Source of the DNA: a virus
DNA length: 64,000 bases
IMG/VR virus record: IMGVR_UViG_3300026532_000001
Reading direction: 5' to 3' (one strand)
Numbering within the stretch: position 1 is the stretch's first letter; the number at the start of each line of letters is the position of its first letter. Position numbers and translations under genes: made by a program. The notes under the pieces are model-generated. The model ran no database searches and was not told where the DNA came from. It saw nothing but the letters and a program-made list of their open reading frames with translations. Positions 1 to 64,000 of the stretch are shown here, one piece after another.

Positions 1-389
1 CTGACACTCCCCTGGATAAATCCGAGGGGGTTCTTCCTTCACCCATGAGACTTGCCACTATCTCTTGCGAGGATAGCAGTAGAGGCCCGCATGTCCAGAA
101 GCGTTTTGCACTTCTCGCCAAGAGAGGCACCTGTTCCCGAGTGTCCCTCGGTACAGTCCTGTTCTGATTAGCAAAGCAAAAGGCGATCTGTCCGCTAGGA
201 GAGAATGGCGATCCTGTCAAACAAAACAGGATTTAACGCAGCCTCTTACTTATTATTAGCTAATCTTCCTTTTCAGGAATGAGCAATGCCGGACTCGAAC
301 TGGCTGTACGCCTTGTCGTATTGCCCTTGTTCTCTTGCTTTGTCTCGCTTTAGCCTCCGGTATCTTTCCGTCCGGTTGTCGCAATAAAG

Positions 390-677
390 CTAGTCCCGCC
401 CAAACAATTGCTCAAAGCTCACTGGGCTCTGTCCTCGCAATTTTCGCTCGTTATTCAACGCTTTCCAGATTGCCATGGCCGTTGACAACAGCACGTCACA
501 CCCTTTTTCGGCTTTCCGATATGTTTGCAGTACGACACCTGCGCGACGTGCCATGCTTTCTTGAGACAATTCTGGCAACTGCAAGCGAAACTGCTTTAGC
601 GGTGTTGTGCTACTTGTCACTGCCATATACACTCCTGTGTTCGCTGTTTGACTTGTCATTTCTGTTTGACTTGTCAT
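390..677 (-). CDS. XRE/Cro-CI-type HTH regulator (candidate repressor)
   Basis: 95-aa ORF with an HTH-like segment LSQESMARRAGVVLQTYRKAEKG. It is divergent from the + strand early genes. The N-terminus carries an MTSQTE/MTSQT tandem duplication. Confidence 0.6.
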   Translation of the reverse strand: MTSQTEMTSQTANTGVYMAVTSSTTPLKQFRLQLPELSQESMARRAGVVLQTYRKAEKGCDVLLSTAMAIWKALNNERKLRGQSPVSFEQLFGRD

Positions 678-679
678 TT
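644..679. repeat. perfect tandem duplication of 18 nt (ctgtttgacttgtcattt x2)
   Basis: 644-661 and 662-679 are identical. The repeat sits in the 5' end of the 390..677 ORF and carries TTGTCAT cores also present at 710-733. Confidence 0.9.
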
Positions 680-687
680 CTATATTT

Positions 688-716
688 AATATAGCACATC
701 AACATTCCGATGTCAA
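688..716 (-). promoter_or_regulatory. sigma70-like promoter for 390..677
   Basis: Minus strand TTGACA (711-716), 17-nt spacer, TATATT (688-693). Confidence 0.5.
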
Positions 717-745
717 TAGCAAAACCTGTCAATTTTGTCTATCCA

Positions 746-774
746 TTGAAACTTGCCCCAAAGTCGTCTATAAT
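746..774 (+). promoter_or_regulatory. sigma70-like promoter for the 795.. operon
   Basis: TTGAAA (746-751), 17-nt spacer, TATAAT (769-774). An AAGGAGG SD at 782-788 lies before ATG 795. Confidence 0.55.
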
Positions 775-794
775 TCAACAAAAGGAGGTGAGAT

Positions 795-1622
795 ATGATC
801 AATGAATCATACTATACCGCTTCTGAAGCAAGAAAGGCTTTAGGGCTAAATGACAATACATTTCAGACTTGGGTTAAAAAAGGCAGGATTACCCGTGTGA
901 TGCTTCCAGGACATGGAAAAGGGGTTTACTTGAGGAGTGAGATTGATCGAAAAGTTGCCTTAATGCACGCTGCACTTTTTTTTGATGAGTCCAGGGACCT
1001 AGAATATAGGCAAGCAACAATAAGCGACATGGATGCAGAAAACCATCTCTCACGTCTTGTCTTTGGTCAAAAGGTAGTTACACCGCAGGCAGTTGAGCTA
1101 ACTCGGCGCTTAGCAAGGATCAGTCCTGAAAGCACATATCATCTTTATGACCGTGGGGAGCTTGCTGCTTCAATTAACTTTGTACCGCTTAATCATGATG
1201 CTATTATTGAATTTATCGCAGGTAAACGAGGGTGGCTGTTTGGTCCTGAGTCAATCGAGGGATTCGAGTCAGGAAAGCCTTTAGAATGCATCATAATAGA
1301 TTTCATGTCAAGACCGGATGTCCCACCAACACAGAGAGGAGTTTATGGGCATATTCTCTTAAGAAAGTTCCTGAGCATCACAATGCGACAATGGGGAGAA
1401 AGAGGCGTTGAAATAGCAAAGATCTATGCGAATGGAGGATCTCCAATAGGCAGAAAACTATTAGAAAAGGCAGGTGGAAAGATCTTGAACGTGGCCTCCC
1501 ATGAGTTACACCCCGATATCAAGCGGACTATCTACGAAATCGATATTGCTTCATCGGATAAGATCTTCCTGGAATCCTACAAGCAAGCACTAGCAGAGTG
1601 GAAAGCAGCGGATAAGAGCTAA
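795..1622 (+). CDS. DNA-binding protein, N-terminal excisionase/MerR-type HTH with an uncharacterized C-terminal domain
   Basis: 275-aa ORF with a strong SD. N-terminus YYTASEARKALGLNDNTFQTWVKKGRI resembles excisionase-family HTH. Confidence 0.5.
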   Translation: MINESYYTASEARKALGLNDNTFQTWVKKGRITRVMLPGHGKGVYLRSEIDRKVALMHAALFFDESRDLEYRQATISDMDAENHLSRLVFGQKVVTPQAVELTRRLARISPESTYHLYDRGELAASINFVPLNHDAIIEFIAGKRGWLFGPESIEGFESGKPLECIIIDFMSRPDVPPTQRGVYGHILLRKFLSITMRQWGERGVEIAKIYANGGSPIGRKLLEKAGGKILNVASHELHPDIKRTIYEIDIASSDKIFLESYKQALAEWKAADKS

Positions 1623-1640
1623 TTGCAAGGCTTGCATCTC

Positions 1641-1685
1641 AATACAATACCCATCTTATTGACAAAGTAAGATGGGTATTGTATT
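1641..1685 (+). terminator. 18-bp perfect hairpin downstream of 795..1622
   Basis: aatacaatacccatctta (1641-1658) pairs with taagatgggtattgtatt (1668-1685). There is no clean U-tract. Confidence 0.4.
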
Positions 1686-1833
1686 ATGTATATGTCAGAC
1701 AGAATTAACAAGTCTGACGTGTCTGACAGATAAATTGCAGACAACAAAAAATCCCCCAGGTGCCTGGAACACACCCAAGGGATAGTTCGGAACCACACGG
1801 TTCCTAATCACTGGATAAGGAAAGTATACCATA

Positions 1834-2178
1834 ATGTCACGAACACCAAACCACGCCTATTGCATAGGCACCTCATCACAGCATCGTCATTTCATGGTCA
1901 ATCTCGACTCTCCAAGAGCTGTCGAGATACTGCGGATTGACCAGCCAGACTTCCAATTCTTCGCGACTGAGATCGATGTGCTCAACAGAGTCGAGATCAA
2001 GGAGCAGGTATTCCGGTTCAAGCTAGGTACGACGCTCTACCTCGTAGCCAGCCGCGAAGTCCTAGGCTGGTATTACATCATGATGGCAACAGAACAGGGT
2101 ATGGGGTGTACCTGTAAACGCCCTAACTGCCCACATTTGGAGATGCTGAGACAGCACCAGAACGAAGTAGCAGCTTAG
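1834..2178 (+). CDS. SWIM zinc-finger protein
   Basis: CxC-x(n)-CxH signature GCTCKRPNCPHLEM near the C-terminus. Confidence 0.55.
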   Translation: MSRTPNHAYCIGTSSQHRHFMVNLDSPRAVEILRIDQPDFQFFATEIDVLNRVEIKEQVFRFKLGTTLYLVASREVLGWYYIMMATEQGMGCTCKRPNCPHLEMLRQHQNEVAA

Positions 2179-2246
2179 TTTCATGGGAGTTGGCCTCTGT
2201 GCTGACTCCCACTCTTATTCTCCCTTTTACTAGACATGGAAGCGTT

Positions 2247-2921
2247 ATGGGCAACAACAGTATCATTGAACATCGTGGGAGTTATTACTATGTTGCACTT
2301 CGAGAGGAATATCTTACTATCTGCTTGAAGGCAACATACAAGAAACAGGTCAAGGCGAAATCTGGATGTAAAGCCTCACCACACTGTAAAGCTTTCATCC
2401 TAGATATCCTAGAGCACTGGACAAATACGAAAAGAGGCAGAGGAGAGGATTTAGCCGTGTTTATGACGTATCAGCAGTGGTCAGACTCCATGTATGGCAT
2501 GTTTGGGCGTACTGCCATAATCGATAGTCTTGATGAATTGATCGGTGAAGGGCTGGTCTTTAAAGAGCCTTATAAGATGCCAGGGAACAAAGATACTTAC
2601 CAATATCGACTCAACTATCAGGAACTTAATAGACGAATAAAGCAGCTTCCAGAGCGCAATCCCTATGATACACGTCCACAAATGAACGCGTCCACAAGTA
2701 AATCGGACCCGTCCACAAGTAAACGGGTCACCCGTCCACAAGTGGATGCATACCCGTCCACAAGTAAACGCAACATAGATACTACACAGACACCTTCCAC
2801 AAACTCGCATAGAAAAGAGCCCTCCTCATTTTCAAAAGCAGCACCAGGACAAGCTCGGTCATCCTATGATGACCCCGATTATGTAGATGACACCTTTTAT
2901 CCATCAAAAGGAGCAAATTAG
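2247..2921 (+). CDS. putative replication initiator (iteron-containing gene, lambda O-like arrangement)
   Basis: Lies directly upstream of, and overlapping, the DnaC-like loader. Its C-terminal third is encoded by the iteron array (PSTSK repeats). ATG 2247 is preferred over TTG 2190. Confidence 0.45.
   Translation: MGNNSIIEHRGSYYYVALREEYLTICLKATYKKQVKAKSGCKASPHCKAFILDILEHWTNTKRGRGEDLAVFMTYQQWSDSMYGMFGRTAIIDSLDELIGEGLVFKEPYKMPGNKDTYQYRLNYQELNRRIKQLPERNPYDTRPQMNASTSKSDPSTSKRVTRPQVDAYPSTSKRNIDTTQTPSTNSHRKEPSSFSKAAPGQARSSYDDPDYVDDTFYPSKGAN
2674..2803. repeat. iteron array, six copies of core TCCACAA (four as CCGTCCACAAGT[A/G])
   Basis: Cores at 2675, 2691, 2712, 2735, 2757 and 2796. The inner spacings are 21-23 nt, about two helical turns. 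Confidence 0.8.
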
Positions 2922-3760
2922 TGGAACACATAAACGAGACGCTTAACCGGATGGACATGAAACGGAAACTATTTATTGTTCCCCCGCCTCAACCTGAAGC
3001 CGAGTGCTCTGCCTGCCAGGACAAAGGATGGACACGCCGTGATGAGTACGGTCCTGAGACTGGCTATAGATCGGTGTTAGTCCCTTGCCCTAGCTGCACA
3101 CCAGAAAGGCGGGCTAAGCAATCTGAGATTATGCAAGCCAGGCTGGTAGATAGACTCTTTGGCGGTTCGCAGATCCCCTACAAAGCCCGTGATTGGGAGT
3201 TTGATACCTTTCCTGAGAACGGTGACCAGGACGCCCGTGCCCTGGTCGAGCACTTTGTCCAGACCCACAGGGATATGACAGATGAGACCAGCAAACGTGG
3301 TCTATGGCTAGCGGGTACCCTTGGCAGAGGCAAGACAGGGCTCTCAATTTGTACACTCAAAGAATTTATGCGAGCTGGTCATCTCTCGTTATTCGTCTCG
3401 ACTCCTCAACTGATGGATAGGCTACGGGCTACCTTTGAGAAGGACTCCGATGAGAGTCAAGACGAGCTGCTCAAGGTGATAACCGAGGTGCCTTTCCTCG
3501 TCCTAGACGATTTGGGAGTCGAGAAACCGACCGTCTATGTGTTGGAGCGTTTCTATCTGATTGTCGACAAGAGGCAAAGCAGAGGGCTTTATACGATATT
3601 CAGCAGCAATCTTAGCACAAAGGATCTAGAAGCCTACTGGCGACCGTCTGACGTGCTTCCCGGTGGCTTCCACCCGGGACTTCGGATTGTCGAGAGGATA
3701 CGCGAGTATTGTATGGGCGTGAGTATCAAAGGCGGGAATTTGAGGGAAACGAGATGGTAG
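2921..3760 (+). CDS. DnaC/IstB-like AAA+ helicase loader with an N-terminal Cys4 zinc ribbon
   Basis: Walker A GTLGRGKTGLS, Walker B FLVLDDLGVEK, sensor-1-like TIFSSN. N-terminal CSACQD...CPSC. GTG start overlaps the upstream stop. Confidence 0.8.
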   Translation: MEHINETLNRMDMKRKLFIVPPPQPEAECSACQDKGWTRRDEYGPETGYRSVLVPCPSCTPERRAKQSEIMQARLVDRLFGGSQIPYKARDWEFDTFPENGDQDARALVEHFVQTHRDMTDETSKRGLWLAGTLGRGKTGLSICTLKEFMRAGHLSLFVSTPQLMDRLRATFEKDSDESQDELLKVITEVPFLVLDDLGVEKPTVYVLERFYLIVDKRQSRGLYTIFSSNLSTKDLEAYWRPSDVLPGGFHPGLRIVERIREYCMGVSIKGGNLRETRW

Positions 3761-3891
3761 GCTGTAATGAGTAGGAAGGAAGGACATAGACAGCTTTTAT
3801 GATTGCCTTGAGGGATTACTGCAATTGCAGAGGGAAGAGCAAGTTTGAAGGTTGTTCAGTACGTCTTGAGGCACACTTGGGGCTATCGTGA

Positions 3892-3931
3892 GATAGTATA
3901 GCACGCTAAGTACCACCTCTGCTATACTATC
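3892..3931 (+). promoter_or_regulatory. 11-bp inverted repeat overlapping an extended -10 (TGcTATACT 3920-3928) just before ATG 3935
   Basis: gatagtatagc (3892-3902) pairs with gctatactatc (3921-3931). The -10 ends 6 nt before the start codon and no SD is present. Confidence 0.4.
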
Positions 3932-3934
3932 AGC

Positions 3935-5542
3935 ATGCTATCGAATTCTCAATTCCGTGCCCAGTGCCAAGAACAACTTCTGGCATATGGGGCAAAGCAC
4001 CAGTACACGTACACAGCATTTGAGATCATATTTCACTTCTCATCGGCCTACGCTGGCTACGATCTCTTACACTTGGATGGCATCATTCAAAAAGCTGTCG
4101 TAGATGACGTCATGGCAGGGATGAAGCTCCCGGAATCGAGTCATCCCTACGAGATCCCCATCCCGTTAGAAATCGTCTGGAAAAGCGAAAGTGGCGTTCC
4201 ACTCTACAATTCGACCAGCCTTTTCCCAGAGGGAAAGTTCCTCAAAAAGGTCTCCTGGTGGGTGAAACGTAACGATGAGCTAGGACCGCGTTTCGCCACT
4301 CGCAAGCGGGACGGGACATGGTGGCAACCGGATGGTGGAACGGGAACCTACAAAGAGTACCGTATGCCGCTACCAACAACGGGAACAAGGGCCATTGTCG
4401 GGTATGGCGTTGGGGACATTCTTGAGATACGTCGCCTGCTGAGCAGCTTTGTTGCACTTGGCAAGAAGATCGGGGTCGGTTTTGGGCAAGTAACCCATTT
4501 CGAGATCAACCCGTGCAACATGCAGCACCGCTATGCATTCTTGCGTGATGGGGAATTACTCCGACCTGTTCCGCTGGCTGCTATGGGAGATCTGCAATTA
4601 GCGCCTGCCCAGGGTGCAATGCCCAGGCAGATAGCTTTCAGTCCACCCTACTGGCTTGCATTTCATCAAGCCAAATGCTTTGATGAAAGGATATGCGTCA
4701 AATCCTCATCAGCATATGTTATGTTCCCCAAACAGGAGGAAACACAGAGCATTGCAGATTTCCTACATAAATGTGAAGGATATGAGTTTAGGCGCAACGC
4801 TGGAGATATCACGCTCGTTCATGCCAAAATGCAACGTGGGAAGGGCAGAGGAGAACTGTGTGCTCTTTCAGGATTGCCTATTGTCGCGAATGGGGCTGTT
4901 ACTGCTCGTGATATCCTCAGCAATAGCATGGGGAACGTCGTGGACTTTCTCAAAGCGCCTGATTCGCATTGGATAAGCAATGAGGCGGCGATTATCATGA
5001 GCCAGCCCAGGAAGTTTCATCGCAATCTTGTGGCACTCATCTCTCCAGATAGTACGGATGGCTGGTTACTTTGGCCGACAATCGCCCTCGATCCTGATCA
5101 CCCGCAACAGGCACGCCCATTGTGGCGTGAGATCGTTCTAGACTGCGTAGAGAAGTATTTAGGCTGGCAGTGCGTATTGATCTTCAAGGATGAGCCCAAA
5201 TCACGCACGTGGCCTAGAGCAAGGATAGGGACCATTGGAGATCGGACACCACTGCTCTTCTCTGATTTTGATAAGCGTGGATGGGGAATGAGTGATCTTC
5301 TCATGATCGATATACACGAAACCAAGCGTCAGATGCTCAAGATCGAGTCGTGGCTTGACGCTGGATATTCTCGCAGTGCTTTGCAAACAGGCAATATTTC
5401 GGCTTCTGCAGAAAACCTGATAGAAGCCGTTACCATTCAGAAACAGCTAGAAGTCATGCGACACACTCATGAATTTATTATTGCATGGCGCATTGCTCGC
5501 TCAAAAGAAGAGCGAGATCTCAGGGAAGGAAAGAAAGCCTAA
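3935..5542 (+). CDS. RAMP-like protein (Cas5/Cas6-like N-terminal domain) fused to an uncharacterized ~340-aa C-terminal region
   Basis: 535-aa ORF, first gene of a coupled operon. N-terminal domain ends in a glycine-rich loop ALGKKIGVGFGQV (nt 4454-4492) of the GxxxxxGFG type seen in Cas6/Cas5 RAMPs. The ORF itself is solid; the functional call is inference. Confidence 0.4.
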   Translation: MLSNSQFRAQCQEQLLAYGAKHQYTYTAFEIIFHFSSAYAGYDLLHLDGIIQKAVVDDVMAGMKLPESSHPYEIPIPLEIVWKSESGVPLYNSTSLFPEGKFLKKVSWWVKRNDELGPRFATRKRDGTWWQPDGGTGTYKEYRMPLPTTGTRAIVGYGVGDILEIRRLLSSFVALGKKIGVGFGQVTHFEINPCNMQHRYAFLRDGELLRPVPLAAMGDLQLAPAQGAMPRQIAFSPPYWLAFHQAKCFDERICVKSSSAYVMFPKQEETQSIADFLHKCEGYEFRRNAGDITLVHAKMQRGKGRGELCALSGLPIVANGAVTARDILSNSMGNVVDFLKAPDSHWISNEAAIIMSQPRKFHRNLVALISPDSTDGWLLWPTIALDPDHPQQARPLWREIVLDCVEKYLGWQCVLIFKDEPKSRTWPRARIGTIGDRTPLLFSDFDKRGWGMSDLLMIDIHETKRQMLKIESWLDAGYSRSALQTGNISASAENLIEAVTIQKQLEVMRHTHEFIIAWRIARSKEERDLREGKKA

Positions 5543-7053
5543 TGTCTATTTTTGCTCTATTAGTTGCCCAAACGCCCATATCACACGGTGATCCTGGTGT
5601 AAGCAACGCATCCAATGTCATGCCGTTTCGCATGCAAGAGAGCCTCTATGCACGTCCAACACCACAAACGCCAATAGAGGACGATGAGGATCGCATTGGA
5701 CTGGAACCCGCAGAGCTCCAGATAGCCAATTTGCGCAAGGCAGAGGCAGCACTCATCCGCATGGTGGCCAGTTATCCACTCCCCGCAAACTCAGCACTAG
5801 CGGATGCTTTGCAGCAGCTTTCAGCAGAGGAGTTTGTTGCCTCTGCTTTTGTGTACTCACTCATTGCCCAGTTGAACCCGATGAATAAGGGAGATGGCTC
5901 TGGGCTCTTTAGCGGCATAGATCGCTACAATATGCTGCTCAAGCGTCTGGGGATTGTCTCAAATCAGTTCAATACCTCATTCTTCACGCTCTATTCAAGC
6001 CTCCTGAATGAATTGCTCATCAATGAGACACTGCCGCATTTTGTTGATCAACTCTATCCGTTTGCAGGTCTTCCACGCGGCTTGCAACAGTCCGTGATTG
6101 CTACACTGGGCAAAGAGCGCCAATCTGTCATCAGCATAGCCAGAGCGTGGTACAACGCCATCAAAGAGGCAAAAGAGAACAATCCAGATTGGGAGAAATG
6201 GGAAAGCATCTATTATGATCCTACTGGCAAGGTCTCAGGGAGCAGCTTAGACGATGCAGAAGCGGCTATTCCGCATATCAGTGGCAATGCATTCAGACAC
6301 TCCATCTTTCGAGAGATATTGTGTACGCATCTCTTGCAGGTATTGGAGTTTGGGTCGGTTGCCGATGTCGTCAAGAGTAATCTCATGCCTCCATATGTGA
6401 TCATGCTGCTCTCCAATGGCGGCAATATGGCGGCAAAAAGCACAGCACCTGACAATAGCGAGGCTATCAGTGCTACGATCAAGCGCACGTTCCCGTCTCT
6501 CGAACTGGTCTCAGGTGTGCTTCCAACGCACATTATGGGAGAAGGGGCTTTAAGAGTCGCTAATTGGACACTATGCCTGCAGAATAATGCCAATACAGCG
6601 GCATACGGCTATACGCGTGATATAGAGGCTGCTGCAACCCTAACTATTGTCACACATGCACGTCATGTTCCTGACGGTATGGATCATTCGAAAGAGTCGG
6701 GTCAGGGGCTTTTTGCCTATACTGCCATGAAGCCCGGGGCTCGTATCCTGATGAAACTGGACTTTCATCCATTCACCAGCGAGTTGGCCCGTGGAGCTGC
6801 ATACTTTGCGTTCAAAGAGTGGATAGCACGCGGTGCTCAAGTTGGAGGTCGCGAAGGGAGCGGATCAGGTCATTTTCTTGTGCCGGAGATCTCTATCCGT
6901 CCGTCATCAACGTTTGAGGATGAGAGTCTTGAGCAGTATGAGGATTATGCGCAAGAATATCAAGAATATGTTCAAGCCAACAAAGAGGTGCTACGAGAGG
7001 CATTGATGTACGGAACACTTGGCTGGCGTGAGAGGCTTAAGGCATGGGGATAG
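5542..7053 (+). CDS. Cas7-group RAMP-like protein (Csf2/Csm3/Cmr4-like motifs) with a large internal insertion
   Basis: ATG 5542 overlaps the upstream TAA (TAATG). Motifs: ALLVAQTPISHGD, IPHISGNAFRHSIFRE (nt 6268-6315), and G-loop VGGREGSGSGHF (nt 6841-6876). The functional call is inference. Confidence 0.45.
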   Translation: MSIFALLVAQTPISHGDPGVSNASNVMPFRMQESLYARPTPQTPIEDDEDRIGLEPAELQIANLRKAEAALIRMVASYPLPANSALADALQQLSAEEFVASAFVYSLIAQLNPMNKGDGSGLFSGIDRYNMLLKRLGIVSNQFNTSFFTLYSSLLNELLINETLPHFVDQLYPFAGLPRGLQQSVIATLGKERQSVISIARAWYNAIKEAKENNPDWEKWESIYYDPTGKVSGSSLDDAEAAIPHISGNAFRHSIFREILCTHLLQVLEFGSVADVVKSNLMPPYVIMLLSNGGNMAAKSTAPDNSEAISATIKRTFPSLELVSGVLPTHIMGEGALRVANWTLCLQNNANTAAYGYTRDIEAAATLTIVTHARHVPDGMDHSKESGQGLFAYTAMKPGARILMKLDFHPFTSELARGAAYFAFKEWIARGAQVGGREGSGSGHFLVPEISIRPSSTFEDESLEQYEDYAQEYQEYVQANKEVLREALMYGTLGWRERLKAWG

Positions 7054-7646
7054 CACACGTTGTTGTCATTCCTACGGTAAGCGAGCGGTCTACATATTGC
7101 GAGCAGACCGCATATCAATGGCACAATCTCGGATACGATGTAACCGTGTCTTGTCAATCTGACAATATCCCATGTTCTCCTAAACAGCATGGGATAATCG
7201 CTATTGCATCTTTGCGCAAGTCTTACAACAAAGAGCCTCTTGTCTTCTGTGAAGACGATGTGAGCATTGATAGACGTATTGCAGATATACGAATACCTGA
7301 AGAAGTCCATGCACTTACATTCTATTTACCCGGCAAGCGATTTTATCCACGTCGTATACTAACTACTCCAATACTAGAGCCTGAAGTATTTCAAATCATT
7401 AATCTCAAAGAGTGGTTTGGCACACAATGTATCTGGTTATCTTCTTCAACTATTGAAGCTCTTCTAGAAGCGGATCATGCCCCAGCAGGCTTTGATACTA
7501 TCCTGAGAACCTATCTCCTACAACACAATCTCCTTATGCATAGTATTATCCCAAATCTTGTACAACACCTATCCCCACCTTCAATAACATCAAAGCGATA
7601 TCATCCACACAAAAGCATCACATTTGGAGTAGAGCACCATGCGTGA
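7044..7646 (+). CDS. GT-A-fold glycosyltransferase-like protein (GT2/GT25-like)
   Basis: N-terminal VVVIPTVSER strand and an FCEDDV (DxD-like) motif. Has a 10-nt overlap with the upstream gene. Weak motif-level call. Confidence 0.3.
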   Translation: MGIAHVVVIPTVSERSTYCEQTAYQWHNLGYDVTVSCQSDNIPCSPKQHGIIAIASLRKSYNKEPLVFCEDDVSIDRRIADIRIPEEVHALTFYLPGKRFYPRRILTTPILEPEVFQIINLKEWFGTQCIWLSSSTIEALLEADHAPAGFDTILRTYLLQHNLLMHSIIPNLVQHLSPPSITSKRYHPHKSITFGVEHHA

Positions 7647-8442
7647 TATAGAGCGTTTGCAATTTGAGATGCATGCCAAACTACCAGCATTCAAGAGAAA
7701 GGTCGAACGGGCACAAGCAATTATCGATGAAGCTCTAGCTTTAAATGTACCATTCTATATAGCCTTCAGTGGAGGCATTGACTCAACTTGTCTTTTAGAT
7801 CTCATATGGCAAGTAAAGCCTAATAGTGCCATCTATTGGATTGATGATGGTGCCGATTATCCTGAAACGTTACAATTCGTGCAAGATACCTCAATTCGGT
7901 ATAGATTTCCGCAAAAATACATTAGGGGGGTAAAAGCATGGAAACAGTGGTGCGTCGAGATGGGTAGACCGGATCTGCAATCTGGAGAAGCTATGGATAG
8001 CGCATGGATGAATCCTCTGGTCCCATGGCACGGATATTGGCTCTCTGACACACAATATGCGAAATGGCTGCAATCGGAAGGTATAGGGCTGGTCTTTCTT
8101 GGCACGCTAGCGTGTGAGAGCAGCAAAAGACGCATGATACTCAAAGGTGGGTACAGGCCACTCTATCAGGTCAAGACAGAATACGGCATGTGGCACTGTT
8201 CCCCTCTGGCATCGTGGGATAAAAAGGACATATGGGCATACGCTATATCTAACAATCTTCCATACAATCCTGTATACGATAAGCTTGCAGAGCTAGGTTT
8301 GCCATTAGAGAGAAGACGTGTTGCTCCTCTGACATGCTACAAGGTCACACAATTTGGTTCTGTAGCATTTTTACGTTCTGGATGGCCTGGACTGTATAAC
8401 ATGCTGAGTGCGACCTTCCCAAAGGTCCGGGAATATAGTTAG
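7639..8442 (+). CDS. PAPS reductase / CysH-family PP-loop protein
   Basis: FSGGIDSTCLLDL PP-loop, WIDDGADYPET, and C-terminal WHCSPLASWDKKDIWAY...LPYNPVYD. Has an 8-nt overlap with the upstream gene. Confidence 0.8.
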   Translation: MRDIERLQFEMHAKLPAFKRKVERAQAIIDEALALNVPFYIAFSGGIDSTCLLDLIWQVKPNSAIYWIDDGADYPETLQFVQDTSIRYRFPQKYIRGVKAWKQWCVEMGRPDLQSGEAMDSAWMNPLVPWHGYWLSDTQYAKWLQSEGIGLVFLGTLACESSKRRMILKGGYRPLYQVKTEYGMWHCSPLASWDKKDIWAYAISNNLPYNPVYDKLAELGLPLERRRVAPLTCYKVTQFGSVAFLRSGWPGLYNMLSATFPKVREYS

Positions 8443-8526
8443 AACGCCTGTTTCTTGACTCGTGGCCTAGACTCGGTTCGTAGTAGTGCGACTATTGTCG
8501 ACAGAGCCTAGACAGAGGTAGACACT

Positions 8527-9255
8527 ATGCGGTACTTTAATGCTGTGAAAGCAGGACGTGCACTTGGTATTTCAGACAAGACGATAAGGCGTTATATTGA
8601 GAAAGGTAGAATAAAGGCTATTCGGAAAGAGTCAGGGGAATTGGCTATAGCTGAGTCTGAAGTCGAGAAACTGAGGCGAGAGATAGAACAGGAGCGGCTT
8701 CAATTCGGAGAGTCTAGACTCGGTAGCTATGCTGCGGACAGTACAGGGTTGAACACTACCGAGATGTCTAGACAGGTGGAGACCTTGGAAGCTCGCATAG
8801 CCCAGCTTGAGCACCAACAACCAGAAATTACCGTACTCACGCGCGAGCTGGGCAAGCTTGCCGCTCGCTGTGATGTGCAGCAGGCCCACATCGAAGAGCT
8901 CGAACGTCGCATAGCATCCCTGGAGTCCAGAGACTATCCTGGCATCGCCCAGAACGTGCCTACACCACCTGCACCGTCTCCAACCACTCAGAATACTATT
9001 CCTCCCCAAGAGGCCCAGAAATCGAAGGTAGAGCCAAACAGAAAAGGTATGCTCTCGGCCTCAGACTTTGCCATGCAGCTCGGCATCAAGTACGACGATA
9101 TCAAGAATTACATGCGACGTGGTGTAAATGGTGAGATGCTAGACTTTACAGAGGTGCAGCATGCTACAAGGGCAGGATACAGCATGAAATATTTCACGGT
9201 AGATCAGCAGCAGAAGGCGCTAGAGGTGTTGAAGAGACATGGGAAAATAAAATAG
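8527..9255 (+). CDS. DNA-binding protein (excisionase/MerR-type HTH, coiled coil, C-terminal domain)
   Basis: N-terminus AGRALGISDKTIRRYIEKGRIKA, followed by a heptad-rich central region. Confidence 0.5.
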   Translation: MRYFNAVKAGRALGISDKTIRRYIEKGRIKAIRKESGELAIAESEVEKLRREIEQERLQFGESRLGSYAADSTGLNTTEMSRQVETLEARIAQLEHQQPEITVLTRELGKLAARCDVQQAHIEELERRIASLESRDYPGIAQNVPTPPAPSPTTQNTIPPQEAQKSKVEPNRKGMLSASDFAMQLGIKYDDIKNYMRRGVNGEMLDFTEVQHATRAGYSMKYFTVDQQQKALEVLKRHGKIK

Positions 9256-9269
9256 GAAAGGAGCAAAGT

Positions 9270-9443
9270 ATGTGGTGGTTTGTAGCAGTTTTGTGCTACA
9301 TGCTGTACTACGCTGGTATTGTAGCTATTGCCTATACGTGGTGGTTCAGCATGTGGTGGTGGTTCTGTATGGCTATTGTGTTGTGGATAGCTAATTTGCT
9401 TTTAGTGTGTTATATTAGGTCTAGCGATGTGCTAGACCTGTAA
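9270..9443 (+). CDS. small Trp-rich membrane protein (57 aa)
   Basis: AAGGAG (9258-9263) lies 6 nt before the ATG. Translation MWWFVAVLCYMLYYAGIVAIAYTWWFSMWWWFCMAIVLWIANLLLV suggests two hydrophobic helices. Below the ORF-track length cutoff. Confidence 0.45.
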   Translation: MWWFVAVLCYMLYYAGIVAIAYTWWFSMWWWFCMAIVLWIANLLLVCYIRSSDVLDL

Positions 9444-9465
9444 ATAAGAACAAGGAAGGTAAAAC

Positions 9466-9687
9466 ATGTTACAGTTTTTCAAACAGTTTGCAGAGTTATT
9501 AAGGGAAGCACTAGCGTATCTGGAATTAGACGAAGGATACGCACCTGAAGAGATACGGGAGGTAGAGATAGAAGGGCTCCAAAGAGGGCAGTGCATTGTG
9601 CGCTTTCCTGAGATCGGTGTGGAGTACTTTGCATCGAACTGGAGTCACATGTCAGGCAAGAATGCAGATTGGCTGTTTCTGAGATAG
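9466..9687 (+). CDS. hypothetical protein
   Basis: 73-aa ORF with GGAAGG upstream. No motif recognised. Confidence 0.4.
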   Translation: MLQFFKQFAELLREALAYLELDEGYAPEEIREVEIEGLQRGQCIVRFPEIGVEYFASNWSHMSGKNADWLFLR

Positions 9688-9723
9688 TTGAGGTTAGAGG
9701 GAGTGTGGGCTCCCTCTGCTATT

Positions 9724-10461
9724 CTAATACAATTGTCTCCTGTTATGAGCATCAATATCTCCTAATCTTGATACTGAGTACTCATGCTCGTAGTAGTCAG
9801 CATACTCGATACGCAGCCAACTACGAAATGTATCTAACAGATCATAGGGATAGATCCATACGCCTGTAGGTCGCTTCAAGTTGGGAACCCACAAAGGATG
9901 CTTAAAGCTTGCTGATACATCAACATCAGTATCTGTGCAGTATTCTCTCCATTTCCTACCACACGAACCATCAGGCAAAGCCCAATCCTTCAGTTCCTTC
10001 TGGAATGCTACAACGATCAATGCCTCTTTGTACATCTCGTTTACCACACACCAGTATCCTGCAGGAAGTAGTGACTCGTTCGCTATACAACGCTGCTGTA
10101 CATCTTTGTTGAACGGTATTGCCGATGGTTGCCCAATAGAGTAACTCCCTGTCTTGCGGATAGACGGGATGACTTCATCGGTTACCCAACGACGGAAACG
10201 TTTGGCGCTCTCTTTTCGGCTGGTAAAAACCAGATGATAGACGCCCGACTCATTGACACACCACATCTTCCTATTTTGACCTGACCCGTACACTACACGG
10301 GTCAGCTTTTCATCATCATCTAGTCTGCGAATTGCGACCTCAGTATCAGCAATCTCTAAAACTTGACACACATCAGCAGCTACCCACCAAGGCTCTCCAT
10401 CGACTAGGACAATGCGAAGATCTTGCTCCTCAAAACTAAAAAGTTGTAAACTCTCACCCAT
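9724..10461 (-). CDS. Bro-N domain protein (antirepressor-like)
   Basis: N-terminus FSFEEQDLRIVLVDGEPWWVAADVCQVLEI...ESGVYHLVFTSRKESAKRFRRWVTDEVIPSIRKTG is typical of Bro-N. Confidence 0.75.
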   Translation of the reverse strand: MGESLQLFSFEEQDLRIVLVDGEPWWVAADVCQVLEIADTEVAIRRLDDDEKLTRVVYGSGQNRKMWCVNESGVYHLVFTSRKESAKRFRRWVTDEVIPSIRKTGSYSIGQPSAIPFNKDVQQRCIANESLLPAGYWCVVNEMYKEALIVVAFQKELKDWALPDGSCGRKWREYCTDTDVDVSASFKHPLWVPNLKRPTGVWIYPYDLLDTFRSWLRIEYADYYEHEYSVSRLGDIDAHNRRQLY

Positions 10462-10490
10462 GGTAAGGCTAACTCCTTATCAACTGGCTA

Positions 10491-10570
10491 GCACACCTCT
10501 CCAAAGGTGTGCGAACAGTGGTTAGGGCATGCGCCGACTGTTCTTGGTCGGACACTCGCGGCGTATGCCC
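10491..10570 (-). promoter_or_regulatory. two tandem stem-loops in the spacer between 10573..10797 and the Bro-N gene
   Basis: 8-bp hairpin 10491-10512 (gcacacct/aggtgtgc) and a long imperfect hairpin 10525-10570 (gggcatgcgccg.../...cgcggcgtatgccc). No U-tract. Confidence 0.35.
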
Positions 10571-10572
10571 GG

Positions 10573-10797
10573 CTAGACTAATACTTCCTCTTCCTTTTCC
10601 TTCTCACCAGCAATCCAAGGCTTCTCAAAGACATTTCTCAGCTTTTCAACTTCTTGAGCAGATAAGTATGTCTTCCTATCACCTTTGAACTTATGGCCTT
10701 TCATGTCTATAATCTTCATTCGGTTATATACAGTTGCCCTATTTTTGCCTATAGCTCGTGCAACTTCCTCAAGAGTATAATACTCTTTTTCTTGCAT
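10573..10797 (-). CDS. excisionase/MerR-type HTH protein
   Basis: YYTLEEVARAIGKNRATVYNRMK HTH-like N-terminus; 74 aa. Confidence 0.55.
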   Translation of the reverse strand: MQEKEYYTLEEVARAIGKNRATVYNRMKIIDMKGHKFKGDRKTYLSAQEVEKLRNVFEKPWIAGEKEKEEEVLV

Positions 10798-10847
10798 TAT
10801 CCTCTCCTTTCAAAACTGTCTAGAAAGCGTCTTGCTTCCATGCCTTA

Positions 10848-10876
10848 AAGATACCATCTAAATAATGAATTGTCAA
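10848..10876 (-). promoter_or_regulatory. sigma70-like promoter (extended -10) for 10573..10797
   Basis: Minus strand TTGACA (10871-10876), 17 nt, TGgTATCTT (10848-10856). Confidence 0.45.
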
Positions 10877-10915
10877 GCAATTTTATCAAACTGTCTAAAT
10901 TGACATGAAAAACTG

Positions 10916-10944
10916 TTGACAAAGTGTCGAATTTGGGGTATACT
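10916..10944 (+). promoter_or_regulatory. sigma70-like promoter for the 10989.. operon
   Basis: TTGACA (10916-10921), 17 nt, TATACT (10939-10944). AAACTGT(CTAGA/CTAAA/TGAC) repeats lie at 10813, 10888 and 10910. Confidence 0.55.
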
Positions 10945-10988
10945 ACTTGTAGTTGAGAGAACACAAAACCAAATGGAGGGCAAGGACA

Positions 10989-11399
10989 ATGGTAGCAATC
11001 AATCAGAGAGAAATCACCATCATTCGCAGGTACTTCTGCAAGCAGGACTACGCTCCTAAAGGGCTTCATAAAGGCGACGTCGTTTTGATCGTTCGCAACG
11101 ACCAGGACAAAGAGTATGAAGTTATCCTGCGTAAGAATAGAGCTCATATCTGCTCGTGTCCTGCTGGCCAGCATGGTCGTAAATGCTACCACGTGTCCAC
11201 CCTGGTTCAAGTTGAGAATGCGAGAATAGAAGCTCGTAAGGCCGCTAGGGTTGTCGAGATGCCCGCGCAAAAGGTAGTCGAGCCTCTCGCGGAAAAAGTC
11301 ATCCAGTTCAAAAAGGACTGGGGCAAGCCAAATCGCCAAAAAGAGGACTGGGCTGAGACAGCAGCTCTCGCCAACAGTCGAGCGTTCAAAATCATTTAG
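10989..11399 (+). CDS. SWIM zinc-finger protein
   Basis: CSCPAGQHGRKCYH signature. GGAGG at 10975-10979 lies before ATG 10989. Confidence 0.55.
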   Translation: MVAINQREITIIRRYFCKQDYAPKGLHKGDVVLIVRNDQDKEYEVILRKNRAHICSCPAGQHGRKCYHVSTLVQVENARIEARKAARVVEMPAQKVVEPLAEKVIQFKKDWGKPNRQKEDWAETAALANSRAFKII

Positions 11400-11421
11400 T
11401 GGGAGAAAGGAGCATTTCGAG

Positions 11422-11772
11422 ATGGCAGCTCTCTTCCATGTCTCCGGGTGGACTGATCTCTCTGAGATGTCCGTGGGCTCCACGTTCATCCTCAGTCCAG
11501 GTCGGCAGTGCGCAGAGGGTCTGGGCGTGTACTTCGCAGAGGACGCGTCCCGGGTGAGTGCTGCGGAAGGGTGTCAGGGCAATCCCGCCGCCATCGTGGT
11601 GATCGAGGCCTCCGACAACGTGGGCTGGTGGCAATCGAAAGCTGCCAAAGCTCGCAAGTTTGGCAAAGCGAGAACGTGGCATAGCGATGGGAAGCGGGTT
11701 GAGTGCACAGTTGAGGCAATTGATTGTTTTAGTGAAATTCCAGTTCTGCATTGTGTGTGGGATTGGGCATAG
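11422..11772 (+). CDS. hypothetical protein, possible minimal ADP-ribosyltransferase-like fold (speculative)
   Basis: Conserved GAAAGGAGCA SD. LFHVSG (H6), GLGVYFAED (Y37) and VVIEASD (E62) resemble the spacing of an H-Y-E ART. The ORF is solid; the function is a guess. Confidence 0.25.
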   Translation: MAALFHVSGWTDLSEMSVGSTFILSPGRQCAEGLGVYFAEDASRVSAAEGCQGNPAAIVVIEASDNVGWWQSKAAKARKFGKARTWHSDGKRVECTVEAIDCFSEIPVLHCVWDWA

Positions 11773-11792
11773 TTTTCAAGAAAGGCATTATC

Positions 11793-12791
11793 ATGAGTGT
11801 ATTAGAAATAATAGAAGGGATATCTTCCCTTCAGGATTTTCAAATAACGGATGAACTTGGAGATAATCCATTTTTGATCCGATATGTCCACGATGGCGTG
11901 GACATCGAGATCGGAAGGTATACCGAAAGAGCTCAATCTTGGCTGACGCTTGAGTTCTTAAAAACCAAGTTAACTGAGCAGCTCAAAAAATATGAGAATG
12001 TCGTCAATGCTGTTCTATCCTTGCGATGCAAAGGTGTGGATGTCAAGATCCGGAAATTCCGTGATTGGACAATGGTCCATGCATTTGGAGGTGAGATTGA
12101 GGCAAGGTCATTTCTCCATCTTTCTTCAATAGAAGAAATAGAGGAGAAAATTCTTGAAATGTCCCCAGATCATGTATCAAAGTGGTTTTCATTCTGGAAA
12201 GGAGAATTCTCCAAGATTCAATCTTTGAAGTCTATCGAGATTGATACATTTCATAAGATCCATATTGACCTTGAAGGATTCGGGGAATTCTCTGTTCCCT
12301 ATGAGAAAAGGGAACATTGGAGTGTGGTGTTGGCAGAGTTAATCCAGATCTGCCAAGCGCATGAGCAGCAAAGCAGAAATCTTCGCGAAATCCTTGAATC
12401 CTCTCCTCTTCGTGTTCGAAAATTCTGTGAAAGAGGGATGACGTTTGTTGTTCCCGCAAGTGATGAATCTCGTTTGAAGGGGTTCAAGCGAGAGGCTTGG
12501 GATGGAACCCCCTATACCATCTATGGTATAGACGTTGAGCCATTCAGAGCAATGTTTCCCCCTGATCGTGTGTACAAGTTCAATCCATGGGGTGGATCAA
12601 TTTCTCCCATCGAATTCATCGCAGAAGTTGATGGGAAAGACCTGCGATTTGGGTATTCCTGGAGTAGAACAGAGAGTTGGGGTGATCATCTCTCTCCAGA
12701 TGAGTGGAGAGAGATACCAGCAGGCTCAGAAACCATCTCAGGATATGAGGAACTAGGGAGGTTTCCTGCTATCATTTTGACTGTCAATTGA
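11793..12791 (+). CDS. hypothetical protein
   Basis: 332-aa ORF from ATG 11793 (AGAAAGG upstream). No motif recognised. Confidence 0.5.
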   Translation: MSVLEIIEGISSLQDFQITDELGDNPFLIRYVHDGVDIEIGRYTERAQSWLTLEFLKTKLTEQLKKYENVVNAVLSLRCKGVDVKIRKFRDWTMVHAFGGEIEARSFLHLSSIEEIEEKILEMSPDHVSKWFSFWKGEFSKIQSLKSIEIDTFHKIHIDLEGFGEFSVPYEKREHWSVVLAELIQICQAHEQQSRNLREILESSPLRVRKFCERGMTFVVPASDESRLKGFKREAWDGTPYTIYGIDVEPFRAMFPPDRVYKFNPWGGSISPIEFIAEVDGKDLRFGYSWSRTESWGDHLSPDEWREIPAGSETISGYEELGRFPAIILTVN

Positions 12792-12876
12792 GGCAATTCA
12801 TGTATAAGAGAGTATCCCCGTCCTGCAATGCGCATGGATGTGGAAATAGTCCCGAAAGGGAGAAGGGACAAATCAA

Positions 12877-13152
12877 ATGAACTAGAAGAATGCAAAGAAT
12901 TCAGGTGAGGAGCGTGGTAAGCGCTTTCTCCGCCACAATCCAGATGTCTCGAAGGCAGAGTTCGAGTCCCACGGGCGCACTATCGCCCAAATGGAGACGC
13001 GGTGGATACCGACACAGGATCTCTTCATCGAAGGGTGGAATAGCGTCTGGAAGGAGCCAGAACAGCCCAAAGTCATCCCGATCAAGCGGGACGTGCTCGA
13101 CGCGCCACTGAACGGGAATAGGGGCTTCCCAAGTTTGAAGTTAGTATCATAG
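12877..13152 (+). pseudogene. small ORF with an in-frame TAG at codon 3 (amber allele, readthrough or reinitiation)
   Basis: The conserved junction/SD motif (12847-12862) precedes ATG 12877. Reading is ATG AAC TAG, then 88 open codons (KNAKNSGEERGKRFLRHNPDV...) ending at TAG 13150-13152. Confidence 0.35.
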
Positions 13153-13182
13153 TCCCGCAATGCGGGAAAGGAGCATTTTGTC

Positions 13183-13374
13183 ATGAAACTCACGAAACAT
13201 TATCGCGACTCCCTGGATAATCCCATCTGCACGGAGTGTGCAGGGATTTCAATCCTCAAGCTCACCACGCAAGAGGGCGTGGAAGAGCCCACACAAAACT
13301 ACGAGCCTCTTGAGTGTGCTGGGTGTTTCAATCTCATCCTGCTAGAGGACGAGGCAGAGGCTAATAGCCCCTAG
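13183..13374 (+). CDS. small zinc-ribbon protein
   Basis: 63 aa with CTEC...CAGC. Preceded by the junction motif. Confidence 0.5.
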   Translation: MKLTKHYRDSLDNPICTECAGISILKLTTQEGVEEPTQNYEPLECAGCFNLILLEDEAEANSP

Positions 13375-13393
13375 TCCTGAAAGGAGCAACATC

Positions 13394-13537
13394 ATGCAGA
13401 AAGTGTATGTTGTTCAAGTTGTTGGCAAGCCAGGCTACGGTGGTCGGTTTGTCAACCTGGACGATGCGCAACGTGCTCAGGGGATACTGAGTCGTATCCA
13501 CAAAAAAGTGCGTATCGTCCAAGAACGTAGAAAATAG
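13394..13537 (+). CDS. hypothetical small protein (47 aa)
   Basis: The junction motif supplies the SD. Translation is MQKVYVVQVVGKPGYGGRFVNLDDAQRAQGILSRIHKKVRIVQERRK. Below the ORF-track cutoff. Confidence 0.45.
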   Translation: MQKVYVVQVVGKPGYGGRFVNLDDAQRAQGILSRIHKKVRIVQERRK

Positions 13538-13556
13538 TCCCGAAAGGAGCATGCAA

Positions 13557-13787
13557 ATGTCACAAGAATATAGGGATATTCAGGAAGTATTGAATGTTGT
13601 TTCAGATCTCAGAAATGAGATTGCAGAGCTGAAACAGCGTGTCAGAGATCTAGAGCGGATTGAAGAGTCGAGAAGCGATAGGGAAGGATACGCAGAGCAC
13701 GGGGATAGATATGCAGGAAAGCATCCTAGATCGTGCGCATGTGATAGGTGTTTGCAGCGTCAATTTGGATCGTGGGGTTCGAGATGA
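13557..13787 (+). CDS. hypothetical protein (coiled-coil N-terminus)
   Basis: ATG 13557 has better SD spacing than ATG 13551. Confidence 0.5.
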   Translation: MSQEYRDIQEVLNVVSDLRNEIAELKQRVRDLERIEESRSDREGYAEHGDRYAGKHPRSCACDRCLQRQFGSWGSR

Positions 13788-14014
13788 GCAAACTACAAAC
13801 TGCTCTGGGGACTCTCATCGTCTTCAAGAGCGGCACAACCTTCGAGATCATCAAATTTGGTGATCTCAGCATGAAGATTGCAACGGGCTTTACAAGCATC
13901 AATGAGGTAGGTGAGTGGGTACGTGCTAGAGGCGGAACTATTGGAGCCAGAGGCAATCATCCATTTATCGGAGAGTATCGGGAGATCTATCTCCCGGGGA
14001 AGGAGCAATTTTAG
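13784..14014 (+). CDS. hypothetical protein
   Basis: ATGA overlap with the upstream stop; 76 aa. Confidence 0.45.
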   Translation: MSKLQTALGTLIVFKSGTTFEIIKFGDLSMKIATGFTSINEVGEWVRARGGTIGARGNHPFIGEYREIYLPGKEQF

Positions 14015-14296
14015 ATGTTTGAAACGCAAATAGCCAGAGGCGTCATGTTTCTGGATAAGGAACAAGGACGTGACTGGATTAAGTGCATTAGGATAGAGCA
14101 GTTGCACATGCAAAGTGCGTGCAACTGTGTACTAGGGCAATTATTCGGAGATTTTATGAATAGATTAGATATCAACAGTAGAGGGGAGATTTTCGGTTTC
14201 TATCTCCCAATAGAAAGGGAGAATGAGTATGCTTCTCTTACGCAAGAGTGGCGTGATAAGATTTTTCAGCTCAGAAAGGAGCGCGGGTATGCTTGA
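14015..14296 (+). CDS. hypothetical protein
   Basis: 93-aa ORF with a GGAGCA SD immediately upstream. Confidence 0.5.
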   Translation: MFETQIARGVMFLDKEQGRDWIKCIRIEQLHMQSACNCVLGQLFGDFMNRLDINSRGEIFGFYLPIERENEYASLTQEWRDKIFQLRKERGYA

Positions 14297-14582
14297 ATCA
14301 GAAATCGTGTCTGTGAAGTGTGAACGGTGTGAGCAGATGGTTCTTGCTCATGATGGACAAGAGCATCCATGCTGGAAAGAAGAGCAAGAGATGCAAGTCT
14401 TGGAAGATGCGATGTGGGAGAAGTATCAGGCAGAGCAGGCGATAGAGCCTGCAGAGATTATCGACAGCCTTGCTCAGGATGGCCGTCAGGTCTGCGGCGC
14501 GTATGATCCCCACGACGCGACAATCTGCGAGTGTGGGAATATCTTCTGCTTAGGATGTGATCCTAAGCAAGAGGAGTTCTGA
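14289..14582 (+). CDS. small zinc-ribbon protein
   Basis: CERCEQ...CECGNIFCLGC. Its start overlaps the upstream stop. Confidence 0.5.
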   Translation: MLESEIVSVKCERCEQMVLAHDGQEHPCWKEEQEMQVLEDAMWEKYQAEQAIEPAEIIDSLAQDGRQVCGAYDPHDATICECGNIFCLGCDPKQEEF

Positions 14583-14590
14583 GCGTGGTT

Positions 14591-14626
14591 GGGAAGGCCG
14601 ACAGGTTACACAGCCTTCCCCTTTGT
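14591..14626 (+). terminator. hairpin terminator candidate
   Basis: gggaaggc (14591-14598) pairs with gccttccc (14613-14620), followed by ctttgt. Confidence 0.4.
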
Positions 14627-14696
14627 ACGGTGGATCGGGACTGGTGTCGAGGTCAGTCCCATAGCAAATAATATATCATAGGGAGGAAATTTTATC

Positions 14697-15365
14697 ATGG
14701 CAAATCAAGCTCCTGAGAGAGTCGTCAATGGCATTAAAACGCGTGTCATCCATCAGAAAGATTATGTCGAGGTAAGTACGCGTGTCCATATCCTGCATGA
14801 GTTGCGCAAAGCGGGCGAAATCAAAGAGTTCGAGATGGTCGAGAGTGAGCCCCACGAGATTGCGGGATATGCGTACTGGCGGGTGAGCGCCCGCATCGAC
14901 GGAAAGCTCTACATAGGCGACGCGGAGATCAAATTTGATGCTCCCAAGAATACGCCTGACGGAACGAACCCCATCAGTTGCGCGGAGACCTCTGCATTTG
15001 GGCGCATGCTGGCTTTTGCAGGGCTGGGCACAGTTGACAGCATTGCGAGCTACGATGAGGTAGCAAGAGGTAAGCCGTTTACACAGATCGTAGAACATGT
15101 GTCGGATCGCGTTGTCGAGTCCTCAAATCGTCGGCAGCTCCCTCCTCAGACTGAAGAGGACAAGAGGAAAGCACGCCTCAATGAGATCTTCAAGTCTGGC
15201 AAGTCCAAGGGGCTCTTTGGCAACAAAGATGAGATGGCAGAATATATCAGTGCTGGGCTCAAAATGGAGATCAATCCAGAGGATATTGCAACGTTGGATG
15301 ATGAGCATTTGCTAGTCATAGAGCAGGATATTGAGACTGCTCAGGGGCTAGCAGAGGCATCCTAG
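14697..15365 (+). CDS. Rad52/Sak-like single-strand annealing protein (putative)
   Basis: AETSAFGRMLAFAGLG resembles the Rad52-family A-x-T-D-x-x-K-R-x-x-x-x-F-G-x-x-L-G segment. The gene sits in the early/recombination region. Confidence 0.4.
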   Translation: MANQAPERVVNGIKTRVIHQKDYVEVSTRVHILHELRKAGEIKEFEMVESEPHEIAGYAYWRVSARIDGKLYIGDAEIKFDAPKNTPDGTNPISCAETSAFGRMLAFAGLGTVDSIASYDEVARGKPFTQIVEHVSDRVVESSNRRQLPPQTEEDKRKARLNEIFKSGKSKGLFGNKDEMAEYISAGLKMEINPEDIATLDDEHLLVIEQDIETAQGLAEAS

Positions 15366-15379
15366 CTCTTGTGCGAGAA

Positions 15380-15412
15380 AGGGGCAGACCATCTGGGATC
15401 TGCCCCTTTTTG
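15380..15412. terminator. strong rho-independent terminator (potentially bidirectional)
   Basis: 9-bp GC-rich stem aggggcaga/tctgcccct, 10-nt loop, then TTTTTG. Lies between convergent genes. Confidence 0.8.
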
Positions 15413-15416
15413 TTGC

Positions 15417-15650
15417 CTATGCCTCCATCGCTTGCACCAGCAGCACATCCGCTTCTTCGCCAATGCGCTCCCGCAACTCCTCATGCAGCATTCCCACCTT
15501 CTCCATCTTTGCAGTGATGATCGCATGCTTTGCCACCTCTGCATAGCCGTGCATTGCTCTGCGTGCTGCCTCGCACTCGGCGTCGAGCTGCTCTCTTAGA
15601 CGCGCTACATCACTCTGGTTATGTAGAACATTGTTTCTAATCTCTTGCAT
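15417..15650 (-). CDS. hypothetical protein (77 aa, helical)
   Basis: Start placed at MQEIRNN with AAAGGA upstream. The longer 140-aa reading overlaps the divergent HTH gene. Confidence 0.45.
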   Translation of the reverse strand: MQEIRNNVLHNQSDVARLREQLDAECEAARRAMHGYAEVAKHAIITAKMEKVGMLHEELRERIGEEADVLLVQAMEA

Positions 15651-16011
15651 GTCCAATCCTTTCTCGTTATGCAAGAATGAAATACTCTTTGTGGAGAGTG
15701 TACCATACCAACAGGGAAAAGTAGCCAAAGTGGATACGCTGCTAGCCAAAACCTCTGCTATAGTTGGTCGAAACCGAACAAGGCAACCAGTGCTAGAAAA
15801 CCTCTTCCCAGTTCGTCTGAAGCAAATCCGCAAGAGCAAGAAGATGACACAACTTCAGCTCTCAATTGCTTTGGGAGTCCACATCAACACTGTCAAGCGA
15901 TGGGAAAAGGGCACAAGATACCCGGGACCTGGAGAAATGCAGGCACTAGCACAAGCCTTGGGCGTACCGATCAGGGACCTCGTGACCTTCCCTGAGCACC
16001 CAGAAATCTAA
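15631..16011 (+). CDS. XRE-family HTH regulator (start uncertain, possibly as late as GTG 15790)
   Basis: C-terminal 70 aa VRLKQIRKSKKMTQLQLSIALGVHINTVKRWEKGTRYP is a canonical XRE HTH. Confidence 0.6.
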   Translation: MFLISCMSNPFSLCKNEILFVESVPYQQGKVAKVDTLLAKTSAIVGRNRTRQPVLENLFPVRLKQIRKSKKMTQLQLSIALGVHINTVKRWEKGTRYPGPGEMQALAQALGVPIRDLVTFPEHPEI

Positions 16012-16579
16012 CAAACCAAAGAGCATGCGAGCAGCAGGTGAGTCGTGACCGCACGCTCCCACACAAGAAAACACCACACTCGGGCGAGAAATCGCACCGA
16101 GATTTTGTCGTGCAAACCTCTACCGGTAATACCAAATCTCAACCAATCTTTACCACATCTCAACCAGTGTCATGAGAAAAGAGTCCCCTTCTTAATGCAA
16201 AATTAACATATGCACTTTTTGTGCAATCTCATCCATATGTAGTTACACAAGCATATTACAGATACGGAAGGTTGGACTTCGCCAATGGACAATCTCATCC
16301 CGCCCTAGAGCCACTTCCTCTTGCCAGTCCTCTCTCAGGGTATCTTTGTCCCTTTTTTGCTTGCATAAAAAGAGCATAGGCATATCTAACATTCTCTCTG
16401 TGCTTGTCATTTACAAGCGATAATAGCGAGTCTACGGTGATCGTGTTCTACATATAGTGGAAACTGGCTTCTGCGTACGGCTCACGCGTACATATGTAAA
16501 TTTACACCTGTCAAAATCCACTTTCGGCTAGGTGGAGCGCCGAACCATACTATTTTTCATCTACCTCGGAGGCACAGCA

Positions 16580-16819
16580 ATGATCCTTATGCTGGAGAGA
16601 AACGGCACACCGCACTTTACGCCTCGCGAGCGGCAAATACTACATCTTGTCGCACATGCCTATACAAATAGAGAAATAGCGCAAATGCTTGGCATGAAAG
16701 AGAGTAACGTGCAAAACAAAATATACACTGTTATGCGTATAACAGGAGTACACAACAGAATTCAGATTATCCGCTATGCTATTGAGCATGGCTATGCAGA
16801 AGGAGATTATTCACCGTGA
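16580..16819 (+). CDS. LuxR/GerE-type HTH regulator
   Basis: FTPRERQILHLVAHAYTNREIAQMLGMKESNVQNKIYTVMRITGVHNR. GGAGG lies 7 nt before ATG 16580. Confidence 0.7.
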   Translation: MILMLERNGTPHFTPRERQILHLVAHAYTNREIAQMLGMKESNVQNKIYTVMRITGVHNRIQIIRYAIEHGYAEGDYSP

Positions 16820-17136
16820 CATACAGCCCCAGTTGCATCAGTGGCACTGATCATCTAAAAGCTCGCAAGATCTATCGAGCACTTGTCTCACACCACAAAC
16901 GGGCATCATGCCCAATATGCAACTCCTACCCCAAGTATGGCTCACTGATCATCAACGGTGATCTTTTCGAGCATATCGGGGATATTGCAGGGTTCAAGAT
17001 CGACGTATCCGACTTCTTCAAACTGAGGAAAGCTGGTCTGATCGAACTTGACGAGATCACACCTGCAAGACATCGGATTATCTTTGTGAAGCTCGTAAGA
17101 GAGGAAGAAACATCACCAGAGGAGGTACAAGTATGA
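16816..17136 (+). CDS. hypothetical protein
   Basis: 106-aa ORF overlapping both neighbours' stop and start codons. Confidence 0.45.
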   Translation: MTYSPSCISGTDHLKARKIYRALVSHHKRASCPICNSYPKYGSLIINGDLFEHIGDIAGFKIDVSDFFKLRKAGLIELDEITPARHRIIFVKLVREEETSPEEVQV

Positions 17137-18572
17137 ACCAACGACAACTTATTGAGGTAGACCCTCAGAGGATTAAATTCAATCCGCTTAATCCAAGAAA
17201 ACACCGTGGTACAGAGCTTATCCGTCTCAGGGAAAGCATTAAAAGCATAGGCATTGTTCAACTCCCAACAGTACGCATACTGTCAGGAGGTTTCTATGAG
17301 GTCATCGATGGGGAAGGCCGCGTGTCCATAGCGCAAGAGGAGAAGTTTGAGAAGATCTGGGTTGTCAGTGTTGGCATCATAGATGAGCAAGAGGCGCTCA
17401 TGATGCTTCAGTCTGCTAATACAACCCGGAGTTTCAATTTTCTTGCTGAGTGCAAAGGGCTGGCTAATCTTCATCGACAAGGCAGAACTAATCTTGAGTT
17501 GGCTAAACAGTTTGGCGCAAGCGAAAGCAAAGTAGCGAGCATGGTAGCCATTGGATACTTTCCGGCCCAGATGTTGGCCCGTATAGAGGAAGATATAGAG
17601 CATTCTGAGAAAAGAGCGGAGATATGGGGCTATAGCATACTTAACAATATGCTACTTATACGTGAGTTGTTGCCTGAAAAAGAGTATTCAATGGGAAGCA
17701 GGCAGATACCCCTTGATGGGATCTACGACTACAGGGAAGTAGGCAAAGCAATTAACAAGGTGATAAGCGGAGAAATCACTAATAGTGTGCAGATGCATAC
17801 ATATATTGTCAATCGCCAATATGAGATCTACCAAGCACGATTTGATCAAGATCTACAAAAGAGGCTACAGGATGAACTCGCTAAAACGAGGGAAGATCTT
17901 GAGAGGGTGAAAGAACAACAGGTCAACGAGGCTAAAGAGCAAACACAATTATTCTACGAAGGGCAAGTGAAGATACTAGAACTTCAACTCAAAGAACTTG
18001 AGGAACGCCACAATAAAATCATCAATGAGGTTGCCAAACGCCCAGAAATCGTAGCGAAACGTGAAGAAGAGCTAAAAGAGAAGATACAAGGGAGTGAGAT
18101 AGAGAGGAAGAAACTACAGGAAGCACGGTCTCAACTTGAAAAAGAGCAGGAAGAAGCACGCAAAGAAAGAGAGCGTCAAAAGCAAGAGTGGGAACGGCAA
18201 AAGCAAGCGATCCTTAGTGAGGAGCTACAAAGAGCACAGAAAAGGCAAGAGGCAGAACTTGATGAATACTACAGGATAAGAGATGAAGAGCGAGAATATA
18301 ATCTTCGCTTGAAAGCTGAAAACACTGTACGCGGGTTGCTTGCTAAGGGCATTCAGGATCTAGCAAAGGCACAACAAACAATTGAGCACATTATCTCAAG
18401 CAGCATCCTCCCGGGGGTACAGCAACTTGGGGGAACACAACAAGATAATTTGCTTGGGCAGATACGTGCTCTGCAAGACACGCTCGACCGTGCAGAGTCC
18501 AAACTAACACATGGGGATAATTTTGTATTAGCTGAAAGGAGTGGATCAAATGGTTACAAAACACAAAAGTAA
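17133..18572 (+). CDS. ParB/Srx-like N-terminal domain protein with a long coiled-coil C-terminus
   Basis: FNPLNPRKH...IVQLPTV...VIDGEGRVSIA matches ParB-like nuclease domain motifs. The E/K/Q-rich heptad region spans about 200 aa. Confidence 0.7.
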   Translation: MNQRQLIEVDPQRIKFNPLNPRKHRGTELIRLRESIKSIGIVQLPTVRILSGGFYEVIDGEGRVSIAQEEKFEKIWVVSVGIIDEQEALMMLQSANTTRSFNFLAECKGLANLHRQGRTNLELAKQFGASESKVASMVAIGYFPAQMLARIEEDIEHSEKRAEIWGYSILNNMLLIRELLPEKEYSMGSRQIPLDGIYDYREVGKAINKVISGEITNSVQMHTYIVNRQYEIYQARFDQDLQKRLQDELAKTREDLERVKEQQVNEAKEQTQLFYEGQVKILELQLKELEERHNKIINEVAKRPEIVAKREEELKEKIQGSEIERKKLQEARSQLEKEQEEARKERERQKQEWERQKQAILSEELQRAQKRQEAELDEYYRIRDEEREYNLRLKAENTVRGLLAKGIQDLAKAQQTIEHIISSSILPGVQQLGGTQQDNLLGQIRALQDTLDRAESKLTHGDNFVLAERSGSNGYKTQK

Positions 18573-19299
18573 GGCGACTCTCGACAAAGAGCGTAAGGAT
18601 CAAAAAAGGGCAAAGCTCTGCAATAATGAACAGGTTCAGCAGCTCTTACAATGCTATGGCATAAAACTCTATGGCGAATGGAACCCGAAATTTGGTGTAT
18701 ACCATCAGATAAAAACACCTATTGGTCAAGATATGATCACTCCCACTTTGGAGAACCTTTGTAAGTATCTGGGGTTTTATGCAAATCAAGGGGTTGATGA
18801 TATACAATCATACGGTAACTTGTCAGACAAGCACCGTACCCTTCTTGAAAAAGCCGCCGTAAATGAGGCAAAAAACGAGCTAAATAAGCTCCTAACTAAG
18901 ATCCGTCCCCTTCTCATAGAAATGGGTGCTTACCTCTACACTATTCCTCTAGGTTGCGTCGAAACAGTAGCAGAGACGGGGGAATTTAAAAGATCGGGGT
19001 CGGTACGGGTACTTTGCGCATTGCCAACAGCGAGGCAAATTGCTGAACAACACGGATACTCAGAGGAAGAGATAAAAAAGCTTGCCCCCCAACTTGCTTG
19101 GCTCATACCTCAACTTATTATCTATGGAAAGGTGAGAAATACAGATAAGTTAATTGTCGCTCTTGATGGATGGAGAGCTCTTCTGACACCTCAACAAAAT
19201 GAACAACTCCACACATCAGTAAAAAGACATGACCGTCATGTCATAAGCGAGCAAGTAACACAGTTACTTCTCTTTAAAGATGAGGACTTATCAGCATGA
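18550..19299 (+). CDS. hypothetical protein
   Basis: ATG 18550 is preceded by AAGGAG; 249 aa. Confidence 0.5.
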   Translation: MVTKHKSKATLDKERKDQKRAKLCNNEQVQQLLQCYGIKLYGEWNPKFGVYHQIKTPIGQDMITPTLENLCKYLGFYANQGVDDIQSYGNLSDKHRTLLEKAAVNEAKNELNKLLTKIRPLLIEMGAYLYTIPLGCVETVAETGEFKRSGSVRVLCALPTARQIAEQHGYSEEEIKKLAPQLAWLIPQLIIYGKVRNTDKLIVALDGWRALLTPQQNEQLHTSVKRHDRHVISEQVTQLLLFKDEDLSA

Positions 19300-19526
19300 G
19301 CAATGAACAAGAGAACATCTTTCTCAAGAACCACATAGACCTGACCGAAGAATACAAGAAGTACGGACTAGATGAACTCGACTCTATCGGAAGGGCTAAA
19401 GTATGGATTGAAGGTAGAAAGCGCATAGGAAACACTGACAGCGAAGAAGAGAAGCAGAAGATATTTGCTGATCTGAAACAGCAGTATCTAGAGTACGTGC
19501 AAATAATTAAGGAGTGGAAAGCATGA
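19296..19526 (+). CDS. hypothetical protein
   Basis: 76 aa; ATGA overlap with the upstream gene. Confidence 0.5.
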   Translation: MSNEQENIFLKNHIDLTEEYKKYGLDELDSIGRAKVWIEGRKRIGNTDSEEEKQKIFADLKQQYLEYVQIIKEWKA

Positions 19527-19876
19527 ATACGAACTTATCTCAGAAACTAGATGAGGCACTCAACAGGCTCACTAAATGGAGAAGTGTATTTGCTGGCTGG
19601 CAGCTAGGAACGCGCCCAAAGGGTGACCCGGAGTGTGACGCCGTGAGAGATCACAGGGAGGTCACTATCCTCTTGCGAGCTGAAGTCACAACTATTATTG
19701 GTCTATGCGTGAAGAAGGGACTATTCACTACAGAAGAATTTCAGCAAGCTCTCATGGAGGAAGCTGAGCAACTCTCAAAGGACTACGAGAGCAGGTTCCC
19801 GGGCATGAAAGCCACTGACATTGGCATCCAGTACGATATGCGAGCAGCAGAGACTATGAGGGGATGGAAGCCATGA
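19523..19876 (+). CDS. hypothetical protein
   Basis: ATGA overlap; AAGGAG upstream. Confidence 0.5.
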   Translation: MNTNLSQKLDEALNRLTKWRSVFAGWQLGTRPKGDPECDAVRDHREVTILLRAEVTTIIGLCVKKGLFTTEEFQQALMEEAEQLSKDYESRFPGMKATDIGIQYDMRAAETMRGWKP

Positions 19877-20061
19877 TCGCATTCTTCACCGCTCTCACCG
19901 CCTTCATCCTGTCCTTGCCGCCTGAACTGCGTGCACTCCTCTTCTTTGCCTATTGGATGATTGATGCATGGCTCTTCACCATGGCAATATTCGGGGACTA
20001 CAGCACAGCACAGGAAAGCGATGATGATGAGCACGAATACTGGCAGACACATACGTGGTAA
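19864..20061 (+). CDS. small membrane protein
   Basis: Hydrophobic N-terminal 45 aa and an acidic tail. Confidence 0.45.
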   Translation: MEAMIAFFTALTAFILSLPPELRALLFFAYWMIDAWLFTMAIFGDYSTAQESDDDEHEYWQTHTW

Positions 20062-20074
20062 AGGAAGGAGAAAT

Positions 20075-20263
20075 ATGGACAACAGAACGACAATATGGAA
20101 GCGTGCTATAAGAACTGCTGATAGCCTCATAGAGCTATACGAGCAGCGTATGAGCGAACGCCCAGAGGAAGAGGAGCACTACAAGCGCAAGATCGCAATG
20201 ACCATGTGCAAGCGCTTCTTGATCATACAAGCGATGGAAAATGCTATGGAGGTGGAAGCATGA
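20075..20263 (+). CDS. hypothetical protein
   Basis: AAGGAAGGAG SD before ATG 20075. Confidence 0.5.
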   Translation: MDNRTTIWKRAIRTADSLIELYEQRMSERPEEEEHYKRKIAMTMCKRFLIIQAMENAMEVEA

Positions 20264-20517
20264 AACATATTCTCATCCACATTCTTGCATTCATTCTTGC
20301 ACTATTGATGTGTATTGCGGTACACATCATCAACATAGTACTATTCGTGCTATTTGTGCCAATATTCCTGATATCCATCATATACAATCTTGCAGTGGTA
20401 TACAAGCGCTACATCACGAAATGCTTTGTATATGCAGCACTGAATGCAAGAGGATACGAGAGAATTTCGGATAGTACAGTAGTTGTGATGCTACAAGAAC
20501 AGGAGACAGCACAATGA
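20260..20517 (+). CDS. membrane protein (two hydrophobic helices)
   Basis: ATGA overlap. N-terminus MKHILIHILAFILALLMCIAVHIINIVLFVLFVPIFLISIIY. Confidence 0.5.
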   Translation: MKHILIHILAFILALLMCIAVHIINIVLFVLFVPIFLISIIYNLAVVYKRYITKCFVYAALNARGYERISDSTVVVMLQEQETAQ

Positions 20518-20750
20518 CAGACAATACGAGCGCAGGTCTCGTTGTACGAAAGCGGCGCTATCATGGCCAGTCATTGTGGTGGATTGGCAGAGGAAGCGGC
20601 AAGAGCTTTGTGCCCTACTTTGATATTTATGGCCCGACGGGCTATGGATATTTCAACAAAGACTTTGCCATCCAAGCGATCAAAGAAATTGAAGAGCGCG
20701 GCAGTGGCCTGTCATCCCCTAAAAGTGGGAGGGCGTTTGATGAACAATAG
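20514..20750 (+). CDS. hypothetical protein
   Basis: 78 aa; ATGA overlap. Confidence 0.5.
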   Translation: MTDNTSAGLVVRKRRYHGQSLWWIGRGSGKSFVPYFDIYGPTGYGYFNKDFAIQAIKEIEERGSGLSSPKSGRAFDEQ

Positions 20751-20967
20751 ATTGTTTTCCGCGCTCAAGATGCGCTATCCTGACATTCGCTACAGTCCTG
20801 CACCGGATTGCCCACGGTGCGAGGGCTGTGGAGAGCGGTACTACGCACATGGGATGTTCATCAGTGCTGGCTGGCGACCGTGCTTGTGCCTGTATACCGA
20901 GCATAGGCACTTGCAAGCAGCATCCAGGCTCAACGCGTGGAAGCGAGCAGAGTTTAGAGAGGAGTAA
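20740..20967 (+). CDS. Cys-rich small protein
   Basis: Contains CPRCEGCG...CLC. Start placed at MNNRLF. Confidence 0.45.
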   Translation: MNNRLFSALKMRYPDIRYSPAPDCPRCEGCGERYYAHGMFISAGWRPCLCLYTEHRHLQAASRLNAWKRAEFREE

Positions 20968-20968
20968 C

Positions 20969-21109
20969 ATGCTAGTTAATATACTTTGGATAGTATTTAC
21001 AGTTTGTCTGCTGCTCACATTCGTTGCGGTAGTTATGGCGAGATATAAGCAGAAGGAAGAGGAGACGCCTGGACTGGATAGAGTGCTGTTTAGAAGAAGG
21101 AGAAGATGA
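20969..21109 (+). CDS. small single-pass membrane protein
   Basis: MLVNILWIVFTVCLLLTFVAVVMARYK, followed by a basic tail. Confidence 0.4.
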   Translation: MLVNILWIVFTVCLLLTFVAVVMARYKQKEEETPGLDRVLFRRRRR

Positions 21110-21235
21110 TGAACAATAGAGAGATGTACGGATATACGGATATTATCATCAGCAATACTTGTGGCTACTTGCGTCTGTCTGCAAGTTATGCTACTATTCT
21201 AGATAGTAACGGTCAATCAAGAAAGGATCGAGGCC

Positions 21236-21436
21236 ATGATCAACATGCAGGAACGGTTCTTTACGCCAGAGCAGATTGCAGAAACGCTGCAAGTCTCAGA
21301 AGACACAATCATGCGTCTCTTGAGAGAGAAGATGCTCAAAGGAACCAAAGTCAGGAATCAGTGGCGCATCAAAGAGAGCGACCTGGAGAAGTTCCTGGAA
21401 GAAAACAGCAATATCCAAGAGGAACAGGACAAATAA
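21236..21436 (+). CDS. excisionase-family HTH protein
   Basis: FFTPEQIAETLQVSEDTIMRLLREKMLKGTKVRNQWRI. Confidence 0.6.
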   Translation: MINMQERFFTPEQIAETLQVSEDTIMRLLREKMLKGTKVRNQWRIKESDLEKFLEENSNIQEEQDK

Positions 21437-21624
21437 ATAAAGCCAGCGTATGCTGGCAGACAACAATTGAAAATTTTGTAGCATTCAGGTCATCAGCTCT
21501 GCTGTGGAAGGTTAAAGCTAATGACCCTAGGATTCGCTACCCTGTTTTTATAATACATAACCTTGCAAGAAAACGCAAGGTCTTGTATAGCAGAACATGG
21601 GTAGACGATAGAAAGTGTGTACCC

Positions 21625-22383
21625 ATGGAAGATGACAATTCAAGGATAATCCTCCTTAATCGCGGACAGGAAGTTATTGTAGACGAAAAATGGTTTAGAG
21701 AACTAAATCAACGCAGATGGCACATTCGCGATGGCTATGCAGCAGCAAATATTGACGGCGAGCGGACTTACATGCATCGTCACATCCTTCCTCCGCCAAA
21801 AGGCTACCTCGTTGACCATATCAACAGAAACAGGCTCGATAATCGCGAAGCAAATCTTCGGATAGTTACACATGTGCAAAATGCTCAAAACAGAGCATAC
21901 CACAAGAATAATAAAACTGGCTATAAGGGCGTGTTTTTCCATGAAAACACGCAAATATATACTGCTGCGATACGCCAAGGTGGCAAGCTCCGTTATCTTG
22001 GTCAATTTAATACCGCGATAGAAGCAGCAATAGCATACAATAAAGCGGCTATCGAAATTTGCGGAGAATATGCTTGGACCAATCCAATAGATGAAGCAGC
22101 GCCTTTGTTCACACAGCCCCCTGTAAGCACCTATACATCTTGCGATCCATGGGAATGCAAAAATGATGGTAGCTACAGTATGACCATAGGAAGTGCATAT
22201 GCTGATATATGCCCGTATATCTCCAGATCCAAGACATACTATCGGGCAACCGTGCAAGGCCCCAACACTCCTCGACTGCAAGAGAGTCTCTTTATTACTA
22301 TTGATGAGGCAAAGGGATGGTGTGAGCAGTGGATACACCACTTCGATGAATACCAACAACTCAAAAAAGCAGCAGAGCGATAG
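21625..22383 (+). CDS. free-standing HNH-AP2 homing endonuclease
   Basis: HRHIL...VDHINRNRLDNREANLRIVTHVQN (HNH_3 type), then AP2-like GYKGVFFHENTQIYTAAIRQGGKLRYLGQFNTAIEAAIAYNKAA. Start placed at MEDDNSR. Confidence 0.8.
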   Translation: MEDDNSRIILLNRGQEVIVDEKWFRELNQRRWHIRDGYAAANIDGERTYMHRHILPPPKGYLVDHINRNRLDNREANLRIVTHVQNAQNRAYHKNNKTGYKGVFFHENTQIYTAAIRQGGKLRYLGQFNTAIEAAIAYNKAAIEICGEYAWTNPIDEAAPLFTQPPVSTYTSCDPWECKNDGSYSMTIGSAYADICPYISRSKTYYRATVQGPNTPRLQESLFITIDEAKGWCEQWIHHFDEYQQLKKAAER

Positions 22384-22403
22384 ATAGAAGAAGGAGTGTG
22401 TCC

Positions 22404-24824
22404 ATGTATACCATCTCCTCTATTATCGATGTGGTAACGGGCCTCGGGTGGTCGGTTATCCCTGTCGGCCTCAACAAAAAGCCTCTGTTCTCTTGGAAGC
22501 AATACCAGCAGGAACGTGCTAGTGTTGAACAGATAAACCAGTGGCAAAAGCAATACAACCCGCCTGCGTGGGCGGTGATCACCGGGTCTATCAGCAACCT
22601 CATCATTCTTGATGGCGATGGGGAACCCGGGAGAAATACATTTGAGTTGCTAGGGCTCGATCCGCATAGGCGGACGGGCTCAGGCGGCTTGCATTGTGAT
22701 TTTGAGCACCCCGGCTGGTTTGTTCCCACTCTTAATAGCAAGTCAAAGATAGAGCTAGGGGAACGCTGGCCGGGGCTCGACATTCGTGGTGACGGTGGCT
22801 ATGCCGTCTTTTGTGGCAAGAACACCAGTGGCGAGTATGTCTGGTTGCGCGCCCCCGGCGAGTTGGATAGTTTAGACATACTACCTGATGACTTGCGTAT
22901 CTTCCTGGGTCTGCTCAATCCACCACAAGAGAAGACATCCCGACCAGTAGCAGATATCGCACTTGAGAGGGCGCTTCGCGATGTCTCCATAACAGGTCGC
23001 GATAATGCTTGCTTCAAGCTGGCTAAGCAACTGCATGATAATAGCTACTCCCAGGTGGAAGCGGAATCCATCTGCATGGAATTTGCTAGACGGGCTCCCA
23101 CCCATAACACTAAGGGCAAAGTTGAGCCATTCACTGAGGCCACCGCACGGGCTAAAGTCGCTTCTGCCTATTCCTATACCAAGCGCGACCCCTGGTCAAG
23201 CACTACTACCTACAGCCAGGAGCATCCTCAAAGTGGGAATGGCAGTAACCCACCAGAGTCTAACATCAATTTAGATAGTCTTCGTACTTACGTTGATGAG
23301 CGCAATACAGAACGCCTAATCGAACGGCATGGTAAGAACCTACGTTATTGCGCAAAGTGGAAAAAATGGCTTGTGTGGGATGGGAGACGGTGGTGTATAT
23401 CTGAAGCTGAGAAGGTTATTAGTCTTGCTAAAGAGACTATTAGGGCTATGTACGTAGAAGCATTAGATATTGACGATGATGAGAGAAAGCGTACTATGCT
23501 AAAGCATATTATGCGTTCTGATAAAATCAGCATGTTTGAAGCAATGGAGAGATCTGCACGTGCTGATTTACTCATATCGCCTGATGACCTGGATAAGAAC
23601 AACATGCTCTTTAACGTGCTAAACGGCACATTAGATCTAGGTACATACACCTTTCGCAAGCATAACCGAGCTGATCTCATCACACGCTTGGCTCCAGTTG
23701 TCTATGACCCTAATGCGACTTGTCCATTATGGACTGCCTTTTTTGATCGGTTCTTCCCAGAGAACCCAGACCTTCAAGCATTCATCCAGCGAATTGCAGG
23801 GTATTGCCTTACTGGTGATACCTCTGAAAAGGCAACCTTCATTGGTCATGGAGGTGGTAATAACGGGAAAAGCACGCTTCTCAACACACTGATGACCATG
23901 ATGGGAGACTATGCCGATCAAATCGCTACTGAGACTCTGATGGTTAAGCGATACGATAAGGCCATAGCCAACGATATAGCAAAGCTAAAAGGCTTGCGTC
24001 TGGTGATTGCCAGCGAGGGCGAAGAAGGCCAGCGACTAGCAGAGTCGAAAATCAAACAGATGTCAGGAGGTAGTGACCACCTCGTTGGTGAATTCAAGTA
24101 TGGAGAGGAATTTACGTTCATCCCTACGCACAAGATTTTTCTTGGCACTAACCACCTACCCCAAATACGAGGAACTGACCCAGCTATCTGGAATCGCTTG
24201 AAGCTCATCCCCTTTGCTGAGACAATCGACCCTAGCGAGGCAGATCTCCACTATATCGATAAGCTGAAAGCCGAGCTGTCAGGTATTCTTAACTGGGCTT
24301 TAGCTGGTAACAAGAACTGGAGAGCTCAGGGAATCGGGAGGAATCCCGATGTTGAGAAGTCAACCGCATCTCATAGAGCTGAGATGGACATTCTCAGACA
24401 TTTTCTAGAGGATCGCTGCGTCATCAAAAAGAATTGCCGTGTTGCCATAAGTGAACTGTATAAGGCATATGTGGAATGGTGTGATAAGAATACCGAGATT
24501 GCGTTTAATACACGACGGTTTCGCGCCGCTTTGCTTGAGCGGGGTTTTACACAGGATAAGGATGATAAAGAGCGTTTTTGGAGAGGGATTGGTCTCCTTG
24601 ATTCTGACAAAACTGACAATCCTGACACGAATTCAACAAAAGTCCCTTACGTAAAAAACGTTGAAAATAGTTTTAGTAAAACTCAGTCAGATTTGTCAGA
24701 AACGTCAGGAAAATCTGATAGATCTGCAGCTCCTGATCGTGCCTGCCTTCATTGCGGTACTAGAAACTGGCAGTGGGATAGCTTGCTAGAACGCTATACA
24801 TGTGGAAGTTGCAATCACGGATGA
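22404..24824 (+). CDS. bifunctional primase-polymerase / D5-N / SF3 (P4-type) helicase
   Basis: Prim-Pol N-terminus (VIPVGLNKKPLFSWKQYQ, LDIRGDGGYAV), D5_N-like RYCAKWKKWLVWDGRRW, Walker A GHGGGNNGKSTL, and a C-terminal Cys4 zinc ribbon. Confidence 0.85.
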   Translation: MYTISSIIDVVTGLGWSVIPVGLNKKPLFSWKQYQQERASVEQINQWQKQYNPPAWAVITGSISNLIILDGDGEPGRNTFELLGLDPHRRTGSGGLHCDFEHPGWFVPTLNSKSKIELGERWPGLDIRGDGGYAVFCGKNTSGEYVWLRAPGELDSLDILPDDLRIFLGLLNPPQEKTSRPVADIALERALRDVSITGRDNACFKLAKQLHDNSYSQVEAESICMEFARRAPTHNTKGKVEPFTEATARAKVASAYSYTKRDPWSSTTTYSQEHPQSGNGSNPPESNINLDSLRTYVDERNTERLIERHGKNLRYCAKWKKWLVWDGRRWCISEAEKVISLAKETIRAMYVEALDIDDDERKRTMLKHIMRSDKISMFEAMERSARADLLISPDDLDKNNMLFNVLNGTLDLGTYTFRKHNRADLITRLAPVVYDPNATCPLWTAFFDRFFPENPDLQAFIQRIAGYCLTGDTSEKATFIGHGGGNNGKSTLLNTLMTMMGDYADQIATETLMVKRYDKAIANDIAKLKGLRLVIASEGEEGQRLAESKIKQMSGGSDHLVGEFKYGEEFTFIPTHKIFLGTNHLPQIRGTDPAIWNRLKLIPFAETIDPSEADLHYIDKLKAELSGILNWALAGNKNWRAQGIGRNPDVEKSTASHRAEMDILRHFLEDRCVIKKNCRVAISELYKAYVEWCDKNTEIAFNTRRFRAALLERGFTQDKDDKERFWRGIGLLDSDKTDNPDTNSTKVPYVKNVENSFSKTQSDLSETSGKSDRSAAPDRACLHCGTRNWQWDSLLERYTCGSCNHG

Positions 24825-24884
24825 GTAAGGACACAATAGTATATTGTTCACATAGTCATTGACTATAAGACGAAAGAGGATAAG

Positions 24885-25211
24885 ATGGAACAAAATGGAG
24901 AAAGACTTTACATGGTTGATGGTCAACCAAAAGCTGAAATTGATGTGTACCTCACAGATGAGAGGGAAGCACCGTCTATCAAAGAGTGCCGTCATGCGGT
25001 TCTATGTATCAAAACAAAGGATACAAAAGGGGAAGATACGGATGGGTACGTTGTTTATGATCGGCTTCTCAATAGGATTGTAAACGGTGTTTTTGCTGAA
25101 GACTCTGAAAGTGCTCTGTACGTCGCGAAGCTGTACAACGAAGGACAAGGGAGATTAGATATGGCACCAAATGGATATGCACTTGGATTGATTTATCCAG
25201 AGAAAGAGTAG
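24885..25211 (+). CDS. hypothetical protein
   Basis: 108-aa ORF. Confidence 0.45.
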   Translation: MEQNGERLYMVDGQPKAEIDVYLTDEREAPSIKECRHAVLCIKTKDTKGEDTDGYVVYDRLLNRIVNGVFAEDSESALYVAKLYNEGQGRLDMAPNGYALGLIYPEKE

Positions 25212-25299
25212 CGCGTTCACATAGTGAGATGAGAAAGAAGCAAGGAAGGCGAGATGAGAAAAGTGTGTGTAGATGAGCTGAGAAAGAGCGCGGATTATT

Positions 25300-25734
25300 A
25301 TGATTAGAAAAGCATCTCTTGATGATATAGATGCAGTAAAATGTATTGCAGACGCAAATAGGGACAGTATCGGGTTTGTTCTGCGTCCAGCGCTCATTGA
25401 AGCCATAGAACGAAGCTGGCTCATAATTTCTGAGTATGATGGCGAGATTGTCGGATTCTGCAATTATCGGCATTGCAGAAATGGACGCACGACAATCTAT
25501 GAAATCTGTGTACGAGCAGATATGAGAAGACACGGGATAGGATATCAGCTCATTGAATATCTTATCCTGGAATCATATGAGAAAAACCAAATATACATTC
25601 AATTAAAGTGTACTCTAGAAAATCCTGCAAATGCCTTTTATCAGAGACTAACTTTTCAATTGGAAGGTCGAGATGAAGGAAGGAAGAGACCGCTCAATAT
25701 ATGGCGATTTGTACTAAGAGAGGTACTAGTATGA
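25300..25734 (+). CDS. GNAT-family N-acetyltransferase
   Basis: Motif A ICVRADMRRHGIGYQLIEYL. The size is typical (144 aa). Confidence 0.75.
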   Translation: MIRKASLDDIDAVKCIADANRDSIGFVLRPALIEAIERSWLIISEYDGEIVGFCNYRHCRNGRTTIYEICVRADMRRHGIGYQLIEYLILESYEKNQIYIQLKCTLENPANAFYQRLTFQLEGRDEGRKRPLNIWRFVLREVLV

Positions 25735-26414
25735 TCGATCTCATCTACACCAGCGGGAACAACCGAAGATACGCTCAAATGACACTAGATGCAGGATGGC
25801 TTGTCGGCATGAGATCAGACAAACATGCATATGTACCTATATCCTTTATAGATATAGACTATAAGCATCCAGACTTCGAGAGGCATATGAGAGTAGTCCA
25901 GGAACACAACCCGCAGTACGCTATTGTGCCTGATATGAGTGATCAGTATGTGGACAAAGATGACGTGATGCGAGCACTAAAACAAGCAGAGCAGCTCTCG
26001 GCTGTCTTCTGCGGATTAGTATTCGTAGTTCCTAAGCTGCCCAGGCAACTCGCCATGATCCCGCGTGATTTTGCCATAGCATTCTCGGTTCCGACCAGCT
26101 ACGGAGGTGCGATGTTCATGCTGTGGGACAAGGATGTGCAGGACGGTCTCGCAGATCGCCGTATTCATCTGCTCGGTGGCAATCCTCACATACAAATGCA
26201 GTATTGTATGCACCTCTCATCCTTTGCAAATGTTGTTTCTGCCGACGGTAATATGTTTCAGTTCATGAGTGGTGTGCAGAAGTATTGGCAGCATGGATCA
26301 TGGAAGAAACACCCAAGAGCAGGGAAAGGCGACAAGGAAGTAACACATGAATGTATACAGTGGTCTTTGCAAAATGTTAGTGAAGCGTGGAACGAAGCAA
26401 GGAAGGCGAGATAG
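25731..26414 (+). CDS. hypothetical protein (between the GNAT and the C5-MTase)
   Basis: ATGA overlap with the GNAT stop; 227 aa. No motif I can assign. Confidence 0.5.
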   Translation: MIDLIYTSGNNRRYAQMTLDAGWLVGMRSDKHAYVPISFIDIDYKHPDFERHMRVVQEHNPQYAIVPDMSDQYVDKDDVMRALKQAEQLSAVFCGLVFVVPKLPRQLAMIPRDFAIAFSVPTSYGGAMFMLWDKDVQDGLADRRIHLLGGNPHIQMQYCMHLSSFANVVSADGNMFQFMSGVQKYWQHGSWKKHPRAGKGDKEVTHECIQWSLQNVSEAWNEARKAR

Positions 26415-27406
26415 TGAGTTACGCATACTACAATGATATAGATGCATTTTGTTGTAAAGTACTCAGGAAGAACATTGCACTAGGGAATTTGCCAGGAGGC
26501 AAAGTTGATGAAAGAGACATCAGAGACGTTAAAGCAGCAGACTTTATGGGATATCAGCATGTCCATTTGTTCGCAGGAATCGGAGCCTTTGCTCTTGGGA
26601 TGCGATGGGCAGGGTATCCAAGCAGCATCAGAACCTTTACGGGAGGTTTTCCCTGCCAAGATGTGTCTAATGCAGGGAAACGAGCGGGAATTGAAGGAGA
26701 GCATAGCGGACTCTGGAAAGAGATGTGCCGTCTCATTCAGGAAGCGATGGATAGCGGCATGGGACCGGATATCATCATCTTGGAAAACGTCTCAGCTCTT
26801 ATTCACAGGGGACTATCAACAGTACTCGGGGATTTGGCCGAAATCGGGATGGATGCAAGATGGTTCTGTCTACGAGCTTCAGATGTCGGAGCGCCCCACC
26901 AGCGAGAGCGAATATTCATTGTGGCCCACTCCGAGAGCAGAGAAGATCGGCGGGTACTCGAGCCCGGACTATCGGCCAACCTTAGCGCAGAAAGTCCAGA
27001 TGTGGCCGACGCCCGCAGCACAGGACGGCAAGAATGCAACGTGTCCGCCATCGCAGGCAGACAGGGACACATTGCCGGGCTCAATGTGGAGGACCCCACA
27101 GGCGGACGAAAACGGCAGCATCAAGCCACCAGAGGAGAGAAAGGGACACAATCTCTCAATCTCCAATCAAGTCCAAGGCAACTTGAACCCGGAGTGGGTC
27201 GAAATGCTGCAAGGTTTTCCAGTGGGCTACACGGACATCAGTGGCCCGCAGGTCCAGGGGAGTCACAGCATGAATGGGAGCCTCCAAGAACCGTTGTTGG
27301 CAAGCAACCCGATAGGGCAAAGCGCTTAAAGGCGTTGGGAAATGCAATAGTGCCGCAATGTGTGCAATATGTTGTAGAGCACATACTAGCGAACATGGGG
27401 AAATGA
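26387..27406 (+). CDS. DNA (cytosine-5)-methyltransferase
   Basis: Frame A motifs: FAGIGAF (26570-26584), GGFPCQDVSNAGKR (PCQ 26651-26659), ENV (26783-26791), QRERIFIVA (26900-26926), and LGNAIVPQ (27338-27358). Confidence 0.8.
   Translation: MERSKEGEIVSYAYYNDIDAFCCKVLRKNIALGNLPGGKVDERDIRDVKAADFMGYQHVHLFAGIGAFALGMRWAGYPSSIRTFTGGFPCQDVSNAGKRAGIEGEHSGLWKEMCRLIQEAMDSGMGPDIIILENVSALIHRGLSTVLGDLAEIGMDARWFCLRASDVGAPHQRERIFIVAHSESREDRRVLEPGLSANLSAESPDVADARSTGRQECNVSAIAGRQGHIAGLNVEDPTGGRKRQHQATRGEKGTQSLNLQSSPRQLEPGVGRNAARFSSGLHGHQWPAGPGESQHEWEPPRTVVGKQPDRAKRLKALGNAIVPQCVQYVVEHILANMGK
26505..27329 (+). CDS. candidate overlapping +1-frame ORF inside the MTase gene, carrying MTase TRD/motif-IX-like sequence
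   Basis: 274 codons are open in frame B. Contains SGIWPKSGWMQDGSVYEL; LWPTP (26919-26933), MWPTP and MWRTP; and NPEWVEMLQGFPVGYTD (27186-27236). Expression is unproven. Confidence 0.3.
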   Translation: MMKETSETLKQQTLWDISMSICSQESEPLLLGCDGQGIQAASEPLREVFPAKMCLMQGNERELKESIADSGKRCAVSFRKRWIAAWDRISSSWKTSQLLFTGDYQQYSGIWPKSGWMQDGSVYELQMSERPTSESEYSLWPTPRAEKIGGYSSPDYRPTLAQKVQMWPTPAAQDGKNATCPPSQADRDTLPGSMWRTPQADENGSIKPPEERKGHNLSISNQVQGNLNPEWVEMLQGFPVGYTDISGPQVQGSHSMNGSLQEPLLASNPIGQSA

Positions 27407-27407
27407 A

Positions 27408-27650
27408 ATGCTACAAGTAGAACAAAATGTACCAAGTGAATATAGTACATTGTACAATAATTATGTAGCAGCGTTGAAAGACAAGCTAGAGTACATCATG
27501 TGGGTAGTACTCGATAGAGGTCACAAGACAATGATAGTTGAGAAAGAGAAGCACCAGAGAATGATAGAGCAGTTATTGAGAAGTGGTGATGTGCAGCGTG
27601 TGAAGGTGGCAGAAGAGGTGATGAGAAGGAGTATAGGAACATGGGAATAA
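27408..27650 (+). CDS. hypothetical protein
   Basis: 80-aa ORF, tightly packed. Confidence 0.45.
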   Translation: MLQVEQNVPSEYSTLYNNYVAALKDKLEYIMWVVLDRGHKTMIVEKEKHQRMIEQLLRSGDVQRVKVAEEVMRRSIGTWE

Positions 27651-27889
27651 ATGAGTTCGAAAAGCTCATCTCGCAAGCAGGCCTCAACCTGCTCTCGAAA
27701 TACGCACCTCGGTTCGTGGTGTCGCTCCGGGTACCTCAGCAAATTGGCACCCGCTACCTGTGTGAGACGATCAGTTACGCGCCTGCTGAATTTGCCATGC
27801 TTACACCAGAACAGGCAAAGCAGCAAATTGCAGCATGCAGGGCAAAGCTTGAGCGTGCTGCGAAGACGAAACGGGGGATGCTGAGATGA
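27641..27889 (+). CDS. hypothetical protein
   Basis: 82-aa ORF overlapping its neighbours. Confidence 0.45.
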   Translation: MGINEFEKLISQAGLNLLSKYAPRFVVSLRVPQQIGTRYLCETISYAPAEFAMLTPEQAKQQIAACRAKLERAAKTKRGMLR

Positions 27890-28092
27890 ACAATGAGCTC
27901 ATAAGAGAGGTCATCACTAGAAACGACAATAGTAACGTTCTTGCAACAATGGATAGAATTGAGTCAGAAGGATGGAAATTTGTAAAAGAGGAGAAAGTGC
28001 ATGGACAGGATGATGTAACACAGCCAAACGGTTTTGTTTTCACATCTTATGTAAAGTTGTGTTTTACGAAAAGAGGCAATAGTGAAATGTAA
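27886..28092 (+). CDS. hypothetical protein
   Basis: 68 aa; ATGA overlap. Confidence 0.45.
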   Translation: MNNELIREVITRNDNSNVLATMDRIESEGWKFVKEEKVHGQDDVTQPNGFVFTSYVKLCFTKRGNSEM

Positions 28093-28363
28093 CCACAAGA
28101 ATGTGCTGATAACAGAGCACATCTTGAGTAGATATACCTACACCATACTTGATGGACACTTGGCAGGGACGTACTCATCAGGTGCTCCATTGCCTCGGCA
28201 GTTCAATGTCAGTTGCCAGGACTGCGGTCTCAATAAGACATACCGCTATGAACCTGGCGAGTTCGGGCCTCATTCTAGCCCTGGGTGGCTGTACGACTGC
28301 ATAGAGCAAGTGGTGTGCAAAAATTGGAGATTGCAACCAGCACCGGAAAGGAGGAAGGCATGA
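28082..28363 (+). CDS. hypothetical Cys-containing protein
   Basis: 93 aa; GTG start. Confidence 0.4.
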   Translation: MKCNHKNVLITEHILSRYTYTILDGHLAGTYSSGAPLPRQFNVSCQDCGLNKTYRYEPGEFGPHSSPGWLYDCIEQVVCKNWRLQPAPERRKA

Positions 28364-28488
28364 ACGAATACCAGCAACGAGCACTCAAGCATCATTGTCG
28401 CTTGGCAATTGAAACAGCGCATCCAAGATTTGGATACAAGAAAGGCACATATAGTATAGTTCTGACAATAAACTCAGGATATGAGTGA
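28360..28488 (+). CDS. small ORF ending at an in-frame TGA that is contiguous in frame with 28534..28791
   Basis: ATGA overlap with the upstream gene and a GGAGGAAGG SD. The same reading frame stays open after TGA 28486-28488. Confidence 0.35.
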   Translation: MNEYQQRALKHHCRLAIETAHPRFGYKKGTYSIVLTINSGYE

Positions 28489-28533
28489 ATAGAAGAAGGA
28501 TATGGAGGACCAGTTTGGCACTCCTCAGCGGCT

Positions 28534-28791
28534 ATGGCACCCGGATATGTGCCTAATGAACAGTTCTTACAGCATGCAGCTCTTGACGCTCTACAGGGAA
28601 TTGGCAATAAAGCGTTAGGAGAGTGGCATGAGTGGACAGGGACGTACTACCACATCAGAAGACGGCTATCGAAAGACGAGCAAAAGAAAGTAGGCGACAT
28701 GGTAGACGTGCGAGGTACAGATGAAGGCATCAGGAGAGCAGAAGCTGTACAGCGGTTTCTGCCTTCATATATGAGAGGGAGGATTGAATGA
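28534..28791 (+). CDS. hypothetical protein (may begin upstream by readthrough)
   Basis: 85 aa from the first ATG, with no SD. The in-frame upstream codons read IEEGYGGPVWHSSAA. Confidence 0.4.
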   Translation: MAPGYVPNEQFLQHAALDALQGIGNKALGEWHEWTGTYYHIRRRLSKDEQKKVGDMVDVRGTDEGIRRAEAVQRFLPSYMRGRIE

Positions 28792-29013
28792 ATGAATGAA
28801 GGAGAAAAGCTGCTCACCTTCAAAGAAGCGTACAAGTACCTCAGGGTGAGCAGATCAACACTCATACGCTTTATGAAGCGGGGTGATATAGCATATCACA
28901 AAGTGGGGCATAGCCTACGCTTCTATAAAAAAGATCTGAGGGAGGTAGTAAAGGCAGTGGATGTAAATGGTATGGGAAATCAGGTGGAACCGATTGACAC
29001 TGAGGGGGACTGA
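28792..29013 (+). CDS. excisionase-family HTH protein
   Basis: LLTFKEAYKYLRVSRSTLIRFMKRGDIAYHKVGHSLRFYKKDL. Lies immediately upstream of the integrase. Confidence 0.65.
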   Translation: MNEGEKLLTFKEAYKYLRVSRSTLIRFMKRGDIAYHKVGHSLRFYKKDLREVVKAVDVNGMGNQVEPIDTEGD

Positions 29014-29027
29014 GTGGTACCGATTTG

Positions 29028-29056
29028 TTGACTCCTGTTCTATTTCTTGCTAGAAT
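29028..29056 (+). promoter_or_regulatory. sigma70-like promoter for the integrase
   Basis: TTGACT (29028-29033), 17 nt, TAGAAT (29051-29056). Confidence 0.55.
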
Positions 29057-29115
29057 AGTATTCGACTAATCATCGTTAGTGCTAATTGAACCAAAGTTCA
29101 AAGCAGGAGAAGAAT

Positions 29116-30099
29116 ATGAGCACGGAAGTTACAAGCATCGTTGAGAGTACACAGCTTGATTTATGGATAATGGGATGGTTGCACGAAAAGGGGACGATAT
29201 CTGGTAGTAAAAAGACATTAAAGGCATATAGGGATACAATTGATAGATTTCGTCTTATGCTAAAACAGGCAAATCTAGACCTTGATAGTATCTCTAGTGA
29301 TGAATATGGGTCTGGTATCACTATGAGGCAAGCTCTAAGGTTAAAGGCTCAAGAGTTCTCTACCTACTCAGAAAGAGGCATACAAGTAAAGCCTGCAACA
29401 GTGGAACAAAGACTTGCGGTTATCAGTAGCTTCTATGAGTATGCTATCAGACAAGAATATCTCTTGATCAATCCGATTAAGATGATAGAACGTCCAAAGG
29501 TGCAAGACTATCAAACATCTCGAGCACTCACGCAGGAGCAAACTATGCAGGGCCTGGAAAGCATTGATCGAGAGACACCTAGAGGTAAGCGTGACTATGC
29601 TATGATTTGTGTCCTTCTCTCTACCGGCCGCCGCGTCTCTGAAGTCGCAAACCTTGAGAGAAAGGATCTGCGTATTGACTCAAGAGGCAATATCACTGTT
29701 ACCTTTCTCTGCAAAGGGAATAAGATACTCACAGATGACCTACCAGAAGACACCTCTAAAGCTGTTCTTGAGTGGCTTCAAGCATACTATGAAGCCGATG
29801 TAAACAAGATCGATCCTCATGCAGCCCTCTGGATTAATCTTTCTCCCAGGAAGCATGGAAGCAAGCTTGATATGCGTAGCTTCTCCAATGTGTGTGAGAA
29901 ATACTTCGGAACTGGCAAAGTTCATGCTATGCGCCATACATGGACTGTCAACATGCTCAAGGAAGGCGCAAATCTACAGCTCATCAGGCAGAAGCTTGGG
30001 CATAGCTCACTAGAAACTACTGGCATCTATGCCGCTTCATTGGAGCAAAACGAAAACCCGTTCGCTGAGAGGATAGCGAAAAGAGCAGGAATTAAGTAG
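29116..30099 (+). CDS. tyrosine recombinase / phage integrase (XerC/D-like)
   Basis: RVSEVANL (Arg), HAMRHTWTVNML (HxxR), and LGHSSLETTGIYA (catalytic Tyr). AGGAGA SD lies before ATG 29116. Confidence 0.9.
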   Translation: MSTEVTSIVESTQLDLWIMGWLHEKGTISGSKKTLKAYRDTIDRFRLMLKQANLDLDSISSDEYGSGITMRQALRLKAQEFSTYSERGIQVKPATVEQRLAVISSFYEYAIRQEYLLINPIKMIERPKVQDYQTSRALTQEQTMQGLESIDRETPRGKRDYAMICVLLSTGRRVSEVANLERKDLRIDSRGNITVTFLCKGNKILTDDLPEDTSKAVLEWLQAYYEADVNKIDPHAALWINLSPRKHGSKLDMRSFSNVCEKYFGTGKVHAMRHTWTVNMLKEGANLQLIRQKLGHSSLETTGIYAASLEQNENPFAERIAKRAGIK

Positions 30100-30111
30100 G
30101 AAAGGACACCC

Positions 30112-30348
30112 ATGAACTCTGAAGAAGCGGTCACCAACATGCAGGCGAATATGGCAGCACTGGAAGCCACAAAGCCAACGATGCAAGAGGCTACTGATGC
30201 ACTGGCTACACTTGGCCCAGCTATGCATGTCGCTTGGGAGCATTGCCTGTCCGACGATGCACTATGGGCAATGAGAGCAAAGCATTATGGCAAACTGCGG
30301 ACATGGTGGCTACGTCGGCAATTGAGAAGGGAAGGACACCACCCATGA
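30112..30348 (+). CDS. hypothetical protein
   Basis: 78 aa. Confidence 0.45.
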   Translation: MNSEEAVTNMQANMAALEATKPTMQEATDALATLGPAMHVAWEHCLSDDALWAMRAKHYGKLRTWWLRRQLRREGHHP

Positions 30349-30551
30349 ACCAACTTGAAGCAGCACGCCTAGCAAAGTCAATCGTCAGATTAGAACAATT
30401 TACCGTCGAGATCAAAGGCGAAGACGACGAGTGCTGGCTCGTCCTCACTCCTACTATCGCCGATCCCGAGCACCCATGGCTCTGGCATGAGATTAGGAAG
30501 CCAGTCGACTGGGCAAAGATAGCGATGTCAGAAAGGTCCAACGCACAATGA
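30345..30551 (+). CDS. hypothetical protein
   Basis: ATGA overlap; start placed at MNQLEAARL. Confidence 0.45.
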   Translation: MNQLEAARLAKSIVRLEQFTVEIKGEDDECWLVLTPTIADPEHPWLWHEIRKPVDWAKIAMSERSNAQ

Positions 30552-30868
30552 ACCAACCCAACGATGACCACTCACCAGACCTTGAAGAGCGCGTCAAAGA
30601 CCTCGAGCAACTCTTTGGAAAGATCATCAAGAACGAGGAAGATCTGATCAAATTGTCGAAAAGGCAGACCTTTAACGTGCGAGAGATCAGCGGCAGCGTT
30701 GGCAACTTGCAACTCGACGTCGGCGACCTGCGCGAGCGCTTCGATACCGTCGAAAGAAAGCTCGACAAGATTGATACGGCACAAGGCGAGCATACGAAGC
30801 GCTTCGATCGGATAGAGACGATAATGCTGCAGATTTTAGACCGATTGCCACAGCCAGAGGGGGAATAG
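30548..30868 (+). CDS. coiled-coil protein
   Basis: 106 aa with a heptad-rich sequence. Confidence 0.5.
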   Translation: MNQPNDDHSPDLEERVKDLEQLFGKIIKNEEDLIKLSKRQTFNVREISGSVGNLQLDVGDLRERFDTVERKLDKIDTAQGEHTKRFDRIETIMLQILDRLPQPEGE

Positions 30869-30892
30869 CCACAACTCGGAACAGAAACTTGG

Positions 30893-30922
30893 AATAGTCC
30901 TAGCCACCACGCTAGGGCTATT
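30893..30922 (+). terminator. hairpin terminator candidate after the early/integration block
   Basis: 12-bp stem aatagtcctagc/gctagggctatt (one G-U pair), loop caccac. Confidence 0.45.
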
Positions 30923-30981
30923 TCATGCCCACAATACATTCCTCACACGTATACAAAAGTGTAGAACTATTCCCCACGGCA

Positions 30982-30990
30982 TGGTATACT
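30982..30990 (+). promoter_or_regulatory. extended -10 element TGGTATACT upstream of the packaging/structural operon
   Basis: The same TGGTATA(A/C)T element precedes four endonuclease genes in this window. Confidence 0.4.
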
Positions 30991-31111
30991 TTCCACAGAG
31001 GCAAGCCCGCTCCTCTCGATTATGATTGCAGGCACGGCTTGAATATTGATCGTCTACCTCCTTTTGGAGAATGTATTGTTTTTCTACCTTAGTTCTCCTA
31101 GTTCTGGGAAG

Positions 31112-31139
31112 AGACGCTACTATTCGGCTAGTAGCGTCT
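31112..31139 (+). promoter_or_regulatory. 11-bp perfect hairpin plus TTT in the leader of the late operon
   Basis: agacgctacta (31112-31122) pairs with tagtagcgtct (31129-31139), followed by ttt. It lies 23 nt before ATG 31162. Confidence 0.4.
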
Positions 31140-31161
31140 TTCCACAATAGAGAGCGAATGA

Positions 31162-31488
31162 ATGAAAGAAAAGACAGAAGAGCATACACCACCATATGGT
31201 CTAGGTGGAGTTGTTCTAGATGTAGCAGTTGATCCTATAGAAGAAGAGCAACCCTGTACACATCAGGGGCACTATCGTCTTGCAGGTGGCTCCTACTGTG
31301 CTATTCGCATGTGTGTCAATTGCGGTAAATCATGGCGTATATGGATGAAGGGCGACTTTCCGGGTGAGTGTCCTGTAGCAGAGTGGGAGCCGATCAAAGA
31401 AGGTCTGGAAGTCGAAGAGCGTGTTGTAGGGAACTATGATGAAGCTGAGATTTATACTGAAGATGATGAGATAGAGCAGGAAGGATAA
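31162..31488 (+). CDS. hypothetical Cys-rich protein with an N-terminal PPYGLGG motif
   Basis: 108 aa; the motif is shared with 33612..33908. Confidence 0.5.
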   Translation: MKEKTEEHTPPYGLGGVVLDVAVDPIEEEQPCTHQGHYRLAGGSYCAIRMCVNCGKSWRIWMKGDFPGECPVAEWEPIKEGLEVEERVVGNYDEAEIYTEDDEIEQEG

Positions 31489-31491
31489 GTT

Positions 31492-31602
31492 ATGACTATC
31501 ACGGGTGATATGCTCATGACAGCACTGATCACTGCTATACTTGTGGTGATACTTGAAGCGGTTGTGTCGTTGCTGTTTGGTCGAATGTGGCCTCCTCGAT
31601 AG
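31492..31602 (+). CDS. small hydrophobic peptide (36 aa)
   Basis: GGAAGGA SD. Translation is MTITGDMLMTALITAILVVILEAVVSLLFGRMWPPR. Below the ORF-track cutoff. Confidence 0.3.
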   Translation: MTITGDMLMTALITAILVVILEAVVSLLFGRMWPPR

Positions 31603-31609
31603 GATTGCT

Positions 31610-32107
31610 ATGTCAAGAGTTTGTACGATTTGTTCGCACGAAAAACGAGCTGAAATTGAAGCGGCAATCGTCACAGGGGGATCATATCGTCACATAGCGT
31701 CACAATTCGGGGTAGGGTACAAGTCGGTAGAAAGACATGCTACTGAGCATATCCAATCATCAGTCAAGCAGTCTCAAGAGGCAAAAGAAGAGGCTAGAGG
31801 TCTAGACGTTGTAAAACAGCTCAAGGATATAAACACAGTAACACTTGCTATCCTGCAAAAAGCAAAGGATACAAAGGATAAAGAGTGGTTAGCACTTCAA
31901 GCTATCGATAGAGTATGTAAGCAATTAGAGCTACAAGCCAAGCTGTTAAGCAATATAGATGATAATAAAGACGAGACGATTAACCCAAGCTTAATGCCGT
32001 ATGTAACAGAAGAAGAGATGACAACCATTAAGAATGTTGTAGAACGAGCGAAAGAACGAAAAGCGAAAGCAGAAGAGAACATTATACCGATGAGGAAACA
32101 CGCGTGA
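31610..32107 (+). CDS. terminase small subunit (putative)
   Basis: Lies immediately upstream of and overlapping TerL. N-terminal CTICSH plus HTH-like SYRHIASQFGVGYKSVERH. Confidence 0.55.
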   Translation: MSRVCTICSHEKRAEIEAAIVTGGSYRHIASQFGVGYKSVERHATEHIQSSVKQSQEAKEEARGLDVVKQLKDINTVTLAILQKAKDTKDKEWLALQAIDRVCKQLELQAKLLSNIDDNKDETINPSLMPYVTEEEMTTIKNVVERAKERKAKAEENIIPMRKHA

Positions 32108-33621
32108 TTATCACAGAGTCCCTTTTGACTATGATGGAAGCTGAAGAGGCCAGGCGCAACTTCACACTCTTTGTGAAGCATGCCTGGCATGAGCTAGAGC
32201 CAGACACGCCACTGCTGTGGAACTGGCATCTCGACGCGCTCTGCATTCATCTCCAGGCACTCTACACCCGCGAAATCACCCGTCTCCTGATCGGTATAGG
32301 CCCGGGCCACGCAAAATCCACCATTGTCTCTGTGATGTTCCCGGTCTGGTGTTGGGTAAATGATCCCTATTCTCGCTGGCTCTGTGCCTCGCATAGCCTC
32401 GATCTGGCTATTCGTGATAATCGCTATCGTCGTCGGTTGATCGAGTCTGAATGGTTTCAAGAGCGTTACGGGCATCTGTTTAAGTTCGCGCATGATCAGA
32501 GATTGAAGTCCTACTATGAGAACGATAAAAAAGGGTATCATATGGCTTTAGCGGTCCGTGGATCTGGAACTGGAAAAAGAGCATCGCATTTATTGATAGA
32601 TGACGCGCATAATGCGATGGAAGGGGAAGCCGATCAAAAAGCGGTGATAGAGTGGTTTGGCAAGACTTGGATTAGTCGCCTCAATGATCAGCAGCATGGG
32701 CCTATGGTCGTCGTCGGTCAGCGGTTGCGTGCAACTGATTTAATTGGACATCTGCTTGAATTAGGTGGCTGGGAACATCTTTGCCTGCCAGAGGAGTTTG
32801 AACCTGATCGACGGAGTGTGACCAAGATTGGATGGCAAGATCCTCGCACACAAGAGGGAGAATTGCTCTGGCCAGAGAAGTTTTCCAGGGAAGTCCTTGA
32901 TAGTCTGAAGAAATCGATGGGAAGCCTGGATTATGCTGCACAGTTTCAGCAGCGTCCGGTACCTGCTGGCGGCGGACAATTCAAAAAGCAATGGTTCCGG
33001 TACTTTACTGCCGAAAATGACTATTACCAGCTAGAAACCGATGCTGGCTTCAAGCGGTTCCTCACAAAAGATTGCTGGCTGTTCATGACTCTCGATCTGG
33101 CTATCTCGACCAAGCAAACCGCGGATTATACCGTGATGTGCACCTGGGCTGTGACTCCTGATCGTGACTTGCTCCTCATAGGCCGACTTCGTGACCGCCT
33201 GGACAACCCTGCTCAGCAGCAGCAGACATCAGTGCTCTACCAACGATATCGCCCCAGCTTCATAAAAATTGAAAGCGTGGCCTATCAGCTTGCTCTTGTG
33301 CAACAACTTCGTAGACAAGGCTTGCCAGTCAAGGAATACAAGCCAGTCAAGGACAAGGTGGCTCGCGCGACAACGGCTGCTGTCTACTACGAGTCAAGCA
33401 AGGTGTTTCATCCCAAACAGGCATCATGGCTCCATGAGTGGGAAGATGAGCTTCTGTTATTCCCTCTGGGTGCTCATGATGACCAGGTAGATAATGCATC
33501 AATGGCTTGTGAAGAGCTGGGCATGCCTCGCAGTGTAGGTGGTATGGTCGTCGACAAACCAACTGAAGAAGAGAAAGAGCGACAGCAGTATGAAGAGGAG
33601 GATGAATTAGCATGGCGATGA
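32104..33621 (+). CDS. terminase large subunit
   Basis: ATPase motifs GIGPGHAKST and HLLIDDAHN. C-terminal nuclease motifs include LDLAIS...ADYTV and GAHDDQVDNASMA. Confidence 0.9.
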   Translation: MIITESLLTMMEAEEARRNFTLFVKHAWHELEPDTPLLWNWHLDALCIHLQALYTREITRLLIGIGPGHAKSTIVSVMFPVWCWVNDPYSRWLCASHSLDLAIRDNRYRRRLIESEWFQERYGHLFKFAHDQRLKSYYENDKKGYHMALAVRGSGTGKRASHLLIDDAHNAMEGEADQKAVIEWFGKTWISRLNDQQHGPMVVVGQRLRATDLIGHLLELGGWEHLCLPEEFEPDRRSVTKIGWQDPRTQEGELLWPEKFSREVLDSLKKSMGSLDYAAQFQQRPVPAGGGQFKKQWFRYFTAENDYYQLETDAGFKRFLTKDCWLFMTLDLAISTKQTADYTVMCTWAVTPDRDLLLIGRLRDRLDNPAQQQQTSVLYQRYRPSFIKIESVAYQLALVQQLRRQGLPVKEYKPVKDKVARATTAAVYYESSKVFHPKQASWLHEWEDELLLFPLGAHDDQVDNASMACEELGMPRSVGGMVVDKPTEEEKERQQYEEEDELAWR

Positions 33622-33908
33622 ATGAAGAAGATAATTTTATCCCGCCTTATGGGCTAGGTGGCTATGCTGCTGACATTCCTTCAGTTGTGCATCCTGTACC
33701 ACCTATAGAAGTATGGAATGCGCTAGTAGCAGAAGTTGAAAGCAAAAGCACACATCCGTATAAGAACATAGCTATGAATGTTCTAAGTGAGATGCGTAAA
33801 TATGTAGGATATAGTTATGCTATAGACTTTAAGACACCCAGGGATGTAGAACGCCTTGCCATTGCTATACAAAGATTTGTAGATACGAGAGAAAAGGAGC
33901 AAGAATAG
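33612..33908 (+). CDS. hypothetical protein with an N-terminal PPYGLGG motif
   Basis: 98 aa, located between TerL and the portal. Confidence 0.5.
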   Translation: MAMNEEDNFIPPYGLGGYAADIPSVVHPVPPIEVWNALVAEVESKSTHPYKNIAMNVLSEMRKYVGYSYAIDFKTPRDVERLAIAIQRFVDTREKEQE

Positions 33909-33909
33909 C

Positions 33910-35424
33910 ATGGCGATAAACTTTCCAAACTGGATACGCACAAAGAAGCGGCGTTCCCGTGTAATAGAACGTCCATTCCAAGCGCCTACCTACCCCGCAG
34001 ACTCGCATACCTCAGAGATGTTCGAACGCAACGTGGGCATCATCAATCTGGAAGCCGCAACGAAGCGCAGTGCGAAAGTTCCACAGCCCAGGGGACCCAA
34101 GAACCTCTCCATGGCATGGGATGACACCTCGTTAGGACTGGGTAGTGTTCAGACGCGGGAGGGCTTCCTGGATGACAGGCAGAAGAAGGATACGTACTAT
34201 CAGGTGTACTGCGGGAACCAGTGGGTTTCAGGCTGTGTAGATACCACCGCAGAACGCATGATCTCCGGTGGGTGGGAGACTGTCGAGATTGAGCAAGGGA
34301 AAGGCAATGCTGCCAATGAAGCGAAAGTAAAAGCGTTATTTGACTTTGAAGATGTAGAAGAAGATTTCTTGCAGTTTTTTAACTCAATTGCAACTGATTT
34401 ACTTATTTTTGGTGAAGCCTTCTGCGAAATGGTCTACGGGCCTGATGGTCTTGTGAGAAACTTATATACTATTGACTCTATCACGATGAATACGCAATTT
34501 GACATGCATGGAGTGATCACAGGGTATACCCAACGCTTGGAGAAGAGTACCGATGTTGTGGATTTTGAACCTCGCGAGATTATCCGCTGGTGGCTACCAG
34601 ACCCACGTGCGAAGAAAAAAGCGCTATCCCCTATCGAGAAGCTCAAGGACCCGGTATTCCTGGATCGATCTATGGTTACCTGGGGTGAGAAGTTCTTTAG
34701 GCAAGGTGGCAAGCCGTCCTATTGGGTCGAGATGGGGCCTGACTCCAATGAAGACGATGCCGAACGATACCGTAAGTGGTACTCTGAAAACTATACTGGC
34801 ATACAGAACGCGCATATACCGCCTATCATGTATGGAGGTGGCAAGATCCATGAGTTTGGTACGGGCTCTATTGAGATAGATTTCGATAAGAGTCAGGACA
34901 AGCAGCGGGATAGGGCGCTGGTCGTCTATGGGGTGCCACCTGCTATGCTCGGTATTATTGAAAGCGGCAATATAGGCGGTGGTACGGGTGAGAGTCAGAA
35001 CAAGTCATTTATCTATAATAAAGTCTTCCCATTAGAAAACAAGATACTTGAAAAGCTAAATTATAGAGCAGTCAAAACGGGACTGAATGTAGAAGACTGG
35101 CGGGTCCAAACGCGTCACGCAGATTACCGACAGGATGTAGATATCGCTACTATTGAGGATAAATCAATCAGAAATGGTACTCTCACTATCAACGAAGCTA
35201 GACAAGAACGCGGACGTACCGATGTCCCGGGCGGCGACACACCTATTCTCATCTCTGCTACCACTATCACACCCGTATCTCATTTGGAGAGTCTAGAGCA
35301 AGAACAACAGCAGCAATCCGCTCAGGACGACCAGAATAATCCCGATGATCAACAAGGTGACCAATCGCCACAGAACAACCAACAGCCTCCTCATAAGGAT
35401 AAACAAGAGGAGGCTGAGCAGTGA
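33910..35424 (+). CDS. portal protein
   Basis: 504 aa, follows TerL, with an acidic/Q-rich C-terminus. Confidence 0.8.
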   Translation: MAINFPNWIRTKKRRSRVIERPFQAPTYPADSHTSEMFERNVGIINLEAATKRSAKVPQPRGPKNLSMAWDDTSLGLGSVQTREGFLDDRQKKDTYYQVYCGNQWVSGCVDTTAERMISGGWETVEIEQGKGNAANEAKVKALFDFEDVEEDFLQFFNSIATDLLIFGEAFCEMVYGPDGLVRNLYTIDSITMNTQFDMHGVITGYTQRLEKSTDVVDFEPREIIRWWLPDPRAKKKALSPIEKLKDPVFLDRSMVTWGEKFFRQGGKPSYWVEMGPDSNEDDAERYRKWYSENYTGIQNAHIPPIMYGGGKIHEFGTGSIEIDFDKSQDKQRDRALVVYGVPPAMLGIIESGNIGGGTGESQNKSFIYNKVFPLENKILEKLNYRAVKTGLNVEDWRVQTRHADYRQDVDIATIEDKSIRNGTLTINEARQERGRTDVPGGDTPILISATTITPVSHLESLEQEQQQQSAQDDQNNPDDQQGDQSPQNNQQPPHKDKQEEAEQ

Positions 35425-35426
35425 TT

Positions 35427-36419
35427 TTAGAGCAGGCGTCCTCCCTCGGGCCATTCCCAGGGGAATTTATTCCCTTTGCTGAGGTTGCAAGTAGGGCAAG
35501 TCAATACCAAGTAGTCAATACTGTTAGCAGGAATATCGCTGCCAGTAACTCTGCTGAGTGGAAAGGTGTGTTCGATGTGGTAGATATACTTGCCCCTAGT
35601 CTTCTGGAATTTAGCATGTCCACAAGCAGCATAATAGCATCTGCCTTTCTGCCGCTTCAGTTGCTCTTGGATTTGAGCACTGGTATGTTTGCCTTCGATG
35701 CCCTTTTTTCTTGCTCTGTAGGCATGGCCTATTGTTTGATACATTACCTTGTTCTGCTGGTAATGTCTCTTATGGCGATCCTTAGTGTATTCTTTGTGTG
35801 CTTGATAGTATCGTTTGCTTCGTTTAGAAACGTGGTCTTTGTTAATCTCATTGTACTCCTTACAGTACTCTTTGTGCTCTTCTTTATGTGTATCGTTCCA
35901 GATTTTTTGACGTGCAAGGCGCTTGCCTCTGATTGTGGGTCGCATGCTATACTCTTTGCCTCTTTTGCTCTTGCATCCCTTGCATTGATAGTCAAACCTT
36001 ATTTCTTGCGCTGCACTACGATGAAAAAACTCTTCAGTCAATGGGTAGATGCTCTTGCATGTAGGACATCGCCTGTGCCCTTCAGGGACATCTGTGGTTT
36101 TAGGAGGTCTGGCAAGGCACTTCTTGCAATAAGGGTACAATCCGTCACTCCTCCCTTTGGCTCTAGAGAAGAAATCTACAGTAGCAGGCTTGATTTCTTT
36201 ACATTTGCTGCATCGCTTATGACCTTCTGGTATAGCAATGTGGGGCTTTTCCTTATTTTCTTTGTTGGATATCATTACACAGCTTTTGCACTGAGTATTG
36301 AGCCCATCTTTTTGGCGTTTATGGGAGAAAAAATGTTCTTTGGTAGCAGGAAAGAATTGGTTACATTTCCTGCATTGCTTGAGGGGAACATTGACGTTCT
36401 GGGGTACAATATCACTCAT
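35427..36419 (-). CDS. free-standing HNH homing endonuclease with four tandem Zn-ribbon modules
   Basis: Repeats of the form KxCxKCxxxxPxxxxxFxxxxxxxDGLxxxCKxC. HNH core YHIEHTFPLSR...CPTCNLSKGNK. Own promoter. Antisense to the late operon. Confidence 0.85.
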   Translation of the reverse strand: MSDIVPQNVNVPLKQCRKCNQFFPATKEHFFSHKRQKDGLNTQCKSCVMISNKENKEKPHIAIPEGHKRCSKCKEIKPATVDFFSRAKGRSDGLYPYCKKCLARPPKTTDVPEGHRRCPTCKSIYPLTEEFFHRSAAQEIRFDYQCKGCKSKRGKEYSMRPTIRGKRLARQKIWNDTHKEEHKEYCKEYNEINKDHVSKRSKRYYQAHKEYTKDRHKRHYQQNKVMYQTIGHAYRARKKGIEGKHTSAQIQEQLKRQKGRCYYAACGHAKFQKTRGKYIYHIEHTFPLSRVTGSDIPANSIDYLVLTCPTCNLSKGNKFPWEWPEGGRLL

Positions 36420-36499
36420 GGAAAGGCTAACTCCTTTTCATCACGCCTCCAGATGTTGACTGCATCGTGGGGGCAAAAACATGTTCAATTTATGAGATT

Positions 36500-36508
36500 A
36501 TTATACCA
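36500..36508 (-). promoter_or_regulatory. extended -10 TGGTATAAT for HNH 35427..36419
   Basis: Minus strand TGGTATAAT. Followed by a 5'-UTR hairpin (36445-36474) and GGCGTGATGA (36438-36447). Confidence 0.55.
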
Positions 36509-36532
36509 TAAATTGGCTTGGAGGGCTAGCCT

Positions 36533-36727
36533 GTGAATAATCCTAACGAGCATCAGAAAGTACGTTGCAGGAACAACCATACTATCCTGCATTATGATGC
36601 ACAAGGGTTGCATCTCCGTTGTAGGCATTGTAAGACAATCGAGATAAAACCCTGGGCAGAAGTATTGCAGATGTACACATCCATTGCATCTTCACCAGAA
36701 TTTGATGCTCGTATCTTGCATTCCTAA
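36533..36727 (+). CDS. small zinc-ribbon protein (Com-like layout)
   Basis: VRCRNNH...LRCRHCK. The GTG start overlaps the stop of the + strand bridging ORF. Confidence 0.4.
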   Translation: MNNPNEHQKVRCRNNHTILHYDAQGLHLRCRHCKTIEIKPWAEVLQMYTSIASSPEFDARILHS

Positions 36728-36747
36728 TTGCTTCTCAAGCCGATTTA

Positions 36748-36756
36748 TGGTATACT
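36748..36756 (+). promoter_or_regulatory. extended -10 TGGTATACT for the EndoVII gene
   Basis: Followed by a hairpin (36776-36804) and GGCGTGATGA (36802-36811), 18 nt before ATG 36830. Confidence 0.55.
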
Positions 36757-36829
36757 AAGCTCATAAATATTGTGTGCCCCGGCGTTGCTGAAACAACCCG
36801 AGGCGTGATGACAGAAAGGAACTTCCGTC

Positions 36830-37429
36830 ATGAGTATCAGTATACCATCTTCAAAAATATGCATCCATTGCCACCAAGAAAAGTCCCCCGATGATTTCTA
36901 CTATCCCTACAAAAATGTCTGCAAGCAATGTAATCTGGCCTATCAAAAAAGAGAGAGGCAAAGAATAAAGCTTCAGCAGCAGTCATTTCCACCTCCTGAT
37001 GTTAATCAGACAAAACAGTGCAGAGCATGCAAAGAGATCAAAAATGTTGAGGCCTTTAAAAAGGATAAAGGGACGCGTGGGGGGTACATATCTCTTTGTA
37101 AGGCGTGTCATGTTAAGGAAGAGTATAAGAGGTCAACGACGAACCCCAATAGAACGCCCTCACGTCGATGGAAAAAGATAAATTTTACATACAAGGAGTA
37201 CTGCCGAATGCTAGAAGAGCAAGGCGGTGTGTGTGCTATCTGTAAACAGTCGGAAACTATTGTCAATCGTGCTCATAATACGCCTCTTCAGCTTGCAGTT
37301 GATCACAATCACGATACCGGACAGGTTCGCTCATTACTTTGCAGTGCCTGTAATTTAGCTGTAGAGAGAGTAGAAAGAGATATAGAGTATCATAAAAGCT
37401 TGCTTGCATACCTGGAACTTCACTCATGA
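36830..37429 (+). CDS. Zn-ribbon / endonuclease VII-family homing endonuclease
   Basis: Two Zn-ribbon modules like the HNH paralogs. The C-terminus QGGVCAICKQ...LAVDHNHDTGQVRSLLCSACNLAVE is EndoVII type. Confidence 0.8.
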   Translation: MSISIPSSKICIHCHQEKSPDDFYYPYKNVCKQCNLAYQKRERQRIKLQQQSFPPPDVNQTKQCRACKEIKNVEAFKKDKGTRGGYISLCKACHVKEEYKRSTTNPNRTPSRRWKKINFTYKEYCRMLEEQGGVCAICKQSETIVNRAHNTPLQLAVDHNHDTGQVRSLLCSACNLAVERVERDIEYHKSLLAYLELHS

Positions 37430-37552
37430 TGGATACACAGCGCGTTGACAGGATAGCAGAATACATGCTATCCTTATTCTATATTCGATTGAAATAAAGA
37501 GCTTTAGTCCAGAGAGACATAGGCCCATACCGAAGAGGTAAGGGCCTATTTT

Positions 37553-38980
37553 ATGATTGAAACGAAATGGACACAAGCAGCAAGAGATGCATATTATGCT
37601 GAGCATCCTGAGAACTTTGCTGACCCTAAGAATAAAGCGTACCCCATAAAAGATGCGAACGACGTAAAAGACGCGTGGAACCTTGCTGGTCATGCTGCTA
37701 ATCCTGATGCTGTACGCTCCAAGATCAAGAGTATCGCCGCACGCCTGGGGCTTACCTCTGCCCTTCCTGACACCGCCAAGGATGGCAAGAAAGAGGCGTC
37801 ATCTGAGGCGACAAACCGCATAGCACGCGTCAAATCCGTTTTCTTGGAGGATGACACCACCTCTCTGAATGGCAGAAAGTACCCTGCACAGACTGTCAAT
37901 CGTCTCATCCAGGCTGCTCAAGTCCAACTCTCCGATCCCAACGCCCTTCCTCTCACGGTCTACCTTTCCCATAATGCTGCATTCGATGATGCTACTCAGG
38001 AGATTGTCGGCAAGGTTGCAGCTATCGGCAAGGAAGGTACCCAAGCTTTTGCGCTTATCGATGTACCCGATACGCAGGCAGGCCGTGAAGTGGTCAATCT
38101 GGTCAAAGGTGGCTACATCAAGTCGCAGAGCCTACGAGCCGTCAATGCTGAAATGTACATCGACCAGAACGAGCCATATCCCCTAGTTGGCGGCGAAAAT
38201 ATCCGCCTCACTGGCATTGATTTCACCTCATCCCCAGGCATACCTAATGCACGCGTTGAATACGTCTCCGAATCATCTGAATTTAAAGAACCTCAAAATA
38301 TACGCGAAATCTTCCATACTTCTAAAGATACTTTACTTATTGAGGAACTATCTACTACACATCAGGAGAGCAAGGATATTCCTGCATCTCCAGAAACAAA
38401 GGAGCCATTAATGACAGAAGAAGAAAAAGCTCAGCTCCTGAAGGAGTTCAGGGAGACTCTCCTGGCTGAACAGCAAGCTCAGCAGAAGGAAACTGAGAAG
38501 CAGCAAGATCCGCCTAAGCCTACTGCTGAAGATGCATTGAAGCTCTTGCAAGAGGCTGGCTACACCGTCCAAGCACCAAAGACGCAAGAGCAACTTATGC
38601 AGGAAGCTCTTGATGCGAAGCTCTCTTCCATGCAAACCTCGGTTGAGCAGAAGCTTACCGAAATGCAATCTGTCTTTGAGCAGAAGGCTGTTGAAATGCA
38701 ACAGAAGTTCAATCCTCGCTTCATTCCACAGCGCAAGAGTATGGTAGAAGGCTCAAATGCTGATGAGAAACCAGCAAAGAAGAACTACTATCGCAATGGG
38801 GATTATATGCGTGAGAAGATGAGAGATGTGAATGCACGTCTTGAGCTGATGGATCGCTCTCGGCCTAAGCCAGAGTGGTACAACGCCGAGCGGTTCTTGA
38901 AAGAACTTGAAATTGAGCTGATGGGATGGATGGATGCACAACATAGTTTTGATAATAAGTTAGAAGTAGGAGAGGTATAA
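37553..38980 (+). CDS. prohead protease (HK97 S78-like) fused to a coiled-coil scaffold
   Basis: YLSHNAAFDDATQEIVGKV...GYIKSQSLRA (His/Ser spacing as in S78). C-terminal E/Q/K-rich coiled coil. Lies directly upstream of the capsid gene. Confidence 0.6.
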   Translation: MIETKWTQAARDAYYAEHPENFADPKNKAYPIKDANDVKDAWNLAGHAANPDAVRSKIKSIAARLGLTSALPDTAKDGKKEASSEATNRIARVKSVFLEDDTTSLNGRKYPAQTVNRLIQAAQVQLSDPNALPLTVYLSHNAAFDDATQEIVGKVAAIGKEGTQAFALIDVPDTQAGREVVNLVKGGYIKSQSLRAVNAEMYIDQNEPYPLVGGENIRLTGIDFTSSPGIPNARVEYVSESSEFKEPQNIREIFHTSKDTLLIEELSTTHQESKDIPASPETKEPLMTEEEKAQLLKEFRETLLAEQQAQQKETEKQQDPPKPTAEDALKLLQEAGYTVQAPKTQEQLMQEALDAKLSSMQTSVEQKLTEMQSVFEQKAVEMQQKFNPRFIPQRKSMVEGSNADEKPAKKNYYRNGDYMREKMRDVNARLELMDRSRPKPEWYNAERFLKELEIELMGWMDAQHSFDNKLEVGEV

Positions 38981-38981
38981 C

Positions 38982-40418
38982 ATGCCCGCTAGTCTAAGAG
39001 AGATAAGAGAGAGCTTTTCGCTTTCTTCAACAGGTGGCTCCCTCAATCTTATCCTGAAACAAATCGACAGCACGCTCACTGAGTTGCAACGCAAGTGGGG
39101 ACCGCTAGGCAGAGCTATCCCGCGTCAGACGTGGGAGACTGACATCTTTTACTTCAACACAAGGTCAGCACTTCCCCAGCCACAGCACTCGCTAGAAGCA
39201 CCTCCGAACTCCGGAGTGGGCTCGGTAGCAGCAAGCAACTCGACCTACAAGCAGGGACAATTTCCAATCAAGCATACCGAGTCCATTGGCGACTTGTCCA
39301 AATTCATGGTACAGGTCGCACGTGCCAACGGGAACCTGTTCGACCTGGAGCTTGGGGCTCATGCCAAAGCGATGACGTGGCTGGAGGAAACCACGCACAT
39401 ATATGGCTCAGCTCAGGCCACACTCAATACGAAGCGCCCTCAGTGGGATGGGATCGATATGATGGTTGCCAATGCCAATAAGATCGACGCCGGGACTCAA
39501 CTTCTCGCATTTCAGATGATGGACAACGCCATTGACGCCGTTCGCGGTCGATATGCTCAAGAGCTTGGCATGGACTACTTCTGGATGATGTCCCCAAAGA
39601 TGCAATCTTACATCAACGGGTTGCACGTCCAGAACGCGCGTTACAATCAAGTGATGAAGCGCATGTTCTTGCGTGATGACTATGGTGATCCGAGTGCACC
39701 TGTAGCAGATAATGCTATAGATGCAGGCGTTGAGGTTGAGTCGTATCGCAATATCCCCATCATCATTTCAAGTTTCATGGGCAATCAGGGCACCATGGGA
39801 ACCATTAGCACAACTGGCAATACAGGGACTGGCTCCTCACTTGCTACCAGTCCTTACTACTACCGGGTGGAAGCGGTTACACGATATGGCTTGATGGCGG
39901 CCTCTGCTGAAGCTTCCCAAACGCCAGGAAGCGGGAATAACATTGTCTTGAGTTGGACAACACCAGCTCCAACGGACGCCGACGGCAATGTGATCGACAT
40001 CCTTGGCTACCGCATATTCCGCAGTACGGTAAGTGGCGCAGAGAGCCTGTATGCGCTGGTCGCAGCCTATGACATCAATGACGCTGCGGTAACCTCCTTC
40101 ACTGATACCGGGCTCATCCAAAACCCAGCAGTCACCAGTACGCTCTATTGGGCTACCGTTGCCTCCTCTGGTGCCAATGCCATTTCTGATGGCGTGACCT
40201 TCCCTCGTGTCCAGACTGGCACCCAGGTCACTGAGGATATCTACCTCATCCCACGTGATCCGGACATTCTCGTTTGCCCAGAAGTCAACCCGATTCAGAC
40301 CGAGCTTCTCGCTGTCATCAATGCCAGATCGCGTCAATTTGCCTTGAATGCTGATAAGACGCTGGCGCTACGAGCACCTGCGTTTGCTGCAAAAATTGGA
40401 AGAGTGAGGGCCGCATAA
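38982..40418 (+). CDS. major capsid protein with an inserted FN3/Ig-like domain
   Basis: Position after protease-scaffold and size (478 aa). The insertion YYYRVEAVTRYG...LSWTTPAPTDADGN...GYRIFRS spans nt 39855-40075. Confidence 0.7.
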   Translation: MPASLREIRESFSLSSTGGSLNLILKQIDSTLTELQRKWGPLGRAIPRQTWETDIFYFNTRSALPQPQHSLEAPPNSGVGSVAASNSTYKQGQFPIKHTESIGDLSKFMVQVARANGNLFDLELGAHAKAMTWLEETTHIYGSAQATLNTKRPQWDGIDMMVANANKIDAGTQLLAFQMMDNAIDAVRGRYAQELGMDYFWMMSPKMQSYINGLHVQNARYNQVMKRMFLRDDYGDPSAPVADNAIDAGVEVESYRNIPIIISSFMGNQGTMGTISTTGNTGTGSSLATSPYYYRVEAVTRYGLMAASAEASQTPGSGNNIVLSWTTPAPTDADGNVIDILGYRIFRSTVSGAESLYALVAAYDINDAAVTSFTDTGLIQNPAVTSTLYWATVASSGANAISDGVTFPRVQTGTQVTEDIYLIPRDPDILVCPEVNPIQTELLAVINARSRQFALNADKTLALRAPAFAAKIGRVRAA

Positions 40419-40690
40419 TGTCAATTCTCATGTACCACGAACAGAATAGCGATGGGCATGTTGCTCTTAATGAAAAGATCATAGCAGGAGTGCACACGCC
40501 TGTAAGGAACTACCAGCAGAAAGGTCATTTTCTGGAGATAGATCCACCTGCTCATGCCAGAGAGCATGATGTTGAAGAGCTTCAAAAGTTGGGGCATCGT
40601 CTCGCCTCGCCAACTGAGCAGAATGCATATATGAAGCAGGAAAGAGGCAATCTTAGGGAACGGAAAACGCCAGGATCATTGGAGGAATAG
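40418..40690 (+). CDS. hypothetical head-module protein
   Basis: 90 aa; start overlaps the capsid stop. Confidence 0.45.
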   Translation: MSILMYHEQNSDGHVALNEKIIAGVHTPVRNYQQKGHFLEIDPPAHAREHDVEELQKLGHRLASPTEQNAYMKQERGNLRERKTPGSLEE

Positions 40691-41263
40691 ATGCCAGTAC
40701 AACAGCTTGATACCAATTATCGAACCATAGGCGGGCCAACTGATGGACAAAAAGCAACGTATTCTGTCGCAAAGGTTGGGCTGGTGCCTGCAAACAGTGC
40801 AACCGATATCTTCACAATCACAGCAGGCGGGCTACTTGTCAGAGTTACCCGTATCGAGATCGTAGGCACGAGCACGGCTGCTACTGCTGCTGCTCTTGAT
40901 GTACTATTGCTCAAGAGGAGTACTGCAAATACAGGAGGTACCTCAAAAGGTAGTCCCACATCTGTAGCCCATGACAGCCAGAATGCACCTCCCAGTGCTA
41001 CGGTACTCGCCTACACTGCTAATCCATCGGCCTTGGGAACACTTGTTGGCACTGCCATTCGTAACCAGAAGCTCATGCTGGCGCTTGCCACCTACACTGC
41101 TACGGATTTCCCGCCAATGGATCGGGTGAACTGGGAATTTGGCAACCGACCAGCACAGGCGCTTGTCCTGCGACCTGGAGAGGTCCTTGCAATCAACTTG
41201 AATGGCGTCACACCTACGGCAACCGCGTCCCTGAATGTTGCAGCGGAATTTTCCGAGGAGTAA
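40691..41263 (+). CDS. hypothetical beta-rich structural protein
   Basis: 190 aa with T/A/S/G-rich composition, located in the head module. Confidence 0.45.
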   Translation: MPVQQLDTNYRTIGGPTDGQKATYSVAKVGLVPANSATDIFTITAGGLLVRVTRIEIVGTSTAATAAALDVLLLKRSTANTGGTSKGSPTSVAHDSQNAPPSATVLAYTANPSALGTLVGTAIRNQKLMLALATYTATDFPPMDRVNWEFGNRPAQALVLRPGEVLAINLNGVTPTATASLNVAAEFSEE

Positions 41264-41357
41264 AGTAGAAGAAGCGTGAGAGGAAGTATAAGAAAGGAGG
41301 TGTGCTACGCCATACAGATTATCAATTGCATGCTGGCATAACTTGCTGTCTTTTAGG

Positions 41358-42554
41358 TTAGAGGAGACGTCCACCTTCTGGAAATTCCCAAGGGCACTTG
41401 TTTCCTTTGCTTTGATTGCAGTGAGGGCAAGTGAGAACAAGGTGAGAAATCTCATTACGAGGTTGAAGGTCTGTTCGTGTGATAGGGATGGTATGGTCAA
41501 CGTGATAAACGTATTTCCCTTTGATCCTCTTGATCTTGGATCTGCAATAGTAGCAATAGTAACGTTGCCTCTTCAACTGCTCTCGAATCTGTGCAGGGGT
41601 ATGAGAGCCTGGAATGTTTTTAATACGAGCCCGACGATTGCGCGTGTAAATCCTAAGGTACTCTATGTACCATTCTTTGTGTGCTTGTCTATACTCCTTG
41701 CTATATTGCAGGCGCTTACCCTTATTGGCTGCATAATACATCTTTTGACGTTTGAGTATATCTTCCTTATGCAAGGCATAATGCTGTCGTTTCTTCTCTA
41801 TGATCCATTCTCTGTTTTTATGCCAGTACTGTCTATCTCTTTGGGCTATACGTTCTCTCAGCAAGGGACGCCGCTCTCTTCGTCTTTGGTTTACTGCTTC
41901 TCTGTTTTGTTGCAAGTATTGTCTCTTTTCGTTTTGAGTACAAGCTTTGCATCGAGAGTACAATCCATCTTTAGAAGTTTTGCGTGCTCCAAAGTATTCA
42001 CTAGTAGATGGCTTAATTTCTCGGCAACTCGAGCAGCGTTTTTGTCCTTCTGGAAGTTTCTCTATGGGCTTTCTTTTGAGCCTTCTCCTGTTACGGGTAT
42101 ATTCGTTTGCGCATTTTTTGCATCGAGACATAACTCCGTAAGCATACTCCTTGGCAGGATAAAAGAACTCGGTGGTTGCTGGAAGAATTTCTTGGCATTT
42201 AGAACACTGTCTATGTCCTTCAGGGATAGGATTAGGATTGGGCTGTTTCTTGCTTTCGCTATAAGCTCTACAGCAGATTTTGCACCAGGAATGCAGTCCA
42301 CTTTTTTCCGTTCTACATGCATGAAAGTGTTGCATAGTGGCTGGTTTAACCTCTGTGCAATTTGGACAACGTTTGTATCCATCGGGCACAACAGGAGTTT
42401 TCCTTGGTTGAGGTTTCTTCCGCGCTTTGCAACATTTCTTGCAAAGCGTCCTGAGGTGATCTTGTTTGCTCCTATCGGATTGAAAGTACTCAAGGGTGGC
42501 AGGATATTCTTGTTTGCACCCGTTGCAGCGTTTCTGTGGTATAGTATCACTCAT
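41358..42554 (-). CDS. free-standing HNH homing endonuclease with five or six tandem Zn-ribbon modules
   Basis: Same repeat architecture as 35427..36419. HNH core YHVDHTIPITR...CPHCNQSKGNK. Confidence 0.85.
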   Translation of the reverse strand: MSDTIPQKRCNGCKQEYPATLEYFQSDRSKQDHLRTLCKKCCKARKKPQPRKTPVVPDGYKRCPNCTEVKPATMQHFHACRTEKSGLHSWCKICCRAYSESKKQPNPNPIPEGHRQCSKCQEILPATTEFFYPAKEYAYGVMSRCKKCANEYTRNRRRLKRKPIEKLPEGQKRCSSCREIKPSTSEYFGARKTSKDGLYSRCKACTQNEKRQYLQQNREAVNQRRRERRPLLRERIAQRDRQYWHKNREWIIEKKRQHYALHKEDILKRQKMYYAANKGKRLQYSKEYRQAHKEWYIEYLRIYTRNRRARIKNIPGSHTPAQIREQLKRQRYYCYYCRSKIKRIKGKYVYHVDHTIPITRTDLQPRNEISHLVLTCPHCNQSKGNKCPWEFPEGGRLL

Positions 42555-42636
42555 GGTACGTCTCCTTTAAGTTGCGTATCATCACGCCAGCGGTTGTTAG
42601 AGCAACGCGCTGGCAAACCCATATTTAGATGGGTTA

Positions 42637-42645
42637 ATTATACCA
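42637..42645 (-). promoter_or_regulatory. extended -10 TGGTATAAT for HNH 41358..42554
   Basis: Followed by a 5'-UTR hairpin (42586-42614) and GGCGTGATGA (42579-42588). Confidence 0.55.
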
Positions 42646-42703
42646 CAAAGCCGCCTCCAATGCCAGTTTACAGGGAGGAGGTGGTACTATCCCTCGCTTC
42701 TAC

Positions 42704-43609
42704 ATGACCCCCCAAGAAATTCAGGATACCCCACTCGGGCAAGGGTTGAGTGCTTCCATTTCTGCCTTACCAACAGGGCAAATAGATCGAATGCTAGCGA
42801 AAGCCTCAGCACGCTGTGACTCTGAGTGTAGACGCCGCTTGCAGGCCCCGGGCTCTACTACACTCTCACAGAACGCTAGTCCAGGGGCTACACAGCTCTC
42901 GCTTGCCTCTACAGTCACCTTGGATGAGCTTGACGAACAGGCTGTACAGATCGGTAGCGGATCGACACAGGAGACGATCCTAGTCAAGTCTGGAGGTGTG
43001 AATGTCACGAATTGGGCATCTCCCTACCCAGGCACAATCAATCTTGCAAGTGCTACACAGTTCTCTCACAGCTCAGGAGATCCTGTAGTCTTTCTCTACA
43101 AAGAGACAACAGAGGCCGGTGGCGCGTCTAGCTCAGACCCATATGCAGAGGCAGCCCTTACACAAGAGGCTCAAATTGCAGCGTCTCACATGCCATCCTT
43201 GCATAGTGGCCTGACACGTGTAGTTTTCTTGCGCAATTATCCCATTATCACTATATTAGCTATAGAACATGCATTTTCATTTACAACGCAATTTAATACA
43301 GTTGATGTAACTGCACAAATACCTGTACCTACAGAAGGATGGTACCGTTTCAGCCCCGGGAGCATGATATTGCGTGAAGGGATTATGCGCACAACGTACA
43401 CGGGAGGTTTCCAGAATATACCAGATGACATAAAGGAGGCTACAAGCAAATTCTTTGCAGTGGCTATGAGGCAGATGATTAACCCATATGGAACGATTGA
43501 ACTGCATTTGGGTAAGCGTAAGCAGAAGTGGGCAGCAAGAGGTGGAGAGAAAGATCCTCTGGTAGAAGAAGCATGCCGTATTTTGAAGAAGTATAAGAGG
43601 ACGGTATAG
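42704..43609 (+). CDS. head-tail adaptor/connector (gp6-like, extended)
   Basis: C-terminal NYPIITILAIEH...TTYTGGFQNIPDDIKEATSKFFAVAMRQ resembles head-tail connector family endings. Confidence 0.5.
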   Translation: MTPQEIQDTPLGQGLSASISALPTGQIDRMLAKASARCDSECRRRLQAPGSTTLSQNASPGATQLSLASTVTLDELDEQAVQIGSGSTQETILVKSGGVNVTNWASPYPGTINLASATQFSHSSGDPVVFLYKETTEAGGASSSDPYAEAALTQEAQIAASHMPSLHSGLTRVVFLRNYPIITILAIEHAFSFTTQFNTVDVTAQIPVPTEGWYRFSPGSMILREGIMRTTYTGGFQNIPDDIKEATSKFFAVAMRQMINPYGTIELHLGKRKQKWAARGGEKDPLVEEACRILKKYKRTV

Positions 43610-43612
43610 ATT

Positions 43613-44155
43613 ATGGTGTATGGCGCTACTCAAAAAGGTCAAGATGATACATTGTTAAGTAGTGTTATTGTACCTGGAAACATCAATCCTATACCAATAC
43701 AGGGTGGATACCAGATAACAGACTCAAATGACAATGTTTTGGCTCAAGTGTTGCTCAGTCTTGGCACGACTATTGCAGGCGAGGATATACCGAATGATCG
43801 GCTCAAGACCTCTAACGAAGTGGTCATGAGCAACACGAATACCCATAATGCTGTTTCAATCCTGAATGGTAGCCAAGGAACGACAAATAATGCAGTGTAC
43901 TCAAATCCAATCAATAGTGCAAATTATCGGAAATATGCTATTGCAGGATGGGGAGCAAATGGCAACATTCAGCTTCTCTTACAGGTATCCTATGATGCCG
44001 GAAATACATGGTTATGGCATGTGAACGGTTTTGTAAATGCAGGTCAGTTTATCATGCAGCAAGGTGATATTATTGCACCGCTAGCTCGTTTAGTTGCAAT
44101 AAATGTGAGTGGATCGACACAAAGCGTGACGGCTTATTTGTGCTTAGCGAGGTAA
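43613..44155 (+). CDS. hypothetical structural protein
   Basis: 180 aa, beta-rich. Confidence 0.45.
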   Translation: MVYGATQKGQDDTLLSSVIVPGNINPIPIQGGYQITDSNDNVLAQVLLSLGTTIAGEDIPNDRLKTSNEVVMSNTNTHNAVSILNGSQGTTNNAVYSNPINSANYRKYAIAGWGANGNIQLLLQVSYDAGNTWLWHVNGFVNAGQFIMQQGDIIAPLARLVAINVSGSTQSVTAYLCLAR

Positions 44156-44158
44156 GAA

Positions 44159-45265
44159 ATGGCAAGATTAGCAGCGACGGGGCGCACTCCATTGCAATGG
44201 TATGCGAATCGATCTGCCTACACGCCTCAAAACCTGGGCATGAACTATCCTTGGCTCAACAACCATGCTGGGGGATCTGTCATCAACTATCTCACGACGC
44301 AATACAACTCGACACTGGTCGAGAATGATCTTGCGCTTATTGCGAGCTGGGGCGTCAAAATCATCCGGGCTTGGGGACAACTTGAGAGCGTGATGGACTG
44401 GACTGGAAACGCCTATACAATCAATACTACTTATGCAGCTAATCTAGATGATTTCCTTACAAGATGTGCTAATCATAACTTACAGGTCATACTTGTTATT
44501 GGCGATGGCAAGTCAAGTGGTGGCTATTCCAATCTAGATGGTAAATTCCGATGGACATTCGTAAACTCATCTAGTACATATTTAAGTGCATTATATACTT
44601 ATGTAAATCATTTTAAGGCTCATGCTAATATTCTCATGTGGGAATTGCAAAACGAACCGTATGCAAATCTAACCTGGAGTGACAATGCTATCACATCAGG
44701 AGTGACCCAAGCGCAGTTACATGAATTTCTTGTTTCATGCTATAGCGTGGTCAAAGTTATCGTTGGAAGTACTTATGTTGGATTTTCGGATTATGAGGAA
44801 GAACAGCAGAACGTCTATCAATTATTCTCTAATGCGACAAAACGAACAAATCTCGTTGATGACTGTACTGATGTGTACAGCATGCATATCTATCGAGCTG
44901 ACCAGTGGCAAATTGCTGATTTTCGCAATCTAACTGGAAAGCCAAAGTGGTGCTCAGAAGTTGGTTCCTACAACTACAGCGATCCGACTGGCGTGTCTCA
45001 CGGGAACCAGCCAGGCTATAACGAGCTGATGAGTGATGGCCCGAATGGCATTTCAGGTATCAGTAATCCGTATTCCACAAGAAGTATCGCTGCAAAACTC
45101 ATTAATTCAGGCTTTTCGCTTATCTTGCCATGGTCTATTGGGGACAATGATAGCGTCGTGAGGCATCTTTCAGACGGCTCTCACATCGTAGGCTCATTGG
45201 GAGCGTGGATACAGGCGCAATTCAATGCTACACGCACTCTAGCAAGTGGGCGTCAACTAGTATGA
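44159..45265 (+). CDS. glycoside hydrolase family 5-like enzyme
   Basis: GH5 signature ILMWELQNEPY (acid/base Glu) and KPKWCSEVGSY (nucleophile Glu context). Confidence 0.7.
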   Translation: MARLAATGRTPLQWYANRSAYTPQNLGMNYPWLNNHAGGSVINYLTTQYNSTLVENDLALIASWGVKIIRAWGQLESVMDWTGNAYTINTTYAANLDDFLTRCANHNLQVILVIGDGKSSGGYSNLDGKFRWTFVNSSSTYLSALYTYVNHFKAHANILMWELQNEPYANLTWSDNAITSGVTQAQLHEFLVSCYSVVKVIVGSTYVGFSDYEEEQQNVYQLFSNATKRTNLVDDCTDVYSMHIYRADQWQIADFRNLTGKPKWCSEVGSYNYSDPTGVSHGNQPGYNELMSDGPNGISGISNPYSTRSIAAKLINSGFSLILPWSIGDNDSVVRHLSDGSHIVGSLGAWIQAQFNATRTLASGRQLV

Positions 45266-45430
45266 GGCCAAAGTATAATAGCTAATGCGCATATGTAGAA
45301 GATAAGTGCATATATGAAGCCTTCAAGCAGCGGCTTTTGTGTAAGCCAAGCACCTACGATGCCAGCAGTGCAGAAGAGGGCTGCGAGGCTTGTCAGAATG
45401 TAGATTTTCATGGCAACAGTCTAACGTACT

Positions 45431-45811
45431 ATGTCAAGGGAGATAATCATGGCAAGATACGCTTTAAGAACATTTGGAGCACCTGTACTATTACCTCCTG
45501 CAATAAGAATAGGTCCATATAGGTATATGACACAGAAGAGAGCTAATACTAGTATCAAAACAAATATCTACATGCAAATCGATGAAAACGAAGATATGCG
45601 CATTAAAAGCAATATGGGAGGTGCAGAACCTTCATTCTCGCATTGGGGCTATACCATTGGAGGTGTAGTGGACATACGGCTGGGTGATCTCTTAGTAGAT
45701 CAAAATGCCGATATTGCAGGTCAAATTAATTCGTATCGTGTCGCTGGTAGACCTGAGCATTTTGATCTTGATCACACAGAGGTCCCGATTGACCTGATAG
45801 TCAAAACATAG
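45431..45811 (+). CDS. head-closure / head-tail joining protein (putative)
   Basis: 126 aa, positioned before the gp10-like gene. Confidence 0.4.
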   Translation: MSREIIMARYALRTFGAPVLLPPAIRIGPYRYMTQKRANTSIKTNIYMQIDENEDMRIKSNMGGAEPSFSHWGYTIGGVVDIRLGDLLVDQNADIAGQINSYRVAGRPEHFDLDHTEVPIDLIVKT

Positions 45812-45818
45812 AGGGAAT

Positions 45819-46232
45819 ATGCTTGAATTCTCATACACAATCGATCCTAGCGCACTTGACAAGATCAAGCAGTTTGCAGGATGGAAGCTCATCCTTGAAG
45901 AGGAACTGCTCAGAGCTCACAAGAAGAGTACCGATGCTCTCCAAGATGCGGCTAGAGCGAATATGCACTGGAAGAATCCATCAGGCAAGCTTGAAGGCAG
46001 CCTGCAATCTCAGATTATGAACCCGTATGCCAGTTGGATGGGGACGGACCTCAAATATAGCCGTCGCAGGGAGTACGGTTTTACGGGCATGACAGATAGT
46101 ATAGGCAGGTACTATGCTCATGACCCGGGCCAATTTTACATGACGGATGCACTTAAGCAGAAGACGGGTGATATTGACGCGAACTTTACTGAAGCTGTCA
46201 ATGCTGCTCTTACAAGATTAGGTGGCGCATGA
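45819..46232 (+). CDS. HK97 gp10-like tail component
   Basis: Size, position, and the ALQDAARANMHWKNPSGKLEGSLQ segment. Confidence 0.45.
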   Translation: MLEFSYTIDPSALDKIKQFAGWKLILEEELLRAHKKSTDALQDAARANMHWKNPSGKLEGSLQSQIMNPYASWMGTDLKYSRRREYGFTGMTDSIGRYYAHDPGQFYMTDALKQKTGDIDANFTEAVNAALTRLGGA

Positions 46233-46489
46233 AGTACTTCAAGATGAGTCTTAGCGATTCAGGTAAAGCGCAAAGCGAGGTATGGCGTCGTCAAGCCTTG
46301 GTCGGTCTCAAGGCATCAAGCTTTCATACCAGTGGAAGCCTAGAGGTCTCTACCTGGACTGCAGATGTAGTTGGTGAGGCAATCTTTCGCCAAGTGCTCG
46401 TAGATATGCAAATTCAGCATGAGGAAGGTAACGAACAGCAGATTTTTACTTTCCTGGATAAACACTTTTCGTTAGATGAAAGGAAGTAA
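46229..46489 (+). CDS. hypothetical tail-module protein
   Basis: 86 aa; ATGA overlap. Confidence 0.4.
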   Translation: MKYFKMSLSDSGKAQSEVWRRQALVGLKASSFHTSGSLEVSTWTADVVGEAIFRQVLVDMQIQHEEGNEQQIFTFLDKHFSLDERK

Positions 46490-46491
46490 AC

Positions 46492-46986
46492 TTGCCTTCT
46501 GGCCCTAATACACCAGCAATCTTGCAACAAATTAAGACCATGGCGCAAGGTGTCCAGGTTGGATCCTCCAACTTCTTCCAGTCTGCGAACTGCAAAGTGG
46601 GGCGCTTCAAGGATATTCGGGACAATCTGCCAGCATTCGAAGTCGTCCTGGGTCCTAAGGATGAGACCAAGCGGCAAACCAGCGGGGGCGCTCCTGTCGT
46701 AGGGGGAAGGATCGATGACTCGCAAGACTACACCTTTGAGGTCACGTTGGCATATTCGGATGCGGACTCTGAAATAGTGGAAAGCACAACCTTGCCAGGC
46801 ATCAGAGACGCACTCACACAGATGTTCCACGCCTCTGCAAATCTTGGCATGCCTGGGCAAGTACAGAGTAGCCAGCTCACCGGAATTGGTGAGTATTTGT
46901 ATCTCATGAGAAGCGGTGAGATCTACCGCATGTATCGCAATGTGTTGCGTGTGCAATATCAATATAACGTTTTGATGGTTCCATAG
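46492..46986 (+). CDS. tail completion/terminator-like protein (putative)
   Basis: 164 aa, TTG start, positioned before the tube gene. Confidence 0.4.
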   Translation: MPSGPNTPAILQQIKTMAQGVQVGSSNFFQSANCKVGRFKDIRDNLPAFEVVLGPKDETKRQTSGGAPVVGGRIDDSQDYTFEVTLAYSDADSEIVESTTLPGIRDALTQMFHASANLGMPGQVQSSQLTGIGEYLYLMRSGEIYRMYRNVLRVQYQYNVLMVP

Positions 46987-46996
46987 GAGAAAATGT

Positions 46997-47179
46997 ATGG
47001 AGACAAAGATAGCAGATGCCGATGGCAAGGTGGATCAAAACGGACATGAGGCGACGTATCCACCGGGTACAAAAGTCTTCTTTGAAGCGGGTGCCTACGC
47101 AGGCCACGTCTCGCCAGAAGTCCCAGAAGAAGAGAAACCAGCTAAGATACAAAAGAAGCAAATAGAGTCGAAAGAATGA
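46997..47179 (+). CDS. hypothetical small protein
   Basis: 60-aa ORF. Confidence 0.35.
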   Translation: METKIADADGKVDQNGHEATYPPGTKVFFEAGAYAGHVSPEVPEEEKPAKIQKKQIESKE

Positions 47180-47196
47180 AAGAAAGAAGGTAAGGC

Positions 47197-48915
47197 ATGA
47201 GTGGCAATTCGAGTCTGGGCAGGGTCGGTATTACGTTAGAAAGCCTCACCAATCCTGGGATGCAATTGGTGTTTGGACCGACGTCTGTATCATCCTTACC
47301 GGCGTCCCTCACCACGCAACCGAACGCCGTCCCGGGTCGGTCTGTCTTTTCCGGTGCCCGTCTGCTCATTGATGTGCGAGGTAACTTTGCGACGGGAACC
47401 ATCACCATCACTGGCAAAGACTTTACTCAAGCTCAGAATGCAGCGACATCTACCACGCCTACGATACCTGTTGCCAGTACAGCGGCTAATACACAACCAT
47501 ATGAGTATGTAACACCTGAGATATATAGTACTGTTAATGCCTCTGGTGTGACAGTAACAGGTCTCACGGGTGGTATTGTGCGTATCTGGGCAATACCAGT
47601 GGCAAGTACGCTGGTGCCTGCAATGCTTGAGGCACCAGAAGAGAAGATTGGCAAGCATTCACCACAAGAGCAACGAGGCACACTTTCCAGAAATACGAAC
47701 TACAAGAACCTCAATAAGCTGGTTGAGATTGGGAAGTTTGAGCAGGATTTCTATCTAGACAATTGTGCTCAGTGGTTTGGACGCTCGGTTGTGGGCAGTA
47801 ATCCGACCCAGGTGACCATACCCGCCTCTCCTGCCGTGCTCAAGACTATCACGGCTATTGCATCTTTTCCCGTTACCCTTACCACGCAACCTAATACTAT
47901 AGGCCCTGGAAACATCATACAGCTTGTGGTGACCGGATCGGCAGCAGTCGGTACAGTGACCGTTGCTGGCACCAATATCTTCGGTCAGGCTATAACAGAA
48001 ACTGTCATTTGTGGCATGCCGGGTGCAGCCAATGGCGATGGTACCTACTACACTGAACAGCTCTTTGCCAGTGTAAATGCAGCTGGCATCACTGCGACTG
48101 GTCTTACTTCTGGCTCCGTCGCTTTCAATGGCATTCTCGGTATCCAGGAGACCTATCAGGTTGGTCTTGCTGGTACAGGCGCTGGCGATAAGCTCCAATC
48201 AGTCTCACTTGAGCAGTACACAGGTGTTGACGCACTTACGCATCCGCTTACGTTCTGGGAAGAGGTCACGATTGAGGGGAGCACTGAGAAGGAGAACAAA
48301 ATCACCTGCAAGGGCGGTGCTCAAGATCAATTCGCCATAGGGGATAGAACCGTTCTCAACATGGAGAATACCGCTGGTAACGTGCCATTCGGCTCTATTG
48401 GCGCACTCTCTGCGCTCTGGCAACCGCAAGAAGTTGGGATAGGTGGCTGGCAAACTGCATGGTTCATCGACCCACTTTCAGGCACGGCAGGCACTACCGC
48501 ATACAATCAGGTCCTGGACTGGAAGATCATCTTTAAGATCCCTCGCACGAGAAACTTCCCGGCAGTCAACAGCCAACGCTTGCAATCGGTCACACGGAAG
48601 CAGCGTGAAACTGAGATTGAGCTTACCATTCTCTTCGAAGATCTTGTACAGTATGAGAAGTACCGGCAGAATGTCAAACAGCTTCTTCAAGCGCAATTCC
48701 TGAGTAACATCTATATGGGTACTACAGGAGGTACTACCTACTTTAAGAACTGGACATTTACTTTTCCTGCAAAGATTATAGAAGCGAAACGAGACCCAAC
48801 GAAGCTTGAAAGGGTAGAAGCAAAGATCAAATTCTCGACAGAGTACACAGATACTTTAGGCTACGAATTCAAGTTTGTATCACAGAACCAGTTACCTGCA
48901 AATTATGCTGCATAA
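47197..48915 (+). CDS. major tail (tube) protein with an internally duplicated ~65-aa module
   Basis: Lies directly before the frameshifting chaperone and tape measure. Repeat modules are at nt 47395-47590 and 47950-48126. Confidence 0.55.
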   Translation: MSGNSSLGRVGITLESLTNPGMQLVFGPTSVSSLPASLTTQPNAVPGRSVFSGARLLIDVRGNFATGTITITGKDFTQAQNAATSTTPTIPVASTAANTQPYEYVTPEIYSTVNASGVTVTGLTGGIVRIWAIPVASTLVPAMLEAPEEKIGKHSPQEQRGTLSRNTNYKNLNKLVEIGKFEQDFYLDNCAQWFGRSVVGSNPTQVTIPASPAVLKTITAIASFPVTLTTQPNTIGPGNIIQLVVTGSAAVGTVTVAGTNIFGQAITETVICGMPGAANGDGTYYTEQLFASVNAAGITATGLTSGSVAFNGILGIQETYQVGLAGTGAGDKLQSVSLEQYTGVDALTHPLTFWEEVTIEGSTEKENKITCKGGAQDQFAIGDRTVLNMENTAGNVPFGSIGALSALWQPQEVGIGGWQTAWFIDPLSGTAGTTAYNQVLDWKIIFKIPRTRNFPAVNSQRLQSVTRKQRETEIELTILFEDLVQYEKYRQNVKQLLQAQFLSNIYMGTTGGTTYFKNWTFTFPAKIIEAKRDPTKLERVEAKIKFSTEYTDTLGYEFKFVSQNQLPANYAA

Positions 48916-48953
48916 TGAACATTTTATGCAAGATATTTAGTAAGAGGAAGAAT

Positions 48954-49391
48954 ATGAATGGATTTAATCCGAATGAAGTAGAGAGCATACGAGCTCCATG
49001 GTTCAAGCCTGGAGAGTACGTCATCATTCAAACTGAGATGACAGCAGGGGATGACGCGTGGATACAGGATCAACTCGTTCGCACTGAGATCGGCAAGCAG
49101 CTTGCCAAGCAAAACATGAACCTCAAGATCCAAGTGGGGTCTGTCAAGCTGGCTACTCTGAAGAGGATGGTCAAAGGTTGGAACGTTCTCAAAACCGTTC
49201 GTCAAGCTGATGGAACATCTGTAGAAATGCCTTTAGTTTTCTCACCTGAAAATATCGAAAAGCTTCCCAAAACCTACTATGACTTTATCGCGAAAGAGAT
49301 ATCAGACCGCAATCCTGATATGGATGAGCAGGAACAGCAGGATTTTTTACCACCTGCCTCAGGAGTTATAGAGGCACATCAGGAGAACTGA
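48954..49391 (+). CDS. tail assembly chaperone (G-like, 0-frame product)
   Basis: Located between the tube and tape-measure genes. AGAGGAAG SD lies before ATG 48954. Confidence 0.7.
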   Translation: MNGFNPNEVESIRAPWFKPGEYVIIQTEMTAGDDAWIQDQLVRTEIGKQLAKQNMNLKIQVGSVKLATLKRMVKGWNVLKTVRQADGTSVEMPLVFSPENIEKLPKTYYDFIAKEISDRNPDMDEQEQQDFLPPASGVIEAHQEN

Positions 49392-49573
49392 TACCTGAGA
49401 TCAAGGATGCAACCATGTGGAACATTTACGGAAGTAAGAGCGACTACATGAGAGCACCTAGATTAGAAGCACATAGGCAGTGGATACGCTACCAAGCTGA
49501 ACAACAGTATGAGCAAGAGAAGCAGAAGCAGATAGAGCAGCAGCAAAGAGAGGAGATAAATCGTGGCCGATGA
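48954..49573 (+). CDS. tail assembly chaperone GT-like product via -1 frameshift, join(48954..49349,49349..49573)
   Basis: The -1 frame is open from the slippery site to TGA 49571-49573, overlapping the tape-measure GTG 49563. Confidence 0.65.
49343..49349 (+). promoter_or_regulatory. -1 programmed ribosomal frameshift slippery heptamer T TTT TTA
   Basis: The zero-frame codons gaT TTT TTA fit X XXY YYZ. The site lies 40 nt before the 0-frame stop. Confidence 0.7.
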
Positions 49574-52500
49574 TCTCTACTTGCGTATTGCTCTAGAGGC
49601 GCGTGACCTCGCTTCAAATATCGTCAAGAATGTTGGCAAATCTCTTGCCGATCTGAGTGGATCGGGAGCTCTTGCAGGCTCAGGACTTCTCCTTGCAGCA
49701 GGAGGAGCGGCACTTGTAGCGGGTGCTATTGCCTCAACTATCAAACCAGCAGCGGATTTTCAATCTCAGTTGACCAGCTTGGTTACGGGCGCGGGTGAAC
49801 TTCCCCGAAATCTCAAGATGGTAGGGGCTGGTATTCAAGATATCGCTGTCGAGACGGGTACTGCAACCAAAGACCTGACCTCAGCTATGTTCATGATCAA
49901 TTCGAGCGGCAAAATAGGCGCGGATGGCTTGCTGGTACTGCGAGCAGCGGCACAGGGGGCCAAGACTGACAATGCCGACTTAACCACGGTCACCAAAGCC
50001 TTAACCACCATCATGACGGACTATCATCTTCCAGCTTCACAAGCAGCTGCTGCAACTAATGAGCTGATAGCAGCGGCTAAAGCAGGAAAGATGCATATGC
50101 AGGATCTTGCAGGTTCAATGGGTATGGTTCTGCCAATTGCTCATAGCGCTCATGTCTCTTTTGCCGATGTTGGTGGCGCACTTGCCATGATGACCAATGC
50201 AGGCATGACGGCCCAGCGCGCTTCTCAAAATCTGGCATTTGCTCTTCGTGCTCTTGAAGCCCCCTCTGGCATCGCACAGAGCTCTATGACGGATATCGGG
50301 CTAAAAGCTCAGGACCTCAAAGATACACTTTCCACAAAAGGTCTGCCTGCCGCTCTCCAACTTATTGAGGATCATATTGGCTCAAAGTTCCCAGCAGGAA
50401 GCATAGAAGCGACGACAGCACTCAAGAACATCATGGGAGGTGCAGCAGGTTTAAATGTCGCCTTACAGATTGGCGGCGAGAATATGGACGCTTATAGGAA
50501 GAATGTATCATCCATCACAGCAGCACTCAAAGCAGGTGGAACCTCGGTTGAGGGTTGGGATCTTGTTCAGCAGAACCTGAATACAAGAATGCAGCAAGCG
50601 CAAGAGGTAGTAGAAGTACTCAGGATCAAGATCGGGACTGCTCTTCTGCCGATGGTGACCGCAATTGCAGGGGCTATTATTCCCGTGATTACTGGTTTCT
50701 CCAACTTTATTAGCTGGTTGGATAAAGCAAATATGCTCGTCCCTATCCTCAGCGGCGTGCTAGCTGGCTGTGCAGCTCTCATCCTGGCAGTGGTAATTCC
50801 TGCGTTGGTGAGCCTGGCTGTAGCTGTCATAGGCGCTACATTGCCTTTCTATCTGGTAGCAGCGGCTATAGCAGCAGTTGTTGCAGCTTTCATCTACTTC
50901 TATAACAATTCCAAGCCATTTAAGGTATTCGTTGATAATTCAATTGTGTCTGTTAAATCATTTGCTGCAACGCTTGTGAATGATCTGAAGCCTGCGATGA
51001 AAACTGCTGAAAATGCCTTCCATAGTCTCCAGAATGAAGCACAGCTCGCTATGTTCTCTATCGTTGATGTGGTACAGCAGAGTACATCAAAAGCAAAAGT
51101 TAGCGCACTCAGCAATACTATAGAGCAGAAGCAGAAACTGATTGCATCCTATGAAGAGCAAAGAGCACATATTCAAAGTGAGATGATCTATTTCCATGAT
51201 GCTGTGCATATCAATACTCTTAAGGCAAAGCTCACAGCTATCAAAAATGCTCAAGATCAGGCACAGGGCGTTGTTACGGCTGCTGCATGGCAGAGAATAA
51301 GCATTGAAGATGAGATGAAACGGCTTGACCCTGCCGTGAGGATGCACACACTCCAGATGAAGGATGTCAGTATTAGCCATTCCCTTGCTCAAGCTGAAGG
51401 CACTGTGAAAAACATTGCAAAGCAGCGAGCAGGCATCATAAACGAGATGCATCACGCTCATACTGAAGGTGCTATGGAAGCATTGCAACTAAAGCTCAAG
51501 TCGATTGATCATGCACAGAAACAAGCCGATGGTGTTGTTGCTGCTATCACAAGGCAGAAGAATGGCGTAGAGCAACTTATACAGCAACAAGGCTCTATTC
51601 TCATAAATGAGGCTATTATCAACGGCGCTATTGCGATGTGGCAAAACCTGCAAACTGGCACTATTTCAGCAGTTCGCGGCATAATGCCGGTGCTTCTCTG
51701 GCTATGGTCTGGTATGCAGATGCTTGGCTCCTTCATCGCCACACAATTCAAGCCCGTTTGGGATGAGCTTGTCCATGTCTGGCAAACACAGATCGTTCCT
51801 GCCTTTTCGGGTCTTGCTCCAGTAGTTGAACCACTCAAAATGCTGCTTGGGGCACTGGCAATGGTTGTGGGGGTTGTTCTTGTTATCGCGTTGGGCGTGC
51901 TAGTCGGGGCTATCACGGGCGTTGCTAAAGGACTGGCCGGTCTCCTTATTGGAGTTGCACAAGTTGTGGGTGGCGTTATTCAGATATTTGGCGGGTTGGT
52001 TCAGTTTTTCTCTGGTATTGTGGCTTTTGTCGTTGATCTGGTAACAGGACAGTGGGGAAAGCTCATTCCTGATTTGCTTGTTATTTGGTATGGTATAGAG
52101 AATACTGTTGCTGGGCTGGTAAATGTTGTGACAGGACTGTTCTGGGCACTTGTCTGGGGAGTATGGGGACTTGTTTCCGGTTTTGTCATGGGCATTATCG
52201 GCTTTTTCATACATCTCTACAACGCGCTTGTGGGACATTCCATCATACCGGATCTTGTAAACGGTGCAATTGCCTTGTTCATGCAGCTCAATATCCGAGC
52301 TGTTCAACTAGTAATGCAGCTAGTAATGGGTGTCATTGGCTGGTTTGCTCAACTCCCGGGGCGTGCCGTTAGCTTCCTCTGGTCCTTGCCTGGAATGATC
52401 CAAAGTGTTTGGAATACTGTCATCGCAGATGCAACAAATGCAGGAGCAAATATTGTCAATGGAATAGCGAATGGGATTAGAGGTGCAATAGGAGCTGTAG

Positions 52501-52916
52501 GAGGTGCTATTAGTGATGTCGGCAGTTTCATTTCCTCTCATCTGCCGCATTCTCCAGCCAAACTCGGACCTTTGCGAGATCTTGAGCTGCAAGGATCGAT
52601 GATACCTAAGCAGATCTCAGAAGGTATTAAGGCAGGCAAACCAGTCCTGGACGCAACAATTAACTCTGAAATGCTCCATTCCTTCCGCTCACCCGGGCTC
52701 AATACCAGCATGGCAAGCTCATTTGTCGATAAAAGTCCATCCACCAGCAGCAGCTCGGTCGTGGTGAACAACAACACCATCAACGTTACCGTCAATGCTC
52801 CAGGTCGATCTCGCAATGAGGCGCAAGACATTGCAGACAAGGTAAAAGACGAACTAACAAAAGAACTGAATAGAAGTGGTGTTCTGGTATCGTGGGCGTC
52901 AGGAGGTAGAACTTGA
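49563..52916 (+). CDS. tail tape measure protein
   Basis: 1117 aa with a TP901-type core (ETGTATKDLTSAMFMINSSG) and long helical and hydrophobic segments. Confidence 0.9.
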   Translation: MADDLYLRIALEARDLASNIVKNVGKSLADLSGSGALAGSGLLLAAGGAALVAGAIASTIKPAADFQSQLTSLVTGAGELPRNLKMVGAGIQDIAVETGTATKDLTSAMFMINSSGKIGADGLLVLRAAAQGAKTDNADLTTVTKALTTIMTDYHLPASQAAAATNELIAAAKAGKMHMQDLAGSMGMVLPIAHSAHVSFADVGGALAMMTNAGMTAQRASQNLAFALRALEAPSGIAQSSMTDIGLKAQDLKDTLSTKGLPAALQLIEDHIGSKFPAGSIEATTALKNIMGGAAGLNVALQIGGENMDAYRKNVSSITAALKAGGTSVEGWDLVQQNLNTRMQQAQEVVEVLRIKIGTALLPMVTAIAGAIIPVITGFSNFISWLDKANMLVPILSGVLAGCAALILAVVIPALVSLAVAVIGATLPFYLVAAAIAAVVAAFIYFYNNSKPFKVFVDNSIVSVKSFAATLVNDLKPAMKTAENAFHSLQNEAQLAMFSIVDVVQQSTSKAKVSALSNTIEQKQKLIASYEEQRAHIQSEMIYFHDAVHINTLKAKLTAIKNAQDQAQGVVTAAAWQRISIEDEMKRLDPAVRMHTLQMKDVSISHSLAQAEGTVKNIAKQRAGIINEMHHAHTEGAMEALQLKLKSIDHAQKQADGVVAAITRQKNGVEQLIQQQGSILINEAIINGAIAMWQNLQTGTISAVRGIMPVLLWLWSGMQMLGSFIATQFKPVWDELVHVWQTQIVPAFSGLAPVVEPLKMLLGALAMVVGVVLVIALGVLVGAITGVAKGLAGLLIGVAQVVGGVIQIFGGLVQFFSGIVAFVVDLVTGQWGKLIPDLLVIWYGIENTVAGLVNVVTGLFWALVWGVWGLVSGFVMGIIGFFIHLYNALVGHSIIPDLVNGAIALFMQLNIRAVQLVMQLVMGVIGWFAQLPGRAVSFLWSLPGMIQSVWNTVIADATNAGANIVNGIANGIRGAIGAVGGAISDVGSFISSHLPHSPAKLGPLRDLELQGSMIPKQISEGIKAGKPVLDATINSEMLHSFRSPGLNTSMASSFVDKSPSTSSSSVVVNNNTINVTVNAPGRSRNEAQDIADKVKDELTKELNRSGVLVSWASGGRT

Positions 52917-55075
52917 CTTTAACGGTAGTGAATGGCAAGGACGTTACCAAATATGTACAAAACACGATAAACTTTGATCAAGCAATTAATGATCAGCTTC
53001 CAAAAGCTAATTTTGATGTGATAGACGACGGATGCTTGCTCTCATTTGATTGGGGTATGGAGTGTATACTCTGGGATGAGAATGCACCAAATGCACCTAC
53101 GTTCAATCCCGCTGTAACTGTACCAACAGTACCATCGCACAATATTCTACAGAATGCCATGACCATAAGCGGCTCTCCATGGTCAACATCTGGTGCACAC
53201 GCGGGGCTTATTTCGTACACGCAAGCATTCGAAATGCAGATGATCTTCAATAATAACGTGCTCGGAGCGGGACTACTCCAACAGACAACGCTTAATGGCT
53301 ATGTCCATCCCGGACAGAACTACATGCTCTCTGCTTACATCAACATCGCAACCGCACTGGTCAATTGCCGCACCGTGATGATAATTGAGTTCCTGGATAG
53401 CTCAGGCAATACGATCATAGGCAATTATGCCTTACGCGCATTTGGGGCACCAGTAGAGTATAGCAATAACGGCATCACGATCAACAATCAGGATGGAGTA
53501 CTCTCCAACACACGCGTCTCTCTTCAGGCGACTGCACCCCCGGGAGCTGCAAACATCCGGGTATCACTTGGTGGCGAAACCATGGTGGCTGGTAGCAACT
53601 CAGGTACGTTCAAAATTGCCACCTTCCAGTTAGAGCCGATGTATTTCTCCGACCCCTCTGTGGATTGGAATGTCAGCTACCCCACGCCTGACTGCAACTA
53701 CAACCAAGTGAACTGCTCGCAGATGCCAGACTTCACGGTCTCGCGCACCTGCCGTATCTTCTCAGGCTACATTGATGACTTCAATGTGGATTATGATGGC
53801 CCGAATCGCACATGGCACATCTCTTGTGCAGGACCTGGTGCGCAATTGGAGAATGGCAATATTAACGCGGTGTTCACTGGTCAGACCGATGCTACTATCC
53901 TCACCACACTGGTCAGCACCTATTTTGCTGGTCAGCTCTCGACTGTTGCGCCCAATAGCAGTAGCGCGGCTCCTATCCAAACAGGCATCACAGAGGATAA
54001 CATCACTTATGGTGACAATTCACTCAGAGAAGTAGCCAACGGTCTTACTGATAAATCTGGGTTTGTCTCTTTTGTAGACATGTACTACACTTTGCGTTAT
54101 CAACCTTCATTCTACAATGTCGCCTCTTTCACTCTTGTTGAAGCACCGGATGAATCAGCCTCTTTTCCCTACTCTGTGTACAACTACAAGAAAGATGGAA
54201 CACAGGTAAAGAGGCGCATTAAGATCACGGGTGGCAAATTCATTGCAACGGCTTTTGAGCAATTCAGCGGAAATGGCACAAATAAGATATTTACATTGGC
54301 AAACACACCATATTCAATGAATTCGCTTGTGTCGGCTGGTGTAACTCAGAGGGTGGGTATTGCAGGCAGGGATGGATTTACAGGTCAGTACGATGTATTG
54401 ATGAATAAGACTGCCAGGACGTTGCAATTTAACGCTGCACCGCCCAGCGGTACGAACAACATCACTGCGGTCTATGGCTATGAAGCCCCGGTGAGCACGC
54501 AGGCTATTATGCAAGGCTCAGGGCTGCCTTCGCTACCTGCCTATGCTATCCCGCTCTTTGACAGCAAAGTCAACGACACGAACATTATCAGCTTGACCAG
54601 TGCGACCCAGCGAGGTCTAGCGGAAATTGCCAAGAGCGGGAACCCAAGGGAGATCATCAAGGCAACTTCTGAGGTGTTCGCACCAGCAGGCGTAGCAGTC
54701 TACATCACGCATCAGAGGAACGGCATTATCAATAAGCCATATGTCATTCAGAGCGTGCACGGGCGCTACCTTGGGAACGGTATCAATGAGTATGATTATG
54801 TATTAGGCTCATTCAATCCTTCCATCATAGATCATCTGAGAAATGCTAACAAAGCCATGAATAGGAGCATAACGGTTAGCGGGGTAACAGCTCCTCAACA
54901 GGTGGATGTGGTAGCAATCGAAACTATATCCTATCGAGACTCTATTAGTGCTGTACCAGTGGCAAATTATGCAGTAGGGGTTTATGGGACTGGTTTATAT
55001 GGTCAGTGTAGTTATGGTGGGCAAACAGGTGTTTACGGAGTTGCGCAATATGGTAGATCGACAATTTACGGGTAG
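52913..55075 (+). CDS. distal tail / tail fibre-like protein
   Basis: 720 aa, immediately after the tape measure, beta-rich. Confidence 0.55.
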   Translation: MTLTVVNGKDVTKYVQNTINFDQAINDQLPKANFDVIDDGCLLSFDWGMECILWDENAPNAPTFNPAVTVPTVPSHNILQNAMTISGSPWSTSGAHAGLISYTQAFEMQMIFNNNVLGAGLLQQTTLNGYVHPGQNYMLSAYINIATALVNCRTVMIIEFLDSSGNTIIGNYALRAFGAPVEYSNNGITINNQDGVLSNTRVSLQATAPPGAANIRVSLGGETMVAGSNSGTFKIATFQLEPMYFSDPSVDWNVSYPTPDCNYNQVNCSQMPDFTVSRTCRIFSGYIDDFNVDYDGPNRTWHISCAGPGAQLENGNINAVFTGQTDATILTTLVSTYFAGQLSTVAPNSSSAAPIQTGITEDNITYGDNSLREVANGLTDKSGFVSFVDMYYTLRYQPSFYNVASFTLVEAPDESASFPYSVYNYKKDGTQVKRRIKITGGKFIATAFEQFSGNGTNKIFTLANTPYSMNSLVSAGVTQRVGIAGRDGFTGQYDVLMNKTARTLQFNAAPPSGTNNITAVYGYEAPVSTQAIMQGSGLPSLPAYAIPLFDSKVNDTNIISLTSATQRGLAEIAKSGNPREIIKATSEVFAPAGVAVYITHQRNGIINKPYVIQSVHGRYLGNGINEYDYVLGSFNPSIIDHLRNANKAMNRSITVSGVTAPQQVDVVAIETISYRDSISAVPVANYAVGVYGTGLYGQCSYGGQTGVYGVAQYGRSTIYG

Positions 55076-55077
55076 CT

Positions 55078-55614
55078 ATGTTTAAGAGAAGAAAATACAC
55101 AATAGAAGAGCATATCAAGTTCACAGGCATCGTTAAGGCGCGTGAGTTGCCCGCTGGCTGTACGCGGGAAGACTTCCTAGGCTGGTGGCCTAGACTTTCT
55201 GAAAAGGAGAGGGAGCGCTATACCGCTTATGAGCATAAAAATATTTTAACAAATAGTGGCAGAAATCAGCTATTAAATTTCATAGCATCAAATAATGTCG
55301 TTGTTGGCGCATTTGCTCAATACTTTGCGGTGGGAACCTTCCCCATCACGTCGGTTAGTCCTGGGGATACTCAGGTCCAAACCGAGATTTTCAGAGCCGT
55401 GCCGACATTGATCACGCTTACAGGTCAGCAAGTGAACATCTCGACCTATTTCGGCCCCAGTCAGGCTAACGGGAACTATACAAATTGTGGATTGTGGGGA
55501 ATTAATGCAAGTGCCACTTTGAGCAGCGGTACGCTCATGACGCACGCGTTATACACATACAGTAAAATTAACAATCAGGCCATAACTAATGATTACCTTC
55601 ATGTCGTGCAATAG
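55078..55614 (+). CDS. tail-associated protein
   Basis: 178 aa in the tail module. Confidence 0.45.
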   Translation: MFKRRKYTIEEHIKFTGIVKARELPAGCTREDFLGWWPRLSEKERERYTAYEHKNILTNSGRNQLLNFIASNNVVVGAFAQYFAVGTFPITSVSPGDTQVQTEIFRAVPTLITLTGQQVNISTYFGPSQANGNYTNCGLWGINASATLSSGTLMTHALYTYSKINNQAITNDYLHVVQ

Positions 55615-55713
55615 GAAGCAAAAGGTGGCATTATATTGTCAAGTCAACTAAAAGTAAAAAATATAGCTCAAACATTTTATTTGTTTGAGCTATCACATAG
55701 GGAAATTGAGAGA

Positions 55714-56670
55714 TTAGACACCTCTACGTTGACGAGCTGTCATTTCAGAGGGCAGCTTCTTGCCCTTTCTCCTATTACAGACATGGTGAGTTGCTGCAAG
55801 GTTCTCCTCGCTATGAGGTCCTCCGCGAACAATGGGGATCACGTGGTCAAAATCAATCTTATGATGAGGGAGAATAGGCTTTTCGCAGATATAGCAAATG
55901 CCGTTACTCTTTGCAAGAACGCTTCTGTAATTTACTTTGCCAGTAGTGACTCTCTTCTTGAATGCATATCTCCTTCTGCTATATTCTATTACTTTCAAAG
56001 AGTTTTCTTTTCTCCAATTCTTTGTGTACTCAGACATCAACAGCGGATTCTCTGCTTTCCACCTTTCGTTGAGAGCGCGATGCGCATCCTTGTTATTCCT
56101 GTACCATCTCTTCCCTGTTTCAAGTCTACGTTGCCTGTTAGCAGGAATTGCATAAGAATCACGGTTATGCGTTTGTGTGCACTCTTTGCACCAGATATTA
56201 TAACCAGATTTATTGCGATTGTCCTTGGTAAATTCGCTAAATGGCTTCTCAGCCCGACATTGGGAACAAACCTTCCCACCATTCAATGCTGCAGGCAAAG
56301 GCTGTATTTTCCTTCCCTCCCTATCAGCACGGACCTGTCCTGCCTCGCTAATACATGTTTTGCAATGAGACGTATACCCACCTGTGTCTTTACGCTTGTG
56401 GAATTCCGTGATCGGTTGCTCTATAAGGCATCTGGAACAAACCTTCCCACCAGCCACAGCTTTAGGTTTGTTTCTAACAGGCACATAGTGTTCTTGGTGA
56501 TACTCTTTACTATTTGCCCGAATGCAGTCTTTGCAGCGAGCCGAGCATCCATGCTTACCACGGATATCCGCATAGAAGTCTTCAAGGGGCTTTTCTATCT
56601 GGCATTGCTTACAAACCTTGCCAGTAACAAAAAGAGGGAGTTGTTGAGCAGTATGATATGCTTCATTCAT
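55714..56670 (-). CDS. free-standing HNH homing endonuclease with tandem Zn-ribbon modules
   Basis: GKVCxxCxxEKPxxxF repeats. HNH core IDFDHVIPIVRGGPHSEENLAATHHVCNRRKGKK. Confidence 0.85.
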   Translation of the reverse strand: MNEAYHTAQQLPLFVTGKVCKQCQIEKPLEDFYADIRGKHGCSARCKDCIRANSKEYHQEHYVPVRNKPKAVAGGKVCSRCLIEQPITEFHKRKDTGGYTSHCKTCISEAGQVRADREGRKIQPLPAALNGGKVCSQCRAEKPFSEFTKDNRNKSGYNIWCKECTQTHNRDSYAIPANRQRRLETGKRWYRNNKDAHRALNERWKAENPLLMSEYTKNWRKENSLKVIEYSRRRYAFKKRVTTGKVNYRSVLAKSNGICYICEKPILPHHKIDFDHVIPIVRGGPHSEENLAATHHVCNRRKGKKLPSEMTARQRRGV

Positions 56671-56754
56671 GACGAAAAATCTCCAATCAGATTTAGTAGT
56701 CTAGGGCCTAGAGCGTGCTACCAACATGTTCTAGGGCCATTTTGTTGTGCCTCC

Positions 56755-56763
56755 ATTATACCT
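56755..56763 (-). promoter_or_regulatory. -10 element AGGTATAAT for HNH 55714..56670
   Basis: Minus strand GAGGTATAAT. Followed by a 5'-UTR hairpin ggccctaga...tctaggccc. Confidence 0.45.
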
Positions 56764-56798
56764 CATCAATCCCCATTTGTCTATCAAGGAGGTGCTTT

Positions 56799-57355
56799 TT
56801 GGCCCTAAATACCGTAACTACCGGAAACACCGTGCTCGCCGCTGACGTTAGGTTTGGCGTCCCTTGTCGGTAACGACATTGCAAAATCCTGGCTAAACGG
56901 GGAACGCTGAGATGCCAATCCCGTGCTAAATCAAATGCCGAGAGACTATACACCAGGCTCCCTAACGGGATGAAGATAGAGTCCGATCTTACAGGAAATG
57001 AACTGTAAGAGTGTAGCAGAAATGACTACATCCATCTCACATGAGATGAGTAACAAGAAGCAATCAATTGGTGCAAGTTTTGCAACGTGGTTCAGGACAG
57101 ACAGAGGCTGGTAAATGGTTTCTTTTCAGTGGGGGCTATCAAAACGGGTGGATTGTGAGCCAGTACATTGTTTCGCTCTCCAGAAACAGTACACCAAGCT
57201 CTGTAACTGTCGATACTGCCGATCAGGCTCCTACCCAGGCAGCAGGGACAGTTGCAACACAAAATCTTACTGCAAATGGCTTTGTAGTAGATTATGGCGT
57301 CAACGGGCTTACAAACACATCACGGGCAGGTGGGAATTACACCATACAATATTAA
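56799..57355 (+). CDS. intron-interrupted tail fibre-like gene, join(56799..56848,57061..57355), 114 aa
   Basis: AAGGAGG (56786-56792) lies 6 nt before TTG 56799. Exon 1 reads MALNTVTTGNTVLAADV. Splicing gives ...AADV|NQLVQVLQRGSG... in frame. Confidence 0.6.
56849..57060 (+). ncRNA. group I self-splicing intron (IA2, T4 td-like core), 212 nt, no ORF
   Basis: Core strings CTAAACGGGGAAC, CAATCCCGTGCTAAAT, AAATGCC and GACTAT...GATAGAGTC match what I recall of the T4 td intron. Pairings: P1 56844-48/56857-61 with a U-G wobble at the splice site; P3 56888-92/56953-57; P4 56897-902/56919-24; P9 hairpins. The last nucleotide is G 57060. Confidence 0.75.
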
Positions 57356-57370
57356 TTTTGGAGGTGATAC

Positions 57371-57460
57371 ATGAGAAGAATAGTTGTACACGCTATATGG
57401 ATTGCAGCACTTCTATTGTTCGCTTTTGAGCTATTTCACGGCTTATCACTCTTAGGATAG
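57371..57460 (+). CDS. small hydrophobic peptide (29 aa)
   Basis: GGAGGTGA SD. Translation is MRRIVVHAIWIAALLLFAFELFHGLSLLG. Below the ORF-track cutoff. Confidence 0.3.
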   Translation: MRRIVVHAIWIAALLLFAFELFHGLSLLG

Positions 57461-57465
57461 GAAAC

Positions 57466-58002
57466 ATGACAATACAAGCAATAACACAAGAAGGAATGCT
57501 GCACTGGACATGCATGGGGATGCAAATGGAGTGCCAGGAGCCTCTTTCAGCACACGTGTCAGAAGCTCGGTATGTTGGAGAAGCACAAGGGGCTGTAATC
57601 CACCTTCCACCTTGTTCAGCATGTGGTGGTGTATGCCAACTCAAAGCAGACTACAGCTTAAAAGAGCTGTTCAAGGAAACATTAACGATTGTAGACAATA
57701 TGGGCAATATCAAAGGGTATGCTATGCCGCTGCAATATTCTCGCAATCTGCTCATACACCACATGCTCTATCAGATGGGCAAAGCTGAGCATGCTCCAGT
57801 GTTGCCGATGCCAAACGAGGGATTTCTTGAGATGATGGTGCCGCTAGGGAATGCGGATCTGGCTTATTCCCTCTGGTTTTCGTGGGCGTTGCTGAGGGAG
57901 CGAGGGCAGATGGTAGCAAGCTTCGATCAATTCTTTTTAGGCTTCTCCGAGGGACTGGCTTTGCCGAAAGGAGGTTCTCATGCCAATCAAATCGATACAT
58001 GA
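57466..58002 (+). CDS. hypothetical Cys-containing protein
   Basis: 178 aa with CSACGGVC. Confidence 0.45.
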   Translation: MTIQAITQEGMLHWTCMGMQMECQEPLSAHVSEARYVGEAQGAVIHLPPCSACGGVCQLKADYSLKELFKETLTIVDNMGNIKGYAMPLQYSRNLLIHHMLYQMGKAEHAPVLPMPNEGFLEMMVPLGNADLAYSLWFSWALLRERGQMVASFDQFFLGFSEGLALPKGGSHANQIDT

Positions 58003-58369
58003 TGATGGGCACATATACAACAAATGTGTGAAATGTGGAAAGGATGTAACTCTGCACATATCTGATACACAATTGCAATATGTAGAAGGTTCAGATATGG
58101 TACAGCTTCCACCATGCCCGGGGTGTGGCTCTATCACCTCGCTCAGGACAGAGTTCACCGAGGAGGAAATGCAGGCCGACAACTTGATCACCTACGGCAT
58201 GATCCCGGAGCAACAGGTCCTGCCTCACGCGATCACTGGAGAGCCCATTCCTGTCATGATACCAGCCTACAAGCCCATTGGGGCGAATCCAATTGTAGAG
58301 CAGGCTGGGGAGCTGAAGAGGCAATTGGAGAAGGTAAACAAGAAGTCGCAGAGAGATAAGGACAAGTAG
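57980..58369 (+). CDS. zinc-ribbon protein
   Basis: AAAGGAGG SD. Contains KCVKCGK...CPGCGS. Confidence 0.5.
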   Translation: MPIKSIHDDGHIYNKCVKCGKDVTLHISDTQLQYVEGSDMVQLPPCPGCGSITSLRTEFTEEEMQADNLITYGMIPEQQVLPHAITGEPIPVMIPAYKPIGANPIVEQAGELKRQLEKVNKKSQRDKDK

Positions 58370-58371
58370 AT

Positions 58372-58995
58372 ATGGCATTCTCAGGACAATTAGTAGATCA
58401 GAGTGGGAGACCTATCAGCACCGGATACCTTCCCGATGGCGGCTTCACGGCGGTTGCATCCTCGCGAATGAAATTCACGGATGGTCAGCCTAACATCTCT
58501 GCTGGCGTCGTGACTGCTGACCAGATCAAAGAAGCAATCATGAACGGGCAAGGCTATAGCGCTACAACGGATAGTGTAAGTAACGCGGGTAACAGTGCTA
58601 CCGCTGGTTTCTCGATATTCAATGGCTCAGGAAGCGGAAAGAGCATCTTCATCTACAGCCTGACCTTCTTTGATAACGCTTTTAACGGGTCTCACCTTTT
58701 GAAGCTTGTTACCTCTAACCCTGCATTAGCAACAACAATCACGCCAAGAAACCGCAAGGCTGGCGGGGCTGCGTCGGCAATAGCGACTACTGTTACATTC
58801 CTGAACACTGGCTATACCCCGACCGGGACAACCATAGATATCTTTGCCTGTAGCGATACAGGTATGAATGATTTCTTGCAGGATAAAGGTATCCTTTTGC
58901 CACAGGGGAGTAACAACGGGCTGGTATTCGCTCCGTTCTTTTTTGCGACACAAACGCACTTCTTTGGTATCACAGCTCATTGGATTGAGTTCTAG
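58372..58995 (+). CDS. hypothetical beta-rich structural protein
   Basis: 207 aa. Composition and layout resemble 40691..41263. Confidence 0.45.
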   Translation: MAFSGQLVDQSGRPISTGYLPDGGFTAVASSRMKFTDGQPNISAGVVTADQIKEAIMNGQGYSATTDSVSNAGNSATAGFSIFNGSGSGKSIFIYSLTFFDNAFNGSHLLKLVTSNPALATTITPRNRKAGGAASAIATTVTFLNTGYTPTGTTIDIFACSDTGMNDFLQDKGILLPQGSNNGLVFAPFFFATQTHFFGITAHWIEF

Positions 58996-59014
58996 TTTAG
59001 AAAGGAAAATAACC

Positions 59015-59374
59015 ATGAAATCAGTTACACGAACAGTTTTAGACGACACTTTAACAAGTGTCACATCCTATTCTTCAGGGCCTCTCTTTGTAGGAGATCT
59101 TTATGAGTTGGCTATGGATGTCAACATGACAGGAGCAGTTGGCGCAGGTGGATATGGCTTTAGTGTCTATAGAATAGCAGCAGATGGGTCGCTCTATCCT
59201 GTAGGATCGTGCAATTTCCAGTTTGGAGGCACTGGCATTTCATCAATAAGTATCGGCGCTGGGCTTCAAACGAACAATGTCCCCGGAGTAGCCTTTGGAG
59301 ATCAGATACAAATTGATTTGCTGAACGCAAGCGGGGTAACCCTCACTGGCAGAATTTCTGTCCTAGGGAAATAG
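59015..59374 (+). CDS. hypothetical protein
   Basis: Start placed at MKSVTRT with AAAGGAAAA upstream. Confidence 0.45.
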   Translation: MKSVTRTVLDDTLTSVTSYSSGPLFVGDLYELAMDVNMTGAVGAGGYGFSVYRIAADGSLYPVGSCNFQFGGTGISSISIGAGLQTNNVPGVAFGDQIQIDLLNASGVTLTGRISVLGK

Positions 59375-59430
59375 CAAGCTTTACGGGTAAATCATTAAAT
59401 GGGTTGAATACTAGATAGGAGGTGATCTTA

Positions 59431-60558
59431 GTGACAACAGCTCAGTTTTGTGACCTATCGCAATTCCAACCTGTAAATATAGACTGGCAGGCATATAAGG
59501 CTTGGTCAGCATCTGGGGATGGTGTGAGTCGCGTTGCACTGCGCTCTTCATATGGAGTTGGCTACAAAGATCAGCATTTTGATGTATATAGGGCAGGGGC
59601 TTTGTCAGCAGGCATTGATATACTCATACTGTATCATTATGCGTACTCTCAATACAATAATCCTGTAGATGAAGCAAATTGGCAGAAGCAAGTTGTGGGA
59701 GACATCAGAGGAGAGGACATGCTTGTCTTGGACTTTGAGGAGAATGTCATACAAGCTACAGCATATTGGGCGCATATGTGGCTCCAGACACAAGAGGCTA
59801 ATTATGGCGGCAAGCTTCCGGGGATCTATGCGAGCAGTGCCTATATACAGGATAGATTACAAGATACCCGACTTGCCCGTTACCCGCTCTGGCTCGCAAA
59901 CTGGCGATTTACCCCAGATGAGAGGCCACCTGTCCCAGCTCCCTGGACATCGTACGAATTTGTCCAGTATAGCGACCGTGAGACTAGCATCCCCGGGGTC
60001 CCAGGAACCGTTGACGCCAACATTTTCTTAGGCGTCAAGCCACAACAACCACAGGAGGAACAACCTATGATGATTGGATTGGATAATTCAGTAGTCTCGC
60101 AATTTTTTGATGGCGATGATACTGCGTGGCGATGTAAGCAAACAGGCTACACTATCGACCACGGGGGGCTCACGTTCTACCGGACATTCGGCAATAGCGG
60201 GCTATGCGGATTGACGCATATGGGACTGCCGACAAGCGGGCCTATTGGAGTTGCCAACAAGCCTGGAGTAGTCTACCAGAGGTTCGAAAGGGTTGTGCTC
60301 GTTTTTGATGAGACGCGCGCAAATGACCATCCCCCGGGGGCTGCAGGACAGTTCTACCTCGGTCATATCGACCAGGGGCCATTTCAGGACCCCCGGATGG
60401 CGCCTTTGCAAAAGCAGGTCAACGACTTAATAGATGAGAATGCCGCGCTGCAGAAGCAACTTGAGTCAGGGCAGACCATACCGCAGGATGTCATAGATGA
60501 TATCAAGATCTTGATTGGAAATGCGCAGAAGCTTCAGAAAGATGCAGGCGTGGTATGA
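59431..60558 (+). CDS. GH25 muramidase endolysin with C-terminal binding and coiled-coil regions
   Basis: DLSQFQPVNIDW...RVALRSSYG...DQHF...AGIDILILYHYAY fits the GH25 pattern. GTG 59431 has better SD spacing than GTG 59422. Confidence 0.7.
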   Translation: MTTAQFCDLSQFQPVNIDWQAYKAWSASGDGVSRVALRSSYGVGYKDQHFDVYRAGALSAGIDILILYHYAYSQYNNPVDEANWQKQVVGDIRGEDMLVLDFEENVIQATAYWAHMWLQTQEANYGGKLPGIYASSAYIQDRLQDTRLARYPLWLANWRFTPDERPPVPAPWTSYEFVQYSDRETSIPGVPGTVDANIFLGVKPQQPQEEQPMMIGLDNSVVSQFFDGDDTAWRCKQTGYTIDHGGLTFYRTFGNSGLCGLTHMGLPTSGPIGVANKPGVVYQRFERVVLVFDETRANDHPPGAAGQFYLGHIDQGPFQDPRMAPLQKQVNDLIDENAALQKQLESGQTIPQDVIDDIKILIGNAQKLQKDAGVV

Positions 60559-60893
60559 ATGCTCAAACAATCAATACAATCATCTTCATCTTTGGGGTAT
60601 TCATTGCTGTTTTCGCTGCTCTCTACATTATCTTCATCGTTAAGCAGCGACTCCCTGAGCATACGCGGGTCGCGCTCGAGCAATTTGCACGTCAGGCTGT
60701 ATGGCAAGTTGAGCAACAGTCAGGCTCTCTTTCCGGTCCAGCCAAGAAGGAGCTCGCAGTTGCCTCTGCAGCCAAGCTCTTCGCTGCATTTGGACTACCA
60801 GCTCCACCCGCCATAGCTGTGGATATTGCTATTGAGGCTGCTGTGTACCTGCTAAGAAAGAGTAATAATCCAACTCCCAAGCAAAGCGGGTAA
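60555..60893 (+). CDS. holin-like membrane protein
   Basis: N-terminal TM helix IIFIFGVFIAVFAALYIIFIV; follows the endolysin with an ATGA overlap. Confidence 0.5.
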   Translation: MNAQTINTIIFIFGVFIAVFAALYIIFIVKQRLPEHTRVALEQFARQAVWQVEQQSGSLSGPAKKELAVASAAKLFAAFGLPAPPAIAVDIAIEAAVYLLRKSNNPTPKQSG

Positions 60894-60898
60894 CACAC

Positions 60899-61243
60899 AT
60901 GCAAGCAATCGCCCAGGGCCTCAACGCCTATGCTGGTTTCTTCAGCATGCTCATTGTCTGCATTGGCGCATACTTTGCGAGCAAGTCGCTCTCCAGGAGC
61001 AAGAACAATGAGGATGCAAATAACGCACAACAACGCGCAATCAATGCAATGAATGTAGAGATCAGCATGCTCACCAGAAGAGTAGATGATACTGCAAAGG
61101 AGAATGCACATTTGAAGCGTACCATAGATACAGTGCGCATTGCATTAGAGAAAAGGGGATTTGTCATCACAATATCTGACGATGCCGTAGATATTGAGGA
61201 TAGCAAGAGGAGTACAACTATTCGCATACAAGAGGATATCTGA
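60899..61243 (+). CDS. membrane-anchored coiled-coil protein (holin/spanin-like)
   Basis: N-terminal TM helix FFSMLIVCIGAYFA followed by a helical region. Confidence 0.4.
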   Translation: MQAIAQGLNAYAGFFSMLIVCIGAYFASKSLSRSKNNEDANNAQQRAINAMNVEISMLTRRVDDTAKENAHLKRTIDTVRIALEKRGFVITISDDAVDIEDSKRSTTIRIQEDI

Positions 61244-61992
61244 TGAATAACAGAGAACACTACGGGTGGATACCCGATCTTCCCGACCAGCGTGATCGCG
61301 TCTACGGGGCACCATATGCCACGCTGCAAGCTTTGCCACCAAGTGTAGATCTTCGCGACGGGTGCCCTCCAGTGGAAGACCAGTTGGCACTCGGGAGCTG
61401 CACAAGCTTCGCTGCAGGGGCGGCTATCCGGTTCGCTCGCAAGAAACAGGGGCTGCCAGACTTTGTGACCTCGCATCTCTTTCTGTATTACAATTCTCGC
61501 AGGCAGAAGACTGTGGATAGCGGGGCGTATCTCAGAGATGTCATGAAATCGGCTTCCAGGCTTGGCGACTGTCCTGAGCTAGAGTGGCCTTATGTCATTG
61601 ACCATTTTGACGTGCATCCACCTATCCTGTGCTACCAGGACGCGCTCAAGGATAGAGTGCTCTCCTACCAGCGTGTGATACGCAGCCTTGATCAGATGAA
61701 AGGCTGCCTGGCGTCTGGATGGCCCTTTGTCCTGGGATTTAGTGTGTACGAAAGCTTTGAAAGTGCACAAGTAGCTCAAACTGGCGTGGTACCAATGCCA
61801 GGGCCAAATGAGGCAGTTTTGGGAGGCCATGCAATCGTATGCGTAGGATACATGGATGACAAGCAACAGTTCATTTTTAGGAACAGTTGGGGCAACTGGG
61901 CAGATAAAGGATATGGATACATACCTTATGCATACCTTATGAACAAAGGACTTTCTAGCGATTTCTGGACTATTCGTACAATTAGTGCATGA
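61243..61992 (+). CDS. papain-like (C1 family) cysteine peptidase
   Basis: VEDQLALGSCTSFAAG (Cys), GGHAIVCVGY (His), and FRNSWGNWADKGYGYIPY (Asn-Ser-Trp). Confidence 0.8.
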   Translation: MNNREHYGWIPDLPDQRDRVYGAPYATLQALPPSVDLRDGCPPVEDQLALGSCTSFAAGAAIRFARKKQGLPDFVTSHLFLYYNSRRQKTVDSGAYLRDVMKSASRLGDCPELEWPYVIDHFDVHPPILCYQDALKDRVLSYQRVIRSLDQMKGCLASGWPFVLGFSVYESFESAQVAQTGVVPMPGPNEAVLGGHAIVCVGYMDDKQQFIFRNSWGNWADKGYGYIPYAYLMNKGLSSDFWTIRTISA

Positions 61993-62001
61993 TAAGAGAA
62001 G

Positions 62002-62031
62002 GGCTCCGATCTTGACAACCGGAGCCTTATT
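62002..62031. terminator. hairpin terminator after the lysis cassette
   Basis: ggctccg (62002-62008) pairs with cggagcc (62020-62026), followed by ttattg. Lies between convergent transcription units. Confidence 0.5.
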
Positions 62032-62218
62032 GAAACTGACTACTCAGGATTAGCTAAACGCTCTGCTTCTCGATTGAGGAAACGCTGCCATGTAGCATCA
62101 TGACCGTGTTGCTCACAGTTCATTCGGAAGCTCAAATCGCTATCGTACAACTGCCTGCCATTGCGGATACTCAGGAGAATCGTACTTCTCATCGCGAATG
62201 GATACACTGCTCTCGCTA

Positions 62219-62497
62219 CTATTTTGCATTTCTCTTTGCCTTTCTCTTTTTGCTATCGATATATTGGACAATAGCATGACTCATCACGAGGTCTGCAACT
62301 CTCATATAATCGGACTCTTGGACTTCACTCCCAAGTGGGACAATGGTCTGCGAAGCAGCTTGTTTGAACTCTTCCCAAAGTTGTTCTGGAAGACCGATAG
62401 AGAACCATTTGAAGCCGGCCTTGACAGGAACCTCTATCGTTTCAGGTTTGCGAGGGCGGCCAGCTCCAGTCCGAGCACCCCCGCGATTGCTACTCAC
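62219..62497 (-). CDS. hypothetical DNA-binding-like protein (start uncertain)
   Basis: GTG 62497 overlaps the upstream TAG. Basic N-terminus GAGRPRKPETIEVPVK. Confidence 0.35.
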   Translation of the reverse strand: MSSNRGGARTGAGRPRKPETIEVPVKAGFKWFSIGLPEQLWEEFKQAASQTIVPLGSEVQESDYMRVADLVMSHAIVQYIDSKKRKAKRNAK

Positions 62498-62984
62498 GGA
62501 CCAACTCGACTTTCGTATACCAGCCTGAATTGATCCCAGGTTGAAGATCCTCAAGCGAGTCTGCCTCTGCTGGAGAAACGTAATTCGGTTTCTCAGTAAC
62601 GCGATACTGGAGAATTCCACTCCAGACGATCTCACCAACACGATACTGCTCTTCTAGAATAAATGTGGCGACTGGCTTGGCATGCTCACGCTCCCTCGCC
62701 TCTCTATCGGCATCCAGGCTGTCAAGATACTCACTCTTGCCACCTTGGCGGCGAATATCCACCTCAGACTCAAAACTGCCAAAGAGATCATCATCATCTT
62801 CAACAACTGGCATCAAGACTCGCTTGGCATCTCTCTGGCAGGCCAGGAAATCTTCTGCTTTACCTTGAGATGAGAAGACTGCTGGCTCCTTGCTGAATTT
62901 GAGCAGAGGCTGCTCATTCTTCATGCAGTGGAATTGTCCTTCAATCTCGACAATTGCATATCCATTCTCGTATGTAGGGATCAT
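62490..62984 (-). CDS. hypothetical protein
   Basis: 164-aa ORF, first gene behind the operator-rich promoter. Confidence 0.5.
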   Translation of the reverse strand: MIPTYENGYAIVEIEGQFHCMKNEQPLLKFSKEPAVFSSQGKAEDFLACQRDAKRVLMPVVEDDDDLFGSFESEVDIRRQGGKSEYLDSLDADREAREREHAKPVATFILEEQYRVGEIVWSGILQYRVTEKPNYVSPAEADSLEDLQPGINSGWYTKVELVRE

Positions 62985-63033
62985 TTTGAAATCTCGCTTT
63001 CTTCTTTGCCAGAGAACTGTTTCTCTATATTTG

Positions 63034-63062
63034 AATTATGTCATATTTCAAAATATTGTCAA
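63034..63062 (-). promoter_or_regulatory. sigma70-like promoter overlapped by ATATTT(G/C)AA repeats
   Basis: Minus strand TTGACA (63057-63062), 17 nt, ATAATT (63034-63039). Repeats lie at 63027, 63044, 63076 and 63097. Confidence 0.4.
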
Positions 63063-63103
63063 GGGCATATCGCGGTATTTTGAATGAATTTCTATGATAT
63101 TTC

Positions 63104-63133
63104 AAACAAAAGAAAAACTCGTCCGAAGACGAG
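63104..63133 (-). terminator. rho-independent terminator (minus strand)
   Basis: ctcgtc/gacgag stem with a cgaa loop (63118-63133), followed on the minus strand by TTTTTCTTTTGTTT. Confidence 0.7.
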
Positions 63134-63160
63134 CCTGTTGATACGCTTTTGTCTGTATTG

Positions 63161-63310
63161 TTACTTCATAAGCCTACTCCCAACCAGCACTATGACATAC
63201 AAGAGCATATTCACGCCTTGCAGTAGCAATAGCGCATAAAATGCGAATATGCCAAAGAAGATTAGCAGAGGCACACGTGCAAAGATAGGCCCCTCTTTCC
63301 ATCTGCTCAT
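63161..63310 (-). CDS. small membrane protein (49 aa, start uncertain)
   Basis: Start placed at MSRWKEG, 4 nt after the upstream stop. C-terminal hydrophobic helix. Confidence 0.35.
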   Translation of the reverse strand: MSRWKEGPIFARVPLLIFFGIFAFYALLLLQGVNMLLYVIVLVGSRLMK

Positions 63311-63314
63311 CTTC

Positions 63315-63536
63315 TCAGTGCATATTCTCTCTTTGCGCATATTCTTCCTCACCATAGCCGACATACGTATAGTTGGTATACGGTCTGTTGGAGAAGTCAG
63401 GAATTCTAGATCTTCGTGGAATCTGAACTGTGGATTGTGCATCTTCAATACCTGAAAGCATATAAATAAGAGGAATAACAGCTATCACCCCTAAGAACCA
63501 GAACACAAGAATAATATATAGCAATGCATCTATCAT
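63315..63536 (-). CDS. small membrane protein
   Basis: ATGA overlap with the upstream gene. N-terminal TM helix LLYIILVFWFLGVIAVIPLIYML. Confidence 0.45.
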   Translation of the reverse strand: MIDALLYIILVFWFLGVIAVIPLIYMLSGIEDAQSTVQIPRRSRIPDFSNRPYTNYTYVGYGEEEYAQRENMH

Positions 63537-64000
63537 ATCTTGCTGCCCCAGACTTTCACATCAAAGTTGCACGGCCCGTCACTGGGCACGATTGGAATAC
63601 GCACGCCATGGCAGTGGTACCGTATGCGCCTCAGAAGCTTCTCAGAGGCCATGTGGCGCAAATTGGACACGACTATGAGTGTCGGCATGCTACCGAGCTC
63701 TTCAACGGCTTGGTGGATGAGATCTAGCGTGTGGTACTCAGCAGATGCGCTAATTTGTACACACGGATCTTCCTCTTCAGGCTCCTCTATCGGAATAGTC
63801 AGGATCTGCACAGCCAGTTCGTTCGTTTCAAGCGGCGGACTCTTGGGGATAGCTGGCAGGTACATCGTCGGCATCTCAGCAGTGTCTAGAGGCTGCGCTC
63901 TCTTGCGTTCTTGCTCTTCTTTGATGCCTTTCAGTACTTCTGCTCTGCTTATGCTGGTAGCACTGCTTTCTTGCAGTGTCTCTCTCGTCCACTCTTTCAC
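63533..64000 (-). CDS. hypothetical protein (5' end outside the window)
   Basis: ORF is open to the window edge. Confidence 0.45.
   Translation of the reverse strand: MKEWTRETLQESSATSISRAEVLKGIKEEQERKRAQPLDTAEMPTMYLPAIPKSPPLETNELAVQILTIPIEEPEEEDPCVQISASAEYHTLDLIHQAVEELGSMPTLIVVSNLRHMASEKLLRRIRYHCHGVRIPIVPSDGPCNFDVKVWGSKI

Follow-up and report, generated by a model that had tools for sequence, protein, structure and literature searches.

Why is the strand opposite a backwards HNH endonuclease gene, set among plus-strand structural genes of a phage, free of stop codons in one frame over its whole length? The question is raised by a locus in the window, the 64,000 nt stretch of IMG/VR virus record IMGVR_UViG_3300026532_000001. 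A preliminary description, made from the letters alone, had noted a stop-free sense frame that bridges the HNH gene and whose stop overlaps the start of the next structural gene as ATGA. Both ORFs were confirmed, with the HNH gene at 41358..42554 on the minus strand (398 aa, ATG start) and the bridging ORF at 41343..42707 on the plus strand (454 aa, TTG start). The two are codon-aligned, and the HNH codons TTA, CTA and TCA, which are stops on the codon-aligned complementary frame, are called forbidden codons here.

The phage belongs to a lineage that is unrepresented among 50,697 phage genomes, where nucleotide and capsid-protein searches returned no match. Searches of 185,579 species genomes with its capsid and endolysin proteins found no relatives, its TerL is just 30–37% identical to those of assorted proteobacterial phages, and no tRNAs were found.

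The cassette and its bridging frame

On the plus strand, the bridging frame is open from 41292, upstream of the listed TTG, and spans 471 codons stop to stop (41292..42707), of which the listed ORF (TTG 41343 to TGA 42707) takes up 454. Across the HNH gene it contains no stops, whereas the two alternative plus-strand frames contain 24 and 22. As first claimed, the HNH gene avoids the codons concerned: there is no TTA, CTA or TCA among its 21 Leu and 20 Ser codons (0/41), where seven to eight would be expected, and the complementary frame stays open over the gene and both its flanks. Beyond the HNH gene, no stop interrupts the 50 codons from 42555 to 42704 either; an off-frame run of that length would be open with a probability of about 0.07.

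At its downstream end the frame runs into the next gene as described, its TGA (42705-42707) overlapping the ATG at 42704 of ORF 42704..43609 (plus strand) in an ATGA (42704-42707), the stop-on-start arrangement of coupled cistrons. That ORF is present, but its designation as a head-tail adaptor is putative, as it derives from one weak PHROG match (phrog_442, E = 9e-4). The upstream end is less clear. TTG 41343 is the first canonical start of the frame and lacks a Shine-Dalgarno sequence (SD); the translation start site is therefore uncertain and the TTG start doubtful. Re-initiation following a short ORF that ends at 41341 is another candidate mode of entry. Further upstream, the SD-like AAAGGAGGTG at 41293-41302 is strong but has no canonical start at proper spacing; it is followed by an in-frame near-cognate ACG at 41307, 6 nt past GGAGG (41293..41309, plus strand). 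Junction comparison revealed that an SD and an ATG open the bridging ORF in relatives L015 and L019, and that AAGAAAGGAGGTG, which is also present in the window, precedes the ATG in L015.

Six relatives with capsid proteins 77–94% identical to that of this phage (L002-L006 and L008) have an empty site, with the flanking genes about 40 nt apart; such presence or absence at a defined site among close relatives is typical of free-standing homing endonucleases. When aligned with the empty site in L002-L006 (...AAGAGGAAGTAC ATG CCT AGA CTn TAT...), the window matches through GAAGTAT (41283-41289) and then diverges into the cassette. By this comparison, the cassette is an insertion. The cassette took the place of codons 2–6 of the downstream gene, and the N-terminus encoded by ORF 42704..43609 is without residues 2–6 (PRLYL) that are present in the relatives. 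The native SD of that gene (AGAGGAAGT, 41279..41287, plus strand) was left stranded and is now 1.4 kb upstream of the ATG. No other SD is correctly spaced from this ATG; the closest candidate, GGGAGGAGGTGG at 42673-42684, ends 19 nt upstream of it. In the more distant L036 (capsid 40% identical), the nearest HNH relative (47–49% identity) lies directly upstream of the homologous gene, and L023 likewise has a target site in common with this phage, so that related endonucleases occupy the same sites in distant genomes. No convincing terminal repeats or target-site duplication were found around the cassette.

In the HNH protein, four CxxC...CxxC repeats in the N-terminal part are followed by a C-terminal HNH domain that scores above the curated threshold for PF01844 (29.2 bits, cut-off 21.4; residues 334-386) and also matches PF13395 (23.0 bits, cut-off 22). 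The protein has 89 homologues at 24–58% identity. One of these is labelled as from a Ktedonobacteraceae MAG and two others as from a Patescibacteria MAG, labels that probably reflect mis-binned phage contigs. On the minus strand, an SD (AAAGGAG, 42562..42568) lies 7 nt before the ATG. It is preceded by a conserved leader hairpin (GCCAGCGCGTTG-loop-CAACCGCTGGC, then GTGATGA; 42579..42614, minus strand), for which RNAalifold predicted 10 pairs, eight with compensatory changes, from five cassettes; similar hairpins are found in every other cassette inspected. A promoter scan returned a candidate sigma-70-type promoter with an extended -10 (CTGGCA-18 nt-TATAAT, TGGTATAAT; 42637..42666, minus strand) that has 10/12 consensus matches and the TG. 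In most cassettes inspected, a TGnTATAAT-type -10 is found 80–90 nt upstream of the HNH ATG, and the extended -10 consensus is accompanied by an SD, both being recognised here as consensus matches alone. The W_H3 and L023 cassettes have GAGGTATAAT without TG, and no -10 was found by promoter pattern in the L035 cassette.

In searches for ribozymes and other Rfam families, no match in the window reached the gathering score, and the 41100-42900 stretch had none at E <= 1. A group I or II intron or an intein was rejected, as no ribozyme core was detected and the bridging frame is out of frame with both flanking genes; an in-frame fusion of the bridging ORF with either neighbour was rejected on the same difference in frame.

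Two further cassettes of this kind are present in the window. In the first, bridging ORF 35421..36536 (plus strand) lies over minus-strand HNH gene 35427..36419, starts via a GTGA overlap with the portal gene stop behind a GAGGAGG SD, and ends via a GTGA overlap with a 64-aa ORF (36533..36727). In the third, bridging ORF 55636..56808 (plus strand) lies over minus-strand HNH gene 55714..56670 and has a TTG start 21 nt past the stop of the upstream gene, behind AAAGGTGG; this site is the one also occupied by a cassette in L023. Minus-strand ORF 46414..47028 was considered as a fourth cassette and rejected, because it shadows 46492..46986, a genuine gene on the plus strand. In the 31.5-62 kb region, untranslated plus-strand gaps reach at most 306 nt if the bridging ORFs are included; leaving these out opens gaps of 1108, 1440 and 1500 nt.

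Codon avoidance and orientation

In the plus-strand genes of the phage, TTA and CTA make up 21.6% of Leu codons and TCA 20% of Ser codons, and none of 36 such genes is free of all three. Given this codon usage, the probability of finding no forbidden codon is 7e-5 for HNH gene 41358..42554 and, jointly, about 4e-11 for the three window HNH genes (35427..36419, 41358..42554 and 55714..56670), which have none where 21.4 are expected. All remaining A-ending codons are used in these three genes no less often than in the genome as a whole (286 observed, 245 expected). The endonuclease genes that this phage has in sense orientation contain seven and nine forbidden codons, and the other minus-strand genes in the window have 3–12 stops in every plus-strand frame. 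Chance is excluded as the source of the stop-codon avoidance. The argument from repetition made in the preliminary description holds beyond the two loci it had compared, as the pattern is seen at three loci in the window, in six more homologues, likewise antisense-embedded, that came from viral contigs and the protein database, and in the survey described below. The comparison it had proposed of Leu and Ser codon choice among the HNH paralogues was also made: conserved positions are filled by differing codons (CTC/CTG/TTG/CTT, AGC/TCT), and the same-codon fraction at identical residues, 0.36–0.46 against 0.41 expected, is at the level of independence. The codon avoidance is therefore maintained independently from copy to copy.

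Among 66 non-redundant metagenomic homologues, 23 are antisense-embedded between opposite-strand genes and 25 have a same-strand gene next. A fully open sense frame was found in 19 of the former and none of the latter (19/23 vs 0/25), 16 of the 19 being codon-aligned and three open in another register. Similarly, forbidden codons are entirely absent from 16/23 antisense-embedded but 0/25 same-strand-followed copies (Fisher p = 1e-7), and 105 would be expected in the 20 loci that have none. A first, smaller homologue set had given the same result (9/12 antisense, 0/21 otherwise), and sense-oriented homologues in similar genomes contain 2–20 forbidden codons each. In L113, L086, L096 and L120, the codon-aligned frame contains stops and another sense frame contains none, with the same TAG-GAGG-start ending; codon alignment of the bridging frame is not required. 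Of the 23 antisense-embedded copies, three are without an open sense frame and a fourth is interrupted by a single stop; L016, L038 and L040 likewise have no open sense frame. The open-frame design of antisense cassettes is not obligatory.

Homologues have diverged to saturation at synonymous sites, and copies with an open frame occur at scattered points of a deep HNH tree. Because of this saturation, the open frame must have been kept in each lineage separately; it is actively maintained. The avoidance of stops is real, codon-specific, orientation-dependent and register-independent, and has been kept through saturated synonymous divergence. A polymorphism test on closely related open-frame cassettes yielded no informative pairs, redundant loci being identical.

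When junction sequences were read by eye, the bridging stop lay -10 to +21 nt from the SD-preceded start of the next gene in about 22 of 27 open loci. The 3' junctions are of the ATGA, GTGA, TTGA, TAATG and TAG-GAGG-N9-ATG types. Bridging starts coincide with the upstream stop or lie beside it, and they often directly adjoin the complement of the HNH stop codon; most relatives have an SD and an ATG at the bridging 5' end, or an ATGA or GTGA overlap with the upstream stop. Judged by these sequences, the junctions are built like those of coupled cistrons.

What the open frame may do

We propose that this is a free-standing HNH homing-endonuclease cassette whose stop-free sense frame serves as a ribosome relay, so that the cassette is disguised as one more cistron of the operon, and we consider this the probable explanation. 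An HNH cassette would have inserted antisense exactly at the start of a structural gene, within the rightward late operon of the phage. The minus strand would be its own expression unit, made up of a sigma-70-type promoter, a structured leader, an SD and the HNH gene. On the plus strand, selection would hold one frame stop-free over the entire cassette, promoter and leader included, and the insertion would therefore read as one more operon cistron. Ribosomes would enter near the stop of the upstream gene, read about 450 codons of irrelevant amino-acid sequence and end at the ATGA, where they could re-initiate on the downstream gene, whose native ribosome-binding site has been displaced 1.4 kb upstream. 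The selected property would be ribosome transit itself, which would preserve translational coupling to the next gene and would probably also avert the effects of a 1.4-kb untranslated stretch: Rho-type polarity, if the host has Rho, mRNA decay and pairing with the HNH transcript. Translation of the frame is an inference, as is the choice of the dominant benefit.

A share of the evidence could be read as indicating that the open frame mainly protects transcription or the mRNA, from Rho termination, RNase, head-on polymerase collisions at the cassette promoter or sense-antisense duplexes, rather than delivering ribosomes. At most other loci, the terminal part of the bridging ORF contains a good SD belonging to the downstream gene, and re-initiation is therefore not strictly needed there; moreover, the whole 1.1–1.5 kb is kept open, beyond the last codons, and a strong convergent promoter is predicted in almost every cassette inspected. 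In the window, no SD stands at a usable distance from the downstream ATG, and the native SD is stranded, which argues for coupling at this locus. The sense RNA over the cassette also lacks the C>G bias of Rho loading, a classic site being C-rich and G-poor; we counted this absence as uninformative. Protection as the main role is a possibility that deserves some weight but is clearly the less probable; it overlaps with the relay explanation and does not exclude it.

The bridging ORF might instead encode a functional protein, for example a small-phage-style membrane protein, and form an antisense overlapping gene pair with the HNH gene. In favour of this are the length of the ORF and its plausible signals for ribosome binding and coupling. 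Its predicted 454-aa product is hydrophobic (GRAVY 0.6) with four TM-like segments, the products at the various loci having four to six, and such a polypeptide, if made, could be costly. No homologue was found among 5.8 billion proteins and no Pfam family was matched, and the composition is the mere complement of a Lys/Arg/Glu-rich gene. Pairwise identity between bridging proteins is about 0.25, marginally over the value of about 0.23 obtained by synonymous resampling (mean z 0.94) and almost exactly as the HNH constraint alone predicts. Where relatives use a different register, the protein is an unrelated one. The reverse ORF is thus kept open while its protein sequence is not conserved beyond the HNH constraint, and we judge a functional product improbable.

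That the open frame is an antisense shadow ORF, a by-product of composition or codon bias, has in its favour that codon-aligned antisense frames are by construction the most stop-poor and that antisense runs without a stop extend to about 240–276 codons in ordinary plus-strand genes of the phage and its relatives. With GC at just 44–47% and the three codons amounting to 20–22% of phage Leu and Ser, this is hardly credible in view of the probabilities given above for one and for three genes, the normal use of other A-ending codons, the 2–20 forbidden codons in sense-oriented homologues from similar genomes, the open non-coding promoter and leader, and the non-aligned frame used by some relatives, and it is refuted by the orientation contrast (16/23 vs 0/25). 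Codon-level regulation exists in some bacteria, as with TTA and bldA in Streptomyces, and all three codons are A-ending Leu or Ser codons, but avoidance for the HNH gene's own sake, as rare-tRNA or regulatory codons, has next to no probability, as flanking phage genes and sense-oriented HNH homologues use them normally, orientation dependence contradicts it, and the open non-coding flanks, the coupling junctions and the offset-2 cases are left unexplained.

Relation to known systems

The closest likeness to the cassettes is found in ambigrammatic narnaviruses, in which a reverse ORF over the RdRp gene is open via avoidance of UUA, CUA and UCA (Retallack et al. 2021, PMC8316113). That reverse ORF is not conserved as a protein, and its authors propose that translation or ribosome occupancy itself matters (PMC8316113). 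Both systems have a full-length complementary open frame, avoid the same codons and leave the protein unconserved. They differ in that narnaviruses are eukaryotic RNA viruses with an ambigram over the whole segment, whereas here, in a DNA phage, it is limited to a mobile cassette, is orientation-dependent, is wired into an operon by stop/start overlaps and is sometimes in a non-aligned register.

In 'ShiLan', a hidden HNH element inserted into the methylase genes of actinophages (Arsenault et al. 2025, PMC11855218), the host frame is left stop-free and host translation passes through, and the element is, as here, neither intron nor intein. The ShiLan HNH lies within the host gene, on the same strand and out of frame, and the insertion appears in the host protein as a translated in-frame loop. 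HNH gene 41358..42554 occupies the opposite strand in an intergenic position and has a predicted promoter of its own, and its open frame would be a separate cistron coupled to the neighbours; a hidden HNH of the ShiLan type was rejected. The free-standing seg and mob genes of T4-like phages are, like these cassettes, intergenic, promoter-bearing and patchily distributed (Edgell et al. 2010, PMC2988022). According to that review, the persistence of such elements requires that they fit host transcription and translation, the start/stop overlaps of mobE suggest coupling, and segD is antisense-oriented (PMC2988022). The review describes no stop-free sense frame across an antisense endonuclease gene, and coupling in T4 serves the endonuclease's own expression and is not a relay for host genes.

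Group I introns and inteins also carry homing endonucleases, and host gene expression passes through the selfish element, which lowers its cost. The evolutionary logic of reduced cost is the same here, but there is no splicing, no ribozyme was detected and the insertion does not continue the reading frame of a host protein; it is through operon translation that the cassette would become neutral.

The design recurs in most backwards-inserted soil-phage relatives and appears not to have been described before. We favour, with somewhat less assurance than the relay itself, the view that antisense homing-endonuclease cassettes of soil phages form an undescribed 'ambigrammatic' class in which a meaningless sense ORF, in any register, is selected as a ribosome carrier. 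They would represent a third route beside introns and inteins and the first counterpart of the narnavirus ambigram in a DNA genome.

For annotation, care is needed, as gene callers will tend to report one of the two genes and overlook the other: either the bridging ORF, which is longer and co-oriented, is listed as a hypothetical protein and the HNH gene is lost, or the opposite happens. With dozens of independent cassettes in two registers, these loci offer a natural test system for the role of uninterrupted translation in polarity, coupling and mRNA protection, and a tractable bacterial parallel to the unexplained ambigrammatic narnaviruses. If the proposal is true, a selfish gene neutralises its cost to a host operon via translation, without RNA or protein splicing, and this would explain how endonuclease genes come to lie backwards within tightly coupled phage structural operons.

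Antisense HNH genes in the phage genome

The window is a tailed-phage genome with almost all genes on the plus strand from approximately 11.7 to 62 kb. This block includes the large terminase (32104..33621), the portal (33910..35424; PF04860), a protease-like gene and the major capsid protein (38982..40418), the tail tape-measure protein (49563..52916) and a lysin. An integrase (29086..30099), a C5 methylase and a primase-polymerase/D5 protein are also encoded. The capsid protein had no match among 50,697 deposited phage genomes or 185,579 species genomes, and its relatives were found only in metagenome-derived IMG/VR viral contigs, apparently from soil.

The minus-strand ORF at 41358..42554 encodes a genuine HNH endonuclease of 398 aa (PF01844, 29.2 bits; cut-off 21.4) with four N-terminal CxxC...CxxC repeats. 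The preliminary description held that this gene is free of TTA, CTA and TCA, codons that read as stops in the codon-aligned plus-strand frame, and none was present among its 21 Leu and 20 Ser codons. As also described, the plus-strand frame is open and its TGA (42705-42707) shares bases with ATG 42704, where the next structural gene begins; the frame is in fact open from 41292. The further claim that the pattern recurs beyond chance was borne out, as all three window cassettes have it, the others carrying the minus-strand HNH genes 35427..36419 (first cassette) and 55714..56670 (third cassette). When 36 plus-strand genes of the phage (13,113 codons) were used as the baseline, TTA and CTA made up 21.6% of Leu codons and TCA 20% of Ser codons, and none of the 36 lacked all three. 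The probability of finding none is 7e-5 for HNH 41358..42554 and approximately 4e-11 as the product over the three HNH genes (0 observed, 21.4 expected). Their remaining A-ending codons were slightly above expectation (286 versus 245), and the avoidance is specific to the three forbidden codons. The remaining two frames of the plus strand contain 14-24 stops over the HNH genes. Antisense open runs in ordinary genes reach approximately 240-276 codons and in no case span an entire gene, and the other minus-strand genes (Bro-N 9724..10461; 10845..11489; 62490..62984) have 3-12 stops in each plus-strand frame. That the open frame opposite the HNH genes is more than chance is supported.

Two plus-strand endonuclease genes do contain forbidden codons: seven in an HNH_3+AP2 gene (21106..22383) and nine in an endonuclease VII/HNH-like gene (36830..37429; phrog_2633, 1.7e-30). 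The latter adjoins the first antisense cassette, so the portal-protease interval contains two mobile endonucleases. A minus-strand ORF at 46414..47028 (204 aa) was rejected as a mere shadow of the genuine plus-strand gene 46492..46986, which starts at TTG behind a Shine-Dalgarno sequence (SD) and whose homologue in L007, a relative, lies downstream of the cassette there. Codon-aligned antisense ORFs of approximately 200 codons do arise by chance. A 13-nt inverted repeat (41358-41370/42558-42570; 92% complementary) involves the last HNH codons and the region of the HNH SD. Through it the HNH mRNA could pair its 5' end with its 3' end; it could also be a coincidence.

Insertion and parts of the main cassette

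Twelve IMG/VR contigs encode a capsid protein 57-94% identical to that of the window, and in six of them homologues of 40691..41263 and 42704..43609 are only approximately 40 nt apart. In the alignment, the native junction reads ...AAGAGGAAGTAC ATG CCT AGA CTn TAT CTn ACT CCT..., and the match to the window ends at GAAGTAT (41289) and restarts at ATG ACC CCC (42704). The main cassette is an insertion, which cost the downstream gene its codons 2-6, brought in a new ATG and stranded the native SD 1.4 kb upstream. The corresponding residues (PRLYL), missing from 42704..43609, are conserved N-terminally in the relatives compared (the empty sites L002-L006, and L036, which carries a cassette). No SD stands at usable spacing from the new ATG; the closest, GGGAGGAGGTGG, stops 19 nt upstream. 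In L036 the gene's start (MPRLY) is intact, with the cassette just 5' of it, and the bridging stop TAG is made from the host codons CCT AGG.

An Rfam search found no intron or any other family, and no terminal repeats flanking the main cassette were found. On the minus strand, a promoter is predicted at 42666..42637 (CTGGCA-18-TATAAT with an extended -10), and a conserved leader hairpin (42586-42614, in the stretch 42579-42614), followed by GTGATGA, separates the -10 box from the HNH gene's SD (AAAGGAG). Compensatory changes affect 8 of the 10 hairpin pairs across five cassettes. Comparable -10 elements and hairpins were seen in the other cassettes inspected, except that no -10 was found in L035. 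The hairpin is also present at 36420-36515 (minus strand) and in L015, L035, L036 and others, and its loops have UGYU...A(A/G)CAC in common. It has no Rfam match and might regulate the endonuclease.

Orientation and upkeep of the open frame

In a first set of HNH homologues with genomic context, from viral contigs and the protein database, nine antisense-embedded copies had zero forbidden codons (3.5-7.9 expected per copy), the antisense exceptions being L016, L038 and L040. Every sense-oriented or strand-switch copy had 2-20 (Fisher p = 6e-6 for zero forbidden codons versus orientation). The antisense HNH in L007, 40% identical and at another site, has a bridging ORF of 330 codons; its start overlaps the upstream stop (ATGA), and its end is 7 nt past the SD-ATG of the next gene.

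A metagenome scan returned 80 loci, 66 after redundancy was collapsed. Where the HNH gene lies between opposite-strand genes on both sides, 16 of 23 loci had zero forbidden codons; where it is followed by a same-strand gene, none of 25 did, nor had any a fully open sense frame (p = 1e-7 for the codon-aligned frame alone). Zero forbidden codons were found at 20 loci, among which 105 were expected. At four loci (L113, L086, L096 and L120), the codon-aligned sense frame contains 6-11 stops and another sense frame (offset 2) none; the latter has the same ending type, TAG-GAGG-N6-8-start. As L113, L086 and L096 are open in this other register, the number of antisense-embedded copies whose sense frame is fully open, in either register, comes to 19 of 23. 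Offset 2 is a harder second way of staying open, because codon pairs are constrained, and the sequences encoded in these cases are unrelated.

The HNH proteins share only 35-50% identity. Comparison of codon choice between HNH paralogues, proposed in the preliminary description, revealed the same codon at 36-46% of identical residues versus 41% for independent draws, and conserved Leu/Ser positions drift between permitted codons. In the deep HNH tree, open-frame copies are dispersed among sense-oriented ones. This drift and scatter indicate that ongoing selection holds the frame open in many lineages. The bridging proteins are approximately 25% identical between copies, versus approximately 23% predicted by HNH constraint alone (mean z 0.94), and had no homologues in 5.8 billion proteins. 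The conserved property is openness only, not the bridging protein sequence. The predicted product is hydrophobic, a potential cost.

Proposed translation across the cassette

In approximately 22 of 27 open loci, with junctions read by eye, the bridging stop is at -10 to +21 nt from the SD-preceded start of the next gene, in the forms ATGA, GTGA, TTGA, TAATG or TAG-GAGG-N9-ATG. Bridging ORFs usually start with an SD and an ATG a few nt past the upstream stop, or with an ATGA or GTGA overlapping it, and the start often directly abuts the complement of the HNH stop codon (ATG TTA, ATG TCA, ATG CTA). In the first cassette, GAGGAGG-N6-GTGA at the portal stop opens the bridging ORF, whose own stop overlaps (GTGA) the start of a 64-aa ORF (36533..36727, plus strand); this small ORF has a zinc-ribbon-like Cys/His pattern and no family match. 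With the three bridging ORFs counted as translated, the longest untranslated plus-strand stretch from 31.5 to 62 kb measures 306 nt; if they are left out, gaps of 1108, 1440 and 1500 nt appear.

The 5' end of the main cassette's bridging frame is imperfect and is the weak point. A perfect SD, AAAGGAGGTG (41293-41302), is followed 6 nt on by an in-frame ACG only; in L015 an ATG comes after the same AAGAAAGGAGGTG. TTG 41343, the first canonical start, lacks an SD; it is, however, 1 nt past the TAA (41339-41341) that ends a short upstream ORF. At the 3' end of the third cassette, 56780-56810 shares AGGAGGTGCTTT(T/A)TG.CC.CTAA with L007 (9495-9521) despite the different sites. In L007 this stretch comprises a host gene's SD and its first codons, and the third cassette may have brought flanking donor sequence along; a 306-nt gap without a clear gene follows.

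Ambigrammatic narnaviruses likewise avoid TTA, CTA and TCA, and there translation rather than the protein seems to be needed (PMC8316113). The ShiLan element, an HNH insertion, also leaves a host frame open (PMC11855218) but, unlike the window cassette, is on the same strand, inside a gene. The T4 literature notes that homing endonucleases need to suit host expression; overlaps suggestive of coupling and the antisense gene segD are mentioned there, a bridging ORF is not (PMC2988022). A search of one full-text collection turned up no account of an antisense endonuclease whose sense frame is stop-free, which is not proof of novelty.

Ribosomes would be relayed across the cassette along the bridging frame. 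As the downstream gene has lost its own ribosome-binding site, the ATGA junction probably drives its expression. More generally, unbroken translation would prevent polarity and shield the late transcript. Sequence alone does not tell coupling from an anti-polarity benefit; no Rho-loading-like bias was seen in the sense RNA. The element is a homing-endonuclease cassette with ambigrammatic coding, and the best-supported explanation, its mechanism being deduced, is that a free-standing cassette of this kind evolved, repeatedly or persistently, to pass as an ordinary host-strand cistron.

Follow-up and report, generated by a model that had tools for sequence, protein, structure and literature searches.

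A gene for an HNH endonuclease lies reversed in the late operon of an uncultured soil siphovirus, and the plus-strand frame that mirrors its codons is open beyond chance. The window, the whole 64,000-nt stretch analysed, belongs to IMG/VR record IMGVR_UViG_3300026532_000001 (genome GC, 47%) and contains no tRNA genes. We consider it rather probable that the insert is a natural "non-polar" cassette whose mirror frame, by being translated, retains ribosomes on the late mRNA; that it is translated, like the relief from polarity or restored coupling this would bring, is an inference.

Stop depletion in the frame opposite HNH gene 3

The frame, its putative ribosome-binding site and the gene it mirrors are located as follows.
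55622..55628, plus strand: Shine-Dalgarno (SD)-like AAGGTGG, 7 nt before TTG 55636
55636..56808, plus strand: bridging ORF 3, 390 codons, TTG start, codon-register mirror frame of the HNH gene
55714..56670, minus strand: free-standing HNH endonuclease gene 3, 318 aa, ATG start, with three CxxC...CxxC zinc-finger repeats and an HNH domain

Judged by its profile matches, HNH gene 3 is a real HNH endonuclease gene, as an earlier note made from the letters alone had proposed; site-specific cleavage and homing have not been demonstrated. The protein matches PF01844 (4.8e-9) and PF14279 (2e-8) over residues 259-311 and phrog_1035 (8.4e-44), and the motif residues H276, N299, C259, C262 and C298 are conserved in HNH alignment A1.

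Bridging ORF 3 covers the whole gene, whose 318 codons include no TTA, no CTA and no TCA. Given the gene's own Leu and Ser content, ~6.5 such codons are expected (P = 6.8e-4), and a naive calculation from the rate across window ORFs (3.25%) yields P = 2.8e-5; each of the 39 other long ORFs of the window carries at least three. The depletion is confined to the codons complementary to stops, with ATA, GTA, CCA, ACA and GCA in normal use, and to one frame, the other two plus-strand frames over the gene containing 16 and 14 stops versus 0 in the bridging frame. This frame is also open across 78 flanking codons (P = 0.04). The earlier note had described both the 318-codon gene without these codons and the 390-codon plus frame starting at TTG 55636; the codon counts agree, and the ORF list gives identical coordinates. 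Its claim of a dedicated SD and TTG start likewise stands, with TTG 55636 placed 21 nt past the stop of the upstream gene (TAG 55612-14).

Bridging ORF 3 had been presented as the third of its kind, and the same pattern is indeed found over the HNH genes of two sister loci, with a co-oriented gene serving as internal control.
35421..36536, plus strand: bridging ORF 1, 371 codons, over HNH 35427-36419 (minus strand)
36830..37429, plus strand: co-oriented EndoVII/HNH-type gene (internal control), 9 TTA/CTA/TCA in 199 codons
41343..42707, plus strand: bridging ORF 2, 454 codons, over HNH 41358-42554 (minus strand)

Taken together, the three counter-oriented HNH genes lack stop-complement codons with a joint P of 3e-11, and each of the other plus-strand frames over them contains 14-24 stops. 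HNH3 shares only 25-30% identity with HNH1 and HNH2. Bridging ORF 1 begins with a GTG that overlaps the portal gene stop (GTGA) and ends with a TGA overlapping the GTG of a 64-aa ORF (36533-36727), while the TGA of bridging ORF 2 overlaps the ATG 42704 of the next gene (ATGA). At locus 2, no SD precedes the first canonical start, located 79 nt from the upstream stop, and the insertion site is empty in six relatives (L174-L179), in which the two flanking genes lie 12-40 nt apart.

Orientation dependence across other phages

Among HNH homologues in other phages, 19 counter-oriented genes contain 43 stop-complement codons versus 117.8 expected, and 20 co-oriented genes contain 149 versus 152.5 expected (observed/expected, 0.98). 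Open mirror frames occur over 9 of 19 counter-oriented and 0 of 21 co-oriented genes (Fisher, 3e-4). Orthologues at 35-48% identity (L005, L006, L094 and others) retain the open frame at saturated synonymous sites. The openness claimed in the earlier note is beyond chance and extends to orthologous and paralogous cassettes with saturated synonymous sites. A blind search for register-paired long ORFs recovered further cases: another HNH gene in the close relative L176, a counter-oriented GIY-YIG-like gene with 0 such codons in 396 (L069; 29 and 21 stops in the other frames), and a counter-oriented TnpB gene with 2 such codons versus 8.2 expected (L005).

These data bear on whether the mirror frame is a compositional "shadow" ORF, open by accident over a protein with little Leu and Ser and much Lys, Glu, Arg and Cys. 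Shadow ORFs fall most often in the register frame, Leu (4.7%) and Ser (5.2%) are indeed scarce in the HNH genes, and the 291-codon register shadow over a capsid gene (L047) shows that mirror ORFs of such length do not require a bridging function. The probabilities given above (7e-4 for HNH3, 3e-11 for the three genes) nevertheless already count the Leu and Ser content, co-oriented homologues are not depleted, the frame runs on through non-coding flanks to stop at the start of the next gene, and the pattern recurs in unrelated endonuclease families; an accidental origin is therefore highly improbable. Scarcely credible at all is an avoidance imposed by tRNA supply to the endonuclease mRNA, for example through early expression when the tRNAs for TTA, CTA and TCA are scarce or cleaved, rather than by the opposite strand. 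All three codons are relatively rare (1-1.4% each), but in this phage they are in normal use among early-region genes, among minus-strand genes and in the co-oriented endonuclease gene, and tRNA supply explains neither the orientation dependence nor the open non-coding flanks and junctions.

An overprinted gene encoding a functional 390-aa product, such as a regulator of the endonuclease or an immunity factor, would also require an open frame, and the length of the ORF, its SD and its start codon are compatible with such a gene. For bacteria, there are reports of antisense overlapping genes that are translated (PMC8850804). Against a functional product, neither that of bridging ORF 3 nor those of its two sisters match Pfam or PHROG, and the mirror proteins of orthologous cassettes are only ~20-25% identical. 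Codons at conserved HNH residues are identical no more often than randomly expected (55 versus 54.6 and 48 versus 49.9), revealing no extra constraint on synonymous sites. Open mirrors additionally lie over unrelated GIY-YIG-like and TnpB genes, whose mirror products cannot be homologous. An overlapping gene is accordingly improbable, although less so than the two preceding accounts.

At 16 of 18 loci, the frame stop falls between 11 nt inside and 21 nt before the start of the next operon gene, forming ATGA, GTGA, TGATG or TAAnATG junctions, often with an SD just upstream. Frame starts are weak and variable, with TTG and GTG common, and the first start does not lie clearly closer to the in-frame stop than expected at random; the start-site evidence is weaker than the stop-site evidence. 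Entry by read-through from the upstream gene was considered, since frame 3 is in frame with that gene and bounded by its TAG, and was rejected because only 3 of 16 loci share this arrangement, at or below the chance level of one in three.

The design is lineage-specific and no general rule, as about half of the surveyed counter-oriented HNH genes (e.g., L027, L056 and L078) and T4 segD are undepleted. The latter, antisense between genes 23 and 24, contains 9 TTA/CTA/TCA in 223 codons and was rejected as a known analogue, its mirror frame not being open. Searching cultured phages with the HNH protein by tblastn returned only distant matches (26-30% identity); the three inspected are all co-oriented and therefore supply no cultured example of the design.

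Insertion site, putative expression signals and the adjacent intron

The cassette, the putative expression signals of the HNH gene and the flanking genes comprise the following features.
55078..55614, plus strand: upstream tail-module gene, 178 aa, stop TAG 55612-14, phrog_5417 (E 1.7e-11)
55615..56798, no strand assigned: inserted HNH cassette 3, 1184 nt, replaced by a 12-nt spacer in relative L173
55663..55693, minus strand: terminator-like hairpin and T-run just past the HNH stop, from a consensus scan only
56707..56735, minus strand: hairpin in the HNH 5' UTR, its shape conserved among cassettes
56755..56783, minus strand: promoter-like site of HNH gene 3, TAGACA-17-TATAAT, 11/12 consensus matches, inside the 3' part of bridging ORF 3
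56786..56794, plus strand: strong SD AAGGAGGTG of the downstream gene, inside the end of bridging ORF 3
56799..56848, plus strand: exon 1 of the downstream 114-aa gene, TTG start 56799-801, MALNTVTTGNTVLAAD + GT, colinear with L173 5550-5599
56849..57060, plus strand: putative group I intron, 212 nt, without an ORF, from RF00028 and comparison with L173
57061..57355, plus strand: exon 2 of the downstream gene, ORF 57068..57355, by homology to L173 5600-5897

The close relative L173 has an empty site, with its tail gene stop at 5537 and the ATG of the next gene at 5550, and comparison with it identifies the 1184-nt HNH cassette and the 212-nt group I intron in the next gene as additions in the window. 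The upstream tail-module gene, the last before the cassette, has an 83% identical homologue in L173. The L173 homologue of the downstream gene, free of both intron and HNH gene, begins MALNTVTTGNTVLAADINQLV, which establishes TTG 56799 as the downstream start and bears out the claim that the bridging stop (TAA 56806-08) overlaps it; this stop lies inside exon 1 in another frame. The downstream protein has no PHROG match, and the label "fibre" is unconfirmed. Nothing in the phage collection matched 55000-58000 by megablast. Across 55000-57600, four independent assemblies do not differ, leaving a SNP test without power.

The HNH promoter had been placed within the plus frame, and its TAGACA-17-TATAAT elements do occupy 56783..56755, on consensus grounds only. 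Twelve other cassettes have an equivalent, TGGTATAAT, ~85 nt before the HNH ATG, again as consensus matches alone. In all cassettes, promoter-like site and structured 5' UTR lie within the last 140 nt of the bridging ORF. Read on the plus strand, the 5' UTR hairpin (56707..56735) resembles a weak terminator; the terminator-like hairpin at 55663..55693 has no T-run on that strand and should therefore not stop plus-strand transcription.

This embedding of the HNH signals raises the possibility that translation of the frame benefits the endonuclease itself, either by silencing HNH late in infection through ribosome and RNA polymerase traffic over its promoter and 5' UTR or by avoiding sense/antisense RNA duplexes that would be cut by RNase III. 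The need to limit homing endonuclease expression tightly, stressed in a review (PMC2988022), fits such a role. Transcriptional interference, however, would not need an open frame, and the exact placing of the stop where the next gene starts suggests that it is the operon that gains; we regard a benefit to the endonuclease as unlikely yet conceivable, and as the least weak of the alternatives.

The earlier note had also placed an intron in the downstream gene, which holds on two grounds. A full-length RF00028 match at 56839-57005 scores 37.1 bits (gathering score, 50; E = 1.1e-7 in a 1-kb search), found in an E-value scan only, with no match in the Rfam scan at the gathering threshold. Exact removal of 56849-57060 yields MALNTVTTGNTVLAADVNQLVQVLQ, where L173 has the uninterrupted MALNTVTTGNTVLAADINQLVQVLQ, and restores the L173 reading frame (..AADV joined to NQLVQVLQ..). 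The 5' exon ends at U56848, which would form the U-G pair of a P1 helix between GACGU and GCGUC (the last five bases of GGCGUC), and the terminal base of the intron is G57060, directly before exon 2. On these grounds the element is probably a group I intron; self-splicing has not been demonstrated. Its 212 nt just downstream of the cassette are untranslated and evidently tolerated, which counts against a need for bridging.

Cyanophage S-PM2, with psbA and F-CphI, provides an example of collaborative homing. In this scenario, a free-standing endonuclease acts beside an endonuclease-less group I intron (PMC2988022). The window is similar in that the HNH gene lies ~130 nt upstream of a gene with a small ORF-less group I intron, but its endonuclease is upstream and antisense, and there are no data on cleavage at the intron insertion site. 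The window and L006 each have the HNH gene together with the ORF-less intron, and L173 has neither, a comparison of only three genomes.

Proposed passage of ribosomes across the insert

The insertion, the frame- and orientation-specific stop depletion, the junction architecture and the absence of protein-level conservation are observed. They can be assembled into a mechanism in which a mobile free-standing HNH homing-endonuclease cassette would have entered the late (structural) operon in reverse between two tightly packed genes, its minus strand bringing its own promoter, structured 5' UTR and one-way terminator. On the operon strand, the insert would present an SD and start codon 21 nt past the stop of the upstream gene, a mirror frame kept stop-free by avoidance of TTA, CTA and TCA in the HNH gene, and an end on the SD and start codon of the next gene. 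With a start, a stop-free frame and a stop at the next start, ribosomes leaving the tail gene could go on translating through 1.2 kb of antisense RNA that otherwise codes for nothing and enter that gene. Rho-type termination, formation of the terminator-like hairpin, mRNA decay or loss of translational coupling would be prevented. Translation of the frame is inferred, as are an unbroken late transcript and the benefit to the operon, whether relief from polarity or restored coupling. The bridging polypeptide is probably a by-product; making 390 aa of hydrophobic, Cys-rich protein is costly, which counts against the bridging model.

Untranslated C-rich RNA is a substrate for Rho. The plus strand of cassette 3 is pyrimidine-rich with a C>G skew of +0.105 versus -0.03 in the late region, and to that extent its sequence resembles a Rho-loading site. 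Cassettes 1 and 2 have no such skew, and a Rho-loading site was rejected as a general feature because it is seen in cassette 3 only. Scanning genome contigs for a host with HNH alignment A2 gave two irrelevant matches, and with the portal none; as the host is unknown, neither the presence of Rho nor the degree of transcription-translation coupling can be judged. Coupling may not be needed, since the downstream gene is preceded by its own strong SD.

In operons, ATGA, GTGA and TGATG overlaps, together with an SD lying within the 3' end of the preceding ORF, are a mark of translational coupling. Bridging ORF 3 shares this arrangement, its stop overlapping the next start and AAGGAGGTG lying inside its end, and differs from coupled operon ORFs in that the "upstream ORF" has no product-level function and merely spans a selfish insert. 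Engineered non-polar cassettes (e.g., aphA-3) carry a downstream SD and start in frame. The window cassette resembles them as an operon insert that passes ribosomes on through a 3' SD and a stop/start overlap; unlike them, it is natural and 1.2 kb long, and the strand opposite its cargo gene is inferred to be translated over its full length.

In T4-like phages, co-oriented free-standing endonuclease genes often overlap the upstream ORF, suggesting translational coupling (PMC2988022). As with the T4 seg and mob genes, selfish endonuclease genes here lie between conserved phage genes, are variably present among relatives and must fit the transcription programme of the host (PMC2988022). The window HNH genes differ from the co-oriented T4-type genes in being counter-oriented, with overlaps made by the mirror frame. 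Long ORFs antisense to a known gene and in its codon register are also described as shadow ORFs, for example in Pseudomonas aeruginosa (PMC8850804); they lie within host genes of GC-rich genomes, and purifying selection on their proteins has been argued for. The window ORF differs by occurring in a genome of 47% GC and by extending past both gene ends to abut its neighbours, with only its openness conserved. A literature search found no account of stop-free mirror frames over endonuclease genes; most subscription journals were outside its scope, and prior art is possible.

Whether selfish counter-oriented nuclease genes (HNH, GIY-YIG and TnpB) in the late operons of this soil-phage group share a selected "ribosome bridge", an ORF kept for the act of translation that renders the insert non-polar and sets the allowed orientations and sites, we hold to be evenly balanced. 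Annotators should bear in mind that extended "shadow ORFs" lying over mobile genes may be there through selection, and the arrangement hints at rules for placing payloads in phage operons, whichever way they point. If true, such a bridge would define a new class of ORF that functions without a functional product, and would parallel in nature the engineered non-polar cassettes, with selection holding a kilobase-long frame open purely to retain ribosomes on the mRNA. In uncultured phage-host systems, constraint on the synonymous sites of selfish genes would then reveal transcription-translation coupling or Rho-type polarity. Host and selfish element would be seen to accommodate each other along a new axis, and it would become clear how homing endonuclease genes can lie backward in essential operons without harm to the phage.

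Locus 3, its empty site, and the adjoining intron

The window has a match in an 84-kb contig from a soil metagenome; the region is a siphovirus-like late operon carrying portal, tape-measure, tail, and lysis genes. The counter-oriented HNH gene at locus 3 (HNH3) and its neighbourhood recur on several contigs assembled from different samples. The earlier note had proposed that a 390-codon, TTG-initiated + frame with its own SD bridges this gene and ends over the start of an intron-containing gene, with the HNH promoter embedded in it. The ORF listing returns exactly the proposed limits, and each remaining element was located:

Features of locus 3
55612-14 (+): stop TAG of the upstream tail gene
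55615-56798: HNH cassette, a 1184-nt insertion relative to L173
55622-28 (+): SD-like AAGGTGG, 7 nt to TTG 55636
55636..56808 (+): bridging ORF, 390 aa, TTG start (ORF listing)
55693..55663 (-): terminator-like hairpin after the HNH3 stop (predicted)
55714..56670 (-): HNH gene, 318 aa, ATG start (ORF listing)
56783..56755 (-): promoter-like TAGACA-17-TATAAT (predicted)
56786-94 (+): AAGGAGGTG
56799 (+): TTG start of the next gene
56806-08 (+): bridging stop TAA
56849-57060: group I intron in the next gene, a 212-nt insertion relative to L173

HNH3 encodes a genuine HNH endonuclease (Pfam HNH, 4.8e-9; phrog_1035, 8e-44) that contains three zinc-finger repeats; no family match was found in Pfam or PHROG for the bridging-ORF product.

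In L173, a relative with an 83% identical upstream tail gene, the HNH site is empty: the tail gene stop at 5537 is followed by a 12-nt spacer and ATG 5550. Its downstream gene is uninterrupted and encodes 115 aa (N-terminus MALNTVTTGNTVLAADINQLVQVLQ). Being absent from L173, the HNH cassette and the intron are two additions in the window, both ordinary and of known kinds. The intron gives a full-length match to Rfam RF00028 (37.1 bits, below the gathering score; E 1e-7), with a U at the 5' exon end pairing with a G in P1 and a terminal G; its removal joins ...AADV to NQLVQVLQ..., colinear with L173. By this alignment, it is a compact, ORF-less group I intron with limits fixed exactly by the intron-less homologue, and the colinearity with L173 identifies TTG 56799 as the true start of the next gene, which the bridging stop overlaps. 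L006, where the HNH is 40% identical, shares this layout: an antisense HNH follows the tail gene, and after a short exon 1 comes a longer intron (~515 nt) in the same position or close to it. An HNH gene adjoining an ORF-less intron, the two occurring together or not at all, resembles collaborative homing (PMC2988022), a likeness that is a lead only, with cleavage untested.

The L173 contig also includes locus L176, where (5681-6826) a counter-oriented HNH gene occupies a fourth site and a full bridging ORF of 375 codons again ends over the start of the next gene. This phage lacks the HNH genes of window loci 2 and 3, the two sites checked (no like comparison covers locus 1), and site occupancy is highly polymorphic among close relatives.

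Depletion of stop-complement codons

In this window (47% GC), TTA, CTA, and TCA, read as stops on the opposite strand, jointly account for 3.25% of the codons of the 39 other long ORFs, and every one of these ORFs has at least three. HNH3 has none in 318 codons, as the earlier note had counted (naive P 2.8e-5; given the gene's Leu/Ser content, 6.5 expected, P 6.8e-4). The remaining two + frames contain 16 and 14 stops, and ATA, GTA, CCA, ACA, and GCA occur at background proportions, making the avoidance specific. The bridging frame is open also across 78 non-coding flank codons (P 0.04). HNH1 (35427-36419) and HNH2 (41358-42554), both counter-oriented and only 25-30% identical to HNH3, share this property (joint P for the three genes, 3e-11), and a co-oriented EndoVII/HNH-type gene of the same window (36830-37429) has 9 in 199. 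The open mirror frame at HNH3 is not chance.

For a survey, 94 non-redundant HNH loci were drawn from viral and metagenome contigs. With comparison limited to loci with at least three expected, counter-oriented genes (n=19, the window's own three among them) have 43 such codons vs 117.8 expected (P 2e-15), and co-oriented genes (n=20) have 149 vs 152.5. Nine of 19 counter-oriented genes are open vs 0/21 co-oriented (Fisher 3e-4). Chance or composition as the source of the open frame is excluded by conditioned statistics and co-oriented controls, and codon avoidance driven by tRNA availability fails, contradicted by internal controls and leaving the open flanks unexplained. The counter-oriented set is heterogeneous, with depletion absent in some phages (L027, L056, L078); T4 segD has 9 in 223. 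The HNH3 orthologues of L006 and L005 have 0/347 and 1/352, under mirror ORFs of 386-405 codons.

Among the HNH homologues compared, synonymous sites are saturated and identical-codon counts at conserved residues equal random expectation (55 vs 54.6, 48 vs 49.9, others alike), so each open frame is an independent observation. The same counts lack the extra constraint expected from a functional mirror protein. Such an overlapping protein is disfavoured by this missing conservation and by the recurrence of open mirror frames over unrelated genes; the bridging product itself is probably irrelevant.

A blind search for register-paired long ORFs across all fetched loci recovered, beyond the HNH query genes themselves, the HNH of L176 (0/328 stop-complement codons, with 24 and 19 stops in the other frames), a GIY-YIG-like gene in L069 (0/396; 29 and 21 stops), a second HNH in L057, and the TnpB gene of L005 (2 vs 8.2 expected, P 0.012). 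In L069 (9477-10823), a 443-codon operon-strand ORF ending 21 nt upstream of the next gene's ATG spans the counter-oriented GIY-YIG-like gene of 396 codons (PF22945 E 6e-5, below threshold). In L005 (3181-4764), the TnpB (IS605 OrfB) gene is counter-oriented within a related phage's late operon, and the element appears to interrupt a papain-like peptidase (C1) gene. Over 374 codons, the TnpB mirror frame contains just 2 stops, located where a new SD+ATG ORF restarts. As a caveat, a major capsid gene in L047 (3581-4753; Phage_capsid, 7e-31) is overlain by a shadow ORF of 291 codons in the register frame: non-mobile genes, probably codon-biased, can also give rise to long mirror ORFs. Two further long opposite-strand ORF pairs lie in the window. 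Neither product of 46414-47028(-) / 46492-46986(+), a pair under the length cut-off of the search, has a PHROG match, and the public gene call prefers the + ORF; in the second pair, 21106-22383(+) / 21703-22359(-), confirmed by the blind search to be in codon register, the minus ORF looks like a shadow within a 425-aa gene.

Junctions and minus-strand signals

At 16 of 18 loci, the mirror frame terminates at most 11 nt inside the next operon gene or 21 nt ahead of its start, usually with an SD just 5' of that start.

Examples of stop-start junctions
ATGA: window locus 2, L057
GTGA: window locus 1, L123
TGATG: L092, L097
TAAnATG: L069
Start a few nt ahead of the stop: window locus 3, L176

At window 42673-42707, the HNH2 cassette is inserted exactly at the start codon of a 301-aa gene: relatives start MPRLYLTP, the homologous ATG is ATC in the window, and the ATG that follows, at 42704, is the one sharing bases with the bridging TGA. 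A strong SD there, GGGAGGAGGTGG, has spacing that suits ATC, not ATG. The window portal gene (33910-37429 region) encodes 504 aa; the homologous ORF is unbroken in five relatives (L180-L184; 685-731 aa) and split in L185 and L186. On its 3' side lie the antisense HNH1 cassette, a 64-aa Cys-rich ORF (36533-36727, GTGA overlap), and the co-oriented EndoVII-type gene (36830-37429); the HNH1 cassette may have truncated or split the portal-region gene.

Mirror-frame starts are less uniform than stops; several overlap or closely trail the upstream stop, and SDs are often weak. The locus 3 start shares the frame of the upstream tail gene, separated by only TAG and 7 sense codons (55612-55636). Read-through from that gene was considered and rejected, the shared frame, found in only 3 of 16 loci checked, being probably coincidence.

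On the minus strand, the cassettes share an extended -10 motif (TGGTATAAT, about 85 nt 5' of the HNH start codon), a conserved 5' UTR hairpin, and a second hairpin pairing the SD with the AUG (window 56671-56760, 36420-36510, and 42555-42645; also L118, L123, L124, L092, L097, L005, L006, and L094). The first hairpin is GC-clamped, with an inner GCGnUGC...AACA motif, often then CGUGAUGA. This structured 5' UTR has no Rfam match; these endonuclease genes may thereby carry a cis-regulatory RNA not yet described. Read as its complement, the first hairpin of cassette 3 resembles a weak + strand terminator.

Probable ribosome crossing of the insert

A review of T4 mobile elements states that endonuclease genes must fit the host transcription programme, and describes co-oriented genes overlapping upstream ORFs and an antisense segD (PMC2988022). 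Stop-free mirror frames bridging operon genes are undescribed there and in the full-text literature searched, whose coverage is incomplete.

That the frame itself is under selection is near certain. Because a reading frame is visible only to translation, the stop purge, specific to frame and orientation and reaching from close to the upstream stop as far as the downstream start, is best explained by ribosomes crossing the insert, and the bridging frame is likely translated, which has not been demonstrated. A benefit to the endonuclease, through late silencing or RNA-duplex avoidance, remains possible, alone or in addition. We lean, with some reserve, towards ribosome crossing that serves the operon: ribosomes would read its mRNA over the insert, melting the weak terminator-like hairpin in cassette 3, with the likely benefit of avoiding polarity (Rho-type termination, hairpin termination, or mRNA decay) or restoring coupling between two flanking genes that lie only 12 nt apart in the uninvaded genome.

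Follow-up and report, generated by a model that had tools for sequence, protein, structure and literature searches.

[quoted passage not shown]

In an uncultured soil phage, a small gene of tail-fibre-like type is, judging by its sequence, almost certainly interrupted by a genuine self-splicing group I intron (56849-57060, plus strand). Positions refer to the window, the whole 64,000-nt stretch of viral DNA analysed here, and the features are collected in Table 1. The overall best explanation of the locus, to which we give a probability of about 60%, is that the intron is real and acts with the neighbouring HNH gene as a collaborative homing unit. At slightly better than even odds, the comparison of related loci itself favours a single mobile unit of the "collaborative homing" kind, made up of the intron and the 1.2-kb HNH cassette beside it. 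Some traits of such systems are found together: the intron is ORF-less, a free-standing endonuclease gene is adjacent, and both elements are optional.

Table 1. Features of the HNH cassette, the interrupted gene and the predicted intron helices (window coordinates)
Feature	Position	Strand	Remarks
Terminator-like hairpin and T-run, 3' end of HNH cassette	55663..55693	-	12-bp stem then ATTTTTTACT; consensus match
Free-standing HNH (His-Me finger) endonuclease gene	55714..56670	-	318 aa; Pfam, PHROG
Conserved hairpin, 5' UTR of HNH mRNA	56707..56735	.	between HNH start codon and promoter-like site
Sigma-70-like promoter for HNH gene	56755..56783	-	TAGACA-17-TATAAT, 11/12 matches; consensus match
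Shine-Dalgarno AAGGAGG	56787..56793	+	sequence; 5 nt upstream of TTG 56799
Exon 1	56799..56848	+	TTG start; MALNTVTTGNTVLAAD plus first two bases of Val17 codon
Group I intron, ORF-less	56849..57060	+	212 nt; RF00028 match, canonical pairs, covariation
P1	56844-48/56857-61	+	closes with U56848.G56857 at 5' splice site
P10	56854-56/57061-63	+	UUG/CAA; CAA is the first 3 nt of exon 2
P2	56865-78	+	GUAA loop
P3	56888-92/56953-57	+	canonical pairs
P4	56897-902/56919-24	+	canonical pairs
P5	56906-07/56914-15	+	2 bp
P6	56925-26/56937-38	+	2 bp plus 10-nt loop
P7	56944-49/56978-83	+	pseudoknot with P3
P8	56959-70	+	canonical pairs
P9	56987-57010	+	canonical pairs
P9.1	57011-31	+	canonical pairs
P9.2	57033-48	+	canonical pairs
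Exon 2	57061..57355	+	third base of codon 17 to stop codon

The intron is the sole Rfam match at E<=0.1 when the whole 64-kb window is scanned. RF00028 is matched over its full length (model 1-253), at 37.1 bits (E=8e-8 local, 7.1e-6 window-wide), but this score lies under the gathering threshold of 50; a default Rfam scan of the window is therefore empty, and the match appears in E-value mode only. The terminal base of the intron is G57060 (omega-G), as the sequence-only reading had placed it. Splicing at these ends is in frame, with a predicted ligated junction GCCGCTGACGT|CAATCAATTGGTG, and gives the 114-aa protein foreseen by that reading, which is colinear with 34 full-length continuous homologues, without an indel at AADV|NQLV. 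Exon 1 aligns to the N-termini of the 34 homologues and to the DNA of the intron-less relative L001, and the spliced exon DNA aligns to the L001 allele without a gap; the BLAST match between the window and L001 begins at 57062. The T preceding the insertion site is invariant in 14/14 alleles. A TAA stop codon in frame with exon 1 (56871-73) falls eight codons into the intron, and the ORF finder returns no nuclease ORF, remnant or pseudogene within the 212 nt, so the description of the element as compact and ORF-less holds. Of the interrupted gene, the ORF finder sees just a 95-aa TTG fragment (57068-57355), as had been stated. A 3' splice site at G57057 was considered and rejected: it is in frame, but it adds a Ser absent from all 34 homologues and is also contradicted by the aligned 3' end of intron 1 at locus L092 (see below).

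Every pair of the helices first listed proves to be canonical on checking, and P6 is indeed minimal. The conserved P3-P8 core is complete, comprising a P3/P7 pseudoknot, a P4-P6 domain and the P7 helix expected to bind guanosine, and the Rfam alignment places the pairs identically. The core strings that had been likened to the T4 td intron (CTAAACGGGGAAC, CAATCCCGTGCTAAAT, AAATGCC and GACTAT...GATAGAGTC) are present where they had been located. CTAAACGGGGAAC, CAATCCCGTGCTAAAT, AAATGCC and GACTAT are identical in the T4-type td intron loci of IMG/VR, which carry GATATAGTC in place of GATAGAGTC, one substitution apart. The likeness to td comprises an identical 13-mer (J3/4-P4) and 16-mer (P4'-P6), as well as AAATGCC....GACTAT and a near-identical P7 3' strand. 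In contrast, td is about 1 kb long, with the I-TevI ORF in its P6 loop and P7.1/P7.2 between P7 and P3', whereas the window intron has a 3-nt J7/3 (ACA only, 56950-52), a 2-bp P6 and no ORF. The insertion between P7 and P3' is present in td-type loci and in L035; P7.1/P7.2 at this place is a trait of subgroup IA2, to which td belongs, that the window intron does not share, and the intron is not assigned to this subgroup despite its td-like core sequence. Its P9, P9.1 and P9.2 helices and GUAACA-type tail are common to L092 intron 1 and to L091, not to td. The "td-like" label thus stands for the P3-P7 core sequence but not for P7.1/P7.2 or a P6 ORF.

A covariance model built on the proposed structure retrieves about 20 full-length phage introns. 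Such a model is needed to find relatives of the intron, because a sequence-only search (nhmmer) recovers mostly just the shared P4-P6 core. The covariance model matches td loci weakly (L014 23.8, L017 23.1 and L012 22.0 bits). Among 20 related phage introns, 94.9% of cells are paired, against 35-47% in slid-partner controls, and both sides have changed in 42/49 pairs, counts that leave out the pseudoknotted P7 and come from an alignment made with the model itself, a bias towards the structure that the control offsets only in part. Covariation is seen in P3, P8 and the peripheral helices, P4 being nearly invariant, and the splice-site U.G is kept in 13/16 aligned relatives. Some relatives carry ORFs: the L010 intron encodes 234 aa, with a zinc ribbon 45% identical over 71 aa to that of the window HNH protein (E=3e-11), the L018 intron has an ORF, and that of L091 has a LAGLIDADG ORF. 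In L035, an nrdD-like gene is interrupted by twin introns. A suspected intron-containing tRNA in L011 was unconfirmed by ARAGORN.

The 114-aa protein is predicted to be a beta-sandwich, weakly resembling the C-terminal domains of tail fibres and tailspikes and H-type lectin domains. The earlier "fibre-like" label is tentative, because all fold matches are weaker than E=1e-3; what can be kept of it is a small tail-module protein with a weak fold likeness. No Pfam or PHROG family was found for this protein, and the locus has no annotated close relative, because GenBank phages gave neither a DNA nor a protein match to it. The sole cellular homologues of the gene are located in prophage-like regions of Tengunoibacter (Ktedonobacteria, Chloroflexota), a group for which no report of phage introns was found in the literature consulted.

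The free-standing HNH gene adjoins the interrupted gene, as noted from the start, 128 nt from its TTG codon. The protein carries three CxxC...CxxC zinc-ribbon repeats ahead of an HNH domain at its C-terminus. Pfam places HNH (PF01844, E=4.8e-9, 36.7 bits versus a cut-off of 21.4) and HNH_5 (E=2e-8) at residues 259-311, together with a Stc1-like zinc ribbon, and PHROG 1035, "endonuclease VII", matches with E=8e-44. H276, N290 and H295 are invariant in the family alignment (7 homologues). The terminator-like hairpin sits between the stop codons of the upstream gene (55614) and of the HNH gene (55714). The hairpin of the 5' UTR scores terminator-like on the plus strand, and its core GCGTGCTACCAACA recurs at the same position in the L023 cassette, with a variant, GTGCTTACAACG, in the L092 cassette. 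Promoter hexamers are located at the same place in these two cassettes, both -10 and -35 being recognisable in L092 and only -10 clear in L023. By consensus match, the HNH gene would thus form a self-contained 1.2-kb cassette with its own promoter-like site and terminator-like hairpin. Its sporadic distribution, fixed slot and own putative promoter and terminator are consistent with site-specific self-transfer.

The co-distribution of intron and HNH gene is optional. L001/L005 (94% protein identity) and L002, although syntenic with the window, have neither, and ten further metagenome loci are likewise intron-less and HNH-less. In L092/L093/L110, L023 and L099, the corresponding slot holds HNH homologues of 40-45% identity. 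The L092 gene is split by two introns with Rfam support, one at CDS nt 35 and one at nt 62, around a 27-nt micro-exon that includes the insertion site of the window (nt 50); RF00028 gives them 46.4 and 37.0 bits, both under the gathering threshold. They belong to different lineages, and the window-intron model matches intron 1 only, at full length (46.8 bits). Intron 1 lies 15 nt from the window site though it matches this model, an offset that simple homing does not yield. The 5' splice site of intron 2 was set by protein alignment, with a P1 of only about 3 bp, and the Rfam placement of P1 in this intron looks unreliable. At this locus, the ORF caller reports a chimeric "114-aa" ORF entered from intron 2.

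L023 and L099 are HNH-adjacent and intron-less, and their putative target is mutated or deleted: of 8 positions that 31/35 family members keep unchanged, the HNH-adjacent alleles without an intron differ at 5 and 3. Taking HNH-bearing loci from HNH searches and HNH-free loci from gene searches (one of two patterns spanning the junction), the target is disrupted in 4/4 HNH-adjacent versus 0/13 HNH-free lineages (p=4e-4). An intron is present in 2/4 and 0/13 of them, respectively (p=0.044), by itself a weak association. The most deviant HNH-free allele (P0002) was predicted to have an HNH neighbour, which is absent from the slot. Searching viral contigs with the HNH-family alignment gave 80 loci, among which the gene or a related intron occurs in L110 only (L092 lineage); the distant homologues P0043 and P0045 sit in unrelated contexts. 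Identity to L001 is 68% in exon 1 versus 85% in exon 2, a step at the intron (p=0.004).

The most serious alternative accepts the intron as real and has the HNH endonuclease, as an ordinary free-standing homing enzyme, target the upstream ~180-aa gene, or the intergenic junction, and not the intron insertion site. The intron would then be either a hitch-hiker, passively co-converted because the cut is only ~0.2-1.2 kb away, or an independent resident, passed on mostly vertically, of a highly conserved sequence. In L022 and L105/L106, the HNH family is found in the slot after a ~180-200-aa upstream gene homologue while the next gene is no homologue of the 114-aa gene, so the endonuclease may recognise the upstream gene or something else; in L094/L095, a related HNH gene lies downstream of an intron-less allele. 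Furthermore, the 3' part of the upstream gene is the block in which the window and L001 resemble each other least (71%), and group I introns generally reside where a gene is most conserved, irrespective of which nuclease is encoded close by (PMC3984707). This reading leaves unexplained, however, that the same ~30-nt segment is disrupted in every HNH-adjacent allele, through one or two introns or through substitutions and a deletion at residues that hardly vary elsewhere, whereas the 13 HNH-free lineages, which are at least as divergent overall, are without such disruption. Nor does it sit well with the 3' end of the upstream gene in the window, which retains the sequence common to HNH-free relatives, GCCATAACTAA. 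We consider it unlikely, although it tempers the earlier proposal that the HNH gene may mobilise the intron: the comparative data are in line with that proposal, while the HNH family can also be anchored to the upstream gene.

Less probable still is that the intron cleanly lost a homing endonuclease ORF of its own and that the HNH gene is a later, unrelated arrival, so that the locus would combine a degenerate mobile intron with a younger selfish gene and would hold no co-adapted pair. Such endonuclease turnover has been explicitly raised for loci of this kind (PMC10448857). The collapse of P6 exactly where td holds I-TevI would suit it, as would the ORFs carried in other loops by the closest core relatives (L010, L018, L091). 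Yet no ORF remnant or pseudogene is found in the intron, and the association of HNH and gene is old, being common to lineages with only 40-45% HNH identity; moreover, turnover concerns the origin of the pair and is compatible with collaborative homing today. As for a 212-nt insertion merely resembling a group I core, i.e., a pseudogene and not a functional intron, the Rfam score under the gathering threshold would agree with it, but all core and peripheral helices are intact and backed by covariation, removal at the boundaries gives back precisely the reading frame and the family consensus, conserved protein sequence is kept in both exons, and the identical intron and arrangement are present in three independent metagenome samples, which makes this reading highly improbable.

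In our preferred reading, splicing would follow the established steps of group I chemistry. The transcript would fold as P1-P9.2, a P7-bound external guanosine would attack after U56848 in the U.G wobble of P1, and the 3'-OH of exon 1, once released, would attack after omega-G57060 while P10 keeps the 3' exon in line. Ligation of GACGU|CAAUC would rebuild the Val17 codon of the tail-fibre/lectin-like protein. The in-frame TAA, and possibly also the weak TTG start, would stop ribosomes from disturbing the intron fold. As for collaborative homing, the HNH endonuclease would, in intron-less, HNH-less relatives, cut the conserved ~30-bp segment coding D16-Q25, and repair off the donor genome would copy cassette, exon 1 and intron together. 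The donor segment would be split by the intron and therefore shielded from its own nuclease. Precedents for this mechanism exist in S-PM2 (psbA/F-CphI), T3/T7-like phages and ICP1 (PMC6083498, PMC3984707, PMC10448857). The data establish the identity, limits and structure of the intron and its optional co-distribution with the HNH gene; where the HNH enzyme would cut, and which way the elements would move, are put forward here from the comparative series, which fits collaborative homing. A more tentative proposal, which may well not hold, is that one vertically persisting HNH lineage targets the ~30 bp (D16-Q25) and that phages have escaped by three routes: a single intron (nt 50), a pair of unrelated introns (nt 35 and nt 62) that leaves the micro-exon between them, and mutation or deletion of the target. 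Nuclease pressure would then select ectopic intron insertions, e.g., by reverse splicing, anywhere within the recognition site.

Collaborative homing of the psbA intron and F-CphI in cyanophage S-PM2 was reportedly described by Zeng, Bonocora and Shub in 2009. The annotated psbA join spans 1292 nt, which leaves an intron of 212 nt with a psbA coding length that we take to be ~1080 nt. Two papers describe that the nuclease cuts intron-less psbA where the intron inserts and that the donor is protected by its intron (PMC6083498, PMC3984707). As in the window, a conserved phage gene is interrupted and a free-standing His-Me/EndoVII-type nuclease gene is immediately beside it. F-CphI, however, is encoded downstream on the same strand, whereas the window HNH gene is upstream on the opposite strand and its product has three zinc-ribbon repeats; the host gene is photosynthetic in S-PM2 and structural in the window; and cleavage specificity is proven for F-CphI, while we infer that of the window HNH protein. 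The S-PM2 intron was tried as a homologue and rejected: it scores 87.8 bits with Rfam and does not match the window-intron model.

A DNA polymerase intron with a neighbouring HNH gene in T3/T7-like phages is said to have been reported by Bonocora and Shub in 2009. In Vibrio phage ICP1, a terminase intron has an adjacent T5orf172 nuclease (PMC10448857). Compared by description only, both resemble the window in having an ORF-less intron, a conserved or essential gene and a nuclease gene beside a short N-terminal exon, and differ from it in nuclease families, host genes and host phyla; ICP1 also shares, by description, a tiny first exon missed by annotation pipelines. Multi-intron phage genes are exemplified by orf142 of Staphylococcus phage Twort. 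The L092 homologue likewise carries two group I introns in one small gene but, unlike Twort-type genes, its introns bracket the site of the window intron beside an orthologous HNH gene.

The pairing of an intron with a neighbouring nuclease gene is thus already known, though rarely documented, and to our knowledge collaborative homing rests on very few worked examples. With the present locus, a group I intron is placed in an uncultured soil siphovirus, within a structural gene of tail-fibre/lectin-like type that gene callers miss, reporting a 94-95-aa fragment instead. Nuclease-intron units are increasingly regarded as weapons that phages use when they compete with each other (PMC11620839) and as setting limits to the exchange of genes among them (PMC10448857); the step from 68% to 85% identity at the intron would fit such an exchange-boundary pattern. 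Within one gene family, all states have been sequenced: neither HNH nor intron, HNH with one intron, HNH with two introns, and HNH with a mutated target. The related phages constitute an unusually informative natural comparison series and, if the three-escape reading were true, would offer a natural snapshot of collaborative homing pairs arising and diversifying.

The stretch 56849-57060 is, with hardly any doubt, a group I intron, as established in silico. All core strings and coordinates on which the sequence-only reading had based this identification are located in the window, and its helices (P1, P2, P3, P4, P5, P6, P7, P8, P9, P9.1, P9.2, and P10) consist of canonical pairs throughout, with both the U56848.G56857 wobble and omega-G57060 present. 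The intron folds better than dinucleotide shuffles (z=-3.3). With default settings, Rfam returns no match in the window; in E-value mode, the group I intron model RF00028 aligns over its whole length (1-253) with 56839-57005 (E-value 8e-8 in a local search, 7e-6 over the whole 64-kb window), and it is the sole Rfam match at E<=0.1 in the 64-kb window. The covariance search proposed as a check thus yields a full-length match, but its 37.1 bits stay below the curated threshold of 50 that defines membership. A second covariance model, R1, was built from the intron with its proposed structure and run against ~630 kb of viral contigs fetched by core-sequence patterns, where it matches many full-length compact phage introns (top score 57.5 bits). 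Among the 21 best matches, in an alignment fitted to R1 itself, which is a caveat on all covariation figures, standard pairs occupy 94.9% of cells as against 35-47% with partners slid by 1-3 columns, both-sided changes are seen in 42 of 49 pairs, and the covariation score is 0.48 versus 0.04-0.08 for slid partners; the splice-site U.G is retained in 13 of 16 aligned introns. The proposed structure is supported.

Splicing in frame had been predicted to yield a 114-aa protein, and this is borne out by comparison. Joining the two exons gives a protein colinear with 34 homologues (111-136 aa, each spanning 100% of the query; search of 5.8 billion proteins), with no indel at the junction AADV|NQLV, which falls where the family is most conserved (consensus MALNTVTTGNTILAADVNQLVNVLQR). 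An alternative in-frame 3' site, G57057, was rejected, the extra residue being absent from every homologue. The nearest homologue (P0001, 94%) lies on L001, a related phage contig syntenic with the window (tape-measure protein, 720-aa protein, ~200-aa protein, homologue of the 114-aa gene, GH25 lysin). There, the allele is continuous, and the spliced exons GCTGACGT|CAATCAATTGG align with its GCTGATGTAAATCAATTGG without any gap in the DNA, as expected of an intron-less relative. The base preceding the insertion point is T in 14/14 alleles, at the second position of a Val/Ile codon. The ORF finder detects only a TTG fragment at exon 2 (57068-57355, 95 aa), as the sequence-only reading had stated, and a second ORF of 52 aa that runs from upstream across exon 1 into the intron and ends at TAA 56871-73. 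The start codon is TTG in both intron-bearing alleles (window 56799, L092 3323) and ATG in all 15 intron-less alleles whose start was read; speculatively, a weak TTG start might lessen ribosome traffic over an intron beginning 35-50 nt into the gene.

The interrupted gene is located between tail proteins and lysis genes, and its product belongs to no Pfam or PHROG family. Its AlphaFold model, from a 35-sequence alignment, is confident (pLDDT 86) and predicts an N-terminal helix (residues 14-24, harboring the intron site) followed by a beta-sandwich. Foldseek matches are weak (E=1e-3 to 0.1), yet consistent among themselves: tailspike and R-pyocin fibre C-terminal domains, H-type lectins, and phage tail-fibre proteins. 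Two loci of Tengunoibacter tsumagoiensis (Ktedonobacteria, Chloroflexota) hold the only cellular homologues. Soil metagenomes are the source of the contigs.

The intron had also been called td-like. Its 13-mer and 16-mer core strings are indeed identical to those of T4 td (T4-type td loci from IMG/VR); however, it lacks P7.1/P7.2, because only 3 nt separate P7 from P3', its P6 has 2 bp, and it carries no ORF, so that its resemblance to td is confined to the core. The 3' domain of the window intron (P8, J8/7-P7', P9, P9.1, P9.2, and a GUAACA-type tail) is common to intron 1 of L092, a related phage contig, and to L091, a GC-rich phage contig, with related L9.1 loops (CAGAAAUGA in the window and L091, GAUGGAAACAGU in L092 intron 1). 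The L091 match, the closest for this domain, belongs to a larger intron, of which it forms the 3' part; this intron interrupts a major-capsid-like gene and encodes a LAGLIDADG endonuclease. On L010 (a 174-kb viral contig), an intron in the DNA ligase gene at the KLDG motif has a very similar core, with a CC...GG P5 versus GC...GC in the window. Its 234-aa ORF carries a zinc-ribbon module like that of the window HNH (45% identity over 71 aa, E=3e-11) and a different His-Me nuclease domain. Elsewhere, twin td-type introns ~28 nt apart interrupt an anaerobic ribonucleotide reductase-like gene in L035 (also in L068, L069, and L073), with a GIY-YIG-like free-standing ORF directly downstream, possibly another intron and free-standing nuclease arrangement. 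In L011 (a 169-kb viral contig), a group I match is flanked by apparent tRNA halves, with a GGTTCGAATCCC T-arm downstream; ARAGORN calls no tRNA at this candidate.

Features of the window locus and of related phage contigs
Feature	Contig	Coordinates	Strand	Remarks
HNH ORF	window	55714-56670	-	three CxxC...CxxC zinc-ribbon repeats, C-terminal HNH domain
Promoter-like site of insert	window		-	TAGACA-17-TATAAT, 11/12 matches
Terminator-like hairpin of insert	window		-	within ~1.17-kb HNH insert
Hairpin, HNH 5' UTR	window	56707-56735		between promoter-like site and HNH start codon
Exon 1	window	56799-56848	+	
Intron	window	56849-57060	+	212 nt
Exon 2	window	57061-57355	+	
Gene beside HNH	L092/L093/L110			two Rfam-supported group I introns, 37.0 and 46.4 bits
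Interrupted gene	L092	3323-2476	-	two introns; same in L093, in L110 at other coordinates
Intron 1	L092	3288-3043	-	246 nt, CDS nt 35
Micro-exon	L092	3042-3016	-	27 nt, contains window intron's insertion site nt 50
Intron 2	L092	3015-2759	-	257 nt, CDS nt 62, lineage other than intron 1
Gene beside HNH	L023			intron-less, ASDLYQLA----RPSG
Gene beside HNH	L099			intron-less, ATDITQLCHILQR
Larger intron	L091	8261-9064	-	major-capsid-like gene
Intron	L010	6340-7330		DNA ligase gene
Twin introns	L035	6370-6921, 7405-7965		td-type
Group I match	L011	~12870-13190		apparent tRNA halves
TnpB/Cas12f-like gene	L022	2438-3559		IS605-type
Nuclease-like gene	window	35427-36419	-	
Nuclease-like gene	window	36830-37429	+	

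Compared with L001 and L002, another related contig, the window holds ~1.17 kb extra, from the upstream-gene stop to the ribosome-binding site of the interrupted gene. The core of the hairpin in the HNH 5' UTR, GCGTGCTACCAACA, is found in the window and L023 (~3130-3170), and a variant, GTGCTTACAACG, in L092 (~3420-3460), although identity between the cassette proteins is no more than 40-45%; candidate roles are regulation of the nuclease mRNA and termination on the plus strand. Both promoter hexamers are clear at the L092 cassette, and the -10 alone at L023. Contigs of three different samples display the identical arrangement of HNH, intron, and gene. Two more nuclease-like genes stand back to back in the window, one with a weak HNH_4 match (E=8e-4), the other with an Endonuclease VII domain (E=3e-17); both proteins are weakly similar to the zinc-ribbon part of the window HNH.

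Other phage lineages carry HNH homologues (40-45% identity) in the corresponding slot: each sits immediately behind a homologue of window gene 55078-55614 and lies on the opposite strand. In L092, the gene caller reports a chimeric 114-aa ORF starting inside intron 2; excision of both introns (246 nt and 257 nt) restores a 114-aa protein colinear with the family. Intron 1 matches R1 over its full length (46.8 bits) and has the same end motifs as the window intron. Deviations were counted at eight conserved positions of D16-Q25, the residues encoded by the proposed nuclease target: 31 of 35 family members have none, three have one, and one has two. HNH-adjacent intron-bearing alleles (window, L092) have none, and the HNH-adjacent intron-less alleles of L023 and L099 have five and three. 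With disruption defined as an intron or at least three changes, and counting independent lineages, the segment is disrupted in 4/4 HNH-adjacent versus 0/13 HNH-free lineages (p=4e-4); for intron presence alone, the counts are 2/4 versus 0/13 (p=0.044). Identity between the window and L001 is 68% in exon 1 (16 mismatches, almost all synonymous) versus 85% in exon 2 (p=0.004). BLAST similarity to L001 picks up again at 57062, and the HNH-intron unit lies at a step in similarity, from 71% (55171-55595) and 68% (56799-56848) to 85-92% (57062-58995). This step resembles a pattern described for other phages, in which nuclease genes mark the limits of genetic exchange (PMC10448857).

Collaborative homing, established in S-PM2 psbA/F-CphI and T3/T7-like phages and proposed in ICP1 (PMC6083498, PMC3984707, PMC10448857), is the best-supported reading of the mobility of the intron and HNH, with a probability of roughly 0.55. 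In naive genomes, the HNH would recognise a conserved target of ~30 bp, the tract copied during repair would comprise the cassette, exon 1, and the intron, and the intron would shield the donor. P0002, the homologue with two deviations, was predicted by this model to have an HNH neighbour, and no HNH is present in its slot. The main rival, a rather unlikely one, places the recognition target of the HNH elsewhere: members of the same HNH family fill this slot in L022 and L105/L106, next to a gene unrelated to the 114-aa gene, and in L094/L095, a related HNH lies downstream of an intron-less allele. Origin is a separate question, for which endonuclease turnover is an alternative to co-adaptation; close core relatives of the window intron with ORF-bearing introns, as in L010, favor turnover. 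The HNH slot of L022 is also flanked by the TnpB/Cas12f-like gene, and the 114-aa gene is missing there.

The psbA join annotated at the S-PM2 locus measures 1292 nt; with a psbA coding length that we take to be ~1080 nt, an intron of 212 nt is implied. F-CphI lies immediately downstream of psbA, and the psbA intron scores 87.8 bits with Rfam and is not recognised by R1; the window locus is therefore no homologue of the S-PM2 system, though by analogy it would operate like it. No literature was found on introns in this phage group. Elements of this kind are known already, and novelty lies in the host gene, phage group, and nuclease architecture, and in a comparative series that covers several states.
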